Assembly: GCA_965218785.1 (NCBI GenBank)
Contig: OZ244650.1
Location: 1,344,001 to 1,408,000, forward strand
DNA from: Nitrosopumilus sp.
GTDB taxonomy: Archaea; Thermoproteota; Nitrososphaeria; Nitrososphaerales; Nitrosopumilaceae
Reading direction: 5' to 3'
DNA length: 64,000 bases
Position 1 is the stretch's first letter. Each line of letters begins with the position of its first letter. A model generated the notes under the pieces. The model was not told the DNA's origin. It ran no database searches and saw only the letters and a program-made list of their open reading frames with translations. The position numbers and the translations under genes were made by a program. This document shows positions 1 to 64,000 of this stretch, in pieces.

Positions 1-6
1 TCAATT

Positions 7-216
7 ATGTCTAGTAAGGAAGACGAGTTTCTAATATCAATGGAAGACTTGGAACAATACAAAGGAAAGTGGATTGCTATTCTAGATGACAAGGTAATTG
101 CCGCAGATAAAATTCTTTCCAAGGCATATTCTGAGGCAATACGAAATTCAAAAGGCAGGTCACCCTTGTTTGAATACATACCAGAAAAACTAGATAACCA
201 GACATTAATCCTTTAG
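7..216 (+). CDS. DUF5678-like small protein
   Basis: 69 aa; 'LEQYKGKWIAILDDKVIAAD...AY.EA......P....IP' pattern typical of DUF5678. Confidence 0.65.
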   Translation: MSSKEDEFLISMEDLEQYKGKWIAILDDKVIAADKILSKAYSEAIRNSKGRSPLFEYIPEKLDNQTLIL

Positions 217-312
217 ACATACACCAGAGTCAACAAGAAACGCATTTGTATAACCGGCATCGTTAATCGAACACGGCAGAATTGGATATGAACGTGTTAT
301 GTTTTCCCCCAT
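205..312 (-). pseudogene. Truncated retropepsin-like aspartic protease remnant
   Basis: My translation: MGENITRSYPILPCSINDAGYTNAFLVDSGVCLKD*; LVDSG catalytic-type motif; lies just downstream of the DUF5678-like gene at 341..523. Confidence 0.45.
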
Positions 313-340
313 CTATAATAGAATGATACTTGAGTTTTTT

Positions 341-523
341 TCAAAGTATGAGCGTTTCACATAAAGGAGAAGCAAGAATGGTGGGCATCTTTGTAGGATA
401 TTTTTTCCCCAATTTCATTACAAGCGTATCATAATCCTTGTTTTTTAAGACAACCTTATTGTCAACAATCCCCAGCCACAACGCAGAATCCTTTTTCATA
501 ACTTTGATTTTAATTTCTGTCAT
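341..523 (-). CDS. DUF5678-like small protein (second copy)
   Basis: 60 aa; WLGIVDNKVV...KYP; ends in TLIL like the 7..216 protein. Confidence 0.5.
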   Translation of the reverse strand: MTEIKIKVMKKDSALWLGIVDNKVVLKNKDYDTLVMKLGKKYPTKMPTILASPLCETLIL

Positions 524-773
524 ATATACACCAGCATTATTACTTTGTATTTTTTTAATAAACCTTGGGGGCTCGTAATGGCAGCATCAAGAGTTGAAAC
601 CTTAGACATGGGTTTGATTCCCAGTCCATTATTTCCAACTGGCTCCTCTTACGCCTCTAAAACCCGTATTTGTTGTAGAGTCTGACGAAGGGTGATCAAA
701 TCAGTCCACCAGACCCATCAGAATGTCACGACTGAGTTGGACACCCCCAAGACACGGCACATCCGAACTGCCG

Positions 774-1256
774 CTAGTCCCCCCCATCTAAAACCTTCTT
801 CAGATGTCTTTCATAAAACTCCCTAAATGACGTGTTCATGTCCTTTTCATGGTCAAGACACCTGTTGCTGTGTTTGGTAATCTGCTCCTTTATCTCCCTG
901 CTCCACTGGCTTTGCTGCATGTCCTTTGGATTAATGATTGACGGGTTTTCCTTTATCTTCTCCATTATCTCAATTAATGTCAATCCAAGCTGGTGGAATT
1001 TGCTTGCATGCAGCAGAAACATCTGCGATTCCTCATTGTTAACTAATCTCATCAGCAGATACGCCTGATGATAATACTCTGCGCCCTTTTCATTATACCT
1101 CTTAAAATCCTTGATTCTTTTCTCCCAGTATTTTTTGGACGGCTTTTTTTCCACTTTGTAACTAAACCGGATCTGACCGAGCTGCATTCCCAGCGCCGCC
1201 AGCTTGTCGCTGTGTTCCATGACTGCCTTTTTTAGGTCTTTTTTGTCCTGATCCAC
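774..1256 (-). CDS. Hypothetical helical protein
   Basis: 160 aa ORF co-oriented with the trxB cluster. Confidence 0.75.
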   Translation of the reverse strand: MDQDKKDLKKAVMEHSDKLAALGMQLGQIRFSYKVEKKPSKKYWEKRIKDFKRYNEKGAEYYHQAYLLMRLVNNEESQMFLLHASKFHQLGLTLIEIMEKIKENPSIINPKDMQQSQWSREIKEQITKHSNRCLDHEKDMNTSFREFYERHLKKVLDGGD

Positions 1257-1285
1257 GGATTTTGATGCCTGACTTGCAATAAAGG

Positions 1286-1504
1286 TTAGAGTGTCTTCTT
1301 CTTCTTCCAGGCCTTATCTGACTCTGCCAGATAAAACATCATACAGTCCGCACAAAACGAATCCCACACGCCGATTCCCAGTCTTTTAAAGAATTCCAGC
1401 GACCAGTGATACGTCGGTATTTTTCGGTATTCGAACTGCTGGATGGTATAGATATCCTTCCTCTCAAACCGCTTCAGACATCTTTTGCACTGCGCGTCCT
1501 TCAT
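1286..1504 (-). CDS. Small Cys-containing hypothetical protein (CxxC...CxxC)
   Basis: 72 aa; CKRC and CADC; start overlaps trxB stop. Confidence 0.75.
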   Translation of the reverse strand: MKDAQCKRCLKRFERKDIYTIQQFEYRKIPTYHWSLEFFKRLGIGVWDSFCADCMMFYLAESDKAWKKKKTL

Positions 1505-2526
1505 CGCTTGATGTCTGCGAGTTCCGTGAGATATTTGTCCACGTCAATTGCCGCCATGCAGCCATACCCCGCGGCAGTCACTGCCTGCCTGTAACTTTTG
1601 TCATGCACGTCTCCGGCGGCAAAGACACCTTTGACACTGGTATGTGTCTTTTCCTTTAGAACTACATATCCTTGGTCGTCTAGCTCAACTTGTCCTCCAA
1701 ATAACTTTGTGTTGGGCTCGTGTCCGATGGCAACAAAAAGCCCTCCCACGTCAAGTGTTGATTCCCCGTCTGTCTTTAAATTTTTTAGAACCGCCTGCCG
1801 CATCTTTTGGTCCCCCTTGATATCCACTATGGCAGAATTCCAGTGAAACTTTATCTTTTCATTGTTAAATGCCCTCTCCTGCATCACCTTGCTTGCACGT
1901 AGCTGGTCTCTTCTATGAACCACATGGACTGTAGTTGCAAATTTTGTCAGAAACGTAGCCTCTTCTATGGCCGAATCCCCGCCTCCTGCGACTGCCAATT
2001 CCTGGTTTCTAAAGAACGGACCGTCACATGTGGCACAGTATGAAACGCCCTTTCCTGCAAACGTTTGTTCTCCTTCCAGCCCCAGTTTTCTGGGATTTGC
2101 CCCCGTTGCAATGATCACCGCGCGCCCTTCATATTCCTCAGATGCAGTCAGAACCTTGAGCGGCTCGTGTCTGAAATCAACATCGACTGCCTCGTCATCG
2201 ACAATCGTGGTTCCCATCTTCTGACACTGCTTTCTCATATCAATCATCAGATCAGGACCCATTATCCCATTTTCAAATCCGGGATAATTCTCAACCTCGG
2301 TGGTGTTGACTAGCTGCCCTCCGGGCAGTATGCCTGAGAGAATCAACGTGTCATATCCCGCCCTTGAACAGTAGATTCCCGCCGTATATCCGGAGGGTCC
2401 CGCCCCGATAATTATTATATCAAACTTTGTCCTTGCCTTCTCTGGTGTCTTTGGTTCGTCATCCCTGGTCTCAAGGACCGTTGCACCATCGTCTGCGGCC
2501 ATCATGTTCATCTGGGCATACTTCAA
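1501..2526 (-). CDS. trxB: Thioredoxin-disulfide reductase
   Basis: GAGPSG FAD motif, CATCDG redox centre, GGGDSA NADPH motif, FAAGDV. Confidence 0.97.
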   Translation of the reverse strand: MKYAQMNMMAADDGATVLETRDDEPKTPEKARTKFDIIIIGAGPSGYTAGIYCSRAGYDTLILSGILPGGQLVNTTEVENYPGFENGIMGPDLMIDMRKQCQKMGTTIVDDEAVDVDFRHEPLKVLTASEEYEGRAVIIATGANPRKLGLEGEQTFAGKGVSYCATCDGPFFRNQELAVAGGGDSAIEEATFLTKFATTVHVVHRRDQLRASKVMQERAFNNEKIKFHWNSAIVDIKGDQKMRQAVLKNLKTDGESTLDVGGLFVAIGHEPNTKLFGGQVELDDQGYVVLKEKTHTSVKGVFAAGDVHDKSYRQAVTAAGYGCMAAIDVDKYLTELADIKR

Positions 2527-2551
2527 TAATTTAAGTGAATATCCCCTTTAA

Positions 2552-3346
2552 TCATTTAGGGTTTACAGACGGACCATCTTTTAATTCATGTAACATCCCC
2601 TGGTGCCTTTTGCAGAGTCCCCGGTTTACCGTCTGTGAGCAAAAAAGTTCCTTCTGCCAGTGGGCATTAAACAGCCCGCAGTCTTTATCAGCACAGAATG
2701 CCTCTCCTGTCTCAAAGTACATGACTGCCTGCAGCAGGTATCGCTCTGCCATGTGTGATGTTCGTGAATCGTGGTACTCTAGAAACTCCCCCCGGTATCT
2801 TTTTTTAATTTCAGCTGCATCCTCCCCTGAAAAACACGTCATCAGATCCAGATAGTACTGCCTGGATTTTGCAGGCGCCTCGATCATTCCTGTTGTTGAG
2901 ATTATTGCGGGGTTGGATCCGATCAGCGCCCTTGCGTGATACCTAGAGTCGTTCTCATCAAAGGTACACATGAGCCTGTCTGTAAAAATTACGTGCAGGG
3001 TGTCTGTCCTGTTTTGATCTGCCGGGATGGATTCTGCTGCCGTCTTGTAGAGTTCAAATCCGTCGTATGGTACTGCCTTGCCTTGCTCGTCGATGTCTAT
3101 ATCTTGCATCTCCGCTGAAACATCCGCAGATGCTGGCTCGTATCCCTCAAGCGGTTTTTTCAAATCAAAAATACGGGCACCAGCAATCCTTTCAGAGATC
3201 TTCTCATCTGAGATCCGAAAGAGACTGTCTCTGATCTCCGTCTGTACCGGAAACGTTTTTGCAAGAAATCCGGCCAGTTTCTTTATTTGTATCTCCGCAA
3301 CCCTGGGCTCGTTATACAGGATGATTTTACGGATTTTCAATGACAT
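2552..3346 (-). CDS. Putative metallopeptidase-like protein (DUF6775-like)
   Basis: TFDENDSRYHAR, IISTTGMIEAPAK, C-terminal C..C..C cluster. Confidence 0.6.
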   Translation of the reverse strand: MSLKIRKIILYNEPRVAEIQIKKLAGFLAKTFPVQTEIRDSLFRISDEKISERIAGARIFDLKKPLEGYEPASADVSAEMQDIDIDEQGKAVPYDGFELYKTAAESIPADQNRTDTLHVIFTDRLMCTFDENDSRYHARALIGSNPAIISTTGMIEAPAKSRQYYLDLMTCFSGEDAAEIKKRYRGEFLEYHDSRTSHMAERYLLQAVMYFETGEAFCADKDCGLFNAHWQKELFCSQTVNRGLCKRHQGMLHELKDGPSVNPK

Positions 3347-3807
3347 GCTGTTTTTGTGACGGCATATCTTTCTAACTGATTTGAGACAACAAGGTTGCTT
3401 TTGTAGGCTGTTTAGCAGGCATCTGTATAATCAAAAAACGCACTTGGTTGTTCTCAGACAGGATTCCCAGTTGTCATTTCCGTTTTTTCTGGCATAACAA
3501 TACTGTATTGTATGCCTGTACCACGAGGAAAAGCTCCAGATATTCATGCTGTTTTGATTTATCGATATATGACTGACAGGCATTAAAACGACGTGAAATT
3601 CAAAACCGTCTGTTGCACGATACCGCGGCAGTATCGTTGTTTTAAATCCCCACGTATTGCATGGATAAACGCAGGAGATGTATAATTTGAGATTATATTC
3701 CGCAGCGCATCTGATGAATCAACAGTCACCTGCACGACATCCACCAGTCTTACCTGCAGTGATGTGAAAACAATGTGCAAGATGGTAAAACCGGCTAAAA
3801 CAATGGA

Positions 3808-4626
3808 TTATCTTTCCAGCTCTTTGATCTTTGCCGCCGTAATTTCGGCTGCCTTTTTCCCGGAATACAGCATTGAACCAAACGTCGGGCCCATCCGTGC
3901 AAGCCCGTGTGTCTCTGTAACTGACATGCCTGCTGCAATCAGCCCCGGATACACCTCGCCTGTCTTTTCAACGACGTGCTCCTCCCCGTCATTTACAAAC
4001 ATTGGCTCCATTCCCTTCCACTGCACCAGTCCGCGGTCCACGAGTCTTTTTACTGCCACAGAATCATGGCCTGACGCATCAATGATCACCTTTGCCTCAA
4101 AGGCGATCGGATCAACACAGGTGATGTTGCGTGGCAGTGCTGAAACCGGCATCCAGTTGACGACGATTCCCGTAACCCTGTTGTTTTTTAGTACCAGATC
4201 ATCGAACTTTGTGAGCTGCAGGAACTTTACCCCCGCATCACAGGCGCCTGCAATCAGCTTTGATACCGCATGCGGTCCTGGCGTCAGGTATAGCCCGTCT
4301 GAAACCTTTTTGTACGGGATTCCAAGTTCGTCCCAGATTTTCTGTGCAGGCTCCCTGACGGTGACGGGATTCATCATGTATCCCCCCAGCCAGTAGCCGC
4401 CACCCAGATAGTTGTTCTGCTCGATAACTAGAACCTTGTAACCCATGTTTGAGAGCTCCCTGCTGGCAGTCAGTCCTGCAGGGCCAGCACCAATTATGAT
4501 GACGTCTGATTCTGCCCTGTCAATTAGAACGCTGTGAAACTCGTTTGCAATAGCGCGTGTTATCTCCACCTCGCGCACGTTTGTAAATATTTTAGTAGAC
4601 TGCTGTGCAACTGTTGCCTCTTGCAT
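3808..4626 (-). CDS. thi4: Thiazole synthase THI4
   Basis: IIGAGPAGL, LGGG.W.GG, CVDP, DASGHD, RMGPTFGSMLYSG. Confidence 0.95.
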   Translation of the reverse strand: MQEATVAQQSTKIFTNVREVEITRAIANEFHSVLIDRAESDVIIIGAGPAGLTASRELSNMGYKVLVIEQNNYLGGGYWLGGYMMNPVTVREPAQKIWDELGIPYKKVSDGLYLTPGPHAVSKLIAGACDAGVKFLQLTKFDDLVLKNNRVTGIVVNWMPVSALPRNITCVDPIAFEAKVIIDASGHDSVAVKRLVDRGLVQWKGMEPMFVNDGEEHVVEKTGEVYPGLIAAGMSVTETHGLARMGPTFGSMLYSGKKAAEITAAKIKELER

Positions 4627-4806
4627 GCCTTGATTCTCCCTCTGAATAATTAATACGTTCCCACAAATTTTTTTGAAAATTAGGTGATACTAACTAATCA
4701 GGTTGAAATGGGCAGAAAAGCAGGAAGATTATGCAGATAGTTGAAAACATGCCTCCTAAAACTGCACATATCAAAAATTTATATCCAAACTAGGAGAACC
4801 TGTGGT

Positions 4807-6642
4807 ATGACAGTATATGATCCGGATTCATCAAACAGTAATGCCTCCAAGATAAACTGGGCCAGAACCGAAGAGGCAGACAATTTTGCCAAAACAGTAA
4901 AGTTGTTCCGCCAGGGCAGGTATGATGCGGACAGTTTTAGAAGATTCAGACTGCAGCACGGGGCATATGGCACGCGAATGACTAGCGACTATGCGATGGT
5001 CCGGATAAAGGTTCCCGCCGGTGAGATCCGGCCAGAACAGCTTGAAAGGATATCCCAGCTAAGCGAGCAGTTCTCGATTGGCAGTGCCCATTTTTCCACA
5101 AGAGAAAACATCCAGCTTCACTGGGTGGTACTAGAAGACGTCTCAGAGATACTACATGGTCTTGCCGATGTCGGACTGACATCAAGGGAGGCGTGTGGAA
5201 ACACGGTACGAAACGTAATGTGCAGTCCCATGTCAGGTGTGTGCCCCGATGAGGAATTTGATGCCACCCCGTATGCCCTGGCAACTGCCAGGTTCTTTTT
5301 GCGGAACCCGATGGCCCAGAATCTTCCACGCAAATTCAAGTTCAATTTTACGTGCTGTGAAAAACACGGCATGGCAAGAATGGTCGATGTCGGACTGATT
5401 CCTGCAACCAAGAGATCCGGAGGTGGGGATGCATCTGCAGACGATGTTCAAAAAGGTTTTAAGATATTCCTGGGCGGGGGACTTGGAAACAAGTCGTATG
5501 TGGGCCATCAGCTAGAAGAGTTCACCGCAGAAGAGGACCTGCTGTATACCTCGATTGCAGTAATGAGGATATTTGACAGGATGGGGGACAGGAAAAACCT
5601 TGCAAGAAACAGAATGCGTTATCTTGTAAACGACATGGGATGGGAGAACTTTCAGAACCTCGTGCTAAAGGAGAGGGCCACAGTGCGCGCCACCCAGTCC
5701 GTAGTTACGCAGCTTGACGTTGATGTGACGCCAAACAAGATCAGACGTCCGGTCAGGATTACGGGGGAGGATGGTAATAATAATAATAATAATTCCACAC
5801 AGGATGGTTTTGCAAGATGGCTCAAAACCAACACCGTCAAACAAAAACAGTCCGGCTACCATTCCGTATTTGTCACCCTTGAGGCAGGCGACATCACGGC
5901 AAGCCAGCTTGTATCACTGGCAGACCTTGTCCGTAACTTCTCATCAGAGAACTGCGCCCGGGCAGGTTTCATGCAGAATATCGCGCTGCGGTATGTTCAT
6001 GAGGAGGACCTGCCACCGCTGTATTCCAGTCTGTTAAAGGCAGGACTGGCAAAATCCGGTGCGCTGACCATGGCAGCCCCCATCGGGTGTTCTGGAACGA
6101 CATCGTGCAATCTTGCACTGACTAACTCACACAGGCTCGCAAAGGAGATTCAAAGGAGGTTCCTCGAGCTCAAATTCGACGAGGATGACGATCTTGCAGA
6201 ATCTTCCATAAAGATAAGCGGCTGTCCGAACTCCTGCGGACAGCACGGTATTGCGACCATCGGATTCTTTGGCGGCGGGGGGCGTGTCGGAAAGGACATG
6301 TATGCAAATTATCAAATGTCACTGGGAGGACGCTCTGATGGGGATACCATGCTGGGGCAGACGTGTCTCAGGGTTCCTGCCAAAAGGGTAATCCCGGTAA
6401 TCCTGAAGATAATCGAGGTCTTCAGAGAAAATAAAAAACCAGAAGACACCCTCAAATCCTGGATTCACAGGATCATAGTTGGCAGCGAGGGCTCTAAGAT
6501 AAGCACGGTTAGTGACGTGAAGAAGATTTTAGAGCCGCTGACTGTTCCGCCCTCCAAGGAAGACGATCCGGACTTTTACCTGGATTATGGAAATGATACC
6601 AGCTACCACACAAAGACTGGAAAGGGCGAGTGTGCTGCTTGA
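4807..6642 (+). CDS. Ferredoxin-dependent nitrite/sulfite reductase (siroheme, 4Fe-4S)
   Basis: STRENIQLH, ACGNTVRN, LPRKFK, CSGTTSCNLA, ISGCPNSCGQH; likely start at ATG 4807. Confidence 0.92.
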   Translation: MTVYDPDSSNSNASKINWARTEEADNFAKTVKLFRQGRYDADSFRRFRLQHGAYGTRMTSDYAMVRIKVPAGEIRPEQLERISQLSEQFSIGSAHFSTRENIQLHWVVLEDVSEILHGLADVGLTSREACGNTVRNVMCSPMSGVCPDEEFDATPYALATARFFLRNPMAQNLPRKFKFNFTCCEKHGMARMVDVGLIPATKRSGGGDASADDVQKGFKIFLGGGLGNKSYVGHQLEEFTAEEDLLYTSIAVMRIFDRMGDRKNLARNRMRYLVNDMGWENFQNLVLKERATVRATQSVVTQLDVDVTPNKIRRPVRITGEDGNNNNNNSTQDGFARWLKTNTVKQKQSGYHSVFVTLEAGDITASQLVSLADLVRNFSSENCARAGFMQNIALRYVHEEDLPPLYSSLLKAGLAKSGALTMAAPIGCSGTTSCNLALTNSHRLAKEIQRRFLELKFDEDDDLAESSIKISGCPNSCGQHGIATIGFFGGGGRVGKDMYANYQMSLGGRSDGDTMLGQTCLRVPAKRVIPVILKIIEVFRENKKPEDTLKSWIHRIIVGSEGSKISTVSDVKKILEPLTVPPSKEDDPDFYLDYGNDTSYHTKTGKGECAA

Positions 6643-7439
6643 GTGGATCTGATGCGGTGATGACCGGCGTTGATGCGCTGCGCTCGAAACTGGGGGATAA
6701 AAGCGTCCGAGTAATAGACGTTCGACGTCTGGAGGACTACAAAAAGGATCACATTCCAACTGCGGTAAACCTGCCACTGGCAACTCTTTTGTCTGATGAC
6801 AGCCCCAAGCGCGTTGCCAGTCTTGCAGCCGGTATGGGTATCGATGAGCAGACCCCGGTCGTGATATATGATGATACCTTTGGCGCCCTGGCATCAAGGG
6901 TGGCATGGACGCTTGAATACCTGGGTCACCGGGATGTGACGCTACTTGAGACGACATTTGGCGGCTGGAAGTCACAGGGACTAGAGTGCGACTCGGATAT
7001 TCCGGATGTGCAGACCAAAAAAGAGCACGCAGTTGACTTGCAGCCGGACATCATGGCCACGTCTGATTACCTGGAGGATGCAAGAGGAAGGGACGGTGTA
7101 ATCCTAATTGACAACAGGGAGCGATTAAACTATCTAGAACAGCACATTCCAGGCGCAGTCAGCCTCCCGTACAGGACGCTTGCCAGCAATGAAAAGATTC
7201 TGCGTCCAAAAGAGGAGATGAGGCGGCTGCTAGAAAACCGCGGCATTACCGGGGGCTCTGAGATTATAACGTATTGTGGCAGCGTGGGCACACTATCTGG
7301 TCTGGCATACTATGCCCTAAAATCCGCAGGTCTGCCCAATGCAAAACTATACGTCCGCTCCTTTAAGGAATGGAAGAACCTTCAAAAGCCCACTGAACGG
7401 CAGGAGGATGCCAGCTACTGGGATCTCTCTGCCGAATGA
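6630..7439 (+). CDS. Tandem rhodanese sulfurtransferase
   Basis: IDVR...HIPTA and IDNR...HIPGA, active-site YCGSVG; overlaps the reductase stop (true start may be TTG 6639). Confidence 0.9.
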   Translation: MCCLSGSDAVMTGVDALRSKLGDKSVRVIDVRRLEDYKKDHIPTAVNLPLATLLSDDSPKRVASLAAGMGIDEQTPVVIYDDTFGALASRVAWTLEYLGHRDVTLLETTFGGWKSQGLECDSDIPDVQTKKEHAVDLQPDIMATSDYLEDARGRDGVILIDNRERLNYLEQHIPGAVSLPYRTLASNEKILRPKEEMRRLLENRGITGGSEIITYCGSVGTLSGLAYYALKSAGLPNAKLYVRSFKEWKNLQKPTERQEDASYWDLSAE

Positions 7440-8563
7440 CTGGTTGTTATCTCGCTTCTCAGCTTTTTGGTAATCGTGGCCTCGATGTTGTCAAATAACA
7501 CCATCATCTTGTCCTGGTTGTCAATCAGATAGTCCTCCCCCCTGTCCTTTAATCTGATCTTCCACAGTCTTATCTCCCGGTGCTCGTCAAAAAAGATCTC
7601 AATCATCTGCTGTCCTGACTTTTTAGGATCAATGAACTGATCAAAGATCTCGATGGTCTTCTCGACGTCCTTCTCCTCGATTGCCTCCCTTGCCGTCTGG
7701 ATTGACTGGCTTAGCTCCCTTAAATTCTTGACCGGTCTTGGCAGCGTCTTTCTTGTAATTCCAAACAGGCCTTTCTTTTCCTTGCCGAGCTTCTCTGCAA
7801 CGTTTGCCGCAAGATCATATATTGGAATCTTGCTGAGACCCTCGCGCTTTTCATTTTGTACGATGAGTCCCTTTTCCAGTAGTTTTCTTAGCGCGTTCTC
7901 CGCATCTACCTTGTCCAGAAATGTAGTCCAGACAATCGCGCCGATTGTGTGGTATCCCTGTCGGACGGATTCTAACACCACGACCTCCTGAATTCTTTTA
8001 AAGCCCTCTTCGATTCTGACATTTCTGAAATCCTCGTCGCGGATTGATTTTCTGGCGTTTTTGACATCGATCTCAATGGAGCGTTTTAGCGCCTCTAGTG
8101 ATTCTGGCACCTGGTTTAGCAGTGAGAGAAAGCATGCCTTGTTGTACCATGCCATGTCGTATGTTGGGTCGGACTCTATTGCCTTTTCTGCGGCATCTAG
8201 TGCCTTTGCATACTTTTTCTGCTGATAATGTACCAGTCCTTTCAGATTCCAGGCCTCCGGATTTGTAACATCGATATCGAGGATCCTGTCATATATCCTC
8301 AGGGCCATGTTGTGATCATCTAGATGAAATCTTGCATAACCCATCTTTAGCAGGGTCTCTACGTTGCCGGGATCAATTCTTAGCGCCTGCTCAAAGACTT
8401 CCACTGCCTCTTCTAGCTTTTCATCTGCCATGAGGTTGATCCCTTTTTTGAATAATTTCTTGCGATTATAATCCGAATCCACCAGACCGGTGGTATCCTC
8501 ACTTTTTACAGTCTTTTCATCATCTGACTCTTCCACTGATTTTCTCCCAAACGGTTTTTTCAC
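7415..8563 (-). CDS. TPR repeat protein
   Basis: Several TPR units (EQALRIDP, AWNLKG, AWYNKAC); start re-placed at GTG 8563. Confidence 0.85.
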   Translation of the reverse strand: MKKPFGRKSVEESDDEKTVKSEDTTGLVDSDYNRKKLFKKGINLMADEKLEEAVEVFEQALRIDPGNVETLLKMGYARFHLDDHNMALRIYDRILDIDVTNPEAWNLKGLVHYQQKKYAKALDAAEKAIESDPTYDMAWYNKACFLSLLNQVPESLEALKRSIEIDVKNARKSIRDEDFRNVRIEEGFKRIQEVVVLESVRQGYHTIGAIVWTTFLDKVDAENALRKLLEKGLIVQNEKREGLSKIPIYDLAANVAEKLGKEKKGLFGITRKTLPRPVKNLRELSQSIQTAREAIEEKDVEKTIEIFDQFIDPKKSGQQMIEIFFDEHREIRLWKIRLKDRGEDYLIDNQDKMMVLFDNIEATITKKLRSEITTSHSAERSQ

Positions 8564-8624
8564 TAGCTCAAAATGTAGTTTATCTAGATAAATACCATCC
8601 TTTGCTTGGCATATCTGCGGTATA

Positions 8625-10169
<1,545 letters not shown>

Positions 10170-10190
10170 CTAGGTCAGAAAAGTGATACA

Positions 10191-10475
10191 ATGAGCGAAA
10201 AACCAAACAAGATTGAATTTGAGATGTTAGACTATAAACGGCTCGAAAACGACTTTGTATCCTTTGAACTAGATGACGGGGCCACAGTAAAAGTCAAAGT
10301 TGATCTGGACAAGGTTGGAAAGGCAGTAAATTATAAAAATCCTGACGGGACCCCGCACTATGCAATCAGCACGACAGTCAAACTAGCAGTCATTCCACGC
10401 AACAGAAAATTTTCAGTGGAAAGAAAATCCGTTACGGGAACAGACACAAAACCCCCGGGACAGATGTTTAGTTGA
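10191..10475 (+). CDS. Hypothetical protein
   Basis: 94 aa ORF 21 nt after the collagen gene, same strand. Confidence 0.75.
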   Translation: MSEKPNKIEFEMLDYKRLENDFVSFELDDGATVKVKVDLDKVGKAVNYKNPDGTPHYAISTTVKLAVIPRNRKFSVERKSVTGTDTKPPGQMFS

Positions 10476-10543
10476 CACTCTAGGATTTAGAAAAAGGAAA
10501 ACAATTCGCCGTCTATATGACGATTGTTAGTTTGTAGACGAGC

Positions 10544-10906
10544 TTATCGTCTTTTTCTTTTAGCTGCGGTTCTACGTTTTGGAGCTGCCTTGCGTTTTGG
10601 AGCTGCTTTACGTTTAGCTGCTGTTCTACGTTTTGGAGCTGCCTTGCGTTTTGGAGCTGCTTTACGTTTAGCTGCTGTTCTACGTTTTGGAGCTGCCTTG
10701 CGTTTTGGAGCTGCTTTACGTTTAGCTGCTGTTCTACGTTTTGGAGCTGCCTTGCGTTTAGCTGCTGTTCTACGTTTTGGAGCTGCCTTGCGTTTAGCTG
10801 CTGTTCTACGTTTTGGAGCTGCCTTGCGTTTAGCTGCTGTTCTACGTTTTGGAGCTGCTTTTCTGGTTGAACCACGTTTAGCTGCAGCTTTTCTTTTTGT
10901 AGCCAT
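10544..10906 (-). CDS. Histone H1-like Lys/Arg/Ala/Pro repeat DNA-binding protein
   Basis: 120 aa of (KRRTAA)(KRKAAP) repeats, no acidic residues; ATG start; the other frames are repeat shadows. Confidence 0.8.
   Translation of the reverse strand: MATKRKAAAKRGSTRKAAPKRRTAAKRKAAPKRRTAAKRKAAPKRRTAAKRKAAPKRRTAAKRKAAPKRKAAPKRRTAAKRKAAPKRKAAPKRRTAAKRKAAPKRKAAPKRRTAAKRKRR
10560..10860. repeat. 18-nt-unit tandem repeat (36/54-nt higher-order periods)
   Basis: Repeated gctgctgttctacgtttt / ggagctgccttgcgtttt units. Confidence 0.9.
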
Positions 10907-11022
10907 TGTTGAATCGACCTTTTCATAGTTTTTCAGTGGTTAGACTAAAGAAAGTTATACAAACTGATAACAATTAATCAAGTAACTTTCTGTTCTAAAA
11001 CATTTTTTTGATCGTAAAATTT

Positions 11023-11199
11023 TCAATAAACACTTTCTGCTGACGGTCTTCTGCCTTGTAACCAACTAGTTTTGCCACAAATACTGCATTTGTACTTCCT
11101 TCTACGCTTGTATGTGGCCATTTCCGGAAGAAAAACCAGCTCTTGTTTTGTTTTTGCCATACAAAACCTGCACCATCTCTGCTCATTTTCCTGATCCAT
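11023..11199 (-). CDS. Small zinc-ribbon protein (58 aa, not in ORF track)
   Basis: MDQENEQRWCRFCMAK...KYKCSICGKTSWLQGRRPSAESVY*; two CxxC; ATG 6 nt after the GTPase stop. Confidence 0.75.
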   Translation of the reverse strand: MDQENEQRWCRFCMAKTKQELVFLPEMATYKRRRKYKCSICGKTSWLQGRRPSAESVY

Positions 11200-11205
11200 T
11201 TTACG

Positions 11206-12315
11206 CTACACTCCCCTTTTTTTGATGATCGTCAGCACGTCTTCATCTTGCAGGATATGCGCCAGTCCCACTCGTTGTCCCCCAAATTTTACGCTTTTAC
11301 CCCACACCAAACCATATCTGAACTCCCGCTTCATCCTCCGGTGTAACTTGTTGCAGATATCCTCAACTGTATCGCCCTCCCTTGCAATCAGTGGTTCCTT
11401 GAAATCCGTCTCGCCGCCTTTGGGTCTCATGTAGATTCTGATGAATTTCAACATCGCATAGATCTTCTCTTTTAGCAGTTCGACGTTGATATCCGAATTT
11501 GCAGATACCTCGATCACGTCTGTTTTTATCTTTGTCTTCAAATCCTTTAGAAACTCCTTGTCAACTAGATCAATTTTATTTAGGATTGTAAGTGATTTTG
11601 AATGGCTGATGTTTCCTGCAATGTGATCTGAGAGCTGTTCTGATGTGATATTCTCCCTTATGACGACACGCGCACTGACAATTCCATAAAGATGCAGGAT
11701 ATCCTTGAGATGTTTTTCTGTAATCTTTGTCATCTTAACCTGCTGCGCAATTGCGATTCCCCCCATTCCGGCTTTTTCAATTGTAATGTTTGGCGGCAGC
11801 TGGTTTAGCCGGATTCCGATGTTTCCCAGTTCGTTTACCAGTACGTCCTCGTGGTACGGCTGGAACACATCTAGCATCAGCAATACAAGATCCGCGGTTC
11901 TTGCAACGGAGAGTATCCTTTTTCCCAGCCCTTTTCCGGTGGATGCCCCCTTTATGATTCCAGGAAGATCCAGCATCTGGATTTTTGCACCCCGGTACTC
12001 CATCATCCCGGGAACAACAGTTAACGTTGTAAATTGAAACGCCCCGACGGTGGATTTTGCCTCTGTCATTTTGTTTAGCAGCGTGGATTTTCCGACACTT
12101 GGAAGCCCGATAAACACGACGGTGGCATCCCCTGTCCTTCGGACATCAAACCCGTCTGATTTCATGCCGGATTTTTTGGTAATGTTGTCTTCCTGCTCCC
12201 TTTTTAGCTTTGCAATCTTTGCCTTTAGCAGTCCGATGTGGTGCTCTGTTGCCTTGTTGATCTGAGTCTTTGCCATCTCATCCTGGATGGCTTTGATTTT
12301 TTCAGGAATTCCCAC
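11206..12315 (-). CDS. DRG/OBG-family GTPase with TGS domain
   Basis: GLPSVGKS, FTTL, DLPG, NKID, C-terminal TGS (WGKSVKFGGQRVG). Confidence 0.95.
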   Translation of the reverse strand: MGIPEKIKAIQDEMAKTQINKATEHHIGLLKAKIAKLKREQEDNITKKSGMKSDGFDVRRTGDATVVFIGLPSVGKSTLLNKMTEAKSTVGAFQFTTLTVVPGMMEYRGAKIQMLDLPGIIKGASTGKGLGKRILSVARTADLVLLMLDVFQPYHEDVLVNELGNIGIRLNQLPPNITIEKAGMGGIAIAQQVKMTKITEKHLKDILHLYGIVSARVVIRENITSEQLSDHIAGNISHSKSLTILNKIDLVDKEFLKDLKTKIKTDVIEVSANSDINVELLKEKIYAMLKFIRIYMRPKGGETDFKEPLIAREGDTVEDICNKLHRRMKREFRYGLVWGKSVKFGGQRVGLAHILQDEDVLTIIKKRGV

Positions 12316-12405
12316 TTTGATTCATCTACAAGAAAATTCTTTTCAAATAAAACCGTATTACTTTGCCTGCGGAGCAAATATTATTCGGTCTGTAAATCAG
12401 TCTGT

Positions 12406-13101
12406 ATGAAAAAGCGAACATTTGCCGTGGATATTGACGGTACGATTACGGAAAATGGCGGCGGTCAGATACACTTGGACGCACTTGATGCGTTAAGGCG
12501 GCTAGTCAACATGGGACACAACGTCATCTTCGTTACAGGCCGTTCGTCAGTCGAGGGATATCTGCTGGCAGTATTTGCCGGAACCACAAAGATCTCAGTG
12601 GGTGAAAACGGCGGGTGTATAACCATGGATTCCAACAAGCACATCCTGATTGGCGATATCCAGGTGTGCAAAGACGCATTTGAGATAATCCGTGGCAGTA
12701 TCGATGACGTACGAGAAAAGCCAGTTTTTCCCAGGATGACTGAGGTAGTCCTGGATCGAACATTTGATTTAAGCGCTGCCAGGGAACTGATTGCCAGAAA
12801 CAACATGGGGGTGACCCTGTCTGACAGCCAGTACGCATACCATCTCAATTCCCGCGGAGTCGACAAGGGATCCGGGTTTGGTGAAATCATGAAAAAGTAT
12901 TCCATCTCCAAAGACGACGTGATTGCCATAGGTGATAGCGCGACTGATATCCCGTTGTTCCGGGTGGCAAAGACAAGCGTTGCATTAGGAAACGCATCTG
13001 ATCAGGTGAGATCCGCTGCAACCATGACAGTCTCTGCTAGTGCCGGTGATGGCGTTTTAGAGGCATTAGATAAATTAGCGCCCAAGTTATCGGAGATGTA
13101 A
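12406..13101 (+). CDS. HAD-superfamily phosphoglycolate phosphatase (SPP-like)
   Basis: DIDGTIT, VTGR, ENGG, IGDSATD; start ATG 12406. Confidence 0.88.
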   Translation: MKKRTFAVDIDGTITENGGGQIHLDALDALRRLVNMGHNVIFVTGRSSVEGYLLAVFAGTTKISVGENGGCITMDSNKHILIGDIQVCKDAFEIIRGSIDDVREKPVFPRMTEVVLDRTFDLSAARELIARNNMGVTLSDSQYAYHLNSRGVDKGSGFGEIMKKYSISKDDVIAIGDSATDIPLFRVAKTSVALGNASDQVRSAATMTVSASAGDGVLEALDKLAPKLSEM

Positions 13102-15011
13102 TGGCATTCAAGTCGATCATCGAGGAAATTGAGAATAACCTCGCGTTGATTCTCGAGGAGTTATCCATATCGGGTATCAGGTTCCTAGTCGAACCAGCAA
13201 AACCTGGATTCGGCGATGTCAGCTCAAACATTGCGTTTCTGCTTGCAAGGGAACTCGGGAAGAGCCCCCCGGAGATTGCGCAGATGCTCTCTGAGAGGTA
13301 TCAGAGTTATTCCGGTACGCTTGTTATGACATCAGAGGCTCATCCCTCTGGAAACCTTAATTTTTTTGCCAACTGGGAAAAACTAAGCCAGTTGATCCTC
13401 TCTGAATCACACCTTCCTGAATTCGGGGATGTGGATGTTGGAAACAACACTGAAATCGTAGTAGAGCATACCAGTGTTAATCCGAACAAGGCCCTGCACA
13501 TAGGCCACATTAGAAACATCGTCGTAGGGGATACCGTTTCGAGAATTCTCAAAAAGGCAAACTATAACGTCAGTGTTTTAAACTATGTCGATGATTCCGG
13601 TCTTCAGGTGGCAGATATCATAGTCGGCTTTAAACATCTGGGATTTGATCTGACGCCACCTGACGGGAAAAAGTTTGATCATTACTGCGGTGATGACGTG
13701 TATGTAAAGACCACCCAGAAATACGAGTCAGATCCCAGTCTGGAAAAAATAAGGAAAAACGTTCTCAAGGAACTTGAAGACGGTAATTCTGAAACTGCAA
13801 AATTTGCAGATATTGTGACTAAAAAAGTGCTGATGAACCAGTTAGAGACGTGCTGGAACCTGTCCGTATATTATGACTGTCTAAATTTTGAATCACACAT
13901 AATCCGTTCTGGGTTGTGGAGTAAGATATTTGAAAAGATCAAGGAGATGAACCTGATCGAGTTTGAGGATGAGGGGAAGAATGCAGGATGCTGGGTGATT
14001 CGCGGCGATGGTAAGGGTGAGGAAGACAAGGTAATAGTTCGAAGTAACGGGACTGCCACGTATATTGCAAAGGATATTCCGTATGCCGCATGGAAACTTG
14101 GGCTGATTGAGGAGGATCCGTTCCATTATAAGAAATATGAAAAAAAGCAGCCAGGCTCAAGGGTTTTGTGGCAGACCACTCTGGAAGATTCCCCAGATAA
14201 ACCCGCACAGAGTTTTTTCGGTGATAAGGTAATCACCGTAATTGATTCCAGGCAGGCCCGCCTGCAGAAAATCATCACGTCCTTGATGGCAAAATTCAAG
14301 TCTGATCCTGACGCATACGTCCATCTCAGTTATGAATCAGTCACCCTCAGTCCGGAAACTGCCAAAATACTGGGATTTGAGACGGGTGCAAAACAGGCCC
14401 AGATGTCTGGAAGAAAGGGATTCTATGTCAGTGCTGATTCCGTTTATGATTTGTTGTACAAGCGGACCACAGATGAGACCAAAAAGAGGCATCCCCAAAT
14501 GGATTCATCAGAGATCGCAGGAATCGCCCATGACGTATCAGTTGGAACCCTGCGATATGAGATGATAAAACAGGATCTAGACAAGATCATCGCATTTGAC
14601 CTGGCAAGGTCGCTGAGTCTGGATGGAGATACTGCCCCCTACATACAGTATGCTTATGCGCGAGCCGCACGAATCTTGGAAAAATCCGGACGTTCTACTG
14701 CTAGCACGTCCTCTTTTATCGACGTTGATTTTTCCCTGCTTGTAGAAAAATCAGAGCTGGATTTGATCAGGACGATAGGCCTGTTTGAGATTCATGTATG
14801 GGATGCTGCCAGGAACATCTCCCCCAAAGTGATTGCCAGATACTGTCACGAGCTGGCAGTTGCCTTTAACTCGTTTTATGAAAATGTTCACGTTTTGGAT
14901 CTTGGGGATACGGCATTGGAGGGCGCTCGTTTGTGCGTTGTAAATTCATTTAAAATCACACTTGAAAAGTCGCTGGACCTGCTGGGGATTGTCGCACCAG
15001 ATAAAATGTAG
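13101..15011 (+). CDS. argS: Arginine--tRNA ligase
   Basis: EHTSVNPNKALHIGH, QMSGRKG, GDTAPYIQYAYAR, DALR-type C-terminus. Confidence 0.96.
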   Translation: MAFKSIIEEIENNLALILEELSISGIRFLVEPAKPGFGDVSSNIAFLLARELGKSPPEIAQMLSERYQSYSGTLVMTSEAHPSGNLNFFANWEKLSQLILSESHLPEFGDVDVGNNTEIVVEHTSVNPNKALHIGHIRNIVVGDTVSRILKKANYNVSVLNYVDDSGLQVADIIVGFKHLGFDLTPPDGKKFDHYCGDDVYVKTTQKYESDPSLEKIRKNVLKELEDGNSETAKFADIVTKKVLMNQLETCWNLSVYYDCLNFESHIIRSGLWSKIFEKIKEMNLIEFEDEGKNAGCWVIRGDGKGEEDKVIVRSNGTATYIAKDIPYAAWKLGLIEEDPFHYKKYEKKQPGSRVLWQTTLEDSPDKPAQSFFGDKVITVIDSRQARLQKIITSLMAKFKSDPDAYVHLSYESVTLSPETAKILGFETGAKQAQMSGRKGFYVSADSVYDLLYKRTTDETKKRHPQMDSSEIAGIAHDVSVGTLRYEMIKQDLDKIIAFDLARSLSLDGDTAPYIQYAYARAARILEKSGRSTASTSSFIDVDFSLLVEKSELDLIRTIGLFEIHVWDAARNISPKVIARYCHELAVAFNSFYENVHVLDLGDTALEGARLCVVNSFKITLEKSLDLLGIVAPDKM

Positions 15012-15196
15012 ATATTGGTTTTGTAAAATCTGTTTGATGAACATTTGGTTTTTACTGAAATTGGAGTGTAAGTCAGGCACCTAAGTTGATGCGTCCTGGG
15101 GAAAATGTGCGTTATATCAGTTGCATGCGTGCATGCCAAGGTTTTTTCCTTAGTGAATTTGGGTATTTTTTTTCCATATCTGAAATTATTTTCATA

Positions 15197-15892
15197 TTAT
15201 TTTCTTCGTAATACCAGTTCCCACTGCGACCACGTACCAGTCTTTGGTGGAATTCTTTTCATGGTATTCTCATACGGAGGGGTGACGCACTCAAAGTTTT
15301 CACATATCTCATCTAGTTCTTGACGTGAGTAAAAATGGATGTAAAGATCCTTTTTTGGACCCTCCAGATATTGGATGGTCAGTCCACCGTTAGAATTTCT
15401 TTGATGTACATTGTGCTTGAAATGGATCTCAGTAGATACGGAATTTACACGTAAAAACAGCAATCCTTCAGGCTTTAGCATCTTCAATACCTTCTCAAAG
15501 TATTTTTTTACGCGTTCTTGTGTACCGTGCTGAAAAACCTGTATTGATATGATGTAGTCAAATGACTTGCGCGAATTAAAGTCTATAAAATCCACACATC
15601 GCAGTTTGTCTGCAAGTCCCGGTCTTTTCTCTGATAACTGCGTTATTGCGACTTTTGATATGTCTATTCCAAAAACATTCAGTCCCGAATCTGCCATAGG
15701 GATGTAGTTTCTGCCGTTGCCGCATCCAATGTACAGACCAGCCCCTTTTGATATGTCGGGGGTTTTTTCAAGTGTTTCTTTGATTCTGCGGACAAATTCT
15801 ATCTGAGAATCATCACGATATCTGCCATCTTTGTATTCTTTGTTCCATCTTTGAGATGTCACACTGTTTTTTTTCATAGTGTTTGGTTCCAT
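15197..15892 (-). CDS. Class I SAM-dependent methyltransferase
   Basis: YIGCGNGRN motif I, GIDIS, FDYIISIQVF, LKPEG. Confidence 0.88.
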   Translation of the reverse strand: MEPNTMKKNSVTSQRWNKEYKDGRYRDDSQIEFVRRIKETLEKTPDISKGAGLYIGCGNGRNYIPMADSGLNVFGIDISKVAITQLSEKRPGLADKLRCVDFIDFNSRKSFDYIISIQVFQHGTQERVKKYFEKVLKMLKPEGLLFLRVNSVSTEIHFKHNVHQRNSNGGLTIQYLEGPKKDLYIHFYSRQELDEICENFECVTPPYENTMKRIPPKTGTWSQWELVLRRK

Positions 15893-16117
15893 CAGATTTC
15901 ACCTATCTATATTCATAGAATTCTGTACCTAGGAATATTACGGAAAATATCTTGTGAATAAACAGCAAAACCATCTCGTCCTCTGATAAATCGTCTGCCT
16001 TGCGGCGCAACAAGATGGAATTACTTGCTATGTGTATTAGTACACAATACCATAAAAACTCTACTGTAGTATGATTGTATGAGATTACCTACTTCAAAAA
16101 AAATTAGGCGTAAAAAT

Positions 16118-16164
16118 GGTTCTGGTGGATTCTAGTAATCTGATCACCAAAATGCACCAGAACC
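16118..16164. repeat. Inverted repeat / hairpin
   Basis: ggttctggtg (16118-16127) pairs with caccagaacc (16155-16164), extendable to 14 bp with one mismatch. Confidence 0.55.
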
Positions 16165-16390
16165 GCGGGGAATGAAAGATTCGTTACTAAGATGAAGGCC
16201 GAGAACAATTTATCCCTAGCGCCATCGTATGAAACGCTAACCTAGAGGGTAAGTATCTCGGTGACCATAGTACCACCTGCTAATATAAAAAATCTTATTT
16301 GGAATCCGTCTGATCTGGGGGAAGATCTGCTCCGATCCCTGATCTTCCTGCCTGCCAGTCTCTCCGGCATTGAGTCCAGAGGATATCAGA

Positions 16391-16452
16391 TTGCGGGGTA
16401 CTACAATTTGGGTAACCCACTTGCGGATACCCACTTGCGGGGTACTACAATT
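16391..16452. repeat. Nested direct repeats upstream of dndB
   Basis: ttgcggggtactacaatt at 16391 and 16435; acccacttgcgg at 16415 and 16429. Confidence 0.8.
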
Positions 16453-16657
16453 GGGTGGTCTGGATAAAAAATCTTGGATTGTAAAGAGGGCGTTCTGCTG
16501 TTATAGTGCAGTTGAAAGCTATTTTTCTAAATCATTATGATCAAATCTATGTATTTGACAGGTTATTTTGCTCTAAAATACCATTTTTTACTAAAATTTA
16601 CGCCTAAATTAGAACTTGCGTACACTTATTTATAACATGAGTTCAATATCATTATTA

Positions 16658-17737
16658 ATGAAAACAAAAGGACAGCAGTCCATGGATGAAGTCATGACTT
16701 TTGACGTAATCCGTGGCATTCAGGCAAAAAGGGAATATTATATCACCATGTGTTCATTTTCCACCATTAGTAAACACTTTGGGTATAACAATGATCCACG
16801 AATAACACCAGAACAAAAAGCACAGCGTAAGTTAAGAGAAGCAAGAATTCCCAAGATTGCCGGTTACATTTTGTCTAATCCAGATAATTATGTCATTTCC
16901 CCCATTACAGTTTCAATTGGAACCCGGTTACAATTTGATCCTTATCCAGGATTGGGTTCAGACAGCAAGGCGGGAAAACTGTTGGTTCCACTTGATGCAG
17001 TAATTTTAGTTAATGATGGACAGCATCGTTGTGCTGCGATAAAATCAGCGTACGAAGATAATCCAAACATTGGAAGTGAGAGAGTGCCAGTGGTAATGTT
17101 TGAAGACCGAGGACTCAAACGCAGTCAGCAGTTATTTGCGGATCTTAACCAGCATGCAGTAAAGCCTACAAAATCACTTAGTCTGTTGTATGATCATAGG
17201 GATACGTTTGCACGGTTTATAGTAACTTTAGTCAATGATTTAGACATATTTTATGGCAGGACTGAATTGGAACGTACCAACATAGGAAGACGCTCCAGTA
17301 AATTTTTCACATTGAATGGTGTAGCAGAAGCCACACGACATCTTTTAAAACTTAAAACAAAATCACTGGATGATGCAAAACAGAAACTTTCCGCAGAATA
17401 TTGGGATCATGTTTCAAAAAATATTCCTGAATGGAATCTTTTAATGCAAAATAAGATAAAACCAGAAAATTTAAGAAGTGAATATATTCATGCACATACA
17501 AACGTGCTAAGTGCGTTGGGAATGGTAGGTTATGTACTTACAAAAAATTCTGATTGGAAGGAGATACTGAAAGGGTTGCAGAAAATTAACTGGAGAAAAG
17601 ACAATCCAATTTGGGAAGATAAAGTTGTAATGGACGGTAAGATGTTAAAAAACAGACTGGGGATAAAGAGGGCTGCAAATGAGATATTATCATTACTGGG
17701 AGTAGATGCTACCGTAGATGGAGATGCCAGAACATGA
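16658..17737 (+). CDS. dndB: DNA sulfur modification protein DndB (DGQHR domain)
   Basis: GIQAKREYY, KAQRKL, NDGQHR, QQLFADLN, LYDHRD; TATA-like ttatttataa ~25 nt upstream of ATG 16658. Confidence 0.93.
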   Translation: MKTKGQQSMDEVMTFDVIRGIQAKREYYITMCSFSTISKHFGYNNDPRITPEQKAQRKLREARIPKIAGYILSNPDNYVISPITVSIGTRLQFDPYPGLGSDSKAGKLLVPLDAVILVNDGQHRCAAIKSAYEDNPNIGSERVPVVMFEDRGLKRSQQLFADLNQHAVKPTKSLSLLYDHRDTFARFIVTLVNDLDIFYGRTELERTNIGRRSSKFFTLNGVAEATRHLLKLKTKSLDDAKQKLSAEYWDHVSKNIPEWNLLMQNKIKPENLRSEYIHAHTNVLSALGMVGYVLTKNSDWKEILKGLQKINWRKDNPIWEDKVVMDGKMLKNRLGIKRAANEILSLLGVDATVDGDART

Positions 17738-19242
17738 CAGTGGAATCAATCTTCCAATCCCGAACCCTTGATAGCGTTTATGATGAGATAAGGCAGGTAT
17801 ATCTTGGAGACAACAGACCGTGGATTCTAGGATTCAGCGGGGGTAAGGATTCTACATGCATGGTTCAGCTTATCTGGAATGCACTATCCAAACTACCTGC
17901 TGAAAAACTGCACAAAAACATATTCGTAATATCCTCAGACACGCTTGTGGAATCCCCAAAGGTCGTAGAGCAGATAACCAACACGCTGGATATGATGGAA
18001 AAAGCCGCACAAGAATCACATCTTCCAATATCCACCAATCTGATAAGGCCTGTAACAGAGGATACATTCTGGGTCTGTCTTTTAGGCAAGGGCTTTCCTG
18101 CCCCCAGCAACCTGTTTAGATGGTGTACTGAACGCCTGAAGATAAGAAATGCAGATCGGTTCATCCAGGACAAAGTCTCTGAATATGGCGAGGCAATAGT
18201 GGTACTTGGAACAAGAAAAGACGAGAGCGGCTCCAGACACCAACTGATGAACCTGTATGCGATAAAAAACAGCCTGCTTTCACGACACTCAAAATTTGCA
18301 CAGACATACGTCTATACTCCACTACGTGACTTTACGGCAGAAGATGTATGGAATTATCTATTACAGCAGAAAAATCCGTGGGGTGCAAACAATCGGGATC
18401 TTTTGGCATTATACCAGAACGCAAACGCATCAGAATGTCCATTGGTGGTAGACAGCAGTACACCATCATGTGGAAATAGCAGGTTTGGATGTTGGACATG
18501 TACCGTAGTCAGCGAGGATACATCTTTGCGAAACACCATTGAAAACGGGGAGGAATGGATGGAACCGTTGCTTGAACTGCGCGAGGAGCTAAAAGAGACC
18601 CAGGATCCTGCAAAAAGAAAAGTTGTCAGATCCCTCAAGCGCAGAACGGGGCAGATGAAACTTATCGATGATGCACGCAAGAAGAAATTTGATGAAAGAA
18701 TCAGCGAATCCAAAATGGAGCTGAGGAAAAAGGGTGATGACGGCAGTGATGATCCATACTCCAAACTGGTTCCTGGGCCGTACACGTTGGAGTTCTGTCA
18801 GGAATTTCTTGAAAAACTGCTCAAGGCACAGAAAAAAGTCAGGCAAACCGGGCCGGATCCCAACATGATGCTAATTTTGGATGAGGAAATTCACGAGATC
18901 CAGAGAATATGGCGCATGGAGCGGGGTGACTGGAGAAATACAGCATACCAGATATATGAAAAGATACTCGGTGAGAAACTGGTTCTGCCTCAGGAGGATT
19001 TGGGAGGATTTGGCGTTATTGAGCAGGATGTGTTGGAGCAAATTTGTCATGAAAACAACGTTCCCACACTACTGGTTTCAAAACTGCTAAACGCAGAACA
19101 TGAATTGCAGGGAATGACGCAGCATTCCAAAATCTATCCCAAAATAAACAAGATATTGTCCGAGGAATGGAGAGAAGACCTAGATGATATAGTGCGCGAC
19201 CTTGAAGGTCAGAAACACGTGAAGAAGGAGTTTGGTGGCTGA
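17734..19242 (+). CDS. dndC: DNA phosphorothioation sulfurtransferase DndC (PAPS-reductase family)
   Basis: PWILGFSGGKDS, DTLVESP, RWCTERLKI, ECPLVVD, CGNSRFGCWTCT, PGPY; 4-nt overlap with dndB. Confidence 0.96.
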   Translation: MTVESIFQSRTLDSVYDEIRQVYLGDNRPWILGFSGGKDSTCMVQLIWNALSKLPAEKLHKNIFVISSDTLVESPKVVEQITNTLDMMEKAAQESHLPISTNLIRPVTEDTFWVCLLGKGFPAPSNLFRWCTERLKIRNADRFIQDKVSEYGEAIVVLGTRKDESGSRHQLMNLYAIKNSLLSRHSKFAQTYVYTPLRDFTAEDVWNYLLQQKNPWGANNRDLLALYQNANASECPLVVDSSTPSCGNSRFGCWTCTVVSEDTSLRNTIENGEEWMEPLLELREELKETQDPAKRKVVRSLKRRTGQMKLIDDARKKKFDERISESKMELRKKGDDGSDDPYSKLVPGPYTLEFCQEFLEKLLKAQKKVRQTGPDPNMMLILDEEIHEIQRIWRMERGDWRNTAYQIYEKILGEKLVLPQEDLGGFGVIEQDVLEQICHENNVPTLLVSKLLNAEHELQGMTQHSKIYPKINKILSEEWREDLDDIVRDLEGQKHVKKEFGG

Positions 19243-21284
19243 TGATCATAACAAAGGTGATACTGCAGGATTACGGTGTGTACAGGGGCATAAACGAGTT
19301 TGATTTTACCTGTTCTGAAAAAAGACCCATAGTACTAGTTGGAGGCACAAACGGTGCTGGCAAGACAACGCTTTTTGAATCTATAATGCTGGGTCTTTAT
19401 GGAATTGCCACCATGGGAAAGCGCAGCACGAAAAAATCGTATGAGCAGTTTATCGGGCAAAAGATTCATCGATATCTCAAAAGCTCGACATCTGCAGACC
19501 ATGCATCAGTTATAGTACAGTTTAAATTTTTTCACAGTGGACGTGTTACCGAATACCGTGTAGAGCGGTCATGGATGAGGCAGGATGGCGGCATAGACGA
19601 ACAACTAAACATAAAAAAACGCAGTTCGGATCAGGAAAAATTTGATCCGTTAGGTGCCATAGAAAAATCCCACTGGCAGTCCTTTATCGAAGATTTAATT
19701 CCAAGAGGAATAGTAAAACTGTTCTTTTTTGACGGAGAAAAGGTGGTAAAGATTGCAAAAGAAGGTACCGAAGATATCACAATCCGGGAATCATTCAAGT
19801 CGCTTCTTGGAATCGAGGTGGTATCACAACTTTATACGGATCTACAGGTAAATCTGACAAGGAATCTTACCGGTAATGCAAAAACATTACAACAGGATTT
19901 TGAAAGATATAATGCAGAAAAAAACGAGATCATGGAAAGTGTAAAAAGACTCAAGTGGAGACTGGCACAAAAACAGACAGAGATGGATTCGTTGCATATG
20001 GAGATAGACAACATGGAAATCAAGATCTCAAAAATTGGGGGCATGTTTGCCAGCAAACGAGACGAGTCCAAGGGCAAACTTGCCACACAAAAACTAGCAT
20101 ATGAAAACATACAACAGAGACTCATCGAGTCATGCTCAGGCGTACTCCCATTTGCAATCATACCTGCAGAGCTTGAAATACTGCACAAACAAATTCAGAC
20201 AGACGAGTCAATTCAGCAGCAGACTGCAGGCAAAGAATTTTTTAATTCCAGACTCAAAAAGATGAAATCCAAGGTAGAGACACAGGAATTCTGGATTGAT
20301 TCAGGGCTTGATGCAGATGAAATAGACAAGGCAATCTCAGTAGCATCTGCAGTGATAAAAAAAGAGATGGTAAATAATGACTCATCTGACAAACCTGTAT
20401 TTGACCTTTCATCTGAGCAGGCAGGCAGAATCACCGAAATAATACGACAGGCAAATACTGTTGCCTTGCAGAAAATCAGCGCGGATACAAAGAAGATAAT
20501 AGAGGTCGGCGAAGAGGTTACTCTTCTTGAAACATCAATTGCAAACGCCCCTGATGATGATGAGATAGGATCACTGATGTCCAGCATGGGGAATCTGCAC
20601 ACGCAGGAAGGAGCACTACAAGCAGAGATGGATCACATAGAGGAAAAGATAGCAAGCAATATGTCCCTTAGGGGTCATCTTGACTCCAAATTACGTGGCA
20701 TAGTGTCACAGATTTACAAAACTGAAAAATCAGCGCAGCATGTGGAAATGACGCAAAAAATCCAGAAGGTTTTAGAGATATTCATAGACAAACTAAAGAT
20801 AAAAAAGATTCACTTGCTAGAGACGTATCTGCTAGATGCCATCAAGACACTAATGCACAAAAAAGAATTCATCGAGGCGGTTCAAGTCGACCCGGACACG
20901 TTTGAGGTTACACTATTTAGAAAAAACGGCGACCAATTCCCAAAGAATCTTTTATCTGAAGGAGAAAAACAGATGTTTTCAATGGCAGTTCTGTGGGCAC
21001 TGGCAAAGACATCCGGAAGACCACTGCCATTTATGATAGACACGCCGCTTGCAAGACTTGATGAGGCACACCGAACAAATATTGTTGAAAAATTCTTTCC
21101 TACAGCATCACATCAAACTTTGATATTCTCGACTGATACTGAGATAAAAAATTCTGACTATAAGAAACTGGAATCATGTCTTATGCGATCATATGCTATG
21201 GAGTACCTTGACGAGGAGGGTGCCACGCACAAGCATGATGGATATTTTTGGAACAAGGAGGGTAAGCGAATTGTTGCGATTTAA
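19242..21284 (+). CDS. dndD: DNA sulfur modification ATPase DndD (SMC-like)
   Basis: Walker A GTNGAGKT, LFFFDGEK, coiled coil, LSEGEKQ, IDTPLARLD, STDTEI. Confidence 0.95.
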   Translation: MIITKVILQDYGVYRGINEFDFTCSEKRPIVLVGGTNGAGKTTLFESIMLGLYGIATMGKRSTKKSYEQFIGQKIHRYLKSSTSADHASVIVQFKFFHSGRVTEYRVERSWMRQDGGIDEQLNIKKRSSDQEKFDPLGAIEKSHWQSFIEDLIPRGIVKLFFFDGEKVVKIAKEGTEDITIRESFKSLLGIEVVSQLYTDLQVNLTRNLTGNAKTLQQDFERYNAEKNEIMESVKRLKWRLAQKQTEMDSLHMEIDNMEIKISKIGGMFASKRDESKGKLATQKLAYENIQQRLIESCSGVLPFAIIPAELEILHKQIQTDESIQQQTAGKEFFNSRLKKMKSKVETQEFWIDSGLDADEIDKAISVASAVIKKEMVNNDSSDKPVFDLSSEQAGRITEIIRQANTVALQKISADTKKIIEVGEEVTLLETSIANAPDDDEIGSLMSSMGNLHTQEGALQAEMDHIEEKIASNMSLRGHLDSKLRGIVSQIYKTEKSAQHVEMTQKIQKVLEIFIDKLKIKKIHLLETYLLDAIKTLMHKKEFIEAVQVDPDTFEVTLFRKNGDQFPKNLLSEGEKQMFSMAVLWALAKTSGRPLPFMIDTPLARLDEAHRTNIVEKFFPTASHQTLIFSTDTEIKNSDYKKLESCLMRSYAMEYLDEEGATHKHDGYFWNKEGKRIVAI

Positions 21285-21648
21285 CAGGCTCAGGATGAGC
21301 TACCGCTCACAGAATCTGCTGGCACACCTAAAATCCAGAACGGGTATTACGCCAAACGTCATGGGTAGATTTGCAATATGTTTATCCCTCAACGACCCAT
21401 CACCTCCAAATCCTGATGAATTTGATGAAAAGGGTTCTGAGATACATGCGTCCGTATTGTTTGGCGAGTATGAGGATATCTTTATGACACTAATGGTTCA
21501 GAGGTTACGACGGGAGGGGTATGATCCGGAGAAATATCTCAACAAGATGGTACGTGCCCACTTTAACCGTGGAACCATAGCGCTGTTTGCAAGAGTCCAT
21601 GATATCTCTGACTTTGAGAGGGTCATACAACAGGAGAGACAGAATTGA
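21271..21648 (+). CDS. dndE: DNA sulfur modification protein DndE
   Basis: LKSRTGITPNVMGRFAICLSL, LFGEY, RAHFNRG; aggaggg SD upstream of TTG 21271. Confidence 0.92.
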   Translation: MLRFNRLRMSYRSQNLLAHLKSRTGITPNVMGRFAICLSLNDPSPPNPDEFDEKGSEIHASVLFGEYEDIFMTLMVQRLRREGYDPEKYLNKMVRAHFNRGTIALFARVHDISDFERVIQQERQN

Positions 21649-22838
21649 TGAACAAGATGGTCCAAGACAAGGATCTGTCCAATTCCAGATTACCGATATA
21701 CCTTGATCACAACGCAACCACACCACTTGATTCCAATGTGCTAGCTGAGATGATGCCGTACTTTACAGAAAAATTTGGAAATGCATCAAGTACGGACCAC
21801 AGACACGGACATGATGCTTCTGAGGCAGTTGAATCTGCAAGAGAGGATATAGCAAATACAATAAACGCAAAGCCCGGAGAGATAGTATTTACTGCGGGTG
21901 CCACAGAGTCTGACAATATGGCACTTGTCGGCGTCATGAACAGGTATGCAGACAAGGGAGATCATCTGATTACCTGTGTTACAGAACACAAGGCGGTACT
22001 AGATGTCGCAAGATATCTTGAGAGTGTGGGGAAAAAAGTCACGTATCTTCCAGTAGATGAGCTTGGACACGTCAATCTAGATGAGCTTCATGATGCAGTT
22101 ACAGACAAGACCGTAATGATATCAATCATGACTGCAAACAATGAGATTGGAACCATTGCAGACGTTGAATCCATTGGAAAGATAGCACATGAAAACGACA
22201 TATTGTTTCACACCGATGCGGCGCAGGCAGTAGGGCATATTCCAATGGATGTACAAAAGATGAATATTGATCTGATGTCGTTTTCAGCACACAAGATGTA
22301 CGGTCCCAAAGGAATCGGTGCGTTGTATGTAAGTGGGATAAAGCCGCGGGTACAGCTGGATCCGATCGTAAGAGGGGGTGGACAGGAGCACAATATGCGC
22401 TCTGGGACACTCAACGTTCCCGGAATAGTGGGATTTGGAAAGGCAGCCTCCATTGCAGCGACTATGATGTATCAAAATAATCAAGATCAAAAACAATTGG
22501 CAGTAACCATGCTTAAATTACTAGAAGAGAACGGCTGGCTACTCAATGGAGACCGGAACAACAGACTTTCAGGAAACCTCAATGTATGCCATCCTGGAAT
22601 AGATGGCAAGGCCATAATTAATTCAGTCTCAAAACAGATTGCAATATCTGCAGGATCTGCTTGTACGACCCAGAATGTGGAGCCATCCCACGTGATAACT
22701 GCCCTTGGATACGGTGAGGAGAGAGCATATTCCTCAATCAGGATAGGGATAGGCAGGTACAACGTAAATGATGAGACAGAATTTGCTGCAGGGGGGATAA
22801 TTGAGGCAGTCAGGACTATTAAGAGATTCAATGGGTGA
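21645..22838 (+). CDS. dndA: Cysteine desulfurase (DndA/IscS)
   Basis: YLDHNATTP, GATES, HTDAAQ, SAHKMYGPKG (PLP Lys), SAGSACT catalytic Cys; coupled to dndE. Confidence 0.93.
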   Translation: MMNKMVQDKDLSNSRLPIYLDHNATTPLDSNVLAEMMPYFTEKFGNASSTDHRHGHDASEAVESAREDIANTINAKPGEIVFTAGATESDNMALVGVMNRYADKGDHLITCVTEHKAVLDVARYLESVGKKVTYLPVDELGHVNLDELHDAVTDKTVMISIMTANNEIGTIADVESIGKIAHENDILFHTDAAQAVGHIPMDVQKMNIDLMSFSAHKMYGPKGIGALYVSGIKPRVQLDPIVRGGGQEHNMRSGTLNVPGIVGFGKAASIAATMMYQNNQDQKQLAVTMLKLLEENGWLLNGDRNNRLSGNLNVCHPGIDGKAIINSVSKQIAISAGSACTTQNVEPSHVITALGYGEERAYSSIRIGIGRYNVNDETEFAAGGIIEAVRTIKRFNG

Positions 22839-22963
22839 CGGATATGACAAATGACTATGTTCAAACTCAAGGTTGGGTAGAAATAATGCTGATGAAGTTG
22901 TCTTTCTTGTAAATACTCTAAAATCCCGAATCAAGATGATTTCAGGCATAGACGTAACGTAGA

Positions 22964-22974
22964 ACTTTTAAAGG
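22964..22974 (+). promoter_or_regulatory. Putative TATA box of the ParB operon
   Basis: ttttaaagg ~25 nt upstream of ATG 22995, typical spacing for a leaderless archaeal transcript. Confidence 0.45.
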
Positions 22975-22994
22975 TATTAACACCAATTGTAAAC

Positions 22995-23813
22995 ATGTCT
23001 AAAATTCAAGACAGCATAAATATTCCATTAGAACAGATAACTCTTAGCAAAAATCAAGCTAGACAGAGGGATACAAAAGTAGATGAAGACGATGATCTGG
23101 TTCATAGTATTAGAAAAAACGGATTACTTTACCCTATCCTTGTTAAGAAAATATCTGACAATGAATATGAGGTTATAAGCGGACAGAGGCGATTTCGAGC
23201 ACATGAAATCCTGAAGAAACCCACGATTAAAGCATCTATCCATGCAGATGAACTTGACGATTTTGAATCAAAAAAACTCTCCCTAGCCGAAAATATTGCA
23301 CGTAAAGATATGAAACATGCAGATTATGTAGATGTCATAACAGTTTTTCTGAATAGATATGGCAAGACTAAAATCGTTGCAGAAGAGCTTGGATTGTCTG
23401 TTTCAACGGTGAGAAAATATCTGAATATATCTAGATTACCAGAAAAAATTCAAGAAGCAGTAAATAAAAAAGAAATCGGACTTAATAATGCAATGAAAGC
23501 ACTAGATATATTGGGAGGTGACGAAACAACTGTGGATGAAAACAAGCTTTATGATGTAGCTGTAGCAATGAAAGGATTGACTCCACCTGTAAAAAATAAA
23601 CTTAAAGGAATTATAGAGAATGAGCCAGATACCACACCAAAAGATGCTGTAGAAAAAGCTAAAAAACGAGTTACAAAAAATCTCATTGAAACAGAAGTAA
23701 CAGATGATATGATAACCCGAATAGACAAATTCAAAGATATTGAAGGCATAGAAAAAACTGATGATGCAGCTGCAGAACTAATAGATTTGGGACTTATATC
23801 TAAAGATCTATAA
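22995..23813 (+). CDS. ParB/Spo0J-family protein (orphan, no parA)
   Basis: QARQ, SIRKNGLLYPILV, ISGQRRFRA (GxRR), ENIAR, HTH VAEELGLSVSTVRKYL. Confidence 0.9.
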   Translation: MSKIQDSINIPLEQITLSKNQARQRDTKVDEDDDLVHSIRKNGLLYPILVKKISDNEYEVISGQRRFRAHEILKKPTIKASIHADELDDFESKKLSLAENIARKDMKHADYVDVITVFLNRYGKTKIVAEELGLSVSTVRKYLNISRLPEKIQEAVNKKEIGLNNAMKALDILGGDETTVDENKLYDVAVAMKGLTPPVKNKLKGIIENEPDTTPKDAVEKAKKRVTKNLIETEVTDDMITRIDKFKDIEGIEKTDDAAAELIDLGLISKDL

Positions 23814-24550
23814 TGCAATTACTTGACGATCCGTATAGATTGGCCAAACTGCTTGCTAGTATTAATGTGCCTGGAGCTGACCGACCTCTCAGTCCCTTAG
23901 AAGTTTCAAATGAAATTTACACACTACGTTCTGAGTTAGATGATGATGCAGAGCTTGTAAAAAGATTACCGATATCCAGGGACATAATACAGCAGTTTTT
24001 GGCTCTGCAAAACTTGCCTGAAGAGATACAAGACATCATAGTCTGGGGAGAGTCAAAAAACGATACGGGATCCATTGGTTTTAGCGTAGCTAGCCGGCTT
24101 GCACAATTTGAGAACAAAGAAGACATTAACAAATTAGCCAGTGCGATTATTGATATTCCAAGACCCGTTATAAAGGAAGAAATCAAGGCAATACTGAGCC
24201 TAAAAAAACAGAACAAAAACAAACCCATCGAAGAATGCATCTCTGAAGTTCTCAAAGTTATGCGTCCTTTGATAATACGACATTTCTTGTTCATAAGTGG
24301 GTTGCAATCAGGCATAATAAACAAGTTAAAATTATCTGTAAAATCAAATCAAAATATACATGGACTTGCAATAGAAATATTACAAACGGTGTTCCCAACA
24401 GACTCTGTAAAAAGTGCAAAAGTTTTTGATGATTGTATCAGATTATCTATTAGTAAAAATGGAAGAGATTTCATTGATAAATACTCCGAATCTCACAACT
24501 TGTTAAGAAAAGATATAATAAATCATATGTTTGAATCAAAAGGATTCTAA
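23813..24550 (+). CDS. Hypothetical protein resembling the ParB HTH/central domain without the N-terminal CTPase
   Basis: RPLSPLEVS...ELVKRLPISRDIIQQFLALQNLPEEIQDII parallels the ParB HTH region; TAATG coupling to ParB. Confidence 0.6.
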   Translation: MQLLDDPYRLAKLLASINVPGADRPLSPLEVSNEIYTLRSELDDDAELVKRLPISRDIIQQFLALQNLPEEIQDIIVWGESKNDTGSIGFSVASRLAQFENKEDINKLASAIIDIPRPVIKEEIKAILSLKKQNKNKPIEECISEVLKVMRPLIIRHFLFISGLQSGIINKLKLSVKSNQNIHGLAIEILQTVFPTDSVKSAKVFDDCIRLSISKNGRDFIDKYSESHNLLRKDIINHMFESKGF

Positions 24551-24552
24551 AA

Positions 24553-25593
24553 TTGAACACAGTGGATCTTTTTTCAGAAGTAGATATTACAACGAAAGGT
24601 GCTATCTGTTTGGGAAATTCACTTGTATGTGATGGATTTGCGTCTGGATATAAGGCAGCCGCATTTACACACATACACCATGATCACATAGCAAACAGTT
24701 TTGAAACATGCATGCATAATTATCCCACATATACATCAAAGATTACGCGTGAACTGTTAGAAAAAGTGACAGACGACATATACGACAAAAAAACTCAATT
24801 TCATACTTTGGATTATGGTGTCAGAACACTCATCCCAGATACGAGTGACTATCTTCAATTACTGGAATCAAGTCACATGCTTGGGTCTAGTCAAATTCTT
24901 CTTCATACACATAACAAATTAAAAATTCTGTATTCTGGTGACATATCCCCCACAGATACAGCACCAGAATGTGACATTCTTGTGGTCGATTCCACGCATG
25001 GCGTACCGCAATTGGACAAGAAGATAGACAGTGCTAGCCTTAATCGCCGACTGATAGACAAGGTGGTGGAAAGTATTTCTGAACAAAAGCCAGTCTGCAT
25101 CCATGCCCACAGGGGAAAGCTTCAGTCTCTCATGCACCTTCTATCGGAGTGTTCTGACATTCCAGATGACGTGAAATTTCTCTCCCAACTCATCGACAAG
25201 CGTGTGTCTGAGACATACAACAGGCATGGTTACACGACAAAGGAAATAATCGACATCGATACATACGAAGGGGAGGAAATAACAGACAATGGCTACCCCT
25301 GGATAGAATTTCGGACATCACTTGTACCAACTAAAAATGAAAAAGAACACAAACTCTCAAGCATATATGTAGTAGGTAATTTTGGCAAAACCACGATAAG
25401 ACATGACAAAAACGATGGAGGGTTTCATATGGCATCCGACGAGCATGCCGAATTTACCGATTTGTTAAAATATGTAAAGAATGCTAAACCAAAGGTAGTG
25501 GTGACTGATAATTATCGTTCTAGTTTTGGAAAACAACTTGCCAATGAAATTCAATCCAAATTGGGCATTCCTGCAAAATCTTTACCTGAATAG
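24553..25593 (+). CDS. Metallo-beta-lactamase/beta-CASP nuclease
   Basis: THIHHDH, SSHMLGS, YSGD, VVDSTHG, DEHAEF. Confidence 0.85.
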   Translation: MNTVDLFSEVDITTKGAICLGNSLVCDGFASGYKAAAFTHIHHDHIANSFETCMHNYPTYTSKITRELLEKVTDDIYDKKTQFHTLDYGVRTLIPDTSDYLQLLESSHMLGSSQILLHTHNKLKILYSGDISPTDTAPECDILVVDSTHGVPQLDKKIDSASLNRRLIDKVVESISEQKPVCIHAHRGKLQSLMHLLSECSDIPDDVKFLSQLIDKRVSETYNRHGYTTKEIIDIDTYEGEEITDNGYPWIEFRTSLVPTKNEKEHKLSSIYVVGNFGKTTIRHDKNDGGFHMASDEHAEFTDLLKYVKNAKPKVVVTDNYRSSFGKQLANEIQSKLGIPAKSLPE

Positions 25594-25595
25594 AC

Positions 25596-26945
25596 ATGTT
25601 TCATAAATCTAATGTTTTTGAGAAGATATTGGAAAAATTAGCAGGTATTTCCATAGTAATAAACAATGATCTATTGGAAAATAAGAACGGGAAATATGTG
25701 AAAACCGTCCGCACTCCTATTTTCAGGAGAGGTAATCTTGCACAAATTGGGAAAGAAGATCGTATCGACCATATGAGGTTGCAATACGATATGAAAGAAA
25801 TACTTCAAAAACATGCAAGTGGAAAGCCACAACTAAAAGCCGCCAAATCTCTCTTCATCCACACGCTAGAGAAGGAAATGAAATCATTCAATTTACAACG
25901 TCAAGATGAATTAGATGAATTGGCAACCAATCATTTGTTGGGTTTTATTATGCATGTTTTTAAAAAATATAATAACAAACCGGTATTGAATTTTAAAAAA
26001 CTATTGCGTGATTTTGAAGATCATGCTCATGACAAGATATTTCCATATTTTCACGTTACTCCAGTGTTCAACGTAAAGGGTGATTTTAAGACAACTTTTA
26101 TTTCAGACGAGATGCACATTAGAAAAATAACAAATGATGAATATTCAAAAATAGTTAATCTTCAAAACATTCCGATCAAAGATATTCCATACCATCACAA
26201 ACGCCTGGAATACGTACTAGTGCATAAAGTCATTCCAAAAAAACCACGAAGTGTTCTGCCTGATGTGATAAAAGACTATGAGAGTGTTCTGAATCAATTG
26301 AAATTATTCACAGAAGGCAATCCCCAGTTTGGCAACATCTACAAGCTAGAGTTTGACAAGCAATATACCGGCAAATTGAATTTTTTTGAATCCGGCTATG
26401 AAAAACCATCATCTCCAAAAACCATTATGTTAACTCCTAGGAAAATCAAAGATTTTGTAAAGTTTTATGCCGATTTGTCTGAAAAATGCAATGAAATGAC
26501 ATTTTTGTACACATCCATAAAGCGTTTTGGAATGGCATATCACCATCGGAGTGAGTCTGATAAAATTGTGGATTATGTGATTTCTTTGGAGGCACTGTTG
26601 GTTTTAGGACCTGGGGAATCCACACAAAAACTGTCTCATAGAGTGTCTGCGTTATATGGAAAGACTGATCATGAAAAATTATGGATCTGGGAGTTTATGA
26701 AAGAAGCATACAAATTCCGAAGTGGTATTTTACATGTTGGGCAGGAACGATCCTTCAAAGTGGATTCACAAAAAATAGAACTGGAGGCAGTCTCAGAAAA
26801 ACTTCATACCATAACTAAAACGTCAATTCATCGGTTTAGCAAACTTCTCGATGTGTATAAAAAACAAGACAGAATTATCAATGAATTGGACAAATCTATG
26901 TATGATCGTGGAATCTTGTCACACATGAAAAAATTATGGAATTGA
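25596..26945 (+). CDS. HEPN-domain protein (ApeA/Apea-HEPN-like)
   Basis: C-terminal DYVISLEALL ... AYKFRSGILHVG (Rx4H). Confidence 0.8.
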   Translation: MFHKSNVFEKILEKLAGISIVINNDLLENKNGKYVKTVRTPIFRRGNLAQIGKEDRIDHMRLQYDMKEILQKHASGKPQLKAAKSLFIHTLEKEMKSFNLQRQDELDELATNHLLGFIMHVFKKYNNKPVLNFKKLLRDFEDHAHDKIFPYFHVTPVFNVKGDFKTTFISDEMHIRKITNDEYSKIVNLQNIPIKDIPYHHKRLEYVLVHKVIPKKPRSVLPDVIKDYESVLNQLKLFTEGNPQFGNIYKLEFDKQYTGKLNFFESGYEKPSSPKTIMLTPRKIKDFVKFYADLSEKCNEMTFLYTSIKRFGMAYHHRSESDKIVDYVISLEALLVLGPGESTQKLSHRVSALYGKTDHEKLWIWEFMKEAYKFRSGILHVGQERSFKVDSQKIELEAVSEKLHTITKTSIHRFSKLLDVYKKQDRIINELDKSMYDRGILSHMKKLWN

Positions 26946-27164
26946 CTATATGTTCAATTTATTGTGAACAGTATTGCCAAGATGGATTAAAATCCCATGT
27001 TTTGTGGCCATTCTGCTGTACAAAAAATAGGTCGTACTAATTTCAGGCATACTACAAAGGAATACTGTCTGAATCGATCAAGAAAACGAATGATAAAAAG
27101 ATTCTAGACATCACAGATATAGCGACGATCAAAAGTTTCTGAACATTTTTGCAGGGTTTCTAAA

Positions 27165-27445
27165 AATATAATTGGCAATATCAAGCTTGAACCTTGTTAT
27201 CCTAGAGTATTGAGATATGGTCTTGTTCATTATTGTAAACATTGTATAATATTCCAAGACCAACAATGAATGTTACTTATTTTCCAGTATTGTTCCATCA
27301 TGTTAAGCCACGGAGATCCTTTTGGCAGCTGGATCAACCAGACATTGTGATTTTCCAGTAAATTCCTTGACTTTTTTTTTGATTTGTGGACTGATACCCT
27401 GTCAAGAATTAATCTAATCTTACCATCCAGCATAGTCCAGAATCC
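27165..27445 (-). mobile_element. IS630-family transposase remnant
   Basis: LILDRVSVHKSK...LPKGSPWLNMMEQYWK (DDE_3 C-terminal motif), then frameshifted ...RITRFKLDIANY. Confidence 0.75.
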
Positions 27446-27466
27446 AAAATCATGAGATGGATATTT

Positions 27467-27898
27467 TTACTTTTTCAAATATTTCCGAAATTCATTTTCC
27501 AATGATTCTAACGGTTCATCACTTTCATCATATAACATTTGGAGATATTTGATTCCACCATTTGAATATTCTTCAGCGTTTGTGAGAATCTGATCAGGTT
27601 CCCATAATATAGATACGCCTGCATCGGGATGTGTTTTAAAATAAAGTGAAATCATTAACCATCTTTCTTCTTTTGTAAATACTGCTGTAGGAATTGTATT
27701 ACTTGGTTTTGTAATTTTAGTGGGAGGAATATCCTTCTTATATCCCAGAGCCATTGCAGTTATGAATATATTTGTCATGTTTTTGTTATAAAAAAACGAT
27801 TTTGTTACTTTGATCATCTTTTTATAAAAATCAGAATATTCCTCATCATAACTAGTGTATTTTTTGAATTTAAATTCATACCGTTCATCTTGTTCCAT
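27467..27898 (-). CDS. pbeD: PbeD-like / Dnd-associated small protein
   Basis: IFITAMALGY, AEEYSNGGIKYL pattern; last gene of the helicase-ATPase module. Confidence 0.65.
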   Translation of the reverse strand: MEQDERYEFKFKKYTSYDEEYSDFYKKMIKVTKSFFYNKNMTNIFITAMALGYKKDIPPTKITKPSNTIPTAVFTKEERWLMISLYFKTHPDAGVSILWEPDQILTNAEEYSNGGIKYLQMLYDESDEPLESLENEFRKYLKK

Positions 27899-27902
27899 TC
27901 TA

Positions 27903-29990
27903 TTATGCCTCCTTTACTATTGTTCTTGATGATGTATCAGAAATTTTTTCCATTTCCAATCTCATGGCTTTTCCTATTCTTCCATTCTTCTGTAATATTT
28001 TTTGAATTGACTCTATAGGTTTACCTGTTTTGGTATCTTTTATTATTTCGGCATTGTACTCGGTGTTTGTTACAAGTAATGTGATCTGCGTGTCTGGAAG
28101 ATATATGGGGAGATCCTTTGCAGCAGATACTCTTTCTTGTCCAGATACTTTGCCAAATGGAGAATCAATTATCATTGGATAATTCGTATCAGTTACTTCT
28201 CTTACGGCTGCAATATAGCTTAAAGCAAGATATAGAGTCTGACCTGCTGATAATGTCTTTAAATTATTAACCTGTTCGGTATCAATAACTCTAATTTTAT
28301 AATTCTCATCAATTTCAATTCTGTCAATTTGCCAGTTTCTTGTAATTAGTTTTTTAAATATCTCTTCTGTTCTGTTTTGAACTTTTTCTCGAATATCTGT
28401 TAGTAATTCTTCTCTAATCTGATTCAAAATACAATGTGCTTTATCCGCCAAGTCCTTTTTTTGAATCCATTTTTTTGCAGCATCAGTTGTACCAGTGACA
28501 CGGGATATCTTTGCATCCAAATCTTGTATTTCTGATTGTAATGCTTGTTTTTGAGCTTCTTTTAGAGTCAATTCTTGATTAAGTGTTTCTTTTGCATGTC
28601 TCATACTGTCTAGATTAGTTGCAGTTTTTCTAATATCTTTCTCATCATATTCTTTTAGTTTTTCAATTGTGCCATTAACTTTTTCTTTAGCCTCTCGGTA
28701 CGCCAGCCCATATTCTTCCTCTTTTTGACGTAATTCATCTAATTTTTCAAGTATCTCTTTTGAATTCATCGTTTCGATCATGTTGGTTAAGGTCTCTTTT
28801 CCTTCATAGGAGATATTTATCAATGGTGAATTCTTTACTTTATCTCTTAATTCTTCTAAATAATTCATTTCATTACTGGTTTCATTGAATTTTGTTCCAC
28901 AGATACATTCTTTGTGTTTTATCAATTCATCTACAAAGAATTTTTTAATTGGGGGTGGAGTTTCTCCCTTAATCTCTGATTCTTTTAATAGGTTGAATGT
29001 ATGTTCTGTCGCATCCTTCAAGAGTGTTTGTGCAAAATTATCTGTAATGTATGTCATTCGATGATCTTTTTGTCCTACTACGAACTTGTCAAATTGTTCA
29101 CGATTAATTTTTTCAGAATGTAGCTGTCCTTGTAAAATTTCATATGCTTTCAATGGATGTGCTGCCATGGTCATTTCAAGCTGTTTTATATTCTGTTCAT
29201 ATTCTGTCATATTACTATGTCCTATACCTAGACCTTTCTCAATTTTTTCCAGTGTGGTTGTTTTTGATTCTAATTTATCTTGATCAATTCTAGTAGTTGT
29301 ACCAGATGATTTTGCAGCTCTGCTAGAATATAGTTTCAATATTGTTTTCCAGTGATCAATTGATCTTTCTGTAACTGGCAATCCAGAAACTTTTTCAATC
29401 CCATCCTTGATTTTTCCTGAATTTTCATCTTTAAAGAATGAATCTAACATTTCTCCATTAAAAATTACAAAACTCGCTAATTTTTCTGGTAAAAATGTAG
29501 TGACTTTGTCTAGAAATCTAGATGAATCATCTGTAGAATCCCAACTTCCATCACTACTTCTTTGTTTAAACGACTGTGTGATGAATGTGGAAAAACCTGA
29601 ATCGATTTGTCCGGCGGCATCTGAATCAAAGTCTTTCTCTCGTTCATCAGTTGTTCTCTTACAATCCAAATTTCTTGTTATTTGATATTTTGGTCCTTGA
29701 TCATCGTTAATTGTTATTGTAACTGAGCTCTCACAAGCATCACCTACCTTAGTAGCATTTAGAATATTCTGGTTTGGAATGGGTTTACCTTCTCCTTCAT
29801 TTAGAAATTCTTCTTTCTCATAAAGACACCAATACATGGCGTTAATCAAGGATGTCTTTCCTGTGGAATTATTTCCTTCAATAATCGTAAACGATTTTTT
29901 TTGATCCTGGGAAAAATCTATTAAAACATCTTCATATTGTCTAAAGTTTTTTAATTCAACATTCTTTATTGTTAGATTTTTTCCAGCCAT
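27903..29990 (-). CDS. pbeC: PbeC-like Rad50/SMC-type ATPase with zinc hook
   Basis: LKNFRQY, Walker A GNNSTGKT, FNGEML, central CICG hook, LSAGQ, IIDSPFG. Confidence 0.75.
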   Translation of the reverse strand: MAGKNLTIKNVELKNFRQYEDVLIDFSQDQKKSFTIIEGNNSTGKTSLINAMYWCLYEKEEFLNEGEGKPIPNQNILNATKVGDACESSVTITINDDQGPKYQITRNLDCKRTTDEREKDFDSDAAGQIDSGFSTFITQSFKQRSSDGSWDSTDDSSRFLDKVTTFLPEKLASFVIFNGEMLDSFFKDENSGKIKDGIEKVSGLPVTERSIDHWKTILKLYSSRAAKSSGTTTRIDQDKLESKTTTLEKIEKGLGIGHSNMTEYEQNIKQLEMTMAAHPLKAYEILQGQLHSEKINREQFDKFVVGQKDHRMTYITDNFAQTLLKDATEHTFNLLKESEIKGETPPPIKKFFVDELIKHKECICGTKFNETSNEMNYLEELRDKVKNSPLINISYEGKETLTNMIETMNSKEILEKLDELRQKEEEYGLAYREAKEKVNGTIEKLKEYDEKDIRKTATNLDSMRHAKETLNQELTLKEAQKQALQSEIQDLDAKISRVTGTTDAAKKWIQKKDLADKAHCILNQIREELLTDIREKVQNRTEEIFKKLITRNWQIDRIEIDENYKIRVIDTEQVNNLKTLSAGQTLYLALSYIAAVREVTDTNYPMIIDSPFGKVSGQERVSAAKDLPIYLPDTQITLLVTNTEYNAEIIKDTKTGKPIESIQKILQKNGRIGKAMRLEMEKISDTSSRTIVKEA

Positions 29991-30179
29991 TTACTCACCG
30001 TATTTATCAACAAAATCCGAGACTCTTCGGTCATATTCTTTTGTATATTCTTTTTCACCTAAAGAACTCTGCATTTTTTCATAATCAAGTAAATTAAGTA
30101 ATAAATTCTTAAACTCTTCTGATTCATCCAATTCTTCAATTTTTGAAATAATTAATGGATTAATGGTAAAAATACCCAA
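29991..30179 (-). CDS. pbeB: PbeB-like small acidic protein
   Basis: 62 aa; stop abuts the ATPase start; position between helicase and ATPase. Confidence 0.6.
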   Translation of the reverse strand: MGIFTINPLIISKIEELDESEEFKNLLLNLLDYEKMQSSLGEKEYTKEYDRRVSDFVDKYGE

Positions 30180-30336
30180 TTTCTTTTCTTGGTTCTATCC
30201 ATATTTTAGGATTTACCAGTGACTGGCAGTAATTCCATACACGATGTGGTATGGTCTGATGATTATTTGATGGTATGATCATCAAAAATAATTATTCCTA
30301 GATGTGTTCATAAAGATTTCAAAATTCTCATTTTTA

Positions 30337-32472
30337 TCAATCCATCCCACACAATTTTTTAATCTCATCAATTTTTGCAGAACCGTAATCTGGGTTTAAT
30401 GATATTTTGGACATCTCCTCATGCCTCTGAAGTTCTTTTTTTATAATATTTTTTTCAGATTCTGCATAAATAGGATCGGGTTTTACATTCAAGTGAGGAA
30501 TTACAAAAATATCATGTATGGTCGCATATTTTTTTCTTGTTCCATCAGGATATGTTCCAGCCCAGGTTCTAAGTATTCTTCCCCGTCTTTGTATGAATTG
30601 TTTCGGATTGCCGGTACTTGCCAACATTATGGCAGTATGTAATGGGGGAATATCTACACCCTCATCAAGTATGTTTATTGCTATGGCACAATTCAAACTG
30701 CCTGTTTGTATCTGTTCTAGTATCTTTTCTATTTCTTTCAAGTCCGTTAGTTCTGATTTTATTATACTATTTGGGATTGGAATTTGATTTAAAATTTCTT
30801 GAGCTTGATTTGCCTGTGATTTTATATTTCCTGTTTTAGATGGAGCACAATATATTATTCCATATTTTAATTTTTTATTTTTAGAAATTATTTCTTTAAA
30901 CGCATCGAGTTTTTTCTCTGCATTTTTTATTATATTTGCTCTTTTGTTTAAAAGAATTGCAAGTAATTCCTTATTTTGCTCATGAGGTTTTTTATGCAAT
31001 TCTGGCTGTAATTTTTTTGTAATTATGTGGTATTCCTCTAGTTCATCTGCGGTTAGATCAACATAATAGGGATAATAATAGTATGGAACAAGTATTTTGT
31101 TTTCTATTGCATCTTTTATGTCCATTTTAAATACAGTGGATTCTTTATGACAATTATTGCAATTAACTATGGGTTTAAAATAATCCGCTAGGAATTGGGA
31201 GCCCTCTTCATCAAAATATCTCTGAGGGGTTGCACTTAATCCCAATCTAAATTGATATTCTTCTAATAATGAATTTTGAGTATTGGCAGCACCGGCAGTA
31301 TGTACCTCGTCTGCAATCAATACGGATTGTCTTGAATTTTTTTTAACTATATCAGTAAATTCTTTTTTTGAAAATGTGGCATATGTTGTAATGATTATAG
31401 TCACATCATTGTTTGTTTTTATTTTAAAATTATGATTGTTGATAATTTTAGTTAAATTTGCCCTCCAATCTTTTTTTCCTTTTAGCGTAGTAATGACCTC
31501 AAAATCCCATTTTTTAAATTCTTTATACCATTGTGAAACCAGATTTTTGGTGGGGCAGGCAACAACTACAAACATCTCTGGATAATTTTTTTGAATCTCT
31601 TTGAGGCTTCCTATTGCAGTAAATGTTTTGCCTGTACCTGTGGCCATCTCCAATATGCCTCTGCATCCATGATCAATCCAACTATCTTTTGCGTCTTTTT
31701 GATATTTTCGCAATCTTGGCATGTGTTTTAGATTTAATTCATCAATTGATTTTGGGGCAAATTCTAGTATGTGATCTTTGAGGGCTTGGGGCAAATCTAT
31801 TATTTCAAATTCATTCTCTTTCTCATCTGATTCTAAATAATCTGGGTCATCCCAATAATTTGTAAATTTTTTAAAATCTCTATCTACATATTCCTCATGT
31901 ATCCAACGCTTGTGTATGGTAATGTCCGTATATTCATCTTCATTATCATGACTAGGTTTGATCACCCCATTAAATGAAATTGAATTTCCTTCTTCGTCAT
32001 GAAAAATACCTACGCTCAAATCTGCCTTGCCTGAATTTCGTAGTAATTCCCCGTCTAGGATATCTCCATTTGAGTTCTTGTGGATGATCAACTTTAATTC
32101 TAATTTTGGTGGATCTTGTGCCAACATCCATGCAAGTGCCCTTATGTGATCTTTTTCAAATTTTTCTTTAATCTCCTCAAAACTTTTTATCCAGTTGTCC
32201 TTAATTTTTTCTTCTCTGTTTGTAACACCTTTTTTAATTGCTGCAATATCTTCACTCGTAAATAATGATGATAGAACCAGTTTTAATTCACCGTTGTTCT
32301 TTAGAAATTCACTTAATCCCTCAGCACATAAAGCCAGATTTTTTGATGTAAAAAATCCCCCATATCTATAATATGTATTGGAATTTAAAAAACATGGAAC
32401 AAAAAAATCATTATACGGATCACTTGATACAGATGAATAACCAGATAATATTGGGAATGATTTTAAATTCAA
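30337..32472 (-). CDS. pbeA: PbeA-like SF2 (DEAD/DEAH) helicase with N-terminal PLD-like domain
   Basis: LRKYQ, MATGTGKT, DEVH, GLSATP, LDEGVDIP, QRRGRILR; N-terminal DFFVP...GFFTS. Confidence 0.8.
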   Translation of the reverse strand: MNLKSFPILSGYSSVSSDPYNDFFVPCFLNSNTYYRYGGFFTSKNLALCAEGLSEFLKNNGELKLVLSSLFTSEDIAAIKKGVTNREEKIKDNWIKSFEEIKEKFEKDHIRALAWMLAQDPPKLELKLIIHKNSNGDILDGELLRNSGKADLSVGIFHDEEGNSISFNGVIKPSHDNEDEYTDITIHKRWIHEEYVDRDFKKFTNYWDDPDYLESDEKENEFEIIDLPQALKDHILEFAPKSIDELNLKHMPRLRKYQKDAKDSWIDHGCRGILEMATGTGKTFTAIGSLKEIQKNYPEMFVVVACPTKNLVSQWYKEFKKWDFEVITTLKGKKDWRANLTKIINNHNFKIKTNNDVTIIITTYATFSKKEFTDIVKKNSRQSVLIADEVHTAGAANTQNSLLEEYQFRLGLSATPQRYFDEEGSQFLADYFKPIVNCNNCHKESTVFKMDIKDAIENKILVPYYYYPYYVDLTADELEEYHIITKKLQPELHKKPHEQNKELLAILLNKRANIIKNAEKKLDAFKEIISKNKKLKYGIIYCAPSKTGNIKSQANQAQEILNQIPIPNSIIKSELTDLKEIEKILEQIQTGSLNCAIAINILDEGVDIPPLHTAIMLASTGNPKQFIQRRGRILRTWAGTYPDGTRKKYATIHDIFVIPHLNVKPDPIYAESEKNIIKKELQRHEEMSKISLNPDYGSAKIDEIKKLCGMD

Positions 32473-33386
32473 ATAAAATCTTCCTTTATTTTTGAATTAT
32501 GAAATTTGATATTCTTTGTGTCAAGATTATGTTTATCTTTAAAAAAAATCGTACCCAAATGATTACCTTTCAAATCTTCTATTTTATCAGGATTTTTTGG
32601 ATTAAATCTAATTATTCGGAAATCAAATTCAGTGTGATGGTTTGGACATAGTACCAGCATGTTATCAAAATCATCATCTCCATTGTCTGCCATTGGCCAG
32701 ACATGATGGATTTCGGAGTATCCTGGTTCTGCATATTCTGGAAATGAATAGCTACAAATCTGACATTTGTTGCCATATATTTTTTTTAATAATTTAGATT
32801 TTCCCGTATCTCGTATTCTTCTTAGTATGGTGGATTGTATTCTTTTTGGTTCTTTTTTCATACTTGATGGAATTATTTTTGTAATATCTATATTTTTGAA
32901 TTTAGGCACTGATATCCCAAGATACGATTCTATGGTATTGTATTTTTTACAAATTTTTTGAATAGATTTCTCCCTGAATTGGATCAGGCTAATTTTGTGC
33001 ATTTTTGGAATATCTGTATCAAATCCCATATCTGAATTTGTTTTTTTATATCCCAAATTTATTTTAAATATTTGGCTAAAATATACTGCTAGAAATTTAT
33101 CCTGATAAATTTTTTTATTCATATTTTTTGTTTGTATTTTCAGTTTCTTTGTCTTGTAGATTTTTCCTGCAACTGAATATTTGCCGTTAAAATAAAATAA
33201 TAACCATTCATCATTATTCATACAATTCCAAATTTTTAAATTTTTTTCTGATGATGAAAAGCTCCACATGAATGTAATATCAGAATCTGTTTTACTTTCC
33301 ACATCTGAGGTTTTGATTTTTTTGACAAATTCATTCATAAAGATTTCTTTTTGATCTCGTTCTATAGATGTTAGAAAAACTTGCAT
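32469..33386 (-). CDS. HNH endonuclease with N-terminal EVE/PUA-like domain
   Basis: CQIC, EIHHVWPM, NMLVLCPNHH; N-terminal W...W..M..DEWLLFY; TTGA overlap with pbeA start. Confidence 0.85.
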   Translation of the reverse strand: MQVFLTSIERDQKEIFMNEFVKKIKTSDVESKTDSDITFMWSFSSSEKNLKIWNCMNNDEWLLFYFNGKYSVAGKIYKTKKLKIQTKNMNKKIYQDKFLAVYFSQIFKINLGYKKTNSDMGFDTDIPKMHKISLIQFREKSIQKICKKYNTIESYLGISVPKFKNIDITKIIPSSMKKEPKRIQSTILRRIRDTGKSKLLKKIYGNKCQICSYSFPEYAEPGYSEIHHVWPMADNGDDDFDNMLVLCPNHHTEFDFRIIRFNPKNPDKIEDLKGNHLGTIFFKDKHNLDTKNIKFHNSKIKEDFI

Positions 33387-33567
33387 TTTTTTGTCCTCAT
33401 TTATTTTCCACGTTTTATCGTCAATATCTTATCTACAATATATCTTTTTGAGACCACACATTAAAAATATTCATGCATGGATTCATCATGTGTTATCCAA
33501 CGTTTGTTTTTATTAGTCATCCCATGTTATTCAATAACTCTATAAACTCCCGGTTCCAACCATATTC

Positions 33568-33735
33568 ATGCGAGATACGATAGGTGGAAGACCATACGAG
33601 GTCAGAAAGACAGGCTCCAAGTATGTCGTCAGTTTTTATCCCCAGGTCAAAAACGCAAAGAATCCAGATGCTGTATTATTCAGACTGACTGTAACCAAAG
33701 AAGAGCTAAAGAAACTGGCAAAGATTGCAGGATAA
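33568..33735 (+). CDS. Small basic protein (55 aa, not in ORF track)
   Basis: MRDTIGGRPYEVRKTGSKYVVSFYPQVKNAKNPDAVLFRLTVTKEELKKLAKIAG*; tataaa at 33541. Confidence 0.7.
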   Translation: MRDTIGGRPYEVRKTGSKYVVSFYPQVKNAKNPDAVLFRLTVTKEELKKLAKIAG

Positions 33736-34056
33736 ACTCACTCTGATAGAGTATCAAACACCATGTTTTCATAGGTGTTGCCCGTAAATTCAAACAAAAA
33801 ACTTGAAGAACAAAAGGACATCGGAGTAAAAAAGCTAAAGATCAATATGTTCTACCCAATACAATAACAGAAAAAGATCAATGGAGGAACAGATAATGGA
33901 GGAATCCACAGTCAGAAAAAATGGACATAAAAACCCCGATATGATAAAATTGATTTAATTGTGCAATAGATCTGTTGTGTTTAGTTTGTTAAATCTATTT
34001 CAGCACAAATTTCAGATCAGAAAGCAATTACAAGACAGACAATAGATAAAAAATAA

Positions 34057-35235
34057 CTACCAACAAAACTTTTCATCAACTGGTTGTTTTTTGAAACTGC
34101 TTGGATGATACAGGTATCCAGACTCTAGGCTCTGTTCAAAGTCTTGAACAATTACTAATTCTTTCGAATCAAATGAAATTCCAATAGAAACTGATTCATG
34201 ATTAGGATTAATGATATTATCTCTATGACCCCAGTTTGCATGAGCGTCATCAAACATCATGTCATAGTTTGCATCTAAGATTCCCTTTTTCATATTCCAA
34301 GTACTACCATAGCCTCCTGCAATATTTTCAAAAATCAAATACATTTCATCGTTATTATTTTTGTATCTAAGCATTGGACCATCACCTGAATTTGAAACAT
34401 GATGAATACACTGTTCTTGTGCTAATTGCTCAGCATAAACCTGAGGAGCTTTGGCATCACCTAGACTAATTGATCTCACTCCTTTGTCTTTTCTATACTT
34501 GTTGATATCATCTAATGCAATTTGTCGCAGTTCTTGTAATGTTGGTTGTTCCGGAGGTTCAAATGATGGTATTTCAATTTTAGGAATCTGTATTTCAGAG
34601 ATTTTAATATCTGGAATTACTACAGATTCTTGAGTTTCATGGATAATATTTTCAATCATTAGCGGTACTTCAGTTAAAGAATCTTCAAAAGATTCGATTG
34701 ATTCAGAAACATTGGAGGGTAATTTAATTTCATCAAGAATCTTTTCCAAATCATTGTACAGATTTTCTTCATAGTCAATGTCAATTAAATCATATTTGAT
34801 TTCAATTCCTAAATGACTGTTAAATTGAGTTGTGTATACATTGTTTTTTAAAGTCAAGGTGACATCTTGAACAACATTTGCATTTAGAGGCATATCCCTT
34901 ACTAGGTAAAATATTTCATTGCCACATTGAATTTCTACATTTCTAGTTCCAAATGTGTTCATAATACAATCATTCCAAATTTGATCAGTTTTTTGTGAAG
35001 TAATTTGTTTTAAATTAAATTCAGATACATCTACTATTCCTAGTACAAAAAGAAATACAAACCCTACAATTACAACTCCAATTCCCATTCCTAAATTTTT
35101 TGATTGTTTTTTATTGCGATTGTTTTTGTAAGAGCCTCGTTTTATATTTCCATCATATCTGTTATCATATTTCCCTCCTTTCCAGCCCCTCCAATCATCA
35201 AAGGTATTTTCTGCTGTGTCATCCCATCTTCCCAT
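34057..35235 (-). CDS. Membrane-anchored CAP (SCP/PR-1) domain protein
   Basis: One N-terminal TM; INKYR, FENIA, WGHRDNIINP, SIGIS, VQDF. Confidence 0.8.
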   Translation of the reverse strand: MGRWDDTAENTFDDWRGWKGGKYDNRYDGNIKRGSYKNNRNKKQSKNLGMGIGVVIVGFVFLFVLGIVDVSEFNLKQITSQKTDQIWNDCIMNTFGTRNVEIQCGNEIFYLVRDMPLNANVVQDVTLTLKNNVYTTQFNSHLGIEIKYDLIDIDYEENLYNDLEKILDEIKLPSNVSESIESFEDSLTEVPLMIENIIHETQESVVIPDIKISEIQIPKIEIPSFEPPEQPTLQELRQIALDDINKYRKDKGVRSISLGDAKAPQVYAEQLAQEQCIHHVSNSGDGPMLRYKNNNDEMYLIFENIAGGYGSTWNMKKGILDANYDMMFDDAHANWGHRDNIINPNHESVSIGISFDSKELVIVQDFEQSLESGYLYHPSSFKKQPVDEKFCW

Positions 35236-35920
35236 ATCTAATCATCATTTTGTGTATATTTTTCTTTTAAAAAAAGATATTGTTAATCTGTTCCAAAATA
35301 GTATTCAATCATTTTTAGATTCTCATCAATCAAACAGACAAAGAATTACTACTTTGTTAAGTACTGTAAGAGGAATTACACTTCCTTCTGGAGCAGGAAT
35401 ACAATTTGATTTCTCATCAAACAATATCTTGGACTTGCCAGGATTATTTAGAAGATTAGATCAATGGGCTGGAGAGAATAATACAAAAATCGTTATTGCA
35501 GTAGATGAAGCTCAAGAATTTAGAAAAAGCAAACACATGGATATGACAAACATATTTGCATCAGTATATGATAACTGTAGAAATATTATTTTAATTTTGA
35601 CAGGTTCAGAAATTGGAGTTTTTTATGATTTCTTGGCTCTTGAAGATGCTAATTCAACATTATTTGGAAGAGCAAAAAAAGAAATCAAAATTAATCCATT
35701 ATCCCATCAGCAAGGTATTGAATTTCTTAAAGTAGGATTAGAACAACAGAAATTAAAAAAATTTGATGAATCTGTATTATCTCATGCTGTTGATGAACTC
35801 GGCGGTATTGTTGGATGGTTAAATGAATTTGGACTACGATGTCTGGAACATAAAAAAAATGGAAAAGAATTCATTAAGGATATTAAAAAAATAGGGTTCT
35901 GGTGCAAAACAGTGATCTGA
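35216..35920 (+). pseudogene. Truncated archaeal AAA/ATPase_2-family ATP-binding protein
   Basis: Walker B IAVDEAQEF, LTGSEIG, LFGR, GGIVGWL present; Walker A and C-terminus missing. Confidence 0.65.
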
Positions 35921-36003
35921 TCATCAAAATACACCAGAACCGTGCTACTACCAGTAACTGACATGCGGTACATTGGTTTTCAAACATGACAAATTATCAA
36001 CAA

Positions 36004-36842
36004 TCATCTATTTTTTACCACAAGTTGTTTTTTCCGTTTTAGATATCTAGAGTCGGGCGGATATTCTATGTTATCTTTTATCTTCATTTCAGGTAAAATC
36101 GATGTGACCCATTTTTTTACAATCGTCGTTCTGTTATCCTTCAAGTAGGAGGACACGGTTGTTCCATGATCTTCTTCTATGATAATGTCGCCACGTTCAA
36201 ATGCCGTATCACACAATCTACAAAATAACAACCCGTTAGATGGATTCATAGAGTTTTTAGGATCCTCTACTTTCATAGTGCTATATGGTACAATATGAGC
36301 TCCTATCATATATTTTGGAATTTTAAATTCACAAAGAACACATTTGTGGTATTGTTTTTCTAGAATCCGCTTAAATGCCGTCTGTTTTGTTCGAACAGAG
36401 ATGGTTCGCATAGAGCCATCAGAGTAAAAATTCTTTGTTTAATTTCTTCTTTGCCCTGATTGATAGCGTGTTCTTCTAACAAAGAATATTCATCGGTTTT
36501 AGAACCTGCCAATCTCCATGTTCCCATACCTCTGCCTTTTTTTGTTTTCCTCCAATCTACAAGAATGTTCTTTAGACGTAATCTGCGAATTTCTCCAGCT
36601 ATCTCCTTGTACAATTTGTTCCCGTGTTCATTAGTATAATCATCAAAGTTGACCCCCAAGCGTGCTGTTACAAATTTGTCCAGATCAGTTTTATTGTGCC
36701 ATATAGGCTTGAGTTCATCTGGTTTAGAGTAGGATTTGCCATCATTGCGTATCATGTAGATCGGTCTGCCGGGTTGAGTAAGATATTCCCAGACATACTG
36801 TTGAAGACCAGTAAATTCTGAATATTTCTTGTATTGTCTCAA
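36004..36842 (-). pseudogene. Frameshifted HNH endonuclease (N-terminal winged-helix-like domain + HNH)
   Basis: ORFs 36360..36842 and 36004..36411 join by one frameshift near 36430; CVLC, AHIVPYS, NGLLFCRLCD. Confidence 0.7.
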
Positions 36843-37075
36843 TATTGTTTAGCCAGGACTATCACAATTAAGTGCAGATGTTAAGATTAAAGCATACTCC
36901 CAGATGGGAAATAATCAACGACCCATCTGAAGAAAATATCAGTCATAAACAATCCTGATTGGATACTGTGGACTTCTGTCAATCCTGTTTCTTGCCGCAC
37001 AACACAAAAAAGCATTGGGTATCCAAATTAAGGAAATTTTTAACATTTATTAAATAAAAGATACCCACCTGATTC

Positions 37076-37969
37076 ATGGTCATAGTAGTAAAAGAAAGGA
37101 AGAGGAACAGGGAATTTTACTACCTAGCACACCATTCAGGCACAAAAACCATCAAAAAATATCTGGGCAAATTCATTCCAGATGACGTTGAGGAGCAAAA
37201 GGCGGGGCTTTTACAAAAGTTCTACTGCCGGGAATGGGATGGGGAGATAAGGAAGATTGTGGAGAATTACCAAATCGAGATGAGGCGCATCCCGATATCA
37301 GTCCAGATACAAAACTTTGAGAGTTTTGGAATATCATTTACCTACAACACGCAAAGAATTGAAGGCTCGACACTGACACAGGAAGACACCCGGGATCTGC
37401 TGATTCACGGAATCACCCCAAACAAGAAATCAAAAATTGACAGCATTGAAACGCAGAGGCATTATGATTTATTTGTAAGACTGGTTTGCTCCAAAAAAGC
37501 AAAGAGGATCACAATGAACGAGATTCTGGCATGGCACAGCGAGATATTCGGACAGACAAAAATCGGCCAGGCAGGAGGTCTTAGGACCGGCAGGGTGGGA
37601 ATATCTGGAAACGACAAAATTGAATTCACCCCGGTTGCACAGATAAAGTCGAATCTAGAAAAAATATTCAAAGAGATTGACGGGTATGACGGCAAGATAA
37701 CACCCGCGGAACTGGCTTGTAAGGTACACTATGATTTCGTATCAGTACACCCGTTCTGGGATGGAAACGGCAGGATCTCCAGGCTGATAATGAACTACAT
37801 ACTATTCAAGTATGACTATCCGCTGATGTTAATTGAAAATAAAAACAGAAAAGCATATTTCAAATCACTTGAAAGATCACAGCTTGAGAAGAATCCAATT
37901 CATTTTCAAAAATGGTTCATGAAGTATTACATCAAATCCAACAAAAAATATAATCACCAGACAACTTGA
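37076..37969 (+). CDS. Fic-family AMP transferase (class II)
   Basis: HPFWDGNGRISR catalytic motif; TQRIEG inhibitory motif. Confidence 0.92.
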   Translation: MVIVVKERKRNREFYYLAHHSGTKTIKKYLGKFIPDDVEEQKAGLLQKFYCREWDGEIRKIVENYQIEMRRIPISVQIQNFESFGISFTYNTQRIEGSTLTQEDTRDLLIHGITPNKKSKIDSIETQRHYDLFVRLVCSKKAKRITMNEILAWHSEIFGQTKIGQAGGLRTGRVGISGNDKIEFTPVAQIKSNLEKIFKEIDGYDGKITPAELACKVHYDFVSVHPFWDGNGRISRLIMNYILFKYDYPLMLIENKNRKAYFKSLERSQLEKNPIHFQKWFMKYYIKSNKKYNHQTT

Positions 37970-38177
37970 GCAAAACATACAGGGTTGCATGTCACCACAC
38001 AGACTTGATCCCTTTGTGTATAGCCAGACCAGGCTTTTTTGATGGTAATACGAAAATTGATTAAAAATTTGAATTAATTACATCAGTTAGATAAAATCAA
38101 ATATTAAAAAATCAGGTTATTATCAGTCAATTCTCATCATGGACATCAGTAACCACACATTAGAAAAAAAATGATGT

Positions 38178-38315
38178 CTAGTGGCTGTGTCCACAGCCAC
38201 AGGAATCATGACCTTCCTGTCCGGGGGATTCCTTCCCTGCACATCTGGAGCATTTCTCGGATCCTATTGGAGAGAAGAAGCTGATTCCACATGATACGCA
38301 TTTTTGATTTGCCAT
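38178..38315 (-). CDS. Small Cys/His-rich metal-binding peptide (45 aa, not in ORF track)
   Basis: MANQKCVSCGISFFSPIGSEKCSRCAGKESPGQEGHDSCGCGHSH*; 24 nt downstream of the 38340..38705 gene. Confidence 0.7.
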   Translation of the reverse strand: MANQKCVSCGISFFSPIGSEKCSRCAGKESPGQEGHDSCGCGHSH

Positions 38316-38339
38316 GTAATTCGTGAAAAACTGCCATAT

Positions 38340-38705
38340 TTATTCAGATGGTTTTGTTGCATGACCTGCATCATCATCACCTGATCCGTCCTTTTTTTGA
38401 AAGACCCTGTACTCACCAATGACCCCGCCGCATTTCTCACAGGTGTACTGTCCCCTCTCTATTAGCACCAAATTCTCTGCGACCTGCTCGTTTGCACTCT
38501 CCTCTAGCCGAATCTTTGGAGGACTGGCAAATTCGGTCTCACAGATGTTGCAGTAGTGTTTGAACATCTTTTCTGGTTCCAGCTTTCCAATTGGAGCCAA
38601 AAACAGCTTTCCTACACCCAAATCCGCTTTTTTTGCCTGCTCCTCAGTCAGGTCTGCCGTGACATGACCGCCTGAACCATGAACCTGAAATTCTGCCATA
38701 TACAC
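38340..38705 (-). CDS. Zinc-ribbon hypothetical protein
   Basis: CNIC and CEKC pairs. Confidence 0.8.
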   Translation of the reverse strand: MYMAEFQVHGSGGHVTADLTEEQAKKADLGVGKLFLAPIGKLEPEKMFKHYCNICETEFASPPKIRLEESANEQVAENLVLIERGQYTCEKCGGVIGEYRVFQKKDGSGDDDAGHATKPSE

Positions 38706-38780
38706 CGTACCATCCCGTGTTATTTTAGTATGCCCCCTGTATTACCATAGATTCTTATCTAAAATTTTTAGGAAAAATCC

Positions 38781-39650
38781 ATGGATAAAATCAAGCAAAA
38801 TTCCTACGTATTATTCTACTTTAACCATTCAAAAAAATGGCTGATCAAGGTCTCAAGGAAGGAATCACTCCACACACACATCGGAGTAATCAAACATTCA
38901 GATGCAATTGGAAGAGAGTACGGCTCCAGACTGGTTACAAACAAGGACAAGTACGTCTATCTTCTCAGGCCTACAATGTATGACTATATAATGAAGATCC
39001 GGCACGGCACCCAGATTGTTTATCCAAAGGATCTAGGCTACATCGTTGCAAGGGCGGGAATTGGAAGCGGACAGAAGATTCTGGAGATTGGAACCGGCAG
39101 CGGCTCTCTTACCTCTTTTGTCGCAAGTATTGTAAAACCGCGCGGCCATGTGTACACTTTTGATGTTGATGAGGGTTTTATGAAGATAGCAGAAAAGAAC
39201 ATCAGCAAGGCAGGCGTTTCAAAATATGTGACGCAGCATAACCTGGATCTTAAAACCGCAAAAAAGATGCCGCTAAAGGAGATCGACGTTGCATTGATTG
39301 ACCTGGGCGATCCCTGGACCGTACTGCCACAGGTGCGCCAGATGCTCAAAAGCAGCGGTTCGGTCTTTGCCATCTGTCCCACCATGAACCAGCTAGAAAA
39401 GCTGAGCATGGCACTTGTGGAAAACGAATTTACAGACATTGAATCAACTGAACACATCCTGCGTACAATCGAGGCCAGGGAGGGAAAAACCAGACACTCA
39501 TTCCAGGGAATCGGCCATACCACCTACCTGTGTTATGCCAGAAAGGCGTACTTTGAAATGCCATCAGCACCACCCCTCAAAAAAAAGAGAGTCATCAAAA
39601 AGACCGCTAAAACCAAAAAGACCGCTAAAACCAAAAAAAGCAGTGCGTGA
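38781..39650 (+). CDS. trmI: tRNA (adenine-N1)-methyltransferase TrmI
   Basis: TQIVYPKD, LEIGTGSGSLT, DLGDPW, GHTTYL. Confidence 0.93.
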   Translation: MDKIKQNSYVLFYFNHSKKWLIKVSRKESLHTHIGVIKHSDAIGREYGSRLVTNKDKYVYLLRPTMYDYIMKIRHGTQIVYPKDLGYIVARAGIGSGQKILEIGTGSGSLTSFVASIVKPRGHVYTFDVDEGFMKIAEKNISKAGVSKYVTQHNLDLKTAKKMPLKEIDVALIDLGDPWTVLPQVRQMLKSSGSVFAICPTMNQLEKLSMALVENEFTDIESTEHILRTIEAREGKTRHSFQGIGHTTYLCYARKAYFEMPSAPPLKKKRVIKKTAKTKKTAKTKKSSA

Positions 39651-39703
39651 GTATCTACACCCAGAAACAAGACTTATTCCCATGTCTACTGTAACATGTT
39701 CAG

Positions 39704-40567
39704 ATGGTTCGAAGGAATCTTTCACCCGCAATTGTCAGGAAATTCATTCCTGCACGAAGGGCAAACTCCAGAAAAGGCGATAACGGCATAGTGCTGGTTC
39801 TTGGCGGAAGTTACATGTATCACGGCGCCCCAATCCTTGCCTCTATTGCCGCACTCCGATGCGGCACCGATCTGGTGTATACCTGTGTTCCAAAGATCAA
39901 CGTGACCCCGACGCGTGCAGTCTCCCCGAATCTTATTGTTATTCCACTAGCTGATCAAAAATTAACCCGCGGTGCTGCAAACAAGCTTGTAGGGGCATTG
40001 CCGCGTAATCTTCATTCTGCCACGGTTGGTATGGGTCTTGCAGTACAGGAAAAAAACGCATTGTTACATCTTGTAAAATGCCTTTTGGACAGGGATGTCA
40101 GGCTGTCACTAGATGCGTCTGCGCTGATTCCAGAGGTGCTGCCGCTTTTGGCTGAGAAAAACGTCATAGTGACGCCGCATGCCGGGGAGTTCAAGCGGTT
40201 ATTTGGTCTGGTACCATCTGACTCTGCAGACCAGCGAATCAAACAAGTCGAGGAACACGCCAAAAAAGCGGGAATTACAATCCTGCTAAAGGGGGCAACG
40301 GATATCATCTCAGATGGTTCTACCACGTATCTTTATGAGAAAAAAATCCCCGCCATGACAGTCGGCGGAACAGGCGACGTACTATCAGGACTGGTCGCAG
40401 GACTGTTATCTAAAAACCGGAACGCCTTGGAGGCAGCAGCGGCTGCTGCATTTATCAACGGACTTGCAGGAAAGGCAGTCCAGAACAGGATGGGACTCCA
40501 CATGACATCCATGGATCTTCTCGAGCAGATTCCCGCAGTGATGAAGCCCTTTGATAAGGTGGTGTAA
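39704..40567 (+). CDS. nnrD: ADP/ATP-dependent NAD(P)H-hydrate dehydratase
   Basis: SRKGDNG, GGS..YHGAP, LDA, TPHAGEF, LKG, GGTGDVLSG. Confidence 0.9.
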   Translation: MVRRNLSPAIVRKFIPARRANSRKGDNGIVLVLGGSYMYHGAPILASIAALRCGTDLVYTCVPKINVTPTRAVSPNLIVIPLADQKLTRGAANKLVGALPRNLHSATVGMGLAVQEKNALLHLVKCLLDRDVRLSLDASALIPEVLPLLAEKNVIVTPHAGEFKRLFGLVPSDSADQRIKQVEEHAKKAGITILLKGATDIISDGSTTYLYEKKIPAMTVGGTGDVLSGLVAGLLSKNRNALEAAAAAAFINGLAGKAVQNRMGLHMTSMDLLEQIPAVMKPFDKVV

Positions 40568-40570
40568 CTG

Positions 40571-41968
40571 ATGGACCCGCTAAAACACATAGACTCTGAG
40601 ATGGGCTCTCTGATCTCGGATCTTCAGACGTTAATCAGACAGCCAAGCGTCTCTGCAAAAAACGAGGGCATTGAGGAGTGTGCCAGACTGGTAAAATCAC
40701 TACTAAGAAGAGCCGGATTAAAATCCGAGATTCTGCGGCTCGAAAGTGGCGTCGCACCAATAGTTTACGGGGAGATAAAATCAAGACAAAACCCGGCAAA
40801 GACCCTGATGTTTTACAATCATTATGACGTCCAGCCTGCCGAACCATTTGATCTGTGGGATGACCCGCCATTTAGCGGAACCAGACGAGGCAACAAAATC
40901 TTTGGCAGGGGCTCAACTGATGACAAGGGGGAACTAATCACCAGAATCAAGGCAGTCGAGGCGTCCCTGAGAACCACGGGTGATGTTCCCTGCAACATTA
41001 AATTTGTAATAGAGGGGGAGGAGGAGACTGGCAGCGAGCACATTGAAAAGTATCTGAAAAAATACAAAAAAAAGTTTGCAGCAGACGGGGTCATCTGGGA
41101 GTTTGGATACGTCGATGCACAAGACCGGCCAGTCATCGGACTTGGAATGAAGGGACTGCTGTTCGTTGAGCTCTCAGTCAAGGAGGCCGTTCGGGATGCG
41201 CATTCAAGCCTGGCAGTCCTGATAAAAAATCCTGCATGGAGGCTCGTTGAGGCCCTGCAGACACTTCGGAGTCCTGCCGGACGAATCCTCATAAAGGACT
41301 GGTACAGCGAGGTGACACCGTTTTCAAAGCAGGACTTGAAACTGATTCAGCAAGAACCCTTTGATGAGAACAGCTTCAAAAAAGAGTTTGGAATCAAATC
41401 TTTTGTGGCAGACAAAAAGGGAATGGATGCAAAAAAAGCACTAGTTGGCGGCGCTACCTGTAACATTGCGGGATTTTTATCCGGGTATACGGGCGATGGC
41501 GCAAAGACAGTTATTCCCGGAGAGGCCCTAGTTAAGATTGATTTCAGACTGGTACCGGGGATGATCCCAAAAAGACAGGTCAGAAGATTAAAGAAACATC
41601 TAAGATCAAGAGGATTCGGAGACGTCAGAGTCAGGGTGTTTCACGGCGAGGTGGCAGCTGCTAGGACCGACTCATCAGAGCCGTTTGTATCGCATGTCCG
41701 GCAGGCAGCTGACGAATCATTTGGAGAATCCATCCTGAATGTCTCAAATGCAGGAACTGGTCCGATGCACTCCTTTATTGATATTCTAAAGGCGCCGTGC
41801 ATCTCCATAGGAAGCACGTACATGTTTGCCAGGATTCATTCGCCAAACGAGTTTGCCAGAATTGATCTGCTAAAAAAGACGACAAGATGCATGTATCTGA
41901 TTATGCGGAATTTTGGAGAGAGCCTAATGGATGCATCTGGGCAGTTTTTTGATGTACTGCGCAAGTGA
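40571..41968 (+). CDS. M20/M25/M40 family metallopeptidase
   Basis: YNHYDVQP, GRGSTDDKG, EGEEETGS, HSPNE. Confidence 0.92.
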   Translation: MDPLKHIDSEMGSLISDLQTLIRQPSVSAKNEGIEECARLVKSLLRRAGLKSEILRLESGVAPIVYGEIKSRQNPAKTLMFYNHYDVQPAEPFDLWDDPPFSGTRRGNKIFGRGSTDDKGELITRIKAVEASLRTTGDVPCNIKFVIEGEEETGSEHIEKYLKKYKKKFAADGVIWEFGYVDAQDRPVIGLGMKGLLFVELSVKEAVRDAHSSLAVLIKNPAWRLVEALQTLRSPAGRILIKDWYSEVTPFSKQDLKLIQQEPFDENSFKKEFGIKSFVADKKGMDAKKALVGGATCNIAGFLSGYTGDGAKTVIPGEALVKIDFRLVPGMIPKRQVRRLKKHLRSRGFGDVRVRVFHGEVAAARTDSSEPFVSHVRQAADESFGESILNVSNAGTGPMHSFIDILKAPCISIGSTYMFARIHSPNEFARIDLLKKTTRCMYLIMRNFGESLMDASGQFFDVLRK

Positions 41969-42340
41969 TATTCTTCCCGGTCCGGCAATCATGATTACCA
42001 GGGACGCTGCAAGCAGGATCACATCAAACTCTACGCCGTTATCCCCAGTCAGGCTGCTTGCCCCCTTTACATGGAATATGGCACCTACCATGATTATCGA
42101 AATCAGTGCCGCTGAAAACCTGCTGAGCACTCCTATGATTAGCAGGATTCCTGGAACCATCTCTGCTAGTGCGATTGGTATCTGCAACTCTGCTGGGAGT
42201 CCCAATTGTGGCAAAAAGTTTCCAAATCCCGGATCAAATTTTGAGATACCGTGAACGATGAATATTACACCAATGGCGGATCTCAGACCCATAAAGACTG
42301 CGTCATCTAGAATTTTTACCCTAATCTCACTTGTAGTCAA
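41924..42340 (-). CDS. DoxX family membrane protein
   Basis: RSAIGVIFIVHGISK, four TM segments, GVEF, GPGRIS. Confidence 0.88.
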   Translation of the reverse strand: MTTSEIRVKILDDAVFMGLRSAIGVIFIVHGISKFDPGFGNFLPQLGLPAELQIPIALAEMVPGILLIIGVLSRFSAALISIIMVGAIFHVKGASSLTGDNGVEFDVILLAASLVIMIAGPGRISLAQYIKKLPRCIH

Positions 42341-42435
42341 TATGTGTCTCTGAAATTATCAGTATAATTATCTTGCCACCAGACCGCACATAAAATGTAG
42401 AAAACCCTTTATTATGCCCCAAAATTATTTGAATC

Positions 42436-43032
42436 ATGTCAATGTATATGCCGGGGGCGACTGCTGTTGGAATTACATTTGTCGGAGGCGTGGTTCTTGC
42501 CAGTGAAAAGAGAATCGCGTTTGGAAACTTTCTTGTAAGCAAATCCACAAAAAAGACGTTTCCGATCACCTCCAAAGTGGGTGCAACATGTGCCGGACTT
42601 GTTGCCGACATGCAGATTCTGTCATTGCAGATTGCAGCACTTGCAAAAATCAGAAAGATGGAGATAAAAAGGGATGTCCCCCCCAATACCGTTGCCAAAA
42701 TGATGTCAAATATGATGTACGAGCGGAGGTACTTCCCGTTACTAACCCAGGTGATTGTAGGCGGGGTAGTTGACAAGCCCGTTATGTATACCCTTGATCC
42801 GCTTGGTTCTGTTCTTCCAGATGAATATGCCGCAGTCGGAACCGGTGCTGAAATGGCGTTGGGCGTCCTAGATCCCCAGTTCAAAAAGGACATGACCCGA
42901 GATGAGGCAGTTGATCTGGCAAAACGCGCGGTGCGTTCTGCCGCCCTGAGGGATTCGGCAAGCGGTGACGGTCTTGATATCCTGGTAATCACCAACGACG
43001 GCACCGAAGAGTTTACAGAAGAGATAAAGTAG
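42436..43032 (+). CDS. psmB: Proteasome beta subunit (probably non-catalytic paralogue)
   Basis: GVVLASEKR, AGLVAD, GTG, RDSASGD; GATAVG at the processing site. Confidence 0.9.
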   Translation: MSMYMPGATAVGITFVGGVVLASEKRIAFGNFLVSKSTKKTFPITSKVGATCAGLVADMQILSLQIAALAKIRKMEIKRDVPPNTVAKMMSNMMYERRYFPLLTQVIVGGVVDKPVMYTLDPLGSVLPDEYAAVGTGAEMALGVLDPQFKKDMTRDEAVDLAKRAVRSAALRDSASGDGLDILVITNDGTEEFTEEIK

Positions 43033-43509
43033 CTAGTCGTAAATCGTTTTTCCAGTCTCCCAAAACCTGTCAGAGATGTAGTGTATGTTTCTTATGACCT
43101 CGCCTTTTTCCATGCCGTCTATCTCCGAGCTGTCCACCATTGCCTTTCCAACTGCCAGAAACTTGTGCTGTGATTCCTCGATGATGCAGACCATGCCGTC
43201 TTTTTCAAATTCCGTGAATCCCTTGATTCCGGGCCTCATGACGTTTGCACCCTTGCACATGAACTTCACGGCCCCCATGTCCACGGTAACGTTTGGGAAC
43301 TTTGATAGCGTCTCAGTCTCTGATAGAAACGGCAGGTAATCGTCATTGATCTTCAGTATCTTCATTCCCCCGCCCGTGATAATCTGGGCATCCTCTAGTA
43401 TCTGATGAACCTTCAGATTCTTGACTCTGGGAAGCTGCATCCCCCATATTTCTGAGACTGTTTTTAAGAGTGCCGATGTCTCACTCTTTGAGATTAGATT
43501 TGATTTCAA
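43033..43509 (-). CDS. PUA-domain RNA-binding protein (MCT-1/Tma20-like)
   Basis: VDMGAVKFMCKGANVMRPGI, HYISD; start re-placed at TTG 43509 overlapping the hom stop. Confidence 0.85.
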   Translation of the reverse strand: MKSNLISKSETSALLKTVSEIWGMQLPRVKNLKVHQILEDAQIITGGGMKILKINDDYLPFLSETETLSKFPNVTVDMGAVKFMCKGANVMRPGIKGFTEFEKDGMVCIIEESQHKFLAVGKAMVDSSEIDGMEKGEVIRNIHYISDRFWETGKTIYD

Positions 43510-44516
43510 GTTCCTGCAATCTCTTCTCTGATGTCCAGCAGGTCTCGCAGTATGGAACTGGCAGTCTCCATGCCCCCCGCACCCTTTCCAATAATTGTCT
43601 GGGTTCCTGAATGCTCGGATGTAAAGGCAATCGCATTTAGCGTCCCATTCACGCAAAGCGGATCATCTAGGGATATCTCCCTGGGCCCCACAACAAGCTC
43701 CTTGTCACATGATGCAATCAGTTTTACCGCACAGTTGTTTTTGGCAGCATCCCTGATGTTATCTGCCGTGAGATTTCGTATTCCGGTACAGTCTATATCC
43801 GGCATGGTTACCTTCATTCCCATTACCCAGTTTGCAAGGATTACCAGTTTGGCAGCAGCATCTAGTCCGTCCAGATCCAGGGACTCGTCTGCCTCTACGT
43901 ATCCCCGGTCTTGGGCGTCCTTGAGCGCGTCTTCAAAGGACAGTCCTGCCGTCATGTTTGAGAGGATGTAATTCGTGGTTCCGTTTAGTATTCCTGCAAA
44001 CGACGTTATTCTTTCTCCGCTGAGACTGTTTTTGGCATAATCTAGAATCGGGGTGCCGCCTCCCACTGTACCGCTGAATTTTAGCATCACCTGGTTGTAT
44101 GTTGCAAGTTCCATAAGGGATGGAAATGCCAGTGCAAGCGGTCCCTTGTTTACAGAGATCACATGCATGCCCTTTTTCATGGCAGTCGTGATGTGGGTCA
44201 TTCCAGGTTCGGCATCCCGGTAGTTGCTTGCCGTAGTCTCAATTAGCACGTCTGCATCAATACTCCTTATCATCTCGACTCCGGAGATGGCGTTTTTCGT
44301 ATCGGCATAATTTTTTACTGTCGCAGACTCTTTCTTTACTTTTATCAATCTGCTAAAATCCAATCCGGATGAATCAACGGCACTCCCGCCGCTGTCAAAC
44401 ACGCCCACTATTCTCGGCTTTAGCCCGTATTTTGCATACAGATCCTCCGATCTTGAATCAAACAGTTTTACCAGGCTCTGACCTACGACGCCAAATCCGC
44501 ATAATATTATTCTCAA
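43506..44516 (-). CDS. hom: Homoserine dehydrogenase
   Basis: GFGVVG, SVNKGPLA, TVGGGTP, GILNGTTNYIL, GYVEAD, GAGGMETA. Confidence 0.95.
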   Translation of the reverse strand: MRIILCGFGVVGQSLVKLFDSRSEDLYAKYGLKPRIVGVFDSGGSAVDSSGLDFSRLIKVKKESATVKNYADTKNAISGVEMIRSIDADVLIETTASNYRDAEPGMTHITTAMKKGMHVISVNKGPLALAFPSLMELATYNQVMLKFSGTVGGGTPILDYAKNSLSGERITSFAGILNGTTNYILSNMTAGLSFEDALKDAQDRGYVEADESLDLDGLDAAAKLVILANWVMGMKVTMPDIDCTGIRNLTADNIRDAAKNNCAVKLIASCDKELVVGPREISLDDPLCVNGTLNAIAFTSEHSGTQTIIGKGAGGMETASSILRDLLDIREEIAGT

Positions 44517-44585
44517 GTCATCTCACACATCCCTCTGATCTTCTTATCATAATTGTGTTTTCTAAAAACATTTTGTTGCAACCAG

Positions 44586-44996
44586 TCATGGTTTTTCTTT
44601 GTCTTTTTCATGCTGTAATGAGATGGAATTGATGCAGTATCTCTGGTTTGTCGGCTTTGGACCGTCATCAAAGACATGTCCCAGGTGTGCCCCGCACCTG
44701 TTGCAATTGACCTCCGTGCGCGTCATCCCGTATGACGTATCAGAGATGTACTCTATCTTCTCCTCGTTAATCGGCTCCCAGAAACTCGGCCATCCGGAGC
44801 CTGAATCAAACTTTGCATGTGACGAAAAAAGCTCCTCATCACAGCACGTACACCTAAAGACCCCCTCGATCTTGCTGTCGTTGTATTTGCCTGAAAATGG
44901 CGGCTCTGTCCCGTGATTAATACAGATCTTGTACTGTTCTGGCGTCAGTTCTTTTTTCCATTCTTCGGGGGTTTTTCTGGCAGTCTTTTCTGTCAT
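44586..44996 (-). CDS. msrB: Peptide-methionine (R)-S-oxide reductase
   Basis: GTEPPFSG, KFDSGSGWPSF, HLGHVFDDGP, RYCINS. Confidence 0.96.
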   Translation of the reverse strand: MTEKTARKTPEEWKKELTPEQYKICINHGTEPPFSGKYNDSKIEGVFRCTCCDEELFSSHAKFDSGSGWPSFWEPINEEKIEYISDTSYGMTRTEVNCNRCGAHLGHVFDDGPKPTNQRYCINSISLQHEKDKEKP

Positions 44997-45032
44997 GGTT
45001 TGGATTATTCCATTTGGTATTAGAATATTTTT

Positions 45033-46679
45033 CTATTTTGAGTGCCTGCTTTTCTTCTTCTTCTCTGCTGTCCGTTTCTCTGACTCGAATCTCTCCAGGT
45101 CGTATTGCTTCAAATCGACGAATTTCATGATTCTGCTCAGGGCAGGGTGAACCTTGCTGATCTGCCTGAACATCTGCTGTGCGACCAGCCGATAGTCTGC
45201 GTGTCCCTGCGGTATGCTCCTCAGTTCGATGAGATGACACGCCTCCCTTAGATTAAACCTCATCAGATACGGATAGTTGTATGCAAAGTTTACGACATAC
45301 TGTGCCTGCTCCGGATGTTTCTTTCGAATCATGTTAAATGTCTCCCGGGTCCCCTCCATGCAGTCCTTAAAGTCATCCCCGATTCCCAGAATTTTGAGCT
45401 CCTCTGGAATGTCGTATCCGTGGTCTGTCGTCAGTAGCTGCCTCTGAAGTGTCAGGGCCCTGTGCCTGTGAAGATCCCTGAACATTCCAAAGTTATTACA
45501 CAAATCAAACGTATAGTAGACTGCCTCAAAGGCCCGTGACGGTCTGTGGCGCCTGTTGGTTCTCAGTTTTACAAATTCATCGATAATTTTGATCTGCTTC
45601 TGCATTGGCATTTTTTTGACATGTCTTAAGATATCCTGATATGATATACCTGGTGACTGCTCATACATGATGCCTGAGATGATCTTCGCTAGTGCGTTTT
45701 TTTCTGGTTCGTAATCGACTAGTCTGACACTTTTTCCTGCAGCCGGTCTTGTCTTGATTTCTCTGGCGGCAATCATCTCTGAGCTGCTTTTGAGATTCCT
45801 CAGGTATTTCTTAAATGCCATGCCGTATTTGTCATCTGCCCTTTTGACAAATGATTTTATCGTAGTCTCCAGCTCTTTTTTGATCTTCGATGCCAGATCC
45901 TGCTCCTCTCTTAGCTCAGACGAGCCTAGAATCGTCAGCAGGTATTCAAACGCGCGGCCGTTGCCTGTAATTCCAACGTTTGTCAGAGTCGATGCGGGTA
46001 GCAGTCCCCGAAGAACATCCAGCGCCTTGGCCTTCGTTGATCCACGGTAAATCATGCCGGCAGACTTTATATCGCCGTCTCTCTTTAATTTGGAAAAGGG
46101 TTTTTCCCCCCCGTCAGCTGAATCCCTAAAGCTGTATTTTTCTATCGGGTACCTTTCTCTTATGTAGCTTATCATGGGTTCCATGTTTTTTGAATACACA
46201 TCAAATGAAAAGTTGCACGTCTCCTCGTACATGTCTGCAAACCTTGATTTCATAATTTCAGGATCCCTGTAAAACCTGTACCTGCCGTTCTCTTTTTTGT
46301 TCCACGCAACATACCTTGATGATTTTTCCAAGTATGACAGGCCGATCCGCCTGTCTTCGATCTTTTTTACCGCGATGTTTGAGAGTCCCTCGATTGCAAT
46401 CTGCGCCTCGCCTAGTTCTGCGACAGAATCATCGCCATACTCCAAAAGCACCCTGTCGTAAAATTCCTCCCCCCTGTTTTTGTTTTTTAAAAACTCGTCA
46501 AGAAAGACCCGCCTCATGCTCTTGTCAGTCCTGCTGTATCTTGACATCAGGGCGCCGCGATCAACCTGCCTTGGCGTGATTATGGCAAACACGTCATCAT
46601 CAGTATTTGAAAAATGTCCGGATAGGATCTTTTTGTCCCTGCTTGAAAATTCAGACAATGCATGTGTCTTGTTTATCAA
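45033..46679 (-). CDS. thyX: FAD-dependent thymidylate synthase (double-domain ThyX)
   Basis: [35 protein letters not shown]. Confidence 0.9.
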
Positions 46680-46690
46680 TTATTAATAGT

Positions 46691-47005
46691 CTATTTCTTT
46701 TTTCCAATCTGAATCAGATCAGGACCACGGTCTCGGTCTTTATCCTGTCCCTTGGTCTGCCACCTTAACAGGACCTCCCTGAAATTGACCGCATCTGCCT
46801 CGTTTTCGGTATACATCAGCGATGTGACCCAGAAACCGTTTTTTGCAGTCCTCCCGCCTACGGAGTTCATCCAGAAATCACTGGGCAGGGTTTCCATGGG
46901 CTTGCCATCCGGATCCTGCGTGAGTTCGATCCACCTGTTTGCCACAAAATTCAGAATTTGCTCTAATTCTTCTCTTTGAATCATGAGCCTGCTAATACAC
47001 CACAT
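46691..47005 (-). CDS. Hypothetical protein
   Basis: 104 aa ORF 11 nt upstream of thyX, same strand. Confidence 0.65.
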   Translation of the reverse strand: MWCISRLMIQREELEQILNFVANRWIELTQDPDGKPMETLPSDFWMNSVGGRTAKNGFWVTSLMYTENEADAVNFREVLLRWQTKGQDKDRDRGPDLIQIGKKK

Positions 47006-47115
47006 GATTTTAAAATTGCTAAACCAGACAGTCTCAAGTTGGTAAAAATAATCTTACCAAAATCAAAAACATTTCTTACACTTTGTCGGTTATACGAATC
47101 CCATAATTACCACAC

Positions 47116-48027
47116 ATGACCCACGACGATATCGAAATTATCGGTAAGAACGTCAAAGACATGTACGGAACATTCATGGGTAAGGTCGTAGGAACGATAA
47201 CTGACATCGACGGTAGTATTCAATCCGTTGGCATTGACTCCGGTTCTCAGGGATTACAGCAGATCCAGTATGAGCAACTAGTAGTTCAAGGCGATGTTGT
47301 CATTTTCATTCCAAAATGGAGACTCGACTCCCAAAGACTCATTCGTGAAAAACAACTGACTCTGCGCCGCCTAAAGGCCCTGATGGACATTGTTTCTGAA
47401 AATGATGAAATGAAGGATGATGCACAAATCATTCATGAAAAATACAAGTCAAAACTTGTAACATTATCTGAAACACAAAGTGAAATCAAAGCCAAACTCG
47501 AGGCGAGGTTAACAGAGTTGGATGACGAAATAAAGTCTGCAAAGATGTTATTATTTGATGCAAAAGTACAAACCAAGAGCAATGAGATCTCCAGTACCAC
47601 ATTTGATACTGTGAAATCATGCACAACCACGGTGATTGAGCGAATCACTCATGAAACCGCAGAGATTGCAAATGTGAAGAGCAGAATTGCAGACCTTGAT
47701 TTGGAAATGCAGGATATAACAGCTCTGCCACAACCCCATAACATCCAAGAATCAGCCGTTTCATATCTGGAGACACCCGAATCGCAGCAGCAACAACAAC
47801 AACAACAGCAGCAGCAGGCGGTTCAGTCAATACTTCCAGAAGCCCCTACAGCACCAATAGACACACCTTTGGCACAGGTCCAAGTCCAGACTACACCCAC
47901 GTCTGAACTTCCAACCGAATCCAAAGTATCAGCCGCGTTCCCAGAACCACCACAACAACAGGTGAAATCAGAGACTTTAGATGAAGACAGTGATGACGAC
48001 TGGCTTGCTAGAATGGAAGCACAATAA
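47116..48027 (+). CDS. cdvA: Cell division protein CdvA
   Basis: PRC-like N-terminus (IGKNVKDMYG), coiled coil, low-complexity linker with Q11. Confidence 0.88.
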   Translation: MTHDDIEIIGKNVKDMYGTFMGKVVGTITDIDGSIQSVGIDSGSQGLQQIQYEQLVVQGDVVIFIPKWRLDSQRLIREKQLTLRRLKALMDIVSENDEMKDDAQIIHEKYKSKLVTLSETQSEIKAKLEARLTELDDEIKSAKMLLFDAKVQTKSNEISSTTFDTVKSCTTTVIERITHETAEIANVKSRIADLDLEMQDITALPQPHNIQESAVSYLETPESQQQQQQQQQQQAVQSILPEAPTAPIDTPLAQVQVQTTPTSELPTESKVSAAFPEPPQQQVKSETLDEDSDDDWLARMEAQ

Positions 48028-48047
48028 TTTTTTTATTTTATTTTTTT
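48028..48047 (+). terminator. Oligo-T archaeal terminator
   Basis: T-rich run immediately after the cdvA stop. Confidence 0.5.
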
Positions 48048-48214
48048 GAGATTTGAATCTGCGTTCATGCATTTTTTGATATGATCCTAAATTGAAATTA
48101 AATCCGGAGAAGATCACTATTTTACCAACTGTTATTTGGCAGAAGCAGACTCCCAACATTACATCATAATCTAATTGCCCAACACTAATGTAGTTCACAC
48201 CAGTACATTTTTTG

Positions 48215-50110
48215 ATGTCTGAGACTTTTAACATCGGCCTTGGAAACAATGATACTGCCCTAAGAAAGAGCGCCGATTCTGATTTCGTGTCTTTTTGGGG
48301 GAGACAGGCAGAAAACCTTGTCTGGTTTTCCACTTGGAAAAAAACCTTGGACTGGCAGCCCCCGTTTGCCAAATGGTTTGTCGGAGGCACGATTAACGCC
48401 TCATATAACGCCCTAGACGTACATCAGAGTACAAAATCAGACAAACCGGCCATACTGTGGGAGGGCGAAGACGGCCAGTCCCGAATTCTGACATATCATG
48501 ACATGTTCATCCAAGTCAAAAAATTTGCCAACGTCTTAAAATCCCTCGGCGTTCAAAAAGGGGATCGTGTTACGATATATCTGCCGATGGTCCCCGAATT
48601 GCCTATTGCAATGCTGGCATGTGCCAGAATTGGGGCAACACACACCGTGGTATTTTCAGGATTTAGTGCCAGATCAATTCATGACCGTATTGATGATTCA
48701 AAATCCAGAGTCGTGATAACTGCCGATGGCGGATACCGAAGGGGAAAGATCATCAAATTAAAGCAGGTAGTCGATGATGCAATAGCCGGTCTTGATTTTG
48801 TAGAGCACGTGGTAGTTCTCAACCGGGCAAACAATGAAATCCAGATGACTTCAAAGGACAAGCTTTGGAGTGATCTGATAAATGATGCCTCTGATTCATG
48901 TGATGCAGAAAAACTGGACAGCAATCATCCTCTCTACATATTATACACCTCTGGAACAACCGGAAAGCCAAAGGGTGTCTTGCATGGTACGGGCGGATAT
49001 CTTACACACCTGTATTCCACATTCAAGTGGGCATTTGACATCAAGGATTCTGATGTCTTTTTCTGTACTGCAGATATCGGCTGGGTTACCGGTCACAGTT
49101 ACGTCGTTTATGCCCCGCTGCTTCACGGTGCAACTGAAATAATGTATGAAGGCGCCCCTGATCATCCCGACACATCAAGAATGTGGGAGATCCTGCAGAA
49201 ATACCGGGCTACAATTTTTTACACCACGCCGACTGCCATTCGAATGTTTATGAAATTCGGTGACGAGGCACCCAACTCGTTTGATCTTTCGTCATTGCGG
49301 CTGCTTGGAACAGTAGGCGAGCCAATCAACCCCGAGGTTTGGAGGTGGTATTTCAAAACTGTCGGAAAGGAAAAATGTCCGATTATTGATACGTGGTGGC
49401 AGACAGAGACTGGAGGCATGCTGATCTCAGCACTGCCGGGTCTAGAGACCATCCCACTCAAGCCAGGTTCTGGAACACTGCCAATTCCGGGGGTGGATAT
49501 TTCAGTAGTTGATGAATCCGGGGCCGACGTATCCCCAAATACAAAGGGATACCTCGTAATTAGGAATCCGTGGCCTGGAATGCTGTTGGGCCTGTGGGGC
49601 GATGATGAGAAATACAGGGCAGTCTACTGGTCAAAATATGAGAATTGCTACTATCCAGGCGACTATGCGCTAAGGGATGATGACGGGTATCTTTGGCTGC
49701 TTGGACGTGCAGACGACGTGCTCAAGGTGGCAGGACATAGAATAGGTACTGCCGAACTTGAGAGCTGCATGGTATCACACAACGACGTGGCAGAATCCGC
49801 AGTGTGCGGGATTCCTGATGAAGTAAAGGGCGAGGCAATCATTGCATTTGTTGTTTTAAAACAGGGCACAGTACTGGCAGATCCTGCAGCCCTGGAGCAG
49901 GAACTTGCCGCCAAGATACGTGCCGACATCGGTGCAATCGCATCTCCGCGACGAATCTATTTTGTCTCAAAACTTCCAAAGACCCGCAGTGGAAAGATAA
50001 TGCGCAGACTGCTCAAGGCAGTTGCCAACAATGAAAAGATCGGCGATCTCAGCACGCTAGAAGACGGGGAGGCAGTAACTGAAATTCAGAACGCCTTTAA
50101 CAAACTTTAA
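48215..50110 (+). CDS. acs: Acetyl-CoA synthetase (AMP-forming)
   Basis: YTSGTTGKPKG, TADIGWVTGH, VGEPINPE, DTWWQTETG, PKTRSGKIMRR. Confidence 0.93.
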   Translation: MSETFNIGLGNNDTALRKSADSDFVSFWGRQAENLVWFSTWKKTLDWQPPFAKWFVGGTINASYNALDVHQSTKSDKPAILWEGEDGQSRILTYHDMFIQVKKFANVLKSLGVQKGDRVTIYLPMVPELPIAMLACARIGATHTVVFSGFSARSIHDRIDDSKSRVVITADGGYRRGKIIKLKQVVDDAIAGLDFVEHVVVLNRANNEIQMTSKDKLWSDLINDASDSCDAEKLDSNHPLYILYTSGTTGKPKGVLHGTGGYLTHLYSTFKWAFDIKDSDVFFCTADIGWVTGHSYVVYAPLLHGATEIMYEGAPDHPDTSRMWEILQKYRATIFYTTPTAIRMFMKFGDEAPNSFDLSSLRLLGTVGEPINPEVWRWYFKTVGKEKCPIIDTWWQTETGGMLISALPGLETIPLKPGSGTLPIPGVDISVVDESGADVSPNTKGYLVIRNPWPGMLLGLWGDDEKYRAVYWSKYENCYYPGDYALRDDDGYLWLLGRADDVLKVAGHRIGTAELESCMVSHNDVAESAVCGIPDEVKGEAIIAFVVLKQGTVLADPAALEQELAAKIRADIGAIASPRRIYFVSKLPKTRSGKIMRRLLKAVANNEKIGDLSTLEDGEAVTEIQNAFNKL

Positions 50111-50137
50111 AAATCAGTCAGGTACAAACTGCGATGA

Positions 50138-50671
50138 TTACTGGCCTTTTAGTTCCCTCAAATCAACGTTGGATATCATCTCAAACATTTTCTTGAGCCC
50201 GTCATGCTCTGATCTTGAACTCCTGTCTAGCTGTTCATACCTCTCTTCCCTGATTTGATCCAGTTTGTGGTTTGCCTCTCTGAAAAATTCCTCATACTCT
50301 TTTATTTTTTCACCAGTCATCTGCGTTAGATCAAAAATTATCGTGTTGCTGCCAAGCAGGTTTTTATTTTCATCATAAATGCTCGTTGCCTGAAGCAGTC
50401 CCCGAAAAGTACTCCCGTCCTGCCTCTTGAATGTGATGTCCCTATCAGTCACCTTTCCAGTCTCAAACCACGTCTTTAGGGAGTTGTTCATATCCTCCCA
50501 TGACTCTTTGGGCACGTGCTCGAAGATTGGCCTTCCTAGAATCTCTGATTTCGCATATCCAAGATTTGCAGCATACGTGGAGTTGCAGTCAAGAATCACC
50601 CCGATTGAGTTTATCCTCCTCCACATTACAGGTGCGTCTTTTAGCGTTTTTCTTGCTTCAGTTTGTGGCAT
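50138..50671 (-). CDS. Stand-alone PAS domain protein
   Basis: ILDCN...LGY..SEILGR, FKRQDGS, IYDENKNLLG. Confidence 0.8.
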   Translation of the reverse strand: MPQTEARKTLKDAPVMWRRINSIGVILDCNSTYAANLGYAKSEILGRPIFEHVPKESWEDMNNSLKTWFETGKVTDRDITFKRQDGSTFRGLLQATSIYDENKNLLGSNTIIFDLTQMTGEKIKEYEEFFREANHKLDQIREERYEQLDRSSRSEHDGLKKMFEMISNVDLRELKGQ

Positions 50672-50710
50672 TTTTTAAAATTACAATGACTGGTTATTAA
50701 ACTAAAATTC

Positions 50711-51733
50711 CTAAAACCATTTATCCAGATTCTGACTCTTTTTTTCCAGCGCCTTTTTCAGCCTGTTCAAGGTTGATTGAATCCTGTCCTCTGAGAAGCT
50801 TCGCTCTTTTACCAGATAGTTTGTAACTGCCTCATAATCCACCTTCTCAAAAACAATCTCGGCAGCATCGCTCACATTTGGTTCCAGAAAGATCTTTCGT
50901 ATCTGCTGAAAATCAATCTCCTTTAACTGGTCTTGAATCTGTGGAATATCCTCTAGTCTTGAATGCTGTTTTATCATCTTCAGCGCTGTTTTTGGACCTA
51001 TTCTGTCAAATCCGTTTGGATTAAAATCGGTTCCAATTAGAATTCCCACATCAACTAGCCCTTCTCTTGTTATTCCTAACGCATCCAGTGTTTTTTGCGT
51101 CTCGATTATCTCCGGCATGATATCGACGTAGGTGTTTTTATTTGGTATCTTCCGCCTTCCGCTGTTTGTAAAATTTCTTACCAGTCTTTTTGCACCACAT
51201 AAAATCGAGTCAAAGTCCTGACTTGCAGATGCATACGCCTGTCCCACTGCCGTGAGATGTGCTGCAGTTGCCTCTCCCTCTGATGGCGCCTCTATATACG
51301 GAATGCCAAAATGTCTCAAAAGCTGCTTTGACTCTTTTACCATGCCGTCCTTCATGCTAGTTGTCTGCTGCGCGTATTTTCTGGCATCTTCCATGTTTCC
51401 TTCGGCTACTGCCTTTTCGTATTTGACAGTCGCATCCTTTTTGATCTGCTTTCTGCGTTCAATCTCCGCTGTCTTCAACGACGGTGGTTTTCCATCAAAG
51501 ACATAGACAGGCTTTATTCCCAGGGACAGAAAATTGACATTTCTATAAAGCAGCCCGCTTAGATGACTGGTGACTCTTCCTTCAGAATCTGATAGTTGTA
51601 GGCCGTCTGGCCCCCTGATGCTTGCCAGAAACTGGTATATTGCATTGTATGCATCAATTGCGATTATCCTATTTGAGAATGACTCCAAGGTCGTCTTTTC
51701 CCTGACTACCAGGTCCTTTAGATTTAATCCCAT
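50711..51733 (-). CDS. fen: Flap endonuclease 1
   Basis: IDAYN..YQFL, VFDG, APSEGEA, SQDFD, GTDFN, C-terminal PIP box QNLDKWF. Confidence 0.97.
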
Positions 51734-51785
51734 GAAGATTCTTGCAACCTTGTGCTTTTTTGTGTTTATCCTTTATACGTAATCG

Positions 51786-52070
51786 GTGTATTCTGTCAAT
51801 ATGACCGAGTCATCGCTGCCTTTTCATCTAAAGGAGAAGCTTTTTGAAATACGATTCGAGTCTGACGAACTAATCTCCAGGATCGTGTCTTATTTCCCCC
51901 TGTCCGAATCAGAGAGAGCAGAGATCCGCTCTGCCTTGAGCATTCCATCTTTTGATGGATTTCATTCTATCTTTACAGATACGATAAATCAGGAGGAATG
52001 GGATAAAACCAAGGAACAGATCAAAAAGAGATTCGGTGATGAACTCTTTGACGTTGATGGCATGTCCTAG
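51786..52070 (+). CDS. Hypothetical protein
   Basis: 94 aa ORF divergent from fen. Confidence 0.7.
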   Translation: MYSVNMTESSLPFHLKEKLFEIRFESDELISRIVSYFPLSESERAEIRSALSIPSFDGFHSIFTDTINQEEWDKTKEQIKKRFGDELFDVDGMS

Positions 52071-52111
52071 GCTCTAATTTGCTTTATTATGGAGATAATT
52101 CAAGAATATCT

Positions 52112-52193
52112 GCCGGGGTAGCCAAGTGGTAAGGCGGCCGTCTCGAAAACGGCTACGCGCAAGCGTGCAGGGGCTCGAATCCCCTTCCCGGCG
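52112..52193 (+). tRNA. tRNA-Ser(CGA)
   Basis: GCCGGGG acceptor, GCCGT-ctCGAaa-ACGGC anticodon arm, long variable arm (acgc gcaa gcgt), G discriminator, no encoded CCA. Confidence 0.92.
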
Positions 52194-52227
52194 CTTCATT
52201 AATTTATGACGAGTTCCAAAAACTATC

Positions 52228-52413
52228 ATGACACAGGAAACTGAATCAAAAATCCAGGAATCTGGAATACCTGTCGCCCAGCTAATCGCGTATTTTCGGG
52301 AAAAATGCAAGGCCTGCGGGCATCACAGGATCATGCACGATGAGTTGGGAAAGTGCGAAGGCGTCATGAACAAGCCGTGCACCGGTGGATGTGATCGTTT
52401 TGAACCCGAATAA
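52228..52413 (+). CDS. Small Cys-rich protein
   Basis: CKACGH...H....C......C..GC..F. Confidence 0.7.
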   Translation: MTQETESKIQESGIPVAQLIAYFREKCKACGHHRIMHDELGKCEGVMNKPCTGGCDRFEPE

Positions 52414-52859
52414 CTGGTTAGATAGGAATTATAAATTAAATTACAAAAAGACGACTTTACTATGAGTGGCAACTGGAGAAATCATTTATTCGACATTCAT
52501 TTGATTGTCTTGGAATGTTATTGATGATATTTCATGTCAAACGCTTATACTTGAAAAAAACCAGTGTTATTCTATTACATGAGAAAATATAACACGTTGA
52601 TATCCCATTTTATCATCCACTCCAAGATTTTGATTTCGTGATACATCCAATCACTCACACGCATTTTGTAAATATCTATTTTAAAATTTGTCAGTATGCC
52701 CCGGTTTGAAAAATTGCAGGACAGACATTCAGACGTTGTGGAAAATGCTGCAAAATGAGGCATCAAATTGGATGGTTGCAGGTTGGGCAAGTGCGACAGA
52801 GAACTAAGGAAGGGCAAAAAATCAGATCAAACAAATAAAATAAAAGATGTGAAATAGGA

Positions 52860-53057
52860 CTAGCCTAGTTTTTTCTTTGCTTTATTAATCATGCTGGTTT
52901 CTTCACGTAGGTGTTTTTTCAACAGGCGTTCATGATCCTTTTTATGAACGCTGTATGCCTTGCTAAGGGATTGTTTTGATTTTGCCCTTTTCACGGCATT
53001 TTGAAATTTTTTGTGAATGACGTTTACCTGAGCAGTATAACTTGCCATCAATCCCAT
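52860..53057 (-). CDS. Small basic helical protein
   Basis: 65 aa, Lys/His-rich. Confidence 0.7.
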   Translation of the reverse strand: MGLMASYTAQVNVIHKKFQNAVKRAKSKQSLSKAYSVHKKDHERLLKKHLREETSMINKAKKKLG

Positions 53058-53166
53058 ACCCCAGAAGACATTAAAGAATCTTGCGCATGCGCCGTTATAC
53101 AGATGTGATCGCAGATCATATCAGAATCAGCGCGATCCATATATTGAACAGACACTTAAAATTTGT

Positions 53167-53694
53167 GTGAGCAGTTCTTTTGATAGACCGGATTGGGATG
53201 AATATTTTATGCTGCAAGCAGAGCTGGCAAAACTCCGCTCAAACTGCATAGCAAGGCAGGTCGGGGCAGTCATAGTGCGAGAACACAGACAGATTGCAAC
53301 AGGATATAACGGAACCCCGCCGGGAATCAAAAATTGTTTTGAAGGAGGATGTAAGAGATGCCAGCTTAGAATGGAAGGCAAGATAAAATCAGGGGAGTCA
53401 CTTGAGAGATGTCTTTGTAATCATGCAGAGGCCAACGCCATAATGCACTGTGCAATCCTGGGAATAGAGGCAGGGGCAAAGGGTGCAATATTATATACAA
53501 CGCTTGTTCCATGCTTGGAATGTACAAAAATGGCAATAACAATTGGGATTAAAAAATTCGTGTGCCTTGACTCATATCCTGAGACAGACTATGAACTGCT
53601 AAAGGAGGCAGGCGTTAAAGTAGTCAGTTTGGAGAAGGAAAAGATTGCAAGGTGGGCAAAAGAACTAGTCAGCAGCTACAAAAATTCCGTGTGA
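53167..53694 (+). CDS. dCMP deaminase (ComEB-like)
   Basis: RPDWDEYF, TGYNG, HAEANA, PCLEC. Confidence 0.92.
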   Translation: MSSSFDRPDWDEYFMLQAELAKLRSNCIARQVGAVIVREHRQIATGYNGTPPGIKNCFEGGCKRCQLRMEGKIKSGESLERCLCNHAEANAIMHCAILGIEAGAKGAILYTTLVPCLECTKMAITIGIKKFVCLDSYPETDYELLKEAGVKVVSLEKEKIARWAKELVSSYKNSV

Positions 53695-53698
53695 GAAG

Positions 53699-56257
53699 AT
53701 GCAAGTAAATATTACAAAAACAGGAAAACTAGAATCAATGCCCCCGGCAATGCTGGTCTCGGCGGCATATGACGGCAGTTCAAAATCAGCTGTTTTAAAG
53801 TTTTATGAACCAGAATCACAGAAACTATTCTTATGCAATGATGAGACAGGCCACAAGCCGTATTGTTACTCTAGGCTGTCTCCAGACGAACTAGATTTTC
53901 TGCAAGAAAGAGACGACGTTCTTGAGATAAAGACGGTTCAAAGATATGATTTGATGGCAGACAAGGAAATCAGCATGTCAAAAATCACCGTGGCAGACCC
54001 GCTTGCAATTGGCGGCACCATGGGGAATAAGAGCATCAGAAATGTGATTGAAGCATGGGAATCGGACATCAAGTATTATGAGAACTATCTTTATGACAGG
54101 GGGCTAATTGTCGGAAGATACTACAAAGTCACAGACGGGAAGATAATACCTCATGATTTGGAAATTTCAGATCAAGTCAAGCTGGCACTAAAGAGTCTGC
54201 TGTGGGACAAAGTCGACAGCAAGTCAATGGTAGATGCAGAACAGTTCAAGAGCTTCATTTCAGAATGGGCAGATCTGTTAAACCAGCCCATTCCAAAGAT
54301 AAAAAGACTGAGTGTTGATATTGAAATCGAGGCGGAGATTGGAAGAATTCCGGATCCCAAGATTGCAGAAAAAAAAGTAACTGCAATCGGCCTAAAGGGA
54401 AGCGACGGGTTTGATCGGATTCTTGTTCTTAGAACAGACGGGACAGAGCAGGGGGTAAACGAACTTGACCAGAACATCAAAGTCACGTTTTATGATTTGA
54501 ACAAGGAAAAAGAGATGATAAGCGACGCATTTGAAATAATCAAATCATTCCCGTTTGTGCTGACATACAACGGGGATGATTTTGATCTGCCATACCTGTA
54601 CAACAGGGCAGTAAGACTTGGAATCAAGAATTCAGAAAACCCACTTTATATGATGAGGGAATCGGCGACACTAAAGAAGGGGGTTCATCTTGATTTGTAT
54701 AGGACGTTTTCTAATCGTTCATTTCAAATTTATGCATTCAGCCAGAAATATACGGATTTTTCACTAAACAGCGTATCAAAGGCCCTGCTGGGAAAAGAAA
54801 AGATCGACTATGGACTGGCATTTGACAAGCTGAGTCTCTACCAAACTGCAAACTACTGCTACAATGACGCCCTGCTGACATACGAGCTGACTAGTTTTAA
54901 CAGTGATTTGCTGATGAATCTTCTGGTGATTATTGCAAGGATTGGAAGGATGCCAATTGATGATATTGCAAGAATGGGAGTCTCGCAGTGGATTAGAAGT
55001 CTGCTGTATTATGAACACAGAAAAAGAAACTACCTGATTCCAAAAAGAGAGGAGCTTCAAAAAAGATCAGAGGGGGTAATGTCAGATGCGATAATCAAGG
55101 ACAAAAAATACAGGGGGGGACTAGTAGTTGATCCCAAGGAAGGAATCCATTTTGACGTGGTAGTCATGGACTTTGCAAGCCTGTATCCGAGCATCATCAA
55201 AGTCAGAAACCTGTCATATGAAACTGTAAGATGCATCCATGAAGAATGCAAAAAGAACAAGATTCCGCAGACAAACCACTGGGCATGTTCAAAAAGAAAC
55301 GGCCTTACATCGATGATTATCGGCTCGTTGCGGGATCTGAGGGTGAATTACTACAAAAGCCTGTCAAAAAAAGAGACACTAACAGACGCACAAAGACAGC
55401 AATATACTGTAATCAGCCAAGCACTCAAGGTAATTCTAAATGCCAGCTACGGCGTGATGGGTGCGGAGATATTTCCATTATACTTTCTTCCTGCAGCAGA
55501 GGCAACGACTGCAATCGGCAGACATACGATTTTAGAGACGATTAAAAAATGCGAGCAGACGGGAGTCGAAGTCCTGTACGGGGATACAGACTCGCTGTTC
55601 ATCAAAAAACCCACCGAGGAGCAGATTCAAAAGGTGATAGACCAGGCAAAAAAAGATCACGGGGTGGATTTGGAGGTTGACAAGGTATACAGATACTGCG
55701 TGTTAAGTAATAGAAAGAAAAACTATCTCGGTGTTACAAAAACAGGCAAGGTGGATGTCAAGGGATTGACTGGCAAGAAATCACATACGCCTCCGTTTAT
55801 CAGAAAACTGTTTTTTGAACTGCTTGACGTGTTATCCAATGTCCAGACAGTGGATGATTTTGAAAAAGCAAAGAGGGAGATTTCAGAAAAAATCGCAATA
55901 TGTGGAAGACGAGTAGTCTCAAAAGAGATACCGGTGGAGGAACTGACATTTAACGTAATGCTTAGCAAGGCCCCATCAGAATATACAAAGACAATTCCGC
56001 AGCACATCAGGGCTGCAAAACAGCTAGAATCGATAAGGGAGATAAAAAAGGGAGACAGAATCTCGTACGTAAAGATTCTAAACAAACCGGGGGTAAAGCC
56101 TGCAGAGCTGGCAAAAAAAGAGGAGATTGATTCTAAAAAATACATGGAATTTATGGAGTCGACCCTGGAACAGATAACATCATCAATGGACTTGGATTTT
56201 GATACGATGCTAGGCAGACCAAAACAGACGGGTCTAGAGGAATTCTTTTGGAGCTAG
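53699..56257 (+). CDS. polB: Family B DNA polymerase (PolB1)
   Basis: Exo DIE, YNGDDFD, DFASLYPS, KVILNASYG, YGDTDS, KKNY; PIP box QTGLEEFF. Confidence 0.97.
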   Translation: MQVNITKTGKLESMPPAMLVSAAYDGSSKSAVLKFYEPESQKLFLCNDETGHKPYCYSRLSPDELDFLQERDDVLEIKTVQRYDLMADKEISMSKITVADPLAIGGTMGNKSIRNVIEAWESDIKYYENYLYDRGLIVGRYYKVTDGKIIPHDLEISDQVKLALKSLLWDKVDSKSMVDAEQFKSFISEWADLLNQPIPKIKRLSVDIEIEAEIGRIPDPKIAEKKVTAIGLKGSDGFDRILVLRTDGTEQGVNELDQNIKVTFYDLNKEKEMISDAFEIIKSFPFVLTYNGDDFDLPYLYNRAVRLGIKNSENPLYMMRESATLKKGVHLDLYRTFSNRSFQIYAFSQKYTDFSLNSVSKALLGKEKIDYGLAFDKLSLYQTANYCYNDALLTYELTSFNSDLLMNLLVIIARIGRMPIDDIARMGVSQWIRSLLYYEHRKRNYLIPKREELQKRSEGVMSDAIIKDKKYRGGLVVDPKEGIHFDVVVMDFASLYPSIIKVRNLSYETVRCIHEECKKNKIPQTNHWACSKRNGLTSMIIGSLRDLRVNYYKSLSKKETLTDAQRQQYTVISQALKVILNASYGVMGAEIFPLYFLPAAEATTAIGRHTILETIKKCEQTGVEVLYGDTDSLFIKKPTEEQIQKVIDQAKKDHGVDLEVDKVYRYCVLSNRKKNYLGVTKTGKVDVKGLTGKKSHTPPFIRKLFFELLDVLSNVQTVDDFEKAKREISEKIAICGRRVVSKEIPVEELTFNVMLSKAPSEYTKTIPQHIRAAKQLESIREIKKGDRISYVKILNKPGVKPAELAKKEEIDSKKYMEFMESTLEQITSSMDLDFDTMLGRPKQTGLEEFFWS

Positions 56258-56261
56258 CAAA

Positions 56262-56546
56262 ATGGAAGCCGACGGAATTTTATTGACCCTGCTTGGGAGT
56301 GCTGCAGGAATTTTGATTCTCACAGGATGGGTCGAGCAGATCTACAAGGGATACAAGACAAAGAGCCTAAGGGATGTCTCAAAATTTTTGATGATCTTTA
56401 TCTCGGCAGGGGCGGTTTTGTGGTTAATCTACGGTTTCATAGTCTCAGACGTCTTTATCATAGGCACGAATCTTGCAGCAATAGTGTTAATGACGATAGT
56501 ACTACTGATGAAAAAAAGATATGACATGCAGTTACAAAAAAATTAA
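56262..56546 (+). CDS. SemiSWEET/PQ-loop-like membrane protein
   Basis: Three TM; KTKSLRDVS, LWLIYG. Confidence 0.8.
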   Translation: MEADGILLTLLGSAAGILILTGWVEQIYKGYKTKSLRDVSKFLMIFISAGAVLWLIYGFIVSDVFIIGTNLAAIVLMTIVLLMKKRYDMQLQKN

Positions 56547-56587
56547 TCCGGTCAAGAATTAAATAGAATACGGCAGGATTAAGAAAG

Positions 56588-57244
56588 ATGTTTGTGATAA
56601 ATTGTAAAAACTATGAAGAGATTGCGGGAGATAAGATCATTGAATTTGTAAAGACAGCAGAGAGGGTTTCTAAAAAATACAGGATAAAAATTGCAATTGC
56701 CCCGCCGCAGCATCTTATTGGACTGCTCAGAAACAGTACGATACCAATTTTAGCCCAGCATGTTGATGACTCGGAGATTGGAAGCACCACGGGATTTGTG
56801 ATTCCGGAATTATTGAAAAAATCAGGGGTAAAAGGCTCGCTTGTCAACCACAGCGAACATAGAATTTCAAACAGTGAGATTAAAAATCTGGTCTTAAAAC
56901 TAAGAAAGCTGAGGATGATATCAATTGTATGTGTAAAGGATGTTGCAGAGGCTAAAAAATACGCAAGATTAAATCCGGATTACATTGCAATAGAGCCGCC
57001 AGAACTGATCGGATCAGGCAGGGCAGTATCAAAAGAAAGACCGGAGCTGATTGCAAAAGCTGCAATAGCAGTAAAAAGTGCAAAAAATAAGACAAAGCTG
57101 CTCTGCGGTGCAGGGATCGTTTCAGGTGAGGATGTGGCAAGGGCCTCAGAGTTGGGCTCCAAGGGGATTCTCGTGGCAAGCGGGATTGTCAAATCCAGGG
57201 ACTGGAACAAGGTCATGACAGAATTTGCCAAATCAATGATTTAG
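56588..57244 (+). CDS. tpiA: Triosephosphate isomerase (archaeal type)
   Basis: INCKNY, AQHVD, NHSEHR, IEPPELIG, CGAGI, LVASG. Confidence 0.95.
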   Translation: MFVINCKNYEEIAGDKIIEFVKTAERVSKKYRIKIAIAPPQHLIGLLRNSTIPILAQHVDDSEIGSTTGFVIPELLKKSGVKGSLVNHSEHRISNSEIKNLVLKLRKLRMISIVCVKDVAEAKKYARLNPDYIAIEPPELIGSGRAVSKERPELIAKAAIAVKSAKNKTKLLCGAGIVSGEDVARASELGSKGILVASGIVKSRDWNKVMTEFAKSMI

Positions 57245-57497
57245 CCAGATGTCTGTTGACATCAAACAGGCAAATTCCCAAAAAGAACACGTAGACAAGT
57301 GACGATCAAAAGATGTTGTATATTGGAATTACCATCCAAAAAGTGGTTCATTCGTTCCCCATATGAAAAAAAATAGAGAGATATTGGAAAAAGATGCATA
57401 CACAGGTAAAATTAGAAGAAATTCAATCATCGACCAACAGACTTATAAGTAATGATTTAGAAAATTTTAAATATTATAATAAAGGTTTGATGAAAAA

Positions 57498-58406
57498 ATG
57501 GTTAAAACAGTAAATCCGAAAGACAGATGTCCAAGATGCGGAAAGGGTACGCTAGTTACAGATGCCAATACCGGAGAGAATTTTTGTGGAAAATGTGGAT
57601 TTGTGATTACAGACAAGGTAGAAGAGTCAGGACCAGAATGGAGATCATTTTCAAACGAGGGTGAAAACAAAAGCAGGGCCGGTGTTCCAACATCGCTTGC
57701 CATGCACGACATGGGATTAGCTACAGTCATCAATCCTCAAAACAGGGATGCCACCGGAAAGCCCCTAACAGCATCCATGAAGAGCACGATTGAAAGGCTG
57801 AGGACGTGGGACAGCAGAAGCCAGGTTCACGAACCAGTTGACAGAAACTTTAGACAGGCATTTAGTGAGTTAGACAGATTAAAAGACAAGCTTGCAGTAG
57901 GCGATGCGGTTATTGAAAAGGCGGCATATATCTACAGAAAGGCGCTAGAAAAGGGTCTGGTCAGAGGACGGTCCATCTCGGCATTAATCGCATCCGCACT
58001 TTACGCAGCATGCAGGGATACGGAAACTCCCAGAACGCTAAAAGACATCGGACAGTCAAGCAACATCAAACGGAAGGATATTGCCAGATGTTACCGCCTG
58101 TTACTAAGGGAGTTAAATCTGAAAATGCCGGTAGTTGATCCAGTAAAATGTATTTCAAGAATTGCAAGCAAGGCAGGCTTGTCTGAAAAAACAAAAAGAA
58201 AAGCTACAAAGATTTTACAGACAGCAGAAGAGCTGAAAATTTCTGCGGGAAAAGATCCGATGGGACTGGCAGCTGCGGCACTATACGTTGCATGTGTGAC
58301 TAACGGGGAGAACAAAACACAAAGAGACGTGGCCGAAGCTGCAGGAGTGACCGAGGTTACCATCAGAAACAGGTACAAGGGCTTGAAACAGGCATTAAAT
58401 CTCTAG
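57498..58406 (+). CDS. tfb: Transcription initiation factor IIB
   Basis: CPRC/CGKC zinc ribbon, GPEWRSF, two cyclin repeats, GVTEVTIRNRY. Confidence 0.97.
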   Translation: MVKTVNPKDRCPRCGKGTLVTDANTGENFCGKCGFVITDKVEESGPEWRSFSNEGENKSRAGVPTSLAMHDMGLATVINPQNRDATGKPLTASMKSTIERLRTWDSRSQVHEPVDRNFRQAFSELDRLKDKLAVGDAVIEKAAYIYRKALEKGLVRGRSISALIASALYAACRDTETPRTLKDIGQSSNIKRKDIARCYRLLLRELNLKMPVVDPVKCISRIASKAGLSEKTKRKATKILQTAEELKISAGKDPMGLAAAALYVACVTNGENKTQRDVAEAAGVTEVTIRNRYKGLKQALNL

Positions 58407-59384
58407 GTCGGATGTTTTTTTAGCATAGTATCTCTGTACAAACAGTATGAAGATCGAAAAGGCACCTGCGGCCAACAGCAGTAATTCCAGCGATGAGATA
58501 AGCGAGTGTGAGAATGCCTGCTCAACTGTGATAAAATTCAACTGTGAAATGAAATTCGCATATGAGAATACAAAGTAGTTGGTGGCCCAATGAATCAGCA
58601 ATGAAGTTACAAAACCATATCTGAGATAGACCCATCCCAGAATGATTCCACCGGCAGATGCCTGTGCAAATTTGCCCTCACTCCAGAATTCACCCAAAGC
58701 AACATGGGCAAATCCAAACGCAATCCCTACAAGGACGACGAGGAAGACTGCTTTTTTATAATCGTGAATATCCAGATTGTCAGGCCGCCACAGGCATTTG
58801 ATGAAATATCTCGCAGAAGACCTGTGGGAATACATCAAAAACAAAGGAATTCCGATTAGGATTAAACGGAATCCAAACTCTTCAGTAAGTGGTGCAAGAC
58901 TGACATAAAAAAAATGAATAAGATCATTTTCAACAGGCGGAAAGTCGATTACAATTCCAAATCCCTCCTGAACAAAGTTGATCAGCACTGAAATAAAGAT
59001 CAAGATAGAAAACCATTTTGTCACACCGACCATGTAGTTTGTTGGAGCGTCATATTTTCCAAAGGAGATTATTGGCAGAAGTGACTTTTGAAATCCATGT
59101 TTCGGGCCCAGTACCGCAATTACAAAAATTATCGCATAAAAAGTCCACAATACGGCAAACACATCCCCGATACTAACATCAGCTGTGGCCTGATAGAGTA
59201 CGGTTCCATCAAAGAGGGACAGGTAGGTAAACGGATATTCATGATTGATATCCCCCCCTATCTCGCTTTCAAAGACGATAAAGATTCCTATTGGAAAAGA
59301 GGCAAGAAGCAGTCCAAATATCACGGAGAGTAACGCAGTAAAAGGAATTCCAAGAACATGAAGCACTCTGTTTGAATTTTGCAA
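58395..59384 (-). CDS. CPBP-family intramembrane metalloprotease
   Basis: APLTEEFGFR, FGFAH, HWATN; multi-TM. Confidence 0.85.
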   Translation of the reverse strand: MQNSNRVLHVLGIPFTALLSVIFGLLLASFPIGIFIVFESEIGGDINHEYPFTYLSLFDGTVLYQATADVSIGDVFAVLWTFYAIIFVIAVLGPKHGFQKSLLPIISFGKYDAPTNYMVGVTKWFSILIFISVLINFVQEGFGIVIDFPPVENDLIHFFYVSLAPLTEEFGFRLILIGIPLFLMYSHRSSARYFIKCLWRPDNLDIHDYKKAVFLVVLVGIAFGFAHVALGEFWSEGKFAQASAGGIILGWVYLRYGFVTSLLIHWATNYFVFSYANFISQLNFITVEQAFSHSLISSLELLLLAAGAFSIFILFVQRYYAKKTSDLEI

Positions 59385-59390
59385 TTTGTT

Positions 59391-59699
59391 CTAATGTAGT
59401 TCTATACTCTCTTCAGGAAAACCCAAACCAATCAGGGTGTTTTTGATAGTGTCCCGGTGATCACCTTGCAGGAAGATATAACCCTCTTTTGCAGTGCCGC
59501 CGCAGGCATACTTGTTTTTGAGTTCCTTGGCGACGGTTTCTAAATTGTTCAATTTGGGATCTAGTCCTTCTATCATTGTTCCCTTTTTCTTAAATCGTCT
59601 TGTCTCTAATCGAATTATGATCTTAGTACTGTCTTTGGCCAGTTCACCACATGCACACAGGTCTTCTGGAAGACCACAAGTATTACAAATTACCGCCAT
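59391..59699 (-). CDS. Translation initiation factor aIF-1 (SUI1/YciH)
   Basis: CGLPEDLC, LK.KYACGGT.K, LQGDHR. Confidence 0.93.
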   Translation of the reverse strand: MAVICNTCGLPEDLCACGELAKDSTKIIIRLETRRFKKKGTMIEGLDPKLNNLETVAKELKNKYACGGTAKEGYIFLQGDHRDTIKNTLIGLGFPEESIELH

Positions 59700-59798
59700 T
59701 CGTTCGAAATAAATTTAATCATACACGTTATTAAGCCTTGTTTGAGGGCAGGAATTAAAATAATCGGATATTTTAGGCAGAAGTCCCAAAGAGGGACA

Positions 59799-60122
59799 AT
59801 GTCAAAAGATCTTACAAAAAAAGCCGTTGAAATGCTGCTAAATGGGGGAACGCTGCTTGGTGAAAAATGCCCGTATTGTTCAGGAGTGAGAGTAATTAAA
59901 GACGGGCGTGCCCTGTGCGCAAGCTGTGGACGCGGGCCCCTAAAAAAGGAGATTCCAAAAGCAGTACGACCGGGGACCATTCTAGAAAAAACCCTGGAAG
60001 GAAAGATCGAGTGTCTGGCAAAAGAACTCGAGGATGAAAAGGACCATATAAAACAGCAGGAGATTCTAAAATCGATCAACTCGTTATTAGAAACGCTGGA
60101 AAAAACGAAGAACAAACAATAA
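59799..60122 (+). CDS. UPF0148 / autoantigen-p27-like zinc finger protein
   Basis: MLLNGGTLLGEKCPYC...CASC. Confidence 0.8.
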   Translation: MSKDLTKKAVEMLLNGGTLLGEKCPYCSGVRVIKDGRALCASCGRGPLKKEIPKAVRPGTILEKTLEGKIECLAKELEDEKDHIKQQEILKSINSLLETLEKTKNKQ

Positions 60123-60155
60123 GGTTTTTATGTTAAAATCTGAGGACGGATTGTA

Positions 60156-60320
60156 ATGGCAGATAAAAAATCAGCACCGCTTCCGGCCTCAAGCGGGGGT
60201 CTTATGAGATTCTTTGAAGATGAGACCAAGGGATTCAAGGTGGATCCAAAAATTGTAATATCAGTTCCTATAAGCTTAATTGCAGTATCATGGGCAATCG
60301 ACATATTTCTAGCTCCGTGA
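60156..60320 (+). CDS. secG: Preprotein translocase subunit Sec61-beta (54 aa, not in ORF track)
   Basis: MADKKSAPLPASSGGLMRFFEDETKGFKVDP + one TM. Confidence 0.9.
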   Translation: MADKKSAPLPASSGGLMRFFEDETKGFKVDPKIVISVPISLIAVSWAIDIFLAP

Positions 60321-60327
60321 AAAAACC

Positions 60328-62076
60328 ATGGAAAAGTATTCAGACGATGTTTCAAATATACACGACAGATTCTCCCTTACTCTAATCAATCCGTCCTCAC
60401 ACTATTTTTCACTAGTAGGTTCGCTGATTACAGTGGCAGTAATTTCATTTACGATATATTTCGGGTATTTGAAGGATTTTGGGATTGACGAGGCATGGTA
60501 TAGGGTTCTGGCAGTAATCGGAGTATTACTGCTAACACAGTTATTGGACACGAGGTTTACAAAGAAAAAGGAATACACCAAATCATTACACTCGTCTCTT
60601 TTTGCAAACATGTTGTGGGCAGTCACGCTGTTAATGGGACTGCTGGCAAGCTTTGTTTTGTCAAAAGAAACGTCACTGTTCTTTGTAACTTTTGGCATGT
60701 TTTTGTTTGCGAGTTTTAGAATAGGAATCTACACGACGACTCTTGGAATTAGCATCAGAAAAGCATGGGCAATATGTTTTGTCCAGCCATTAGCAATGTT
60801 TTTCACACTAGTTCCACAAGACATGTGGCTTTCCATGTTAAGTGAACCCGTAACACTGGCGTATGGGGCATCATTTTTGATAATTGCAAGCATGTGGTCA
60901 ATACTGACTGACAGGGCAGGAAGACCTGGTATGGAGAGCACCCATAAAACCATTCAGGCATATCTTGCATCACAGGGAAATGATCATACGGAGGCCGAAG
61001 AAATTATGGAACAGCGTTCAAGTGAGACCAGGGTGTCTACAGCCCAGATAAGACTATCATCATCAACAGGCAAATCAGAATTTAGAATGGTCCTGCCGGA
61101 AATACATCCGGGTCCGTATCATCCCGTAGGTGGAAGCAACATACCGTACCTGATCTACAAAAACCTGGACTCGACTGCAATGATAATGCACAGCATATCA
61201 GATCACTCCCTGAATCTGCCTTCAAAAAACGAGGTGGAAAATTATCTGAAAAATTTGGAAAACAGCACAGTCAAAGAGGAGGGATTGCAGTGTACAGAGC
61301 CTGTAACGGTTCAAATAAACAAGGCAAGGGTTATCGGACTGTTATTTGGAAACAATCCGGTATTATTTTTGTCACTATCCCCGCACGGAATGGAGGACAT
61401 TCCAAGCTACATGAAGACAGACATTGAAACATATGCAAAAAACCGGAACTATGCCAGAACGCTGATAATAGACTCTCACAACGCGATGGGGGAGGAAATT
61501 TCAAAAGAAGACGGCGAAGACATGCTAAAGGCCGCAAAATCCTGCCTGGATACCCTAATTACAAAAGAGAGTTTTCCAATTGAATTCGGTTATGCAAATT
61601 CAGATGACATGGATGTGTGGACCGAGGATTTGGGAATGGGCGGATTGGGGGTCGTGTGCCTCAAGATTAACGACAATGAATATTTTCTCGGATGGGCAGA
61701 TGCAAACAACATGGAAAACGGCGTCAGAGAGAAGATCATCGAGAATTTTGCAAGGGATGGTCACCGGCTGCTTGAAATCTGCACATCAGATACGCATTAT
61801 GCCCCAGTCAAGGCCAGAAATAGAAACGGCTACTACCAGCTCGGATTGATCACAGCCGCAGACAAGCTCTCAAAATGGCTTTTAGATATTGCAAAAAACG
61901 CAGAAACAAAGACCGCGTCTGCAAAATTTGAAATTTTAGAAAATGAAACCAGGGTGAAGGTCATGGGACAGGAGATCTACGAGGATTACTCCAAGGCACT
62001 AGATAATTCCCTAAAAATTACCAAGGGATTTATGATAGGCGGGGTCTTGCTGTTTATCACTAGTCTGTTCCTATAA
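60328..62076 (+). CDS. DUF2070 family membrane protein
   Basis: N-terminal TMs; HPGP...GGSN, DSHN, DANNM, TSDTH. Confidence 0.82.
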   Translation: MEKYSDDVSNIHDRFSLTLINPSSHYFSLVGSLITVAVISFTIYFGYLKDFGIDEAWYRVLAVIGVLLLTQLLDTRFTKKKEYTKSLHSSLFANMLWAVTLLMGLLASFVLSKETSLFFVTFGMFLFASFRIGIYTTTLGISIRKAWAICFVQPLAMFFTLVPQDMWLSMLSEPVTLAYGASFLIIASMWSILTDRAGRPGMESTHKTIQAYLASQGNDHTEAEEIMEQRSSETRVSTAQIRLSSSTGKSEFRMVLPEIHPGPYHPVGGSNIPYLIYKNLDSTAMIMHSISDHSLNLPSKNEVENYLKNLENSTVKEEGLQCTEPVTVQINKARVIGLLFGNNPVLFLSLSPHGMEDIPSYMKTDIETYAKNRNYARTLIIDSHNAMGEEISKEDGEDMLKAAKSCLDTLITKESFPIEFGYANSDDMDVWTEDLGMGGLGVVCLKINDNEYFLGWADANNMENGVREKIIENFARDGHRLLEICTSDTHYAPVKARNRNGYYQLGLITAADKLSKWLLDIAKNAETKTASAKFEILENETRVKVMGQEIYEDYSKALDNSLKITKGFMIGGVLLFITSLFL

Positions 62077-62713
62077 CTTTCATCTGATCAATATTTCCAT
62101 AAAACTCGTCAATAAACGAGGAGAATTGAAAGATCGGCACGATGGGGACATTCTCTATAAAGTCGACTCTGTCCTGATATAATGTCACAATTACCGGTAC
62201 GGCAGAGGCTCCGGGAGTTTTAGCGACATAATGTTTTGTGCGTTCGATCTGTTTTTTGACGGCAGTTCTCAGCGACGATGTACTGTACCTCTTCCAATGC
62301 TTGCAGTCAATTAGAATTGCTATACCCAACCGGATCCCTATAACGTCAATCTCCATTCTAGGCTTGGTCAGAATCAGGTTTTTGATCACTGCAAAGTGCT
62401 TTGAGATCAAAATCGCGGCAGTCAGCCCTTCAAAATCCTTCCAGTCCAGCACGATGGATATTTCGTCGATTGGAAATCCGTTCTCAAGTAATGTAATGGC
62501 CGCTTGTAATTTGTCGCCGTCTTCAAAGTAATACGAATCGCCCTGCTTTTTACCAATATCATTTTTTATCAGTTCGTCTAGAATTGTTTTCGAGTCAGCG
62601 GCATTCAGATCTGTAACGGCAACAAAATCCTTGACTGAGACACCGCCGGGAATAATTCCCCTCAATCCAACAATGGTTTTGGGATGAATTTTCAACTGAA
62701 TAATCTGATTCAT
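62060..62713 (-). CDS. PD-(D/E)xK restriction-endonuclease-like protein
   Basis: WKDFE, EIDVIG, IDCKHW. Confidence 0.72.
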   Translation of the reverse strand: MNQIIQLKIHPKTIVGLRGIIPGGVSVKDFVAVTDLNAADSKTILDELIKNDIGKKQGDSYYFEDGDKLQAAITLLENGFPIDEISIVLDWKDFEGLTAAILISKHFAVIKNLILTKPRMEIDVIGIRLGIAILIDCKHWKRYSTSSLRTAVKKQIERTKHYVAKTPGASAVPVIVTLYQDRVDFIENVPIVPIFQFSSFIDEFYGNIDQMKVIGTD

Positions 62714-62792
62714 GCAAGGGAATATAGGTTTTAGGGGACGATGCTGCCGGATCATGACATAGACTTTATTACAAGCATTTCAAATTACAGTT

Positions 62793-64000
62793 ATGAAAAA
62801 ATTGCTAGTTATCATGCTAGCTCTTTCAGTTGCAGTCTTGGCATGTCATCCTCATCATTATCATGAGGCATTTGCGGAAAAAAACACGTTTTTTGATTCA
62901 GTCAAATTCATCCAGTATCTGGATGAAAATACGGCATTAGAGGAGGTGCGTAATGGAAATCTTGACGTGTATTATTACAGGATTTCATCAGACAGGCTAG
63001 AGGGCAGCCAGGATTCGGATGATTTGCAGGTGTTTGACTCTACGGGTGGGTCATACAGCATCCTGGTCAATCCGGCAGAGTCTGAAAAATTCAATCCGTT
63101 CTCAATTAAGGATGTCAGATTTGCGCTGAATTATCTGGTGGATAGAAAATTAATTGTAAATGAACTGATGGGCGGGTATGGCTCTAAGATCATCTCCTAT
63201 TATGGTCCGTCAGATCCGGAATACCTCACAGTCATCGAGCAGTTAGAGACGTTTAATTTCAGATACAATCCGACCCTTGCAGAAGAAATTATTGGCAAGG
63301 CACTCAAAGAGAGGGGTGCGGTAAAAATCAACGACAGGTGGCACATCGATCAGAGTCCGATCGAAGTTACCATCTTCATCAGAAGTGACGACCCTGTTAG
63401 AAAATCAATAGGGGAGATTTTGACAGTAGAGCTAGAAAAGATCGGATTTACTGTCACAAAGGATTTTGGAGATCTGAACAAGGCATTTGTGGTGGTGTAC
63501 GGTTCGAATCCGGCTGACTTGAAATGGAGCCTATACACAGAGGGGTGGGGACGTTCTGCATTTGTAAGATATGACGCCGTAGGACTAGGACAGATGTATT
63601 CCCCCTGGTTTTCAAATATGCCGGGATTCAATGATCCCACATACTGGAATTATGAAAACGAAAAGCTCGACGAGATTACCCAGAAGATATACAGCGGGGG
63701 CTTTGAATCCCCGGAGAAGAGAACAGAACTAGTCCGGGAGGCAGTCATCGAGGGGGTAAACGAGTCTGTCAGGATTTTTTTGGCAAGCAAGATTGATCAG
63801 TATGTTGCAAACAAGAGAGTCAGCGGAATAATCAACGACTTTGGCGCCGGAGTTCCAAGCAGGTTCACCCCGATTAATGCAAAAGGCAGCAGTGACGAGT
63901 TTGTAGTAGGGGTAAAACAGATCTATCAGGGGGCGTGGAATCCGGTAATGGGATTAACTGACAGCTACAGCAGACACATCTGGGGAATAGTATCAGATCC
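62793..64000 (+). CDS. ABC transporter substrate-binding protein, family 5 (partial, runs off the window)
   Basis: Signal peptide MKKLLVIMLALSVAVLA; NPFSIKDVRFALNYLVDR; YTEGWG; no stop noticed before the window end. Confidence 0.85.
   Translation, partial: MKKLLVIMLALSVAVLACHPHHYHEAFAEKNTFFDSVKFIQYLDENTALEEVRNGNLDVYYYRISSDRLEGSQDSDDLQVFDSTGGSYSILVNPAESEKFNPFSIKDVRFALNYLVDRKLIVNELMGGYGSKIISYYGPSDPEYLTVIEQLETFNFRYNPTLAEEIIGKALKERGAVKINDRWHIDQSPIEVTIFIRSDDPVRKSIGEILTVELEKIGFTVTKDFGDLNKAFVVVYGSNPADLKWSLYTEGWGRSAFVRYDAVGLGQMYSPWFSNMPGFNDPTYWNYENEKLDEITQKIYSGGFESPEKRTELVREAVIEGVNESVRIFLASKIDQYVANKRVSGIINDFGAGVPSRFTPINAKGSSDEFVVGVKQIYQGAWNPVMGLTDSYSRHIWGIVSD

Follow-up and report, generated by a model that had tools for sequence, protein, structure and literature searches.

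The window analysed in this study, a stretch of 64,000 nucleotides from Nitrosopumilus sp., an ammonia-oxidising archaeon, contains four tightly packed genes at 22995..26945 (Table 1). A first-pass annotation of the same DNA had described them as encoding a ParB protein (ParB1), a ParB paralogue (ParB2), a beta-CASP nuclease (ORF3) and a HEPN protein (P4), and both this predicted gene content and the exact coordinates of the ORFs, which are real and all on the + strand, agree with that description. The same is true of the gene junctions, a one-base TAATG overlap between ParB1 and ParB2 followed by two gaps of 2 nt. The sequence TTTTAAA upstream of the operon would fit an archaeal TATA box, and AT-rich boxes are found at similar distances upstream in some related loci; used as such, it would imply a short-leader or leaderless ParB1 transcript.

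Table 1. Features of the putative four-gene operon and its flanks in the window
Feature	Position	Strand	Remarks
dndB-dndC-dndD-dndE-dndA, phosphorothioate modification operon	16616..22838	+	PADLOC; Pfam concordant
TTTTAAA	22966..22972	+	candidate archaeal TATA element, 22 nt ahead of the ATG of ParB1; read from the sequence
ParB1 ORF	22995..23813	+	predicted full-length ParB-type protein
ParB2 ORF	23813..24550	+	predicted ParB paralogue without NTPase domain
Nuclease ORF3	24553..25593	+	predicted beta-CASP metallo-beta-lactamase fold; TTG start; 346 aa
P4 ORF	25596..26945	+	449 aa; predicted C-terminal HEPN domain; facultative fourth gene
pbe-type module, convergent	27467..33386	-	second, already known dnd partner in the same island
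PbeD-like gene	27467-27898	-	pbe-type module
PbeC	27903-29990	-	PADLOC 6.6e-86
Small ORF in pbe-type module	29991-30179	-	
PbeA	30337-32472	-	PADLOC 7.6e-176
HNH protein in pbe-type module	32469-33386	-	

PADLOC also confirmed the reported context, with dndBCDEA upstream (DndB, 1.7e-120; DndC, 4.4e-184; DndD, 2e-174; DndE, 1.1e-42; DndA, 6.7e-155) and convergent PbeA and PbeC genes downstream. Within the pbe-type module, the NCBIfam models dnd_assoc_4 (1e-5) and PT-DNA_restrict (3.9e-7) were matched, both under cutoff. The GC content is 35% in the four-gene module, 30-46% in the island and 42-50% in the core, and other defence genes are located in the same low-GC island. A scan of the 59 pruned window ORFs of at least 90 aa (17 at E<=0.01 and 42 at E<=1e-6) detected no ParA-type family, in line with the absence of parA noted earlier, and no convincing palindrome was found in 22800-27470. 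A ParABS partition system finds no support in these results, and no ParA adjoins the triplet in the 25 loci compared below.

Proteins encoded by the four genes

Judged by its sequence, ParB1 can be assigned to the ParB/Spo0J/Noc family, with both a box II GxRR N-domain and a central HTH. It matched Pfam ParB_N at 5.6e-16 (58.8 bits against a cutoff of 26.3), NCBIfam parB_part at 1.1e-27 over residues 8-169 (97 bits against a cutoff of 58.45) and PHROG ParB-like families; the match to Pfam HTH_ParB, at 21.7 bits, is slightly below the cutoff of 22.6. A profile search of the PDB retrieved Noc (7.4e-24), in an alignment covering both domains, Spo0J/ParB and KorB (8.4e-10). The predicted architecture starts with an NTPase (CTPase-fold) domain at the N terminus, continues with a DNA-binding HTH domain and ends in a strand-helix-helix tail. 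Residues G63, Q64, R65 and R66 of the GQRR motif are invariant in 22/22 sequences and E99 is nearly so; no tyrosine of the N-domain is invariant in this set, and no counterpart of the phosphorothioation (PT)-sensing tyrosine of SspE and DndI was identified in the module proteins. Similar to the CTP-gated clamps ParB, Noc and KorB, ParB1 has box II GxRR, an ENxxR-like box III and an HTH, but it lacks a ParA and an identified parS, has an NTPase-less paralogue and a nuclease as partners, and is linked with genes for DNA modification instead of origins or plasmid backbones. Use of CTP by ParB1 is putative; a 2025 survey of the fold also found binders of ATP and GTP (PMC12704722).

For ParB2, only the ParB HTH region was matched (HTH_ParB, 3e-4; parB_part positions 102-183, 8.6e-5), and its profile-profile alignment to ParB1 residues 121-287 by hhalign has a probability of 96.4% (E 1.4e-9). 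The structural model (pLDDT 91.4) predicts a ParB DNA-binding domain at approximately residues 4-137 and a tandem ribbon-helix-helix (RHH)-like domain at approximately 154-245. By VIA-align, ParB2 resembles the ParB DNA-binding domain with parS (Z 9.4), Spo0J (8.8) and KorB (7.5), and its C-terminal part resembles AvtR (6.7) and single-chain Arc (6.1) and, weakly, the fold of DndE (Z 4.9).

ORF3 is predicted to be a beta-CASP metallo-beta-lactamase (MBL) nuclease, as the MBL motifs and beta-CASP motifs A and B are present. It has no Pfam match, and its best NCBIfam match, Xnuc_lig_assoc (ligase-associated DNA-damage-response exonuclease; 1.1e-10), is under cutoff. Its family profile retrieved aCPSF1 (1.4e-25), FttA (1.3e-21), Cas14 (1.9e-15) and SNM1A (1.7e-12) from the PDB, together with CPSF73, Apollo and Artemis. 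Across 31 sequences, H40, H42 and H45 of the HxHxDH motif are invariant, as are H108 and H298, and D44, D130 and D146 are at least 90% conserved. ORF3 shares the predicted fold and all metal-binding motifs of beta-CASP nucleases, but it is small (346 aa), lacks KH or other extra domains and falls under the cutoff of every curated beta-CASP family. Because its solved relatives include RNA-acting (aCPSF1/FttA, Cas14, CPSF73) as well as DNA-acting enzymes (SNM1A, Apollo, Artemis), its target may not be DNA. In prokaryotic immunity, beta-CASP effectors have a precedent in Cas14 of type VII CRISPR. Taken over the three proteins, the predicted catalytic and nucleotide-binding motifs are conserved.

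P4 consists of an N-terminal alpha/beta domain (approximately residues 1-290) followed by a C-terminal domain that is assigned to HEPN by its Rx4H motif and the four-helix up-down fold of the model (pLDDT 83.1). R375 and H380 of Rx4H are invariant in 15/15 aligned sequences. For residues 289-422, the ten best VIA-align rows are all HEPN or HEPN-like, with Z of 8.5-6.5, values that are middling for helical domains; they include 4nqf (Z 8.5; rmsd 4.6, 117 aligned), sacsin (7.9), ST0689 (7.5) and Csm6 (7.3). P4 of the window had no match to a sequence family, Foldseek returned no match for the P4 model, none of the 15 family members matched curated HEPN models at E<=10, and none of 65 distant relatives reached the Pfam HEPN cutoff, two of them giving sub-cutoff matches to HEPN_Apea (5.6e-4) and RiboL-PSP (1e-3). 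PADLOC matched neither the window protein nor any of 60 relatives, and the P4 profile had no match in viral contigs. P4 resembles ApeA-like HEPN proteins in size and in the combination of an N-terminal domain with a predicted C-terminal Rx4H HEPN domain, and the named Atlas clusters nearest to it carry HEPN_Apea (score 0.89, a lead only); it differs in being operonic with the triplet and in having no family member at the Pfam cutoff or with a PADLOC match. HEPN RNase add-ons are common in immunity loci.

The ParB1-ParB2-nuclease triplet and phosphorothioation genes

The order ParB1-ParB2-nuclease is kept in all 25 loci with usable flanks, and of the gene junctions measured, 75 in all, 71 overlap or span <=16 nt; the four exceptions are long-ORF overlaps or an unreliable ORF call. 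In the high-GC Cenarchaeum loci L041 and L048, ORF calls are unreliable. P4 adjoins the nuclease in 14/25 loci (12 intact, 2 broken) and was not found in 11. The conserved, tightly coupled unit is therefore the triplet, and the HEPN gene is facultative, so that the co-occurrence proposed in the first-pass annotation holds and its four-gene unit must be reduced to three constant members. No ParA was found beside the triplet in the 25 loci, its partner always being the same nuclease, and a search of 72,556 plasmid and 50,697 phage records for this nuclease found nothing. A plasmid-backbone pattern, which would have counted against the first-pass annotation, is not seen in these results, and the view that the combination matches no named defence system stood up to PADLOC, the plasmid and phage collections and the literature.

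The genes dnd are located within approximately 13 kb of the triplet in 22/25 loci. Two further loci are linked to Ssp, the other phosphorothioation system besides Dnd, with the triplet inside or beside an SspABCD cluster: in L064 it lies between SspD and SspC-SspB-SspA (PADLOC 8.4e-108, 2.9e-296, 2.2e-89 and 1.2e-135), and in L051 an SspA-SspB-SspC-SspD cluster is approximately 7.7 kb away. Only L034 has a triplet without PT genes within 10 kb. The PT-modification genes are usually the immediate neighbour, and the orientation of the triplet relative to dnd may be co-directional, convergent or divergent. The triplet is thus genomically tied to two kinds of PT modification genes, Dnd and Ssp, and the earlier idea of an independent system merely nested in a PT locus gives way to that of a conserved PT partner. 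DndB is also present in most linked loci. Other neighbouring genes encode SNF2 helicase (9 loci) and GmrSD-like, Mrr-like and Gabija-like proteins. HEPN, SNF2 helicase and the GmrSD-like and Mrr-like neighbours are accessories typical of defence.

Among 401 genomes of the family, 24 carry the nuclease and 64 carry DndC; DndC is present in 21/24 nuclease-positive genomes versus 43/377 others, counts that overstate independence because the genomes are related. In 19 of the 21 genomes with both, a copy lies 3.9-10.2 kb from DndC. Pairwise identities of the two proteins are uncorrelated (Spearman 0.08; 136 pairs, 17 loci): the window and L071 share 28% identity in the nuclease and 83% in DndC, and L032 and L035 share 62% and 57%, respectively, which indicates that the modules have been reshuffled while staying adjacent. 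A cross-domain case is the bacterium Ramlibacter rhizophilus, in which the triplet shares an island with dndBCD and pbeA/C/D. The 64 DndC-positive genomes comprise 13 with the triplet only, 19 with PbeA only, eight with both and 24 with neither, which is the pattern expected of interchangeable dnd partners and makes the module dispensable for dnd.

Proposed role and alternative explanations

Conserved adjacency to PT genes across divergent loci, a feature of PT-coupled defence modules, was found here in 24/25 loci. Similar to PbeABCD and DndFGH, the module is a multi-gene unit beside dndBCDE(A) that is exchangeable between loci, and in the window and in genome G408 PbeABCD and the triplet module flank one dnd cluster. 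It nevertheless has no protein family in common with these systems, Pbe having an SF2 helicase together with an SMC-like ATPase, and DndFGH including large ATPases and nucleases. In PADLOC, the Pbe and Dnd models hit neighbouring genes and none of the four module proteins. SspE and DndI, GmrSD-type PT-sensing effectors composed of a DUF262 ParB-superfamily NTPase and a DUF1524 HNH nickase, are likewise encoded beside ssp or dnd modification genes, couple a ParB-superfamily NTPase to a nuclease and have a G-Q-x-R type motif (DGQQR, compared with GQRR in ParB1). However, ParB1 is of the canonical Noc/Spo0J type with an HTH rather than DUF262, the module nuclease is a separate beta-CASP (MBL) protein rather than a fused HNH domain, an extra NTPase-less ParB paralogue is present, and GmrSD_N and GmrSD_C (Pfam) and SspE (PADLOC) had no match in any of the four proteins.

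Since the module almost always adjoins DNA sulfur-marking genes, its probable role is that of a new attack arm in this self-marking defence: by analogy, we consider with a probability of roughly 0.6 that the four genes form an operon for a restriction-type effector module that cooperates with DNA phosphorothioation. Such a module would probably act like SspE and DndI, although it is made of different families; in these effectors, as passages of two reports describe, PT-DNA stimulates a ParB-superfamily NTPase that controls the fused nuclease and governs cutting or release (PMC13251355; PMC11662687). On this analogy, ParB1, with its NTP-binding ParB fold and HTH, together with ParB2, the DNA-binding paralogue with the tandem RHH-like domain, would bind and scan DNA; PT marks of the host would alter the NTP cycle of ParB1 and lead to release or inactivation, and the complex would remain engaged on unmarked foreign DNA, which the beta-CASP nuclease would cleave. 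In loci that have it, the HEPN protein might be an accessory RNase for suicide or back-up. The sensing proposed in the first-pass annotation, by a clamp that reads unmodified DNA or through NTP depletion, is a putative mechanism. A more specific version can be put forward tentatively, in which a canonical ParB-type NTP-gated clamp has been recruited as a self/non-self reader of backbone modification. In this scheme, DNA of any origin would be loaded with a sliding ParB1/ParB2 clamp; on host DNA, phosphorothioate marks would cause the clamp to hydrolyse NTP and come off, and a long-lived clamp on unmarked DNA would license the beta-CASP nuclease, with the HEPN RNase as a fail-safe. As the window already holds the pbe module, a second restriction arm is not required there.

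The linkage to PT genes could also reflect a role on the modification side, in which the ParB pair guides or limits the sites and the frequency of Dnd or Ssp marking, through DndB-like regulation or KorB-like clamp repression of the operon, and the nuclease supplies or processes nicks for sulfur insertion. The module adjoins modification clusters of either kind, the solved relatives of ParB1 include KorB (8.4e-10), the C-terminal domain of ParB2 weakly resembles the DndE fold (Z 4.9), and passages of two reports describe regulation of dnd by the ParB-fold protein DndB (PMC4507180; PMC10853773). We regard this role as unlikely, however, because DndB is already present in most linked loci, 43 DndC-positive genomes do without the module, an effector is a better fit than a core cofactor for the accessory HEPN and SNF2 genes and for the reshuffling between module and dnd types, and the nuclease, of a processive-type family, has conserved catalytic residues. 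Linkage to PT genes fits equally well with repair or maintenance of PT-bearing genomes, the ParB proteins targeting a beta-CASP 5'-exonuclease to nicks or breaks at PT sites that arise, for example, from oxidative cleavage or stalled modification complexes. The sub-cutoff match of ORF3 to a ligase-associated exonuclease (1.1e-10) and its solved relatives SNM1A, Apollo and Artemis point in this direction, but the operon includes no ligase, Lhr or other repair partner, and a conflict system would be a better fit for the accessory HEPN gene, the location in an island and the sporadic spread among dnd carriers, which makes repair improbable.

We give a similarly low probability to the reading of the first-pass annotation, a stand-alone, PT-independent defence made up of a ParB-based sensor and a nuclease, whose adjacency to dnd is mere clustering of defence genes in islands. 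The low-GC island with other defence genes, the GmrSD-like, Mrr-like and Gabija-like neighbours and the triplet of L034 would be in keeping with it, but generic island clustering would not yield the specificity with which 24/25 loci adjoin PT modification genes of two machineries, usually as immediate neighbour, or with which DndC accompanies the nuclease (21/24 versus 43/377 genomes). Least plausible, and very improbable in our view, is the idea that the genes are what is left of a partition or maintenance cassette, with a role of ParB in segregation, from a dnd-carrying mobile element. The closest relatives of ParB1 are chromosomal and plasmid ParB/Noc proteins, and PHROG ParB-like families match it, but ParA is missing from the 59 window ORFs and from the surroundings of the triplet in 25 loci, the nuclease is unmatched in the plasmid and phage records and the P4 profile in viral contigs.

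Phosphorothioation systems often occur without any known restriction partner, and the 24/64 DndC-positive genomes with neither the triplet module nor PbeA are an example. As a PT-coupled restriction module, a canonical ParB with a ParB paralogue and a beta-CASP partner would widen the known set of such partners (DndFGH, PbeABCD, SspE, SspFGH and DndI). A possible immune role of a clamp would also concern the ParB-CTPase field: if the clamp-reader version is true, a ParB sliding clamp would for the first time have been shown to take part in immunity and to recognise a DNA modification, and this clamp would function with Dnd as well as Ssp marks. Being small, with three or four genes, and having clear sites for point mutants (GQRR, HxHxDH and Rx4H), the module is directly testable. 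Ammonia-oxidising archaea, whose defence against viruses is poorly known, abound in the sea and in sponges; the module would explain part of their defence repertoire.

Gene content of the locus

The four co-oriented ORFs of the first-pass annotation, which had read them as a candidate undescribed four-gene defence system nested in the phosphorothioate (PT) locus, were confirmed in position; ORF1 and ORF2 share a one-base TAATG overlap and two 2-nt gaps follow. The motif TTTTAAA, read from the sequence 22 nt upstream of the ParB1 ATG, fits a candidate archaeal TATA box. Scans whose models are ill-suited to archaea gave 25 sigma-70 promoter sites (19.4 ± 4.1 in shuffles) and one terminator (2.4 in shuffles). 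An inverted-repeat search of 22800–27470 revealed three AT-rich pairs, all weak and none a candidate parS. Archaeal genes for CdvA, TFIIB, a family-B DNA polymerase, and SUI1 lie within the window. GC content is ~35% in the four genes, 39–46% in dnd, 30–33% in pbe, and 42–50% in flanking housekeeping genes, and the island is therefore a mosaic. Its far low-GC edge carries further conflict-type genes, and an HNH protein overlapping the PbeA start may provide the pbe module with an additional effector. Elsewhere in the window, an ORF rich in collagen triple-helix repeats lies in a 61% GC stretch that is atypical of the genome's composition.

Coordinates of the features described in the text (window positions unless a locus or genome handle is given)
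Feature	Position	Strand or placement	Basis
ParB1 (ORF1)	22995–23813	+	ORF call
ParB2 (ORF2)	23813–24550	+	ORF call
beta-CASP nuclease, predicted (ORF3)	24553–25593	+	ORF call
P4, HEPN-type (ORF4)	25596–26945	+	ORF call
dndB, dndC, dndD, dndE, dndA	16616–22838	upstream of ParB1	PADLOC, E 1.7e-120 to 1.1e-42
pbe-type module		opposite strand, downstream of P4	PADLOC, PbeC 6.6e-86, PbeA 7.6e-176
PbeD-like gene		in pbe-type module	TIGR04062, E 1e-5
HNH protein, 305 aa	32469–33386	−	weak likeness to NF045808, a PT-DNA-binding restriction endonuclease family (3.9e-7, well short of the cutoff)
ATPase_2 fragment (archaeal), small HNH_2 protein, Fic/DOC protein	35216–37969	far edge of island	
Collagen-repeat ORF, 514 aa	8625–10169	+	Pfam Collagen 6e-54
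SNF2 helicase and 266-aa gene	L043:5137–7651; same position in L042, L044, L045, L047, L049, L050, L063, L071	directly upstream of ParB1	
GmrSD-type protein	L071:15283–17010	−	GmrSD_N 2.6e-35, GmrSD_C 5.2e-12; PADLOC HEC-06 7.5e-106; weak SspE N-domain matches
MzaB-like ATPase/SF2 helicase pair	L078 (G000:C1:1446500–1466499); L064:2794–6199; L077:17263–19038 with L051:263–3667		PADLOC MzaB 3.9e-15, PbeA 5e-24

The product of ORF1 is a full ParB, as first proposed, with matches to ParB_N (Pfam, 5.6e-16) and parB_part (NCBIfam, 1.1e-27) and, for a profile of 22 family members, to the solved structures of Noc (7.4e-24), Spo0J/ParB, and KorB (8.4e-10). Across these 22 sequences the box II motif GQRR does not vary, and an ENxxR-like box III has an almost invariant E; the C-terminus is strand-helix-helix. 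ParB2 lacks the NTPase domain and is homologous to the DNA-binding half of ParB1 (hhalign probability 96.4%, E 1.4e-9), which bears out its reading as a ParB paralogue. Its predicted model (pLDDT 91.4) resembles the parS-bound ParB DNA-binding domain (Z 9.4), Spo0J (8.8), and KorB (7.5), and the last 90 residues of the model match tandem ribbon-helix-helix proteins (AvtR, Z 6.7; single-chain Arc, Z 6.1).

Pfam returned no match for ORF3. Its family profile matches aCPSF1 (1.4e-25), FttA, Cas14 (1.9e-15), CPSF73, SNM1A (1.7e-12), Apollo, and Artemis, and HxHxDH, a later H and D, and beta-CASP motifs A and B are intact and conserved over 31 sequences, in support of the original prediction of a beta-CASP nuclease. 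The position aligned with motif C, read as a possible guide to DNA versus RNA preference, is occupied by N or G and by neither H nor V. A large protein collection contains 102 close-to-moderate homologues, two of them labelled Nitrosopumilus by their source.

No curated family was matched by P4 in Pfam, PADLOC, NCBIfam, and PHROG searches, and neither Foldseek of its model against the PDB (no match at E ≤ 0.001) nor its profile against PDB sequences (chance-level matches only, integrin I-domain, E 0.04) assigned it. R375-x4-H380 is nevertheless invariant in 15/15 sequences, and the ten best structural matches of the modelled C-terminal domain (pLDDT 83.1; VIA-align) are all HEPN or HEPN-like, with Z values of 8.5 to 6.5 that are moderate for a helical domain. 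Because fold and motif agree, HEPN is the best call for this predicted domain, as the earlier reading had it. The superfamily to which P4 belongs is large and has no name (5861 representatives at E ≤ 0.001, 1142 at E ≤ 1e-10); 2/65 of its sampled members gave weak HEPN matches.

Conservation and distribution of the triplet

We fetched 20-kb stretches around 20 nuclease matches, and later around more, called ORFs anew, and searched them with the window proteins and profiles built from them; 25 loci had usable flanks. ParB1, ParB2, and the nuclease occur in that order on one strand in all 25, with nearly all junctions overlapping or ≤16 nt. Fourteen of the 25 loci carry P4 after the nuclease (12 intact, two broken), and it was not found in the remaining 11. 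Nine loci carry, directly upstream of ParB1, genes for an SNF2-family helicase (587 aa; Pfam 1.3e-36) and for a conserved protein of 266 aa that matched no family; these loci constitute a larger module subtype, often with a convergent DUF7669 protein downstream. Since the triplet is constant and P4 and the SNF2 gene occur in only some loci, the conserved core is the triplet with optional additions. The four-gene unit originally proposed thus stands for ParB1–ParB2–nuclease, which travel together, but not for the facultative HEPN gene.

Both broken copies of P4 would suit an accessory that is costly or can be dispensed with: in L036:6894–9488 a DDE transposase gene is inserted within P4, and in L045:8113–9482 P4 is split into three ORFs, the HEPN piece of which retains RNDILH. 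In L041, an ORF of 488 aa that follows the nuclease was rejected as a wrong-frame artefact of high-GC DNA, rich in R/A/G/P. The large protein collection contains only 14 P4 homologues, six of which have a longest contig of the same size as that of a nuclease homologue (11352, 18584, 23507, 3668, 1027051, 91501), hinting at shared contigs in these 6 of 14 cases. A search of 61 relatives' genomes found P4 only in the window's own genome, besides two weak HEPN-only matches. Pattern scans with the P4 alignment gave 15 candidate stretches in genome contigs and 11 in viral contigs, none a relative, and in metagenome contigs one short locus, L001, with the nuclease C-terminus, P4, and the start of a second MBL-like gene (L001:1958–2209); its gene order may differ from that of the window.

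The nuclease was found in 24 of 401 genomes of the family, to which Nitrosopumilus, Cenarchaeum, and Nitrosotalea genomes are assigned. The nuclease alignment of 31 sequences proved too diverse to scan with, and the 15-sequence alignment used instead gave a single pattern and 16 loci, so that the genome-contig count is an undercount. A triplet also occurs in the bacterial isolate Ramlibacter rhizophilus (7.1e-69, 1.7e-29, and 3.0e-63), on an island shared with dndBCD and pbeA/C/D. Among 401 Burkholderiales genomes its nuclease matched only Ramlibacter itself and, weakly, two beta-CASP proteins, and as yet the bacterial case stands alone. Rubritalea, Alphaproteobacteria, and Myxococcota MAG matches, on short contigs or weak, were left out of the counts.

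Association with phosphorothioation genes

In 22 of 25 loci dnd genes lie within ~13 kb of the triplet, usually as immediate neighbours, one of these loci (L037) being counted on dndA at the contig end alone. Two loci that lack dnd are linked to Ssp, the second PT system: the triplet of L064 sits between SspD (8.4e-108) and SspC-SspB-SspA (2.9e-296, 2.2e-89, 1.2e-135), and in L051 ~7.7 kb separate it from a cluster of SspA, SspB, SspC, and SspD. No PT genes lie within 10 kb of the triplet in L034; dnd and pbe occur elsewhere in that genome, on a different contig.

DndC is present in 64/401 family genomes: 21/24 nuclease carriers versus 43/377 others, counts that are not independent because the genomes are kin. 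The three carriers without DndC comprise a nuclease reduced to a truncated remnant and lacking ParB genes (G409), a match at a contig edge in a genome 76% complete (G157), and a contig ending at dndA (G235). A nuclease copy lies 3.9–10.2 kb from DndC in 19 of 21 double carriers, a proximity expected by chance for about one gene in a hundred in ~2 Mb genomes.

Pairwise identities of nuclease and DndC are uncorrelated (Spearman 0.08, 136 pairs, 17 loci), with marked discordance in some pairs, being 28% and 83% between the window and L071, 27% and 94% between L033 and L049, and 62% and 57% between L032 and L035. The orientation of the triplet relative to dnd also varies between loci. Because of these two features, the two modification machineries, and the bacterial case, we conclude that the association has been re-made several times. 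Among the 64 DndC-positive genomes, 13 carry the triplet only, 19 PbeA only, eight both, and 24 neither, which is the behaviour of alternative partners of one modification module; in genome G408, as in the window, a single dnd cluster has pbe on one side and the triplet on the other.

Other genes were seen beside PT clusters. A GmrSD-type protein encoded ~3 kb from the triplet in dnd-linked L071 indicates that the triplet module can coexist with a classical PT-type effector of the ParB superfamily. A recurrent pair of an MzaB-like ATPase (~585–600 aa) and an SF2 helicase (~535–565 aa) may be another PT partner module; it adjoins SspD in two genomes and is convergent with a second, divergent dndBCDEA of the window's genome, ~40–50 kb past the window end.

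Possible mechanism and alternative readings

SspE and DndI, according to the portions of the reports covered here, possess an N-terminal ParB-superfamily NTPase (DUF262, DGQQR) whose hydrolysis is stimulated by PT-DNA and which controls a fused HNH nuclease, licensing it in SspE and freeing the protein from self DNA in DndI (PMC13251355, PMC11662687). The same two activities are predicted for the module, on separate proteins of different families and, unlike in SspE and DndI, with a second DNA-binding subunit. On this precedent we propose that ParB1 and ParB2 would bind and scan DNA, that PT marks on host DNA would change the nucleotide cycle of ParB1, and that the beta-CASP nuclease would attack DNA without marks in a putative defence role. 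P4 might serve as a back-up RNase; HEPN genes are described as common in R-M and DND loci in the section consulted (PMC3632139). Whether the three core proteins would form a complex was addressed by structure prediction with ParB2 as the partner, whose score of 0.00 in two runs without controls speaks neither for nor against a complex.

A role of the triplet as an accessory or regulator of modification is possible, as the ParB-fold DndB and KorB are regulators, although DndB usually accompanies the triplet, and the module is missing from most dnd carriers. Repair of PT-related damage fits in part: the nuclease has SNM1-like relatives, but the HEPN and SNF2 additions and the patchy distribution argue against it. 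A partition cassette is unlikely, since no ParA-type family occurs among the 59 window ORFs, in line with the earlier remark that parA is absent, and plasmid and phage collections gave no match to the nuclease. A stand-alone defence system merely clustered in the island is contradicted by neighbours that are specifically PT modification genes. Thus, the gene content and co-occurrence in the first-pass interpretation hold, but the core is a triplet tied to PT rather than an independent four-gene system.

No named system matches the gene set, as the first reading had suspected: PADLOC-DB v2 contains no model of the set, matched no model to ParB2 or P4 (0 of 60 P4 relatives matched), and gave only partial or chance-level matches to ParB1 (PDC-M38A, 1.3e-6 over 78 residues; mad1) and to the nuclease (0.0031). 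Full-text literature searches returned no description of it and no paper combining phosphorothioation, metallo-beta-lactamase, and ParB, or ParB, CPSF, and phosphorothioation. A 2024 reappraisal of Dnd neighbourhoods names HKD, HNH, REase, URI, HEPN, and PIN nucleases; "lactamase" and "CASP" are absent from its main text, and its supplementary neighbourhood tables may hold the module unnamed (PMC10853773). The consulted sections of a 2025 survey of the ParB-CTPase fold do not mention such a module (PMC12704722), and those of thaumarchaeal genome papers record dndA-E only (PMC7848895, PMC6790972, PMC12780485). Our results support the first-pass interpretation in part and refine it to a module probably tied in function to DNA phosphorothioation, with a core of three genes and a facultative HEPN gene. 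As a set for which we found no earlier description, it would join a known class, the PT-coupled effector modules.

Follow-up and report, generated by a model that had tools for sequence, protein, structure and literature searches.

PbeABCD of Haloterrigena jeotgali A29 (Xiong et al. 2019, PMC6459918) comprises, in the accessible parts of that report, a PbeA in which a PLD fold is joined to an SF2 helicase, a small PbeB, a CxC ABC-ATPase (PbeC) and a small PbeD, with dnd genes as neighbours. PbeABCD is also the CxC ABC-ATPase/DndE-anchored system of Rakesh et al. 2024 (PMC10853773, partial text). The founding study saw no viral DNA cleavage (PMC6459918), whereas the later comparative study took the HKD domain to imply cleavage (PMC10853773), each as far as its accessible text goes, and a 2025 review calls the Pbe restriction event "obscure" (PMC12707154). 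The operon that we analysed shares the core of the H. jeotgali system, but the HKD residues of its PbeA are all replaced, and a fifth gene, encoding a PUA-HNH protein, is fixed upstream. Neither HKD loss nor an upstream PUA-HNH is mentioned in the accessible parts of PMC6459918 and PMC10853773, and our literature search found no paper on an HNH-linked Pbe variant; a mention in Krishnan et al. 2020 or in the supplement of PMC10853773 is possible. The operon represents a large branch of Pbe, so far unremarked, in which the HKD site is dead and an HNH gene lies upstream.

The operon lies on the minus strand of a 64,000-nt stretch of Nitrosopumilus sp. DNA (assembly GCA_965218785.1, contig OZ244650.1, positions 1,344,001-1,408,000 of the forward strand; hereafter the window). 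Its first gene (32469..33386) encodes a 305-aa predicted endonuclease of PUA(EVE/YTH/ASCH-like)-HNH type, and its second (30337..32472), read from a TTG start, encodes a 711-aa PbeA that joins a degenerate HKD/PLD domain to an intact SF2 helicase. At the junction the minus strand reads GAT TTT ATT TGA, with TTG AAT TTA in an overlapping frame, so that the HNH stop and the pbeA start share the TTGA at 32472-32469, as the first-pass annotation had stated. PbeA matched the PADLOC PbeA model (PDLC02707; E 7.6e-176, span 3-694) and the Pfam families ResIII, DEAD and Helicase_C. Next come a 62-aa PbeB candidate (29991..30179), for which we read the ORF and a junction where its stop abuts the pbeC ATG; the 695-aa CxC-type ABC ATPase PbeC (27903..29990), which matched PADLOC PbeC (E 6.6e-86) and Pfam AAA_23 and SMC_N and has a C-I-C motif visible in its translation; and a 143-aa PbeD candidate (27467..27898) in the DndE-cognate position.

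No Pfam or PADLOC model matched either the PbeB or the PbeD candidate, and each has relatives at the same position of loci L103 and L104 (71-72% identity for PbeB, 75-77% for PbeD). The ORF downstream of PbeC in other loci, among them L115 and L021 with their intact HKD, is also homologous to the PbeD candidate, and the PbeD-position ORF of the related locus L145 matched PADLOC PbeD at 5.6e-18. The order HNH-A-B-C-D was found again in L103 and L104, bearing out the earlier proposal of a five-gene HNH-PbeABCD operon with the HNH as gene 1. Convergent with this operon is a dndB-C-D-E-A phosphorothioate modification cluster on the plus strand (16616..22838; PADLOC E-values: DndB 1.7e-120, DndC 4.4e-184, DndD 2e-174, DndE 1.1e-42, DndA 6.7e-155), which places a linked DNA modification module beside the window's Pbe operon. 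Genes of the dnd type also adjoin the HNH-Pbe loci of genomes G287 and G347 and the second copy in G068.

The first-pass annotation had claimed that PbeA lost both the HxK and the GSxN of its catalytic motif while keeping its SF2 helicase motifs, and both parts of this claim held. The peptide GKADLSVGIFHDEEGNSISFNGVIKP, which spans PbeA residues 148-173 (window positions 31954-32031), carries D-L-S in place of H-x-K and G-V-I-K in place of G-S-x-N. In an HMM-guided alignment of 204 PbeA homologues, 201 of which were classed for column statistics (74 intact, 127 in the degenerate clade), all four positions are replaced in the window protein, where D151, S153, V170 and K172 stand against H, K, S and N of intact PbeAs. 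The 74 intact sequences have H151, K153 and N172 in 100% and S170 in 99%, and this complete conservation of H, K and N argues that catalysis matters where the HKD site is present. Across the 127 degenerate-clade sequences, the catalytic His position is occupied by K (35%), D (30%) or R (11%), Lys153 is retained in 39%, Asn172 in 11% and Asp159 in 72%, and no polar residue is conserved clade-wide at the H, K, S and N positions. The SF2 motifs MATGTGKT, DEVH, SAT and QRRGR are all present in the window PbeA.

A Pfam search of the window PbeA matched no PLDc family, and PF13091 was carried by none of its 120 closest database homologues in their precomputed Pfam annotation. Motif degeneracy is more than a chance occurrence: of the 119 closest homologues with 600 aa or more, 104 share it. 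Outside the degenerate clade, a scan of genome contigs found HxK...GSxN kept in 52 of 54 full-length PbeAs, the other two being unreadable, in agreement with the earlier expectation that related PLD-helicases normally keep this motif; the haloarchaeal Natronomonas homologue (L019) is among the intact-motif PbeAs. A PLD domain (pfam13091) is reported for the characterised H. jeotgali PbeA in the accessible part of PMC6459918. We omitted L014 (letters masked at the motif) and L048 (N-domain unaligned) from the intact and degenerate counts, and kept three shortened ORFs with an intact motif (L018, L037, L052) outside the intact loci counted below. About 23 further genome-contig loci, mostly cyanobacterial, were rejected as PbeA and left uncounted, as they encode helicases of 400-550 aa without the N-domain, several of them beside LexA.

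Judged from these substitutions, the N-terminal domain of the window PbeA (residues 1-250, 31723..32472) is predicted to be a pseudo-enzyme, and it is not decaying. Its AF2 model has a pLDDT of 90.5, and its top Foldseek matches are PLD-fold proteins: SauUSI (PDB 7clg, the best match, E 2.9e-4), the FAM83-type BJ-TSA-9, NgoAVII R, NucT and BfiI, with PLD, Tdp1 and Zucchini as further PLD-fold matches. The structural residues G155, F157, F167 and G169 are kept in the window PbeA and are at least 94% conserved in the degenerate and intact groups alike, and N-domain identity divided by helicase identity gives 0.92 for the degenerate and 0.95 for the intact group. SauUSI is an ATP-dependent type IV restriction enzyme that also places its PLD domain before the helicase; its single chain carries a working PLD nuclease and, in addition, a target-recognition domain. 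In the window the PLD site is instead dead, and the operon supplies an HNH nuclease as a second polypeptide. The well-preserved fold, with Lys153 and Asp159 surviving in part of the clade, could mean that the N-domain still cuts through other residues and that the HNH supplies a second strand-cutting activity. We consider this very improbable, as the HKD chemistry of the PLD superfamily requires a His nucleophile, no polar residue holds clade-wide at the four catalytic positions, and the pseudo-enzymes BJ-TSA-9 and TrmBL2 rank among the best structural matches.

Residues 208-261 of the protein encoded by the first gene match Pfam HNH and HNH_2, and the protein matches PADLOC mREase_IV (E 8.4e-8). 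Its catalytic and zinc-binding residues C208, C211, H227, H228, N242, C247, H250 and H251 are invariant among 48 homologues, across which the PUA domain varies far more than the HNH domain does. The family also retains the aromatic positions W41, W53 and 130. In the AF2 model (pLDDT 81), the HNH domain (residues 191-305) superposes on that of TagI (PDB 6ghs; Z 17.2, rmsd 2.2, 112 residues aligned, 27% identity), an enzyme whose reader is SRA, not PUA. Residues 1-160 superpose on the m5C reader of T. gammatolerans McrB (PDB 6p0g; Z 10.5, rmsd 2.8, 125 residues, 22% identity), which is fused to a GTPase motor, not a nuclease, and on EVE, ASCH and YTH domains at Z 7.3-8.9. The model thus predicts a PUA-superfamily reader fold in which EVE, YTH and ASCH are indistinguishable, and only HNH families, not EVE, were matched in Pfam at E 0.01. 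The earlier description of the gene as EVE/PUA-HNH therefore stands for the HNH and, from the model, the PUA-like fold, but not for EVE specifically, as YTH and ASCH fit about equally well.

The described modification-dependent restriction endonuclease VcaM4I (EVE-HNH; PMC7897488, PDB 6yex) likewise has about 300 aa, an N-terminal PUA-superfamily reader and a C-terminal HNH. Foldseek aligned our HNH protein to it over the whole chain (E 1.5e-6), and VIA gave Z 9.1 with an rmsd of 13.4 over 234 residues, from which we conclude that the domains match while their relative orientation differs. VcaM4I is stand-alone and NTP-independent, whereas we found the window's HNH family only directly before a degenerate PbeA. 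No fused HNH-PbeA protein was found, although the empty search for longer proteins is weak evidence, the longest of the best 150 profile hits having 549 aa.

We scored retention of HxK against the presence of the upstream HNH, the comparison that the first-pass annotation had proposed. The HNH family was directly upstream in 29 of 29 degenerate-motif PbeA loci with readable upstream DNA (the window, L082, L083, L086, L101 and 24 metagenome loci), which are not independent observations, since they reflect one clear evolutionary event and include several near-duplicates. Of 59 full-length loci whose motif is intact, drawn from the genome-contig scan (52), the phylum sample (4) and metagenomes (3), none had it directly upstream. 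Three more metagenome loci have the HNH-PbeA pair with the motif cut off or the gene broken. Across 19 of 19 measured pairs, the distance from the HNH stop to the first start codon in the PbeA frame was -38 to +10 nt. HNH and PbeA distances were strongly correlated (Mantel r 0.92, a value reached by 0 of 2000 permutations), and the two genes remain paired in L120, L123 and L146, where PbeC and PbeD sit on the opposite strand. In a 401-genome phylum sample, full-length matches to the HNH family occurred only in G000, G287, G068 and G347, all of which carry a degenerate PbeA, and the genome (G257) of the nearest intact-HKD relative on the tree, L087, had no HNH-family match at E <= 1e-8. These observations indicate that the first gene encodes a putative HNH endonuclease with intact catalytic residues that is co-inherited with PbeA, in a position that permits translational coupling.

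HNH genes of other families are common around dnd and pbe loci (PMC10853773, partial text), so HNH accretion there is not unusual in itself. In L002 the intact-HKD PbeA is preceded by an HNH of 142 aa that is unrelated to the window's, and L109, L116, L117, L120 and L124-L126 encode a second HNH protein, about 350 aa long. A 305-aa ORF upstream of the intact-HKD PbeA of L085, suspected because its length equals that of the HNH protein, proved unrelated to it (hhalign probability 0.3%).

The PUA-HNH could instead work independently as a type IV (modification-dependent) restriction enzyme, in the manner of VcaM4I or TagI, hitch-hiking beside pbe in a defence island and acting alone on modified phage DNA, with HKD loss being unrelated drift in a system that never cut. 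Its fold and domain order do match the stand-alone EVE-HNH and SRA-HNH enzymes, PADLOC labels it mREase_IV, defence genes cluster and other HNH genes are nearby, and the accessible text of PMC6459918 saw no DNA cleavage for canonical Pbe. This last point also counts against the nuclease swap proposed below, since a nuclease may then not be central to Pbe at all. We nevertheless regard an independent enzyme as unlikely, given the strict adjacency (in every measured pair the stop and start overlap or lie no more than 10 nt apart), the 29/29 against 0/59 distribution, the finding of the full-length family only with PbeA in the 401 genomes, the co-divergence of the pair, its integrity where the rest of the operon is inverted, and the full conservation of H, K and N in intact PbeAs.

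A helicase-only tree groups the degenerate PbeAs in a single clade (97 rows, support 97), with L101 as an outlier. An AU test against a single origin gave p 0.038, for a group that was named after inspection of the tree, and L101 may be a second origin of HKD loss. The correlation between HKD loss and the upstream HNH rests on one clear evolutionary event.

We propose, at a probability of roughly 0.65, that Pbe has a conserved five-gene subtype, HNH-PbeABCD, in which a dedicated PUA-HNH took the place of the HKD nuclease, so that the nuclease was swapped for a non-homologous one and not lost. The observation on which the first-pass annotation was built is confirmed, and its interpretation, that cleavage passed to a modification-sensing HNH, is supported, neither of the two outcomes that it named as refuting having been observed. 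We infer that the HNH protein cuts DNA, docks on PbeA and senses modification through its PUA domain. PbeC and PbeD would scan DNA and read the phosphorothioate status set by the neighbouring dndBCDEA, PbeA would translocate on DNA with ATP, and the HNH protein would nick or cut non-self DNA while bound to the complex, the retained pseudo-HKD domain being its most plausible anchor. The role of the PUA domain would be either to sense a modified base or to hold the HNH in an auto-inhibited state until it is engaged, much as the EVE domain and linker do in VcaM4I (PMC7897488, partial text).

The accessible text of Rakesh et al. (PMC10853773) proposes suicide action and back-up nucleases for such systems, with PbeB as a releasable negative regulator, and these proposals would fit an HNH that acts as a back-up or abortive-infection effector. 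PbeABCD would then sense the invader without cutting, the released HNH would damage host or viral DNA indiscriminately, and the dead HKD would mark a shift from restriction to abortive infection. We doubt this, as the back-up effectors in that text lie at system boundaries, often on the other strand, whereas our HNH gene takes the first operon position and overlaps pbeA.

A more elaborate form of nuclease displacement, which we put forward tentatively, is that the pseudo-HKD domain was repurposed as a docking and allosteric platform for the PUA-HNH. The complex would then be a two-sensor machine, in which PbeCD read host phosphorothioate, the PUA domain reads a base modification or a flipped base, and the helicase licenses the HNH only if both report foreign DNA.

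How Pbe stops viruses is an unsettled matter, on which this clade is a natural experiment. The HKD site has been lost only where a second, intact nuclease is fixed to PbeA, which is the pattern expected if a nuclease is indispensable, and the distribution suggests that DNA cutting is a needed part of Pbe action. The clade also offers a clean experimental handle, since a small gene of its own encodes the nuclease, so that deletions or mutations there leave the helicase untouched. It adds a pseudo-enzyme PLD domain whose retained role, in assembly or regulation, is open to probing. The PADLOC definition of Pbe has four genes, and tools that call the window PbeA as standard Pbe overlook the fifth. 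If the two-sensor reading is true, this Pbe branch could act against unmodified as well as hypermodified viruses, and Pbe immunity would generally need a nuclease, which would settle whether the system acts with no cleavage or through cleavage by the HKD site.

The gene for the HNH protein (305 aa; 33386..32469, minus strand) is the first of five tightly packed ORFs. It is followed on the same strand by the PbeA helicase (711 aa; 32472..30337; PADLOC PbeA, E = 7.6e-176), a 62-aa ORF that is a PbeB candidate by position (30179..29991), the PbeC ATPase (695 aa; 29990..27903; PADLOC PbeC, E = 6.6e-86) and a 143-aa ORF that is, likewise by position, a PbeD candidate (27898..27467). As the first-pass annotation had proposed, the HNH stop codon overlaps the TTG start of pbeA, with four bases, TTGA, common to both. 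At the same positions, two other loci (L103 and L104) have ORFs that share 71-77% identity with the PbeB and PbeD candidates, and the ORFs at the PbeD position are homologous between loci whose PbeA retains the N-domain HKD motif HxK...GSxN (intact) and loci in which it is replaced (degenerate). A complete dndB-C-D-E-A cluster on the plus strand (16616-22838) converges on the pbe ORFs.

We aligned 204 PbeA homologues to the family HMM, 201 of which were classed. In the intact proteins (n = 74), H151, K153 and N172 are present at 100% and S170 at 99%. The window PbeA has D151, S153, V170 and K172 at these columns, so that the earlier reading of residues 148-173, in which both HxK and GSxN were lost, proved correct, as did the statement that the SF2 helicase motifs are intact in sequence. 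No PLD family was detected in this protein by Pfam. The names given to related proteins in the database indicate Nitrososphaerota. Of the 119 closest homologues there with a length of 600 aa or more, the motif is degenerate in 104 and intact in 15. Across the degenerate clade (n = 127 sequences), the histidine position is occupied by K (35%), D (30%) or R (11%), while Lys153 is kept in 39% and Asn172 in 11%; an alternative to loss of function is that PbeA keeps residual HKD activity. Conservation stays at 94-100% for the motif's structural residues (G155, F157, F167 and G169), and the ratio of N-domain to helicase identity is 0.92 for degenerate versus 0.95 for intact PbeAs. From these data, we conclude that the degenerate N-domain is still under selection, and that only its chemistry appears to be gone. 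A model of PbeA residues 1-250 (pLDDT 90.5) has PLD-fold proteins as its top structural matches (SauUSI, NgoAVII R-protein, NucT and BfiI), and also matches PLD-fold proteins without catalytic activity, among them BJ-TSA-9 and TrmBL2. Separately, the helicase domain carries a short C-x2-C-(x)-H insertion at residues ~436-447 (~31132-31167), which is found only in the window's subclade (homologues P0001, P0020, P0025 and P0033) and is absent from the other aligned PbeAs.

Eight residues of the HNH protein (C208, C211, H227, H228, N242, C247, H250 and H251) are invariant in 48 homologues, and the HNH centre and zinc ligands of this family are therefore predicted to be intact. The protein is modeled as two domains (pLDDT 81). 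Residues 191-305 match the HNH domain of TagI (Z 17.2, rmsd 2.2, 112 residues), and for residues 1-160 the matches are readers of the PUA superfamily, led by the T. gammatolerans McrB N-domain that binds m5C (Z 10.5, rmsd 2.8, 125 residues). Given these matches, the label "EVE/PUA-HNH" used in the first-pass annotation stands as PUA-HNH; within that superfamily the reader may be EVE-, ASCH- or YTH-like, domains of all three kinds ranking behind McrB (Z 7.3-8.9), and the window protein has no Pfam EVE match. The whole chain aligns to the EVE-HNH enzyme VcaM4I (Foldseek E = 1.5e-6), and a rival explanation is that PUA-HNH is an independent type IV enzyme. The PUA-type N-domain also matches parts of unrelated longer frames of 553, 736 and 309 aa (L139 and L142 in genome G085, and L140 in genome G206) from the same phylum, indicating that this reader domain occurs in other architectures too.

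The association of HNH with PbeA was followed in three independent retrievals. A scan of genome_contigs returned 80 loci with 25-36% identity to the window PbeA, 54 of which contain a PbeA ORF 600 aa or longer. Among these long PbeAs, 52 are intact, one is masked at the motif (L014) and one is without the N-domain (L048). At none of these loci was the HNH family found directly upstream of PbeA; that place is mostly taken by genes for DndA, large Sigma70_r4 proteins, methylases or MTaX1, and the 142-aa HNH upstream in L002 is unrelated to the PUA-HNH family. Among 401 genomes sampled from the window's phylum, four carry degenerate PbeAs (G000, G287, G068 with two copies, and G347); in every case an HNH-family ORF ends where PbeA starts, and full-length matches to the HNH profile are confined to these same four genomes. 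None of the intact PbeAs of this sample (G366, G168, G257 and G264) has the HNH family upstream. A metagenome scan seeded with the PbeA N-domain gave 30 loci, 27 with HNH directly upstream; the motif is readable in 24 of these and degenerate in all 24, and in the other three (L106, L108 and L132) it is disrupted or truncated. The three metagenome loci lacking HNH (L112, L114 and L115) have an intact motif, HQK...GS.NE. HNH is thus tied to pbe in other genomes (G287, G068, G347 and the 27 metagenome loci), as the coupling originally noticed in the window implied. Scored against motif retention, the HNH family is present at 29/29 degenerate and 0/59 intact loci, counts that show how stable the pairing is and do not amount to independent replicates. 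Measured from the HNH stop to the earliest start codon in the PbeA frame, the gap is -38 to +10 nt in 19/19 pairs, HNH and PbeA distances are correlated (Mantel r = 0.92; as high in 0/2000 permutations), and the pair is still together in three loci where PbeC-PbeD is divergent (L120, L123 and L146). Nine further HNH/PbeA pairs in the protein database, put together because their contigs have equal lengths, are a hint only. Another rival explanation is that the HNH protein is a suicide effector.

In a FastTree phylogeny built on helicase columns only (173 rows below 85% identity), 97 degenerate rows form one clade (support 97), whose nearest neighbour is the intact PbeA of G257 (L087); IQ-TREE on 54 rows also recovered a degenerate clade, of 25 (SH-aLRT 95). 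The second PbeA copy of G068 (L101) falls outside the main clade on a long branch. In its motif, D stands in place of H and P in place of S, with K and N kept. Its upstream HNH protein, which matches the family HMM at 2.8e-20, is longer (452 aa from the ORF caller's first start, or 516 aa if counted from a start further upstream in the wider locus L145). Constraining L101 to the clade cost 32.6 log-likelihood units (AU p = 0.038), which is only suggestive of a separate origin because the group was named after the tree had been inspected. One firm event, and possibly a second, thus underlie the association.

The pbe block has a G+C content of 30-33% in a window mostly at 39-53%, which suggests that it was gained separately from the dnd genes. 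The low-G+C region extends over 24000-36000 (30-37%, versus 39-53% in most of the remaining window and 39-43% in the adjoining dnd cluster), and contains the HNH-pbe operon, two unknown ORFs (24553-26945, plus strand), a CAP-domain membrane protein (34057-35235, minus strand) and a truncated archaeal ATPase_2 ORF. Immediately downstream of pbeD, a 67-aa ORF (27230-27433, minus strand), which we take to resemble the C-terminal portion of a DDE transposase of the IS630 type, may be a remnant at the edge of the acquired block. Directly after dndA, on the strand of the dnd cluster, lie two ParB-like ORFs (22995-24550; ParB_N plus HTH, 272 aa, and HTH_ParB, 245 aa). Two overlapping minus-strand ORFs of 135 and 160 aa (36004-36842) look like a single ~290-aa HNH gene broken by a frame change; the 135-aa ORF matches Pfam HNH_2 and PADLOC HNH PDLC04132 (positions 147-272 in a model of 286), and shares 33% identity with the C-terminal half of an ORF of 272 aa located after pbeD in L103.

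In G287, in G347, at the second G068 copy and at several metagenome loci, dnd genes likewise lie beside HNH-Pbe; the first G068 copy instead adjoins a type IIG enzyme and an HKD+Snf2 protein. Another HNH protein (~340-355 aa; Pfam HNH, HNH_4 or HNH_5; PADLOC PtuB-like) recurs beside the PUA-HNH/PbeA pair, usually between dndA and PUA-HNH on the opposite strand (L109 1253-2269, L116 76-1116, L117 3980-5035, L124 3998-5050, L125 188-1240, L126 176-1225, L120 8230-9294 and L146 13424-14488). In the degenerate clade's sister subclades, pbeD is followed by a conserved ORF (580-743 aa) that matches neither Pfam nor PADLOC models (L143 16054-18168, L144 15923-18136, L146 4855-7086, L109 8240-10062, L116 7030-8779 and L117 10969-12732) and may be a sixth gene; no counterpart was found in the window.

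Previously, PbeA was described as a PLD, Res and helicase protein for which cleavage was not observed (Xiong et al., PMC6459918), and was later re-annotated as HKD plus SF2, with HKD in the "vast majority" of systems and with nucleases near dnd genes that include HNH, with wHTH and SAD/SRA domains (Rakesh et al., PMC10853773). The parts of these two papers covered here mention neither of the features combined at the loci analyzed, an HKD-inactive PbeA and a fixed PUA-HNH. As no other description was found in the literature searched, we rate this combination as a new form of the known Pbe system, apparently undescribed in that literature. The simplest account is that the nuclease of PbeA was replaced by non-orthologous displacement: PUA-HNH would have become fixed ahead of pbeA, after which the HKD site would have decayed, with the domain kept, probably for assembly. 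In VcaM4I, the HNH is held inactive by the EVE domain and linker (PMC7897488), and by analogy this suggests that the PUA-HNH nuclease may stay harmless until a target is engaged by the Pbe machinery.
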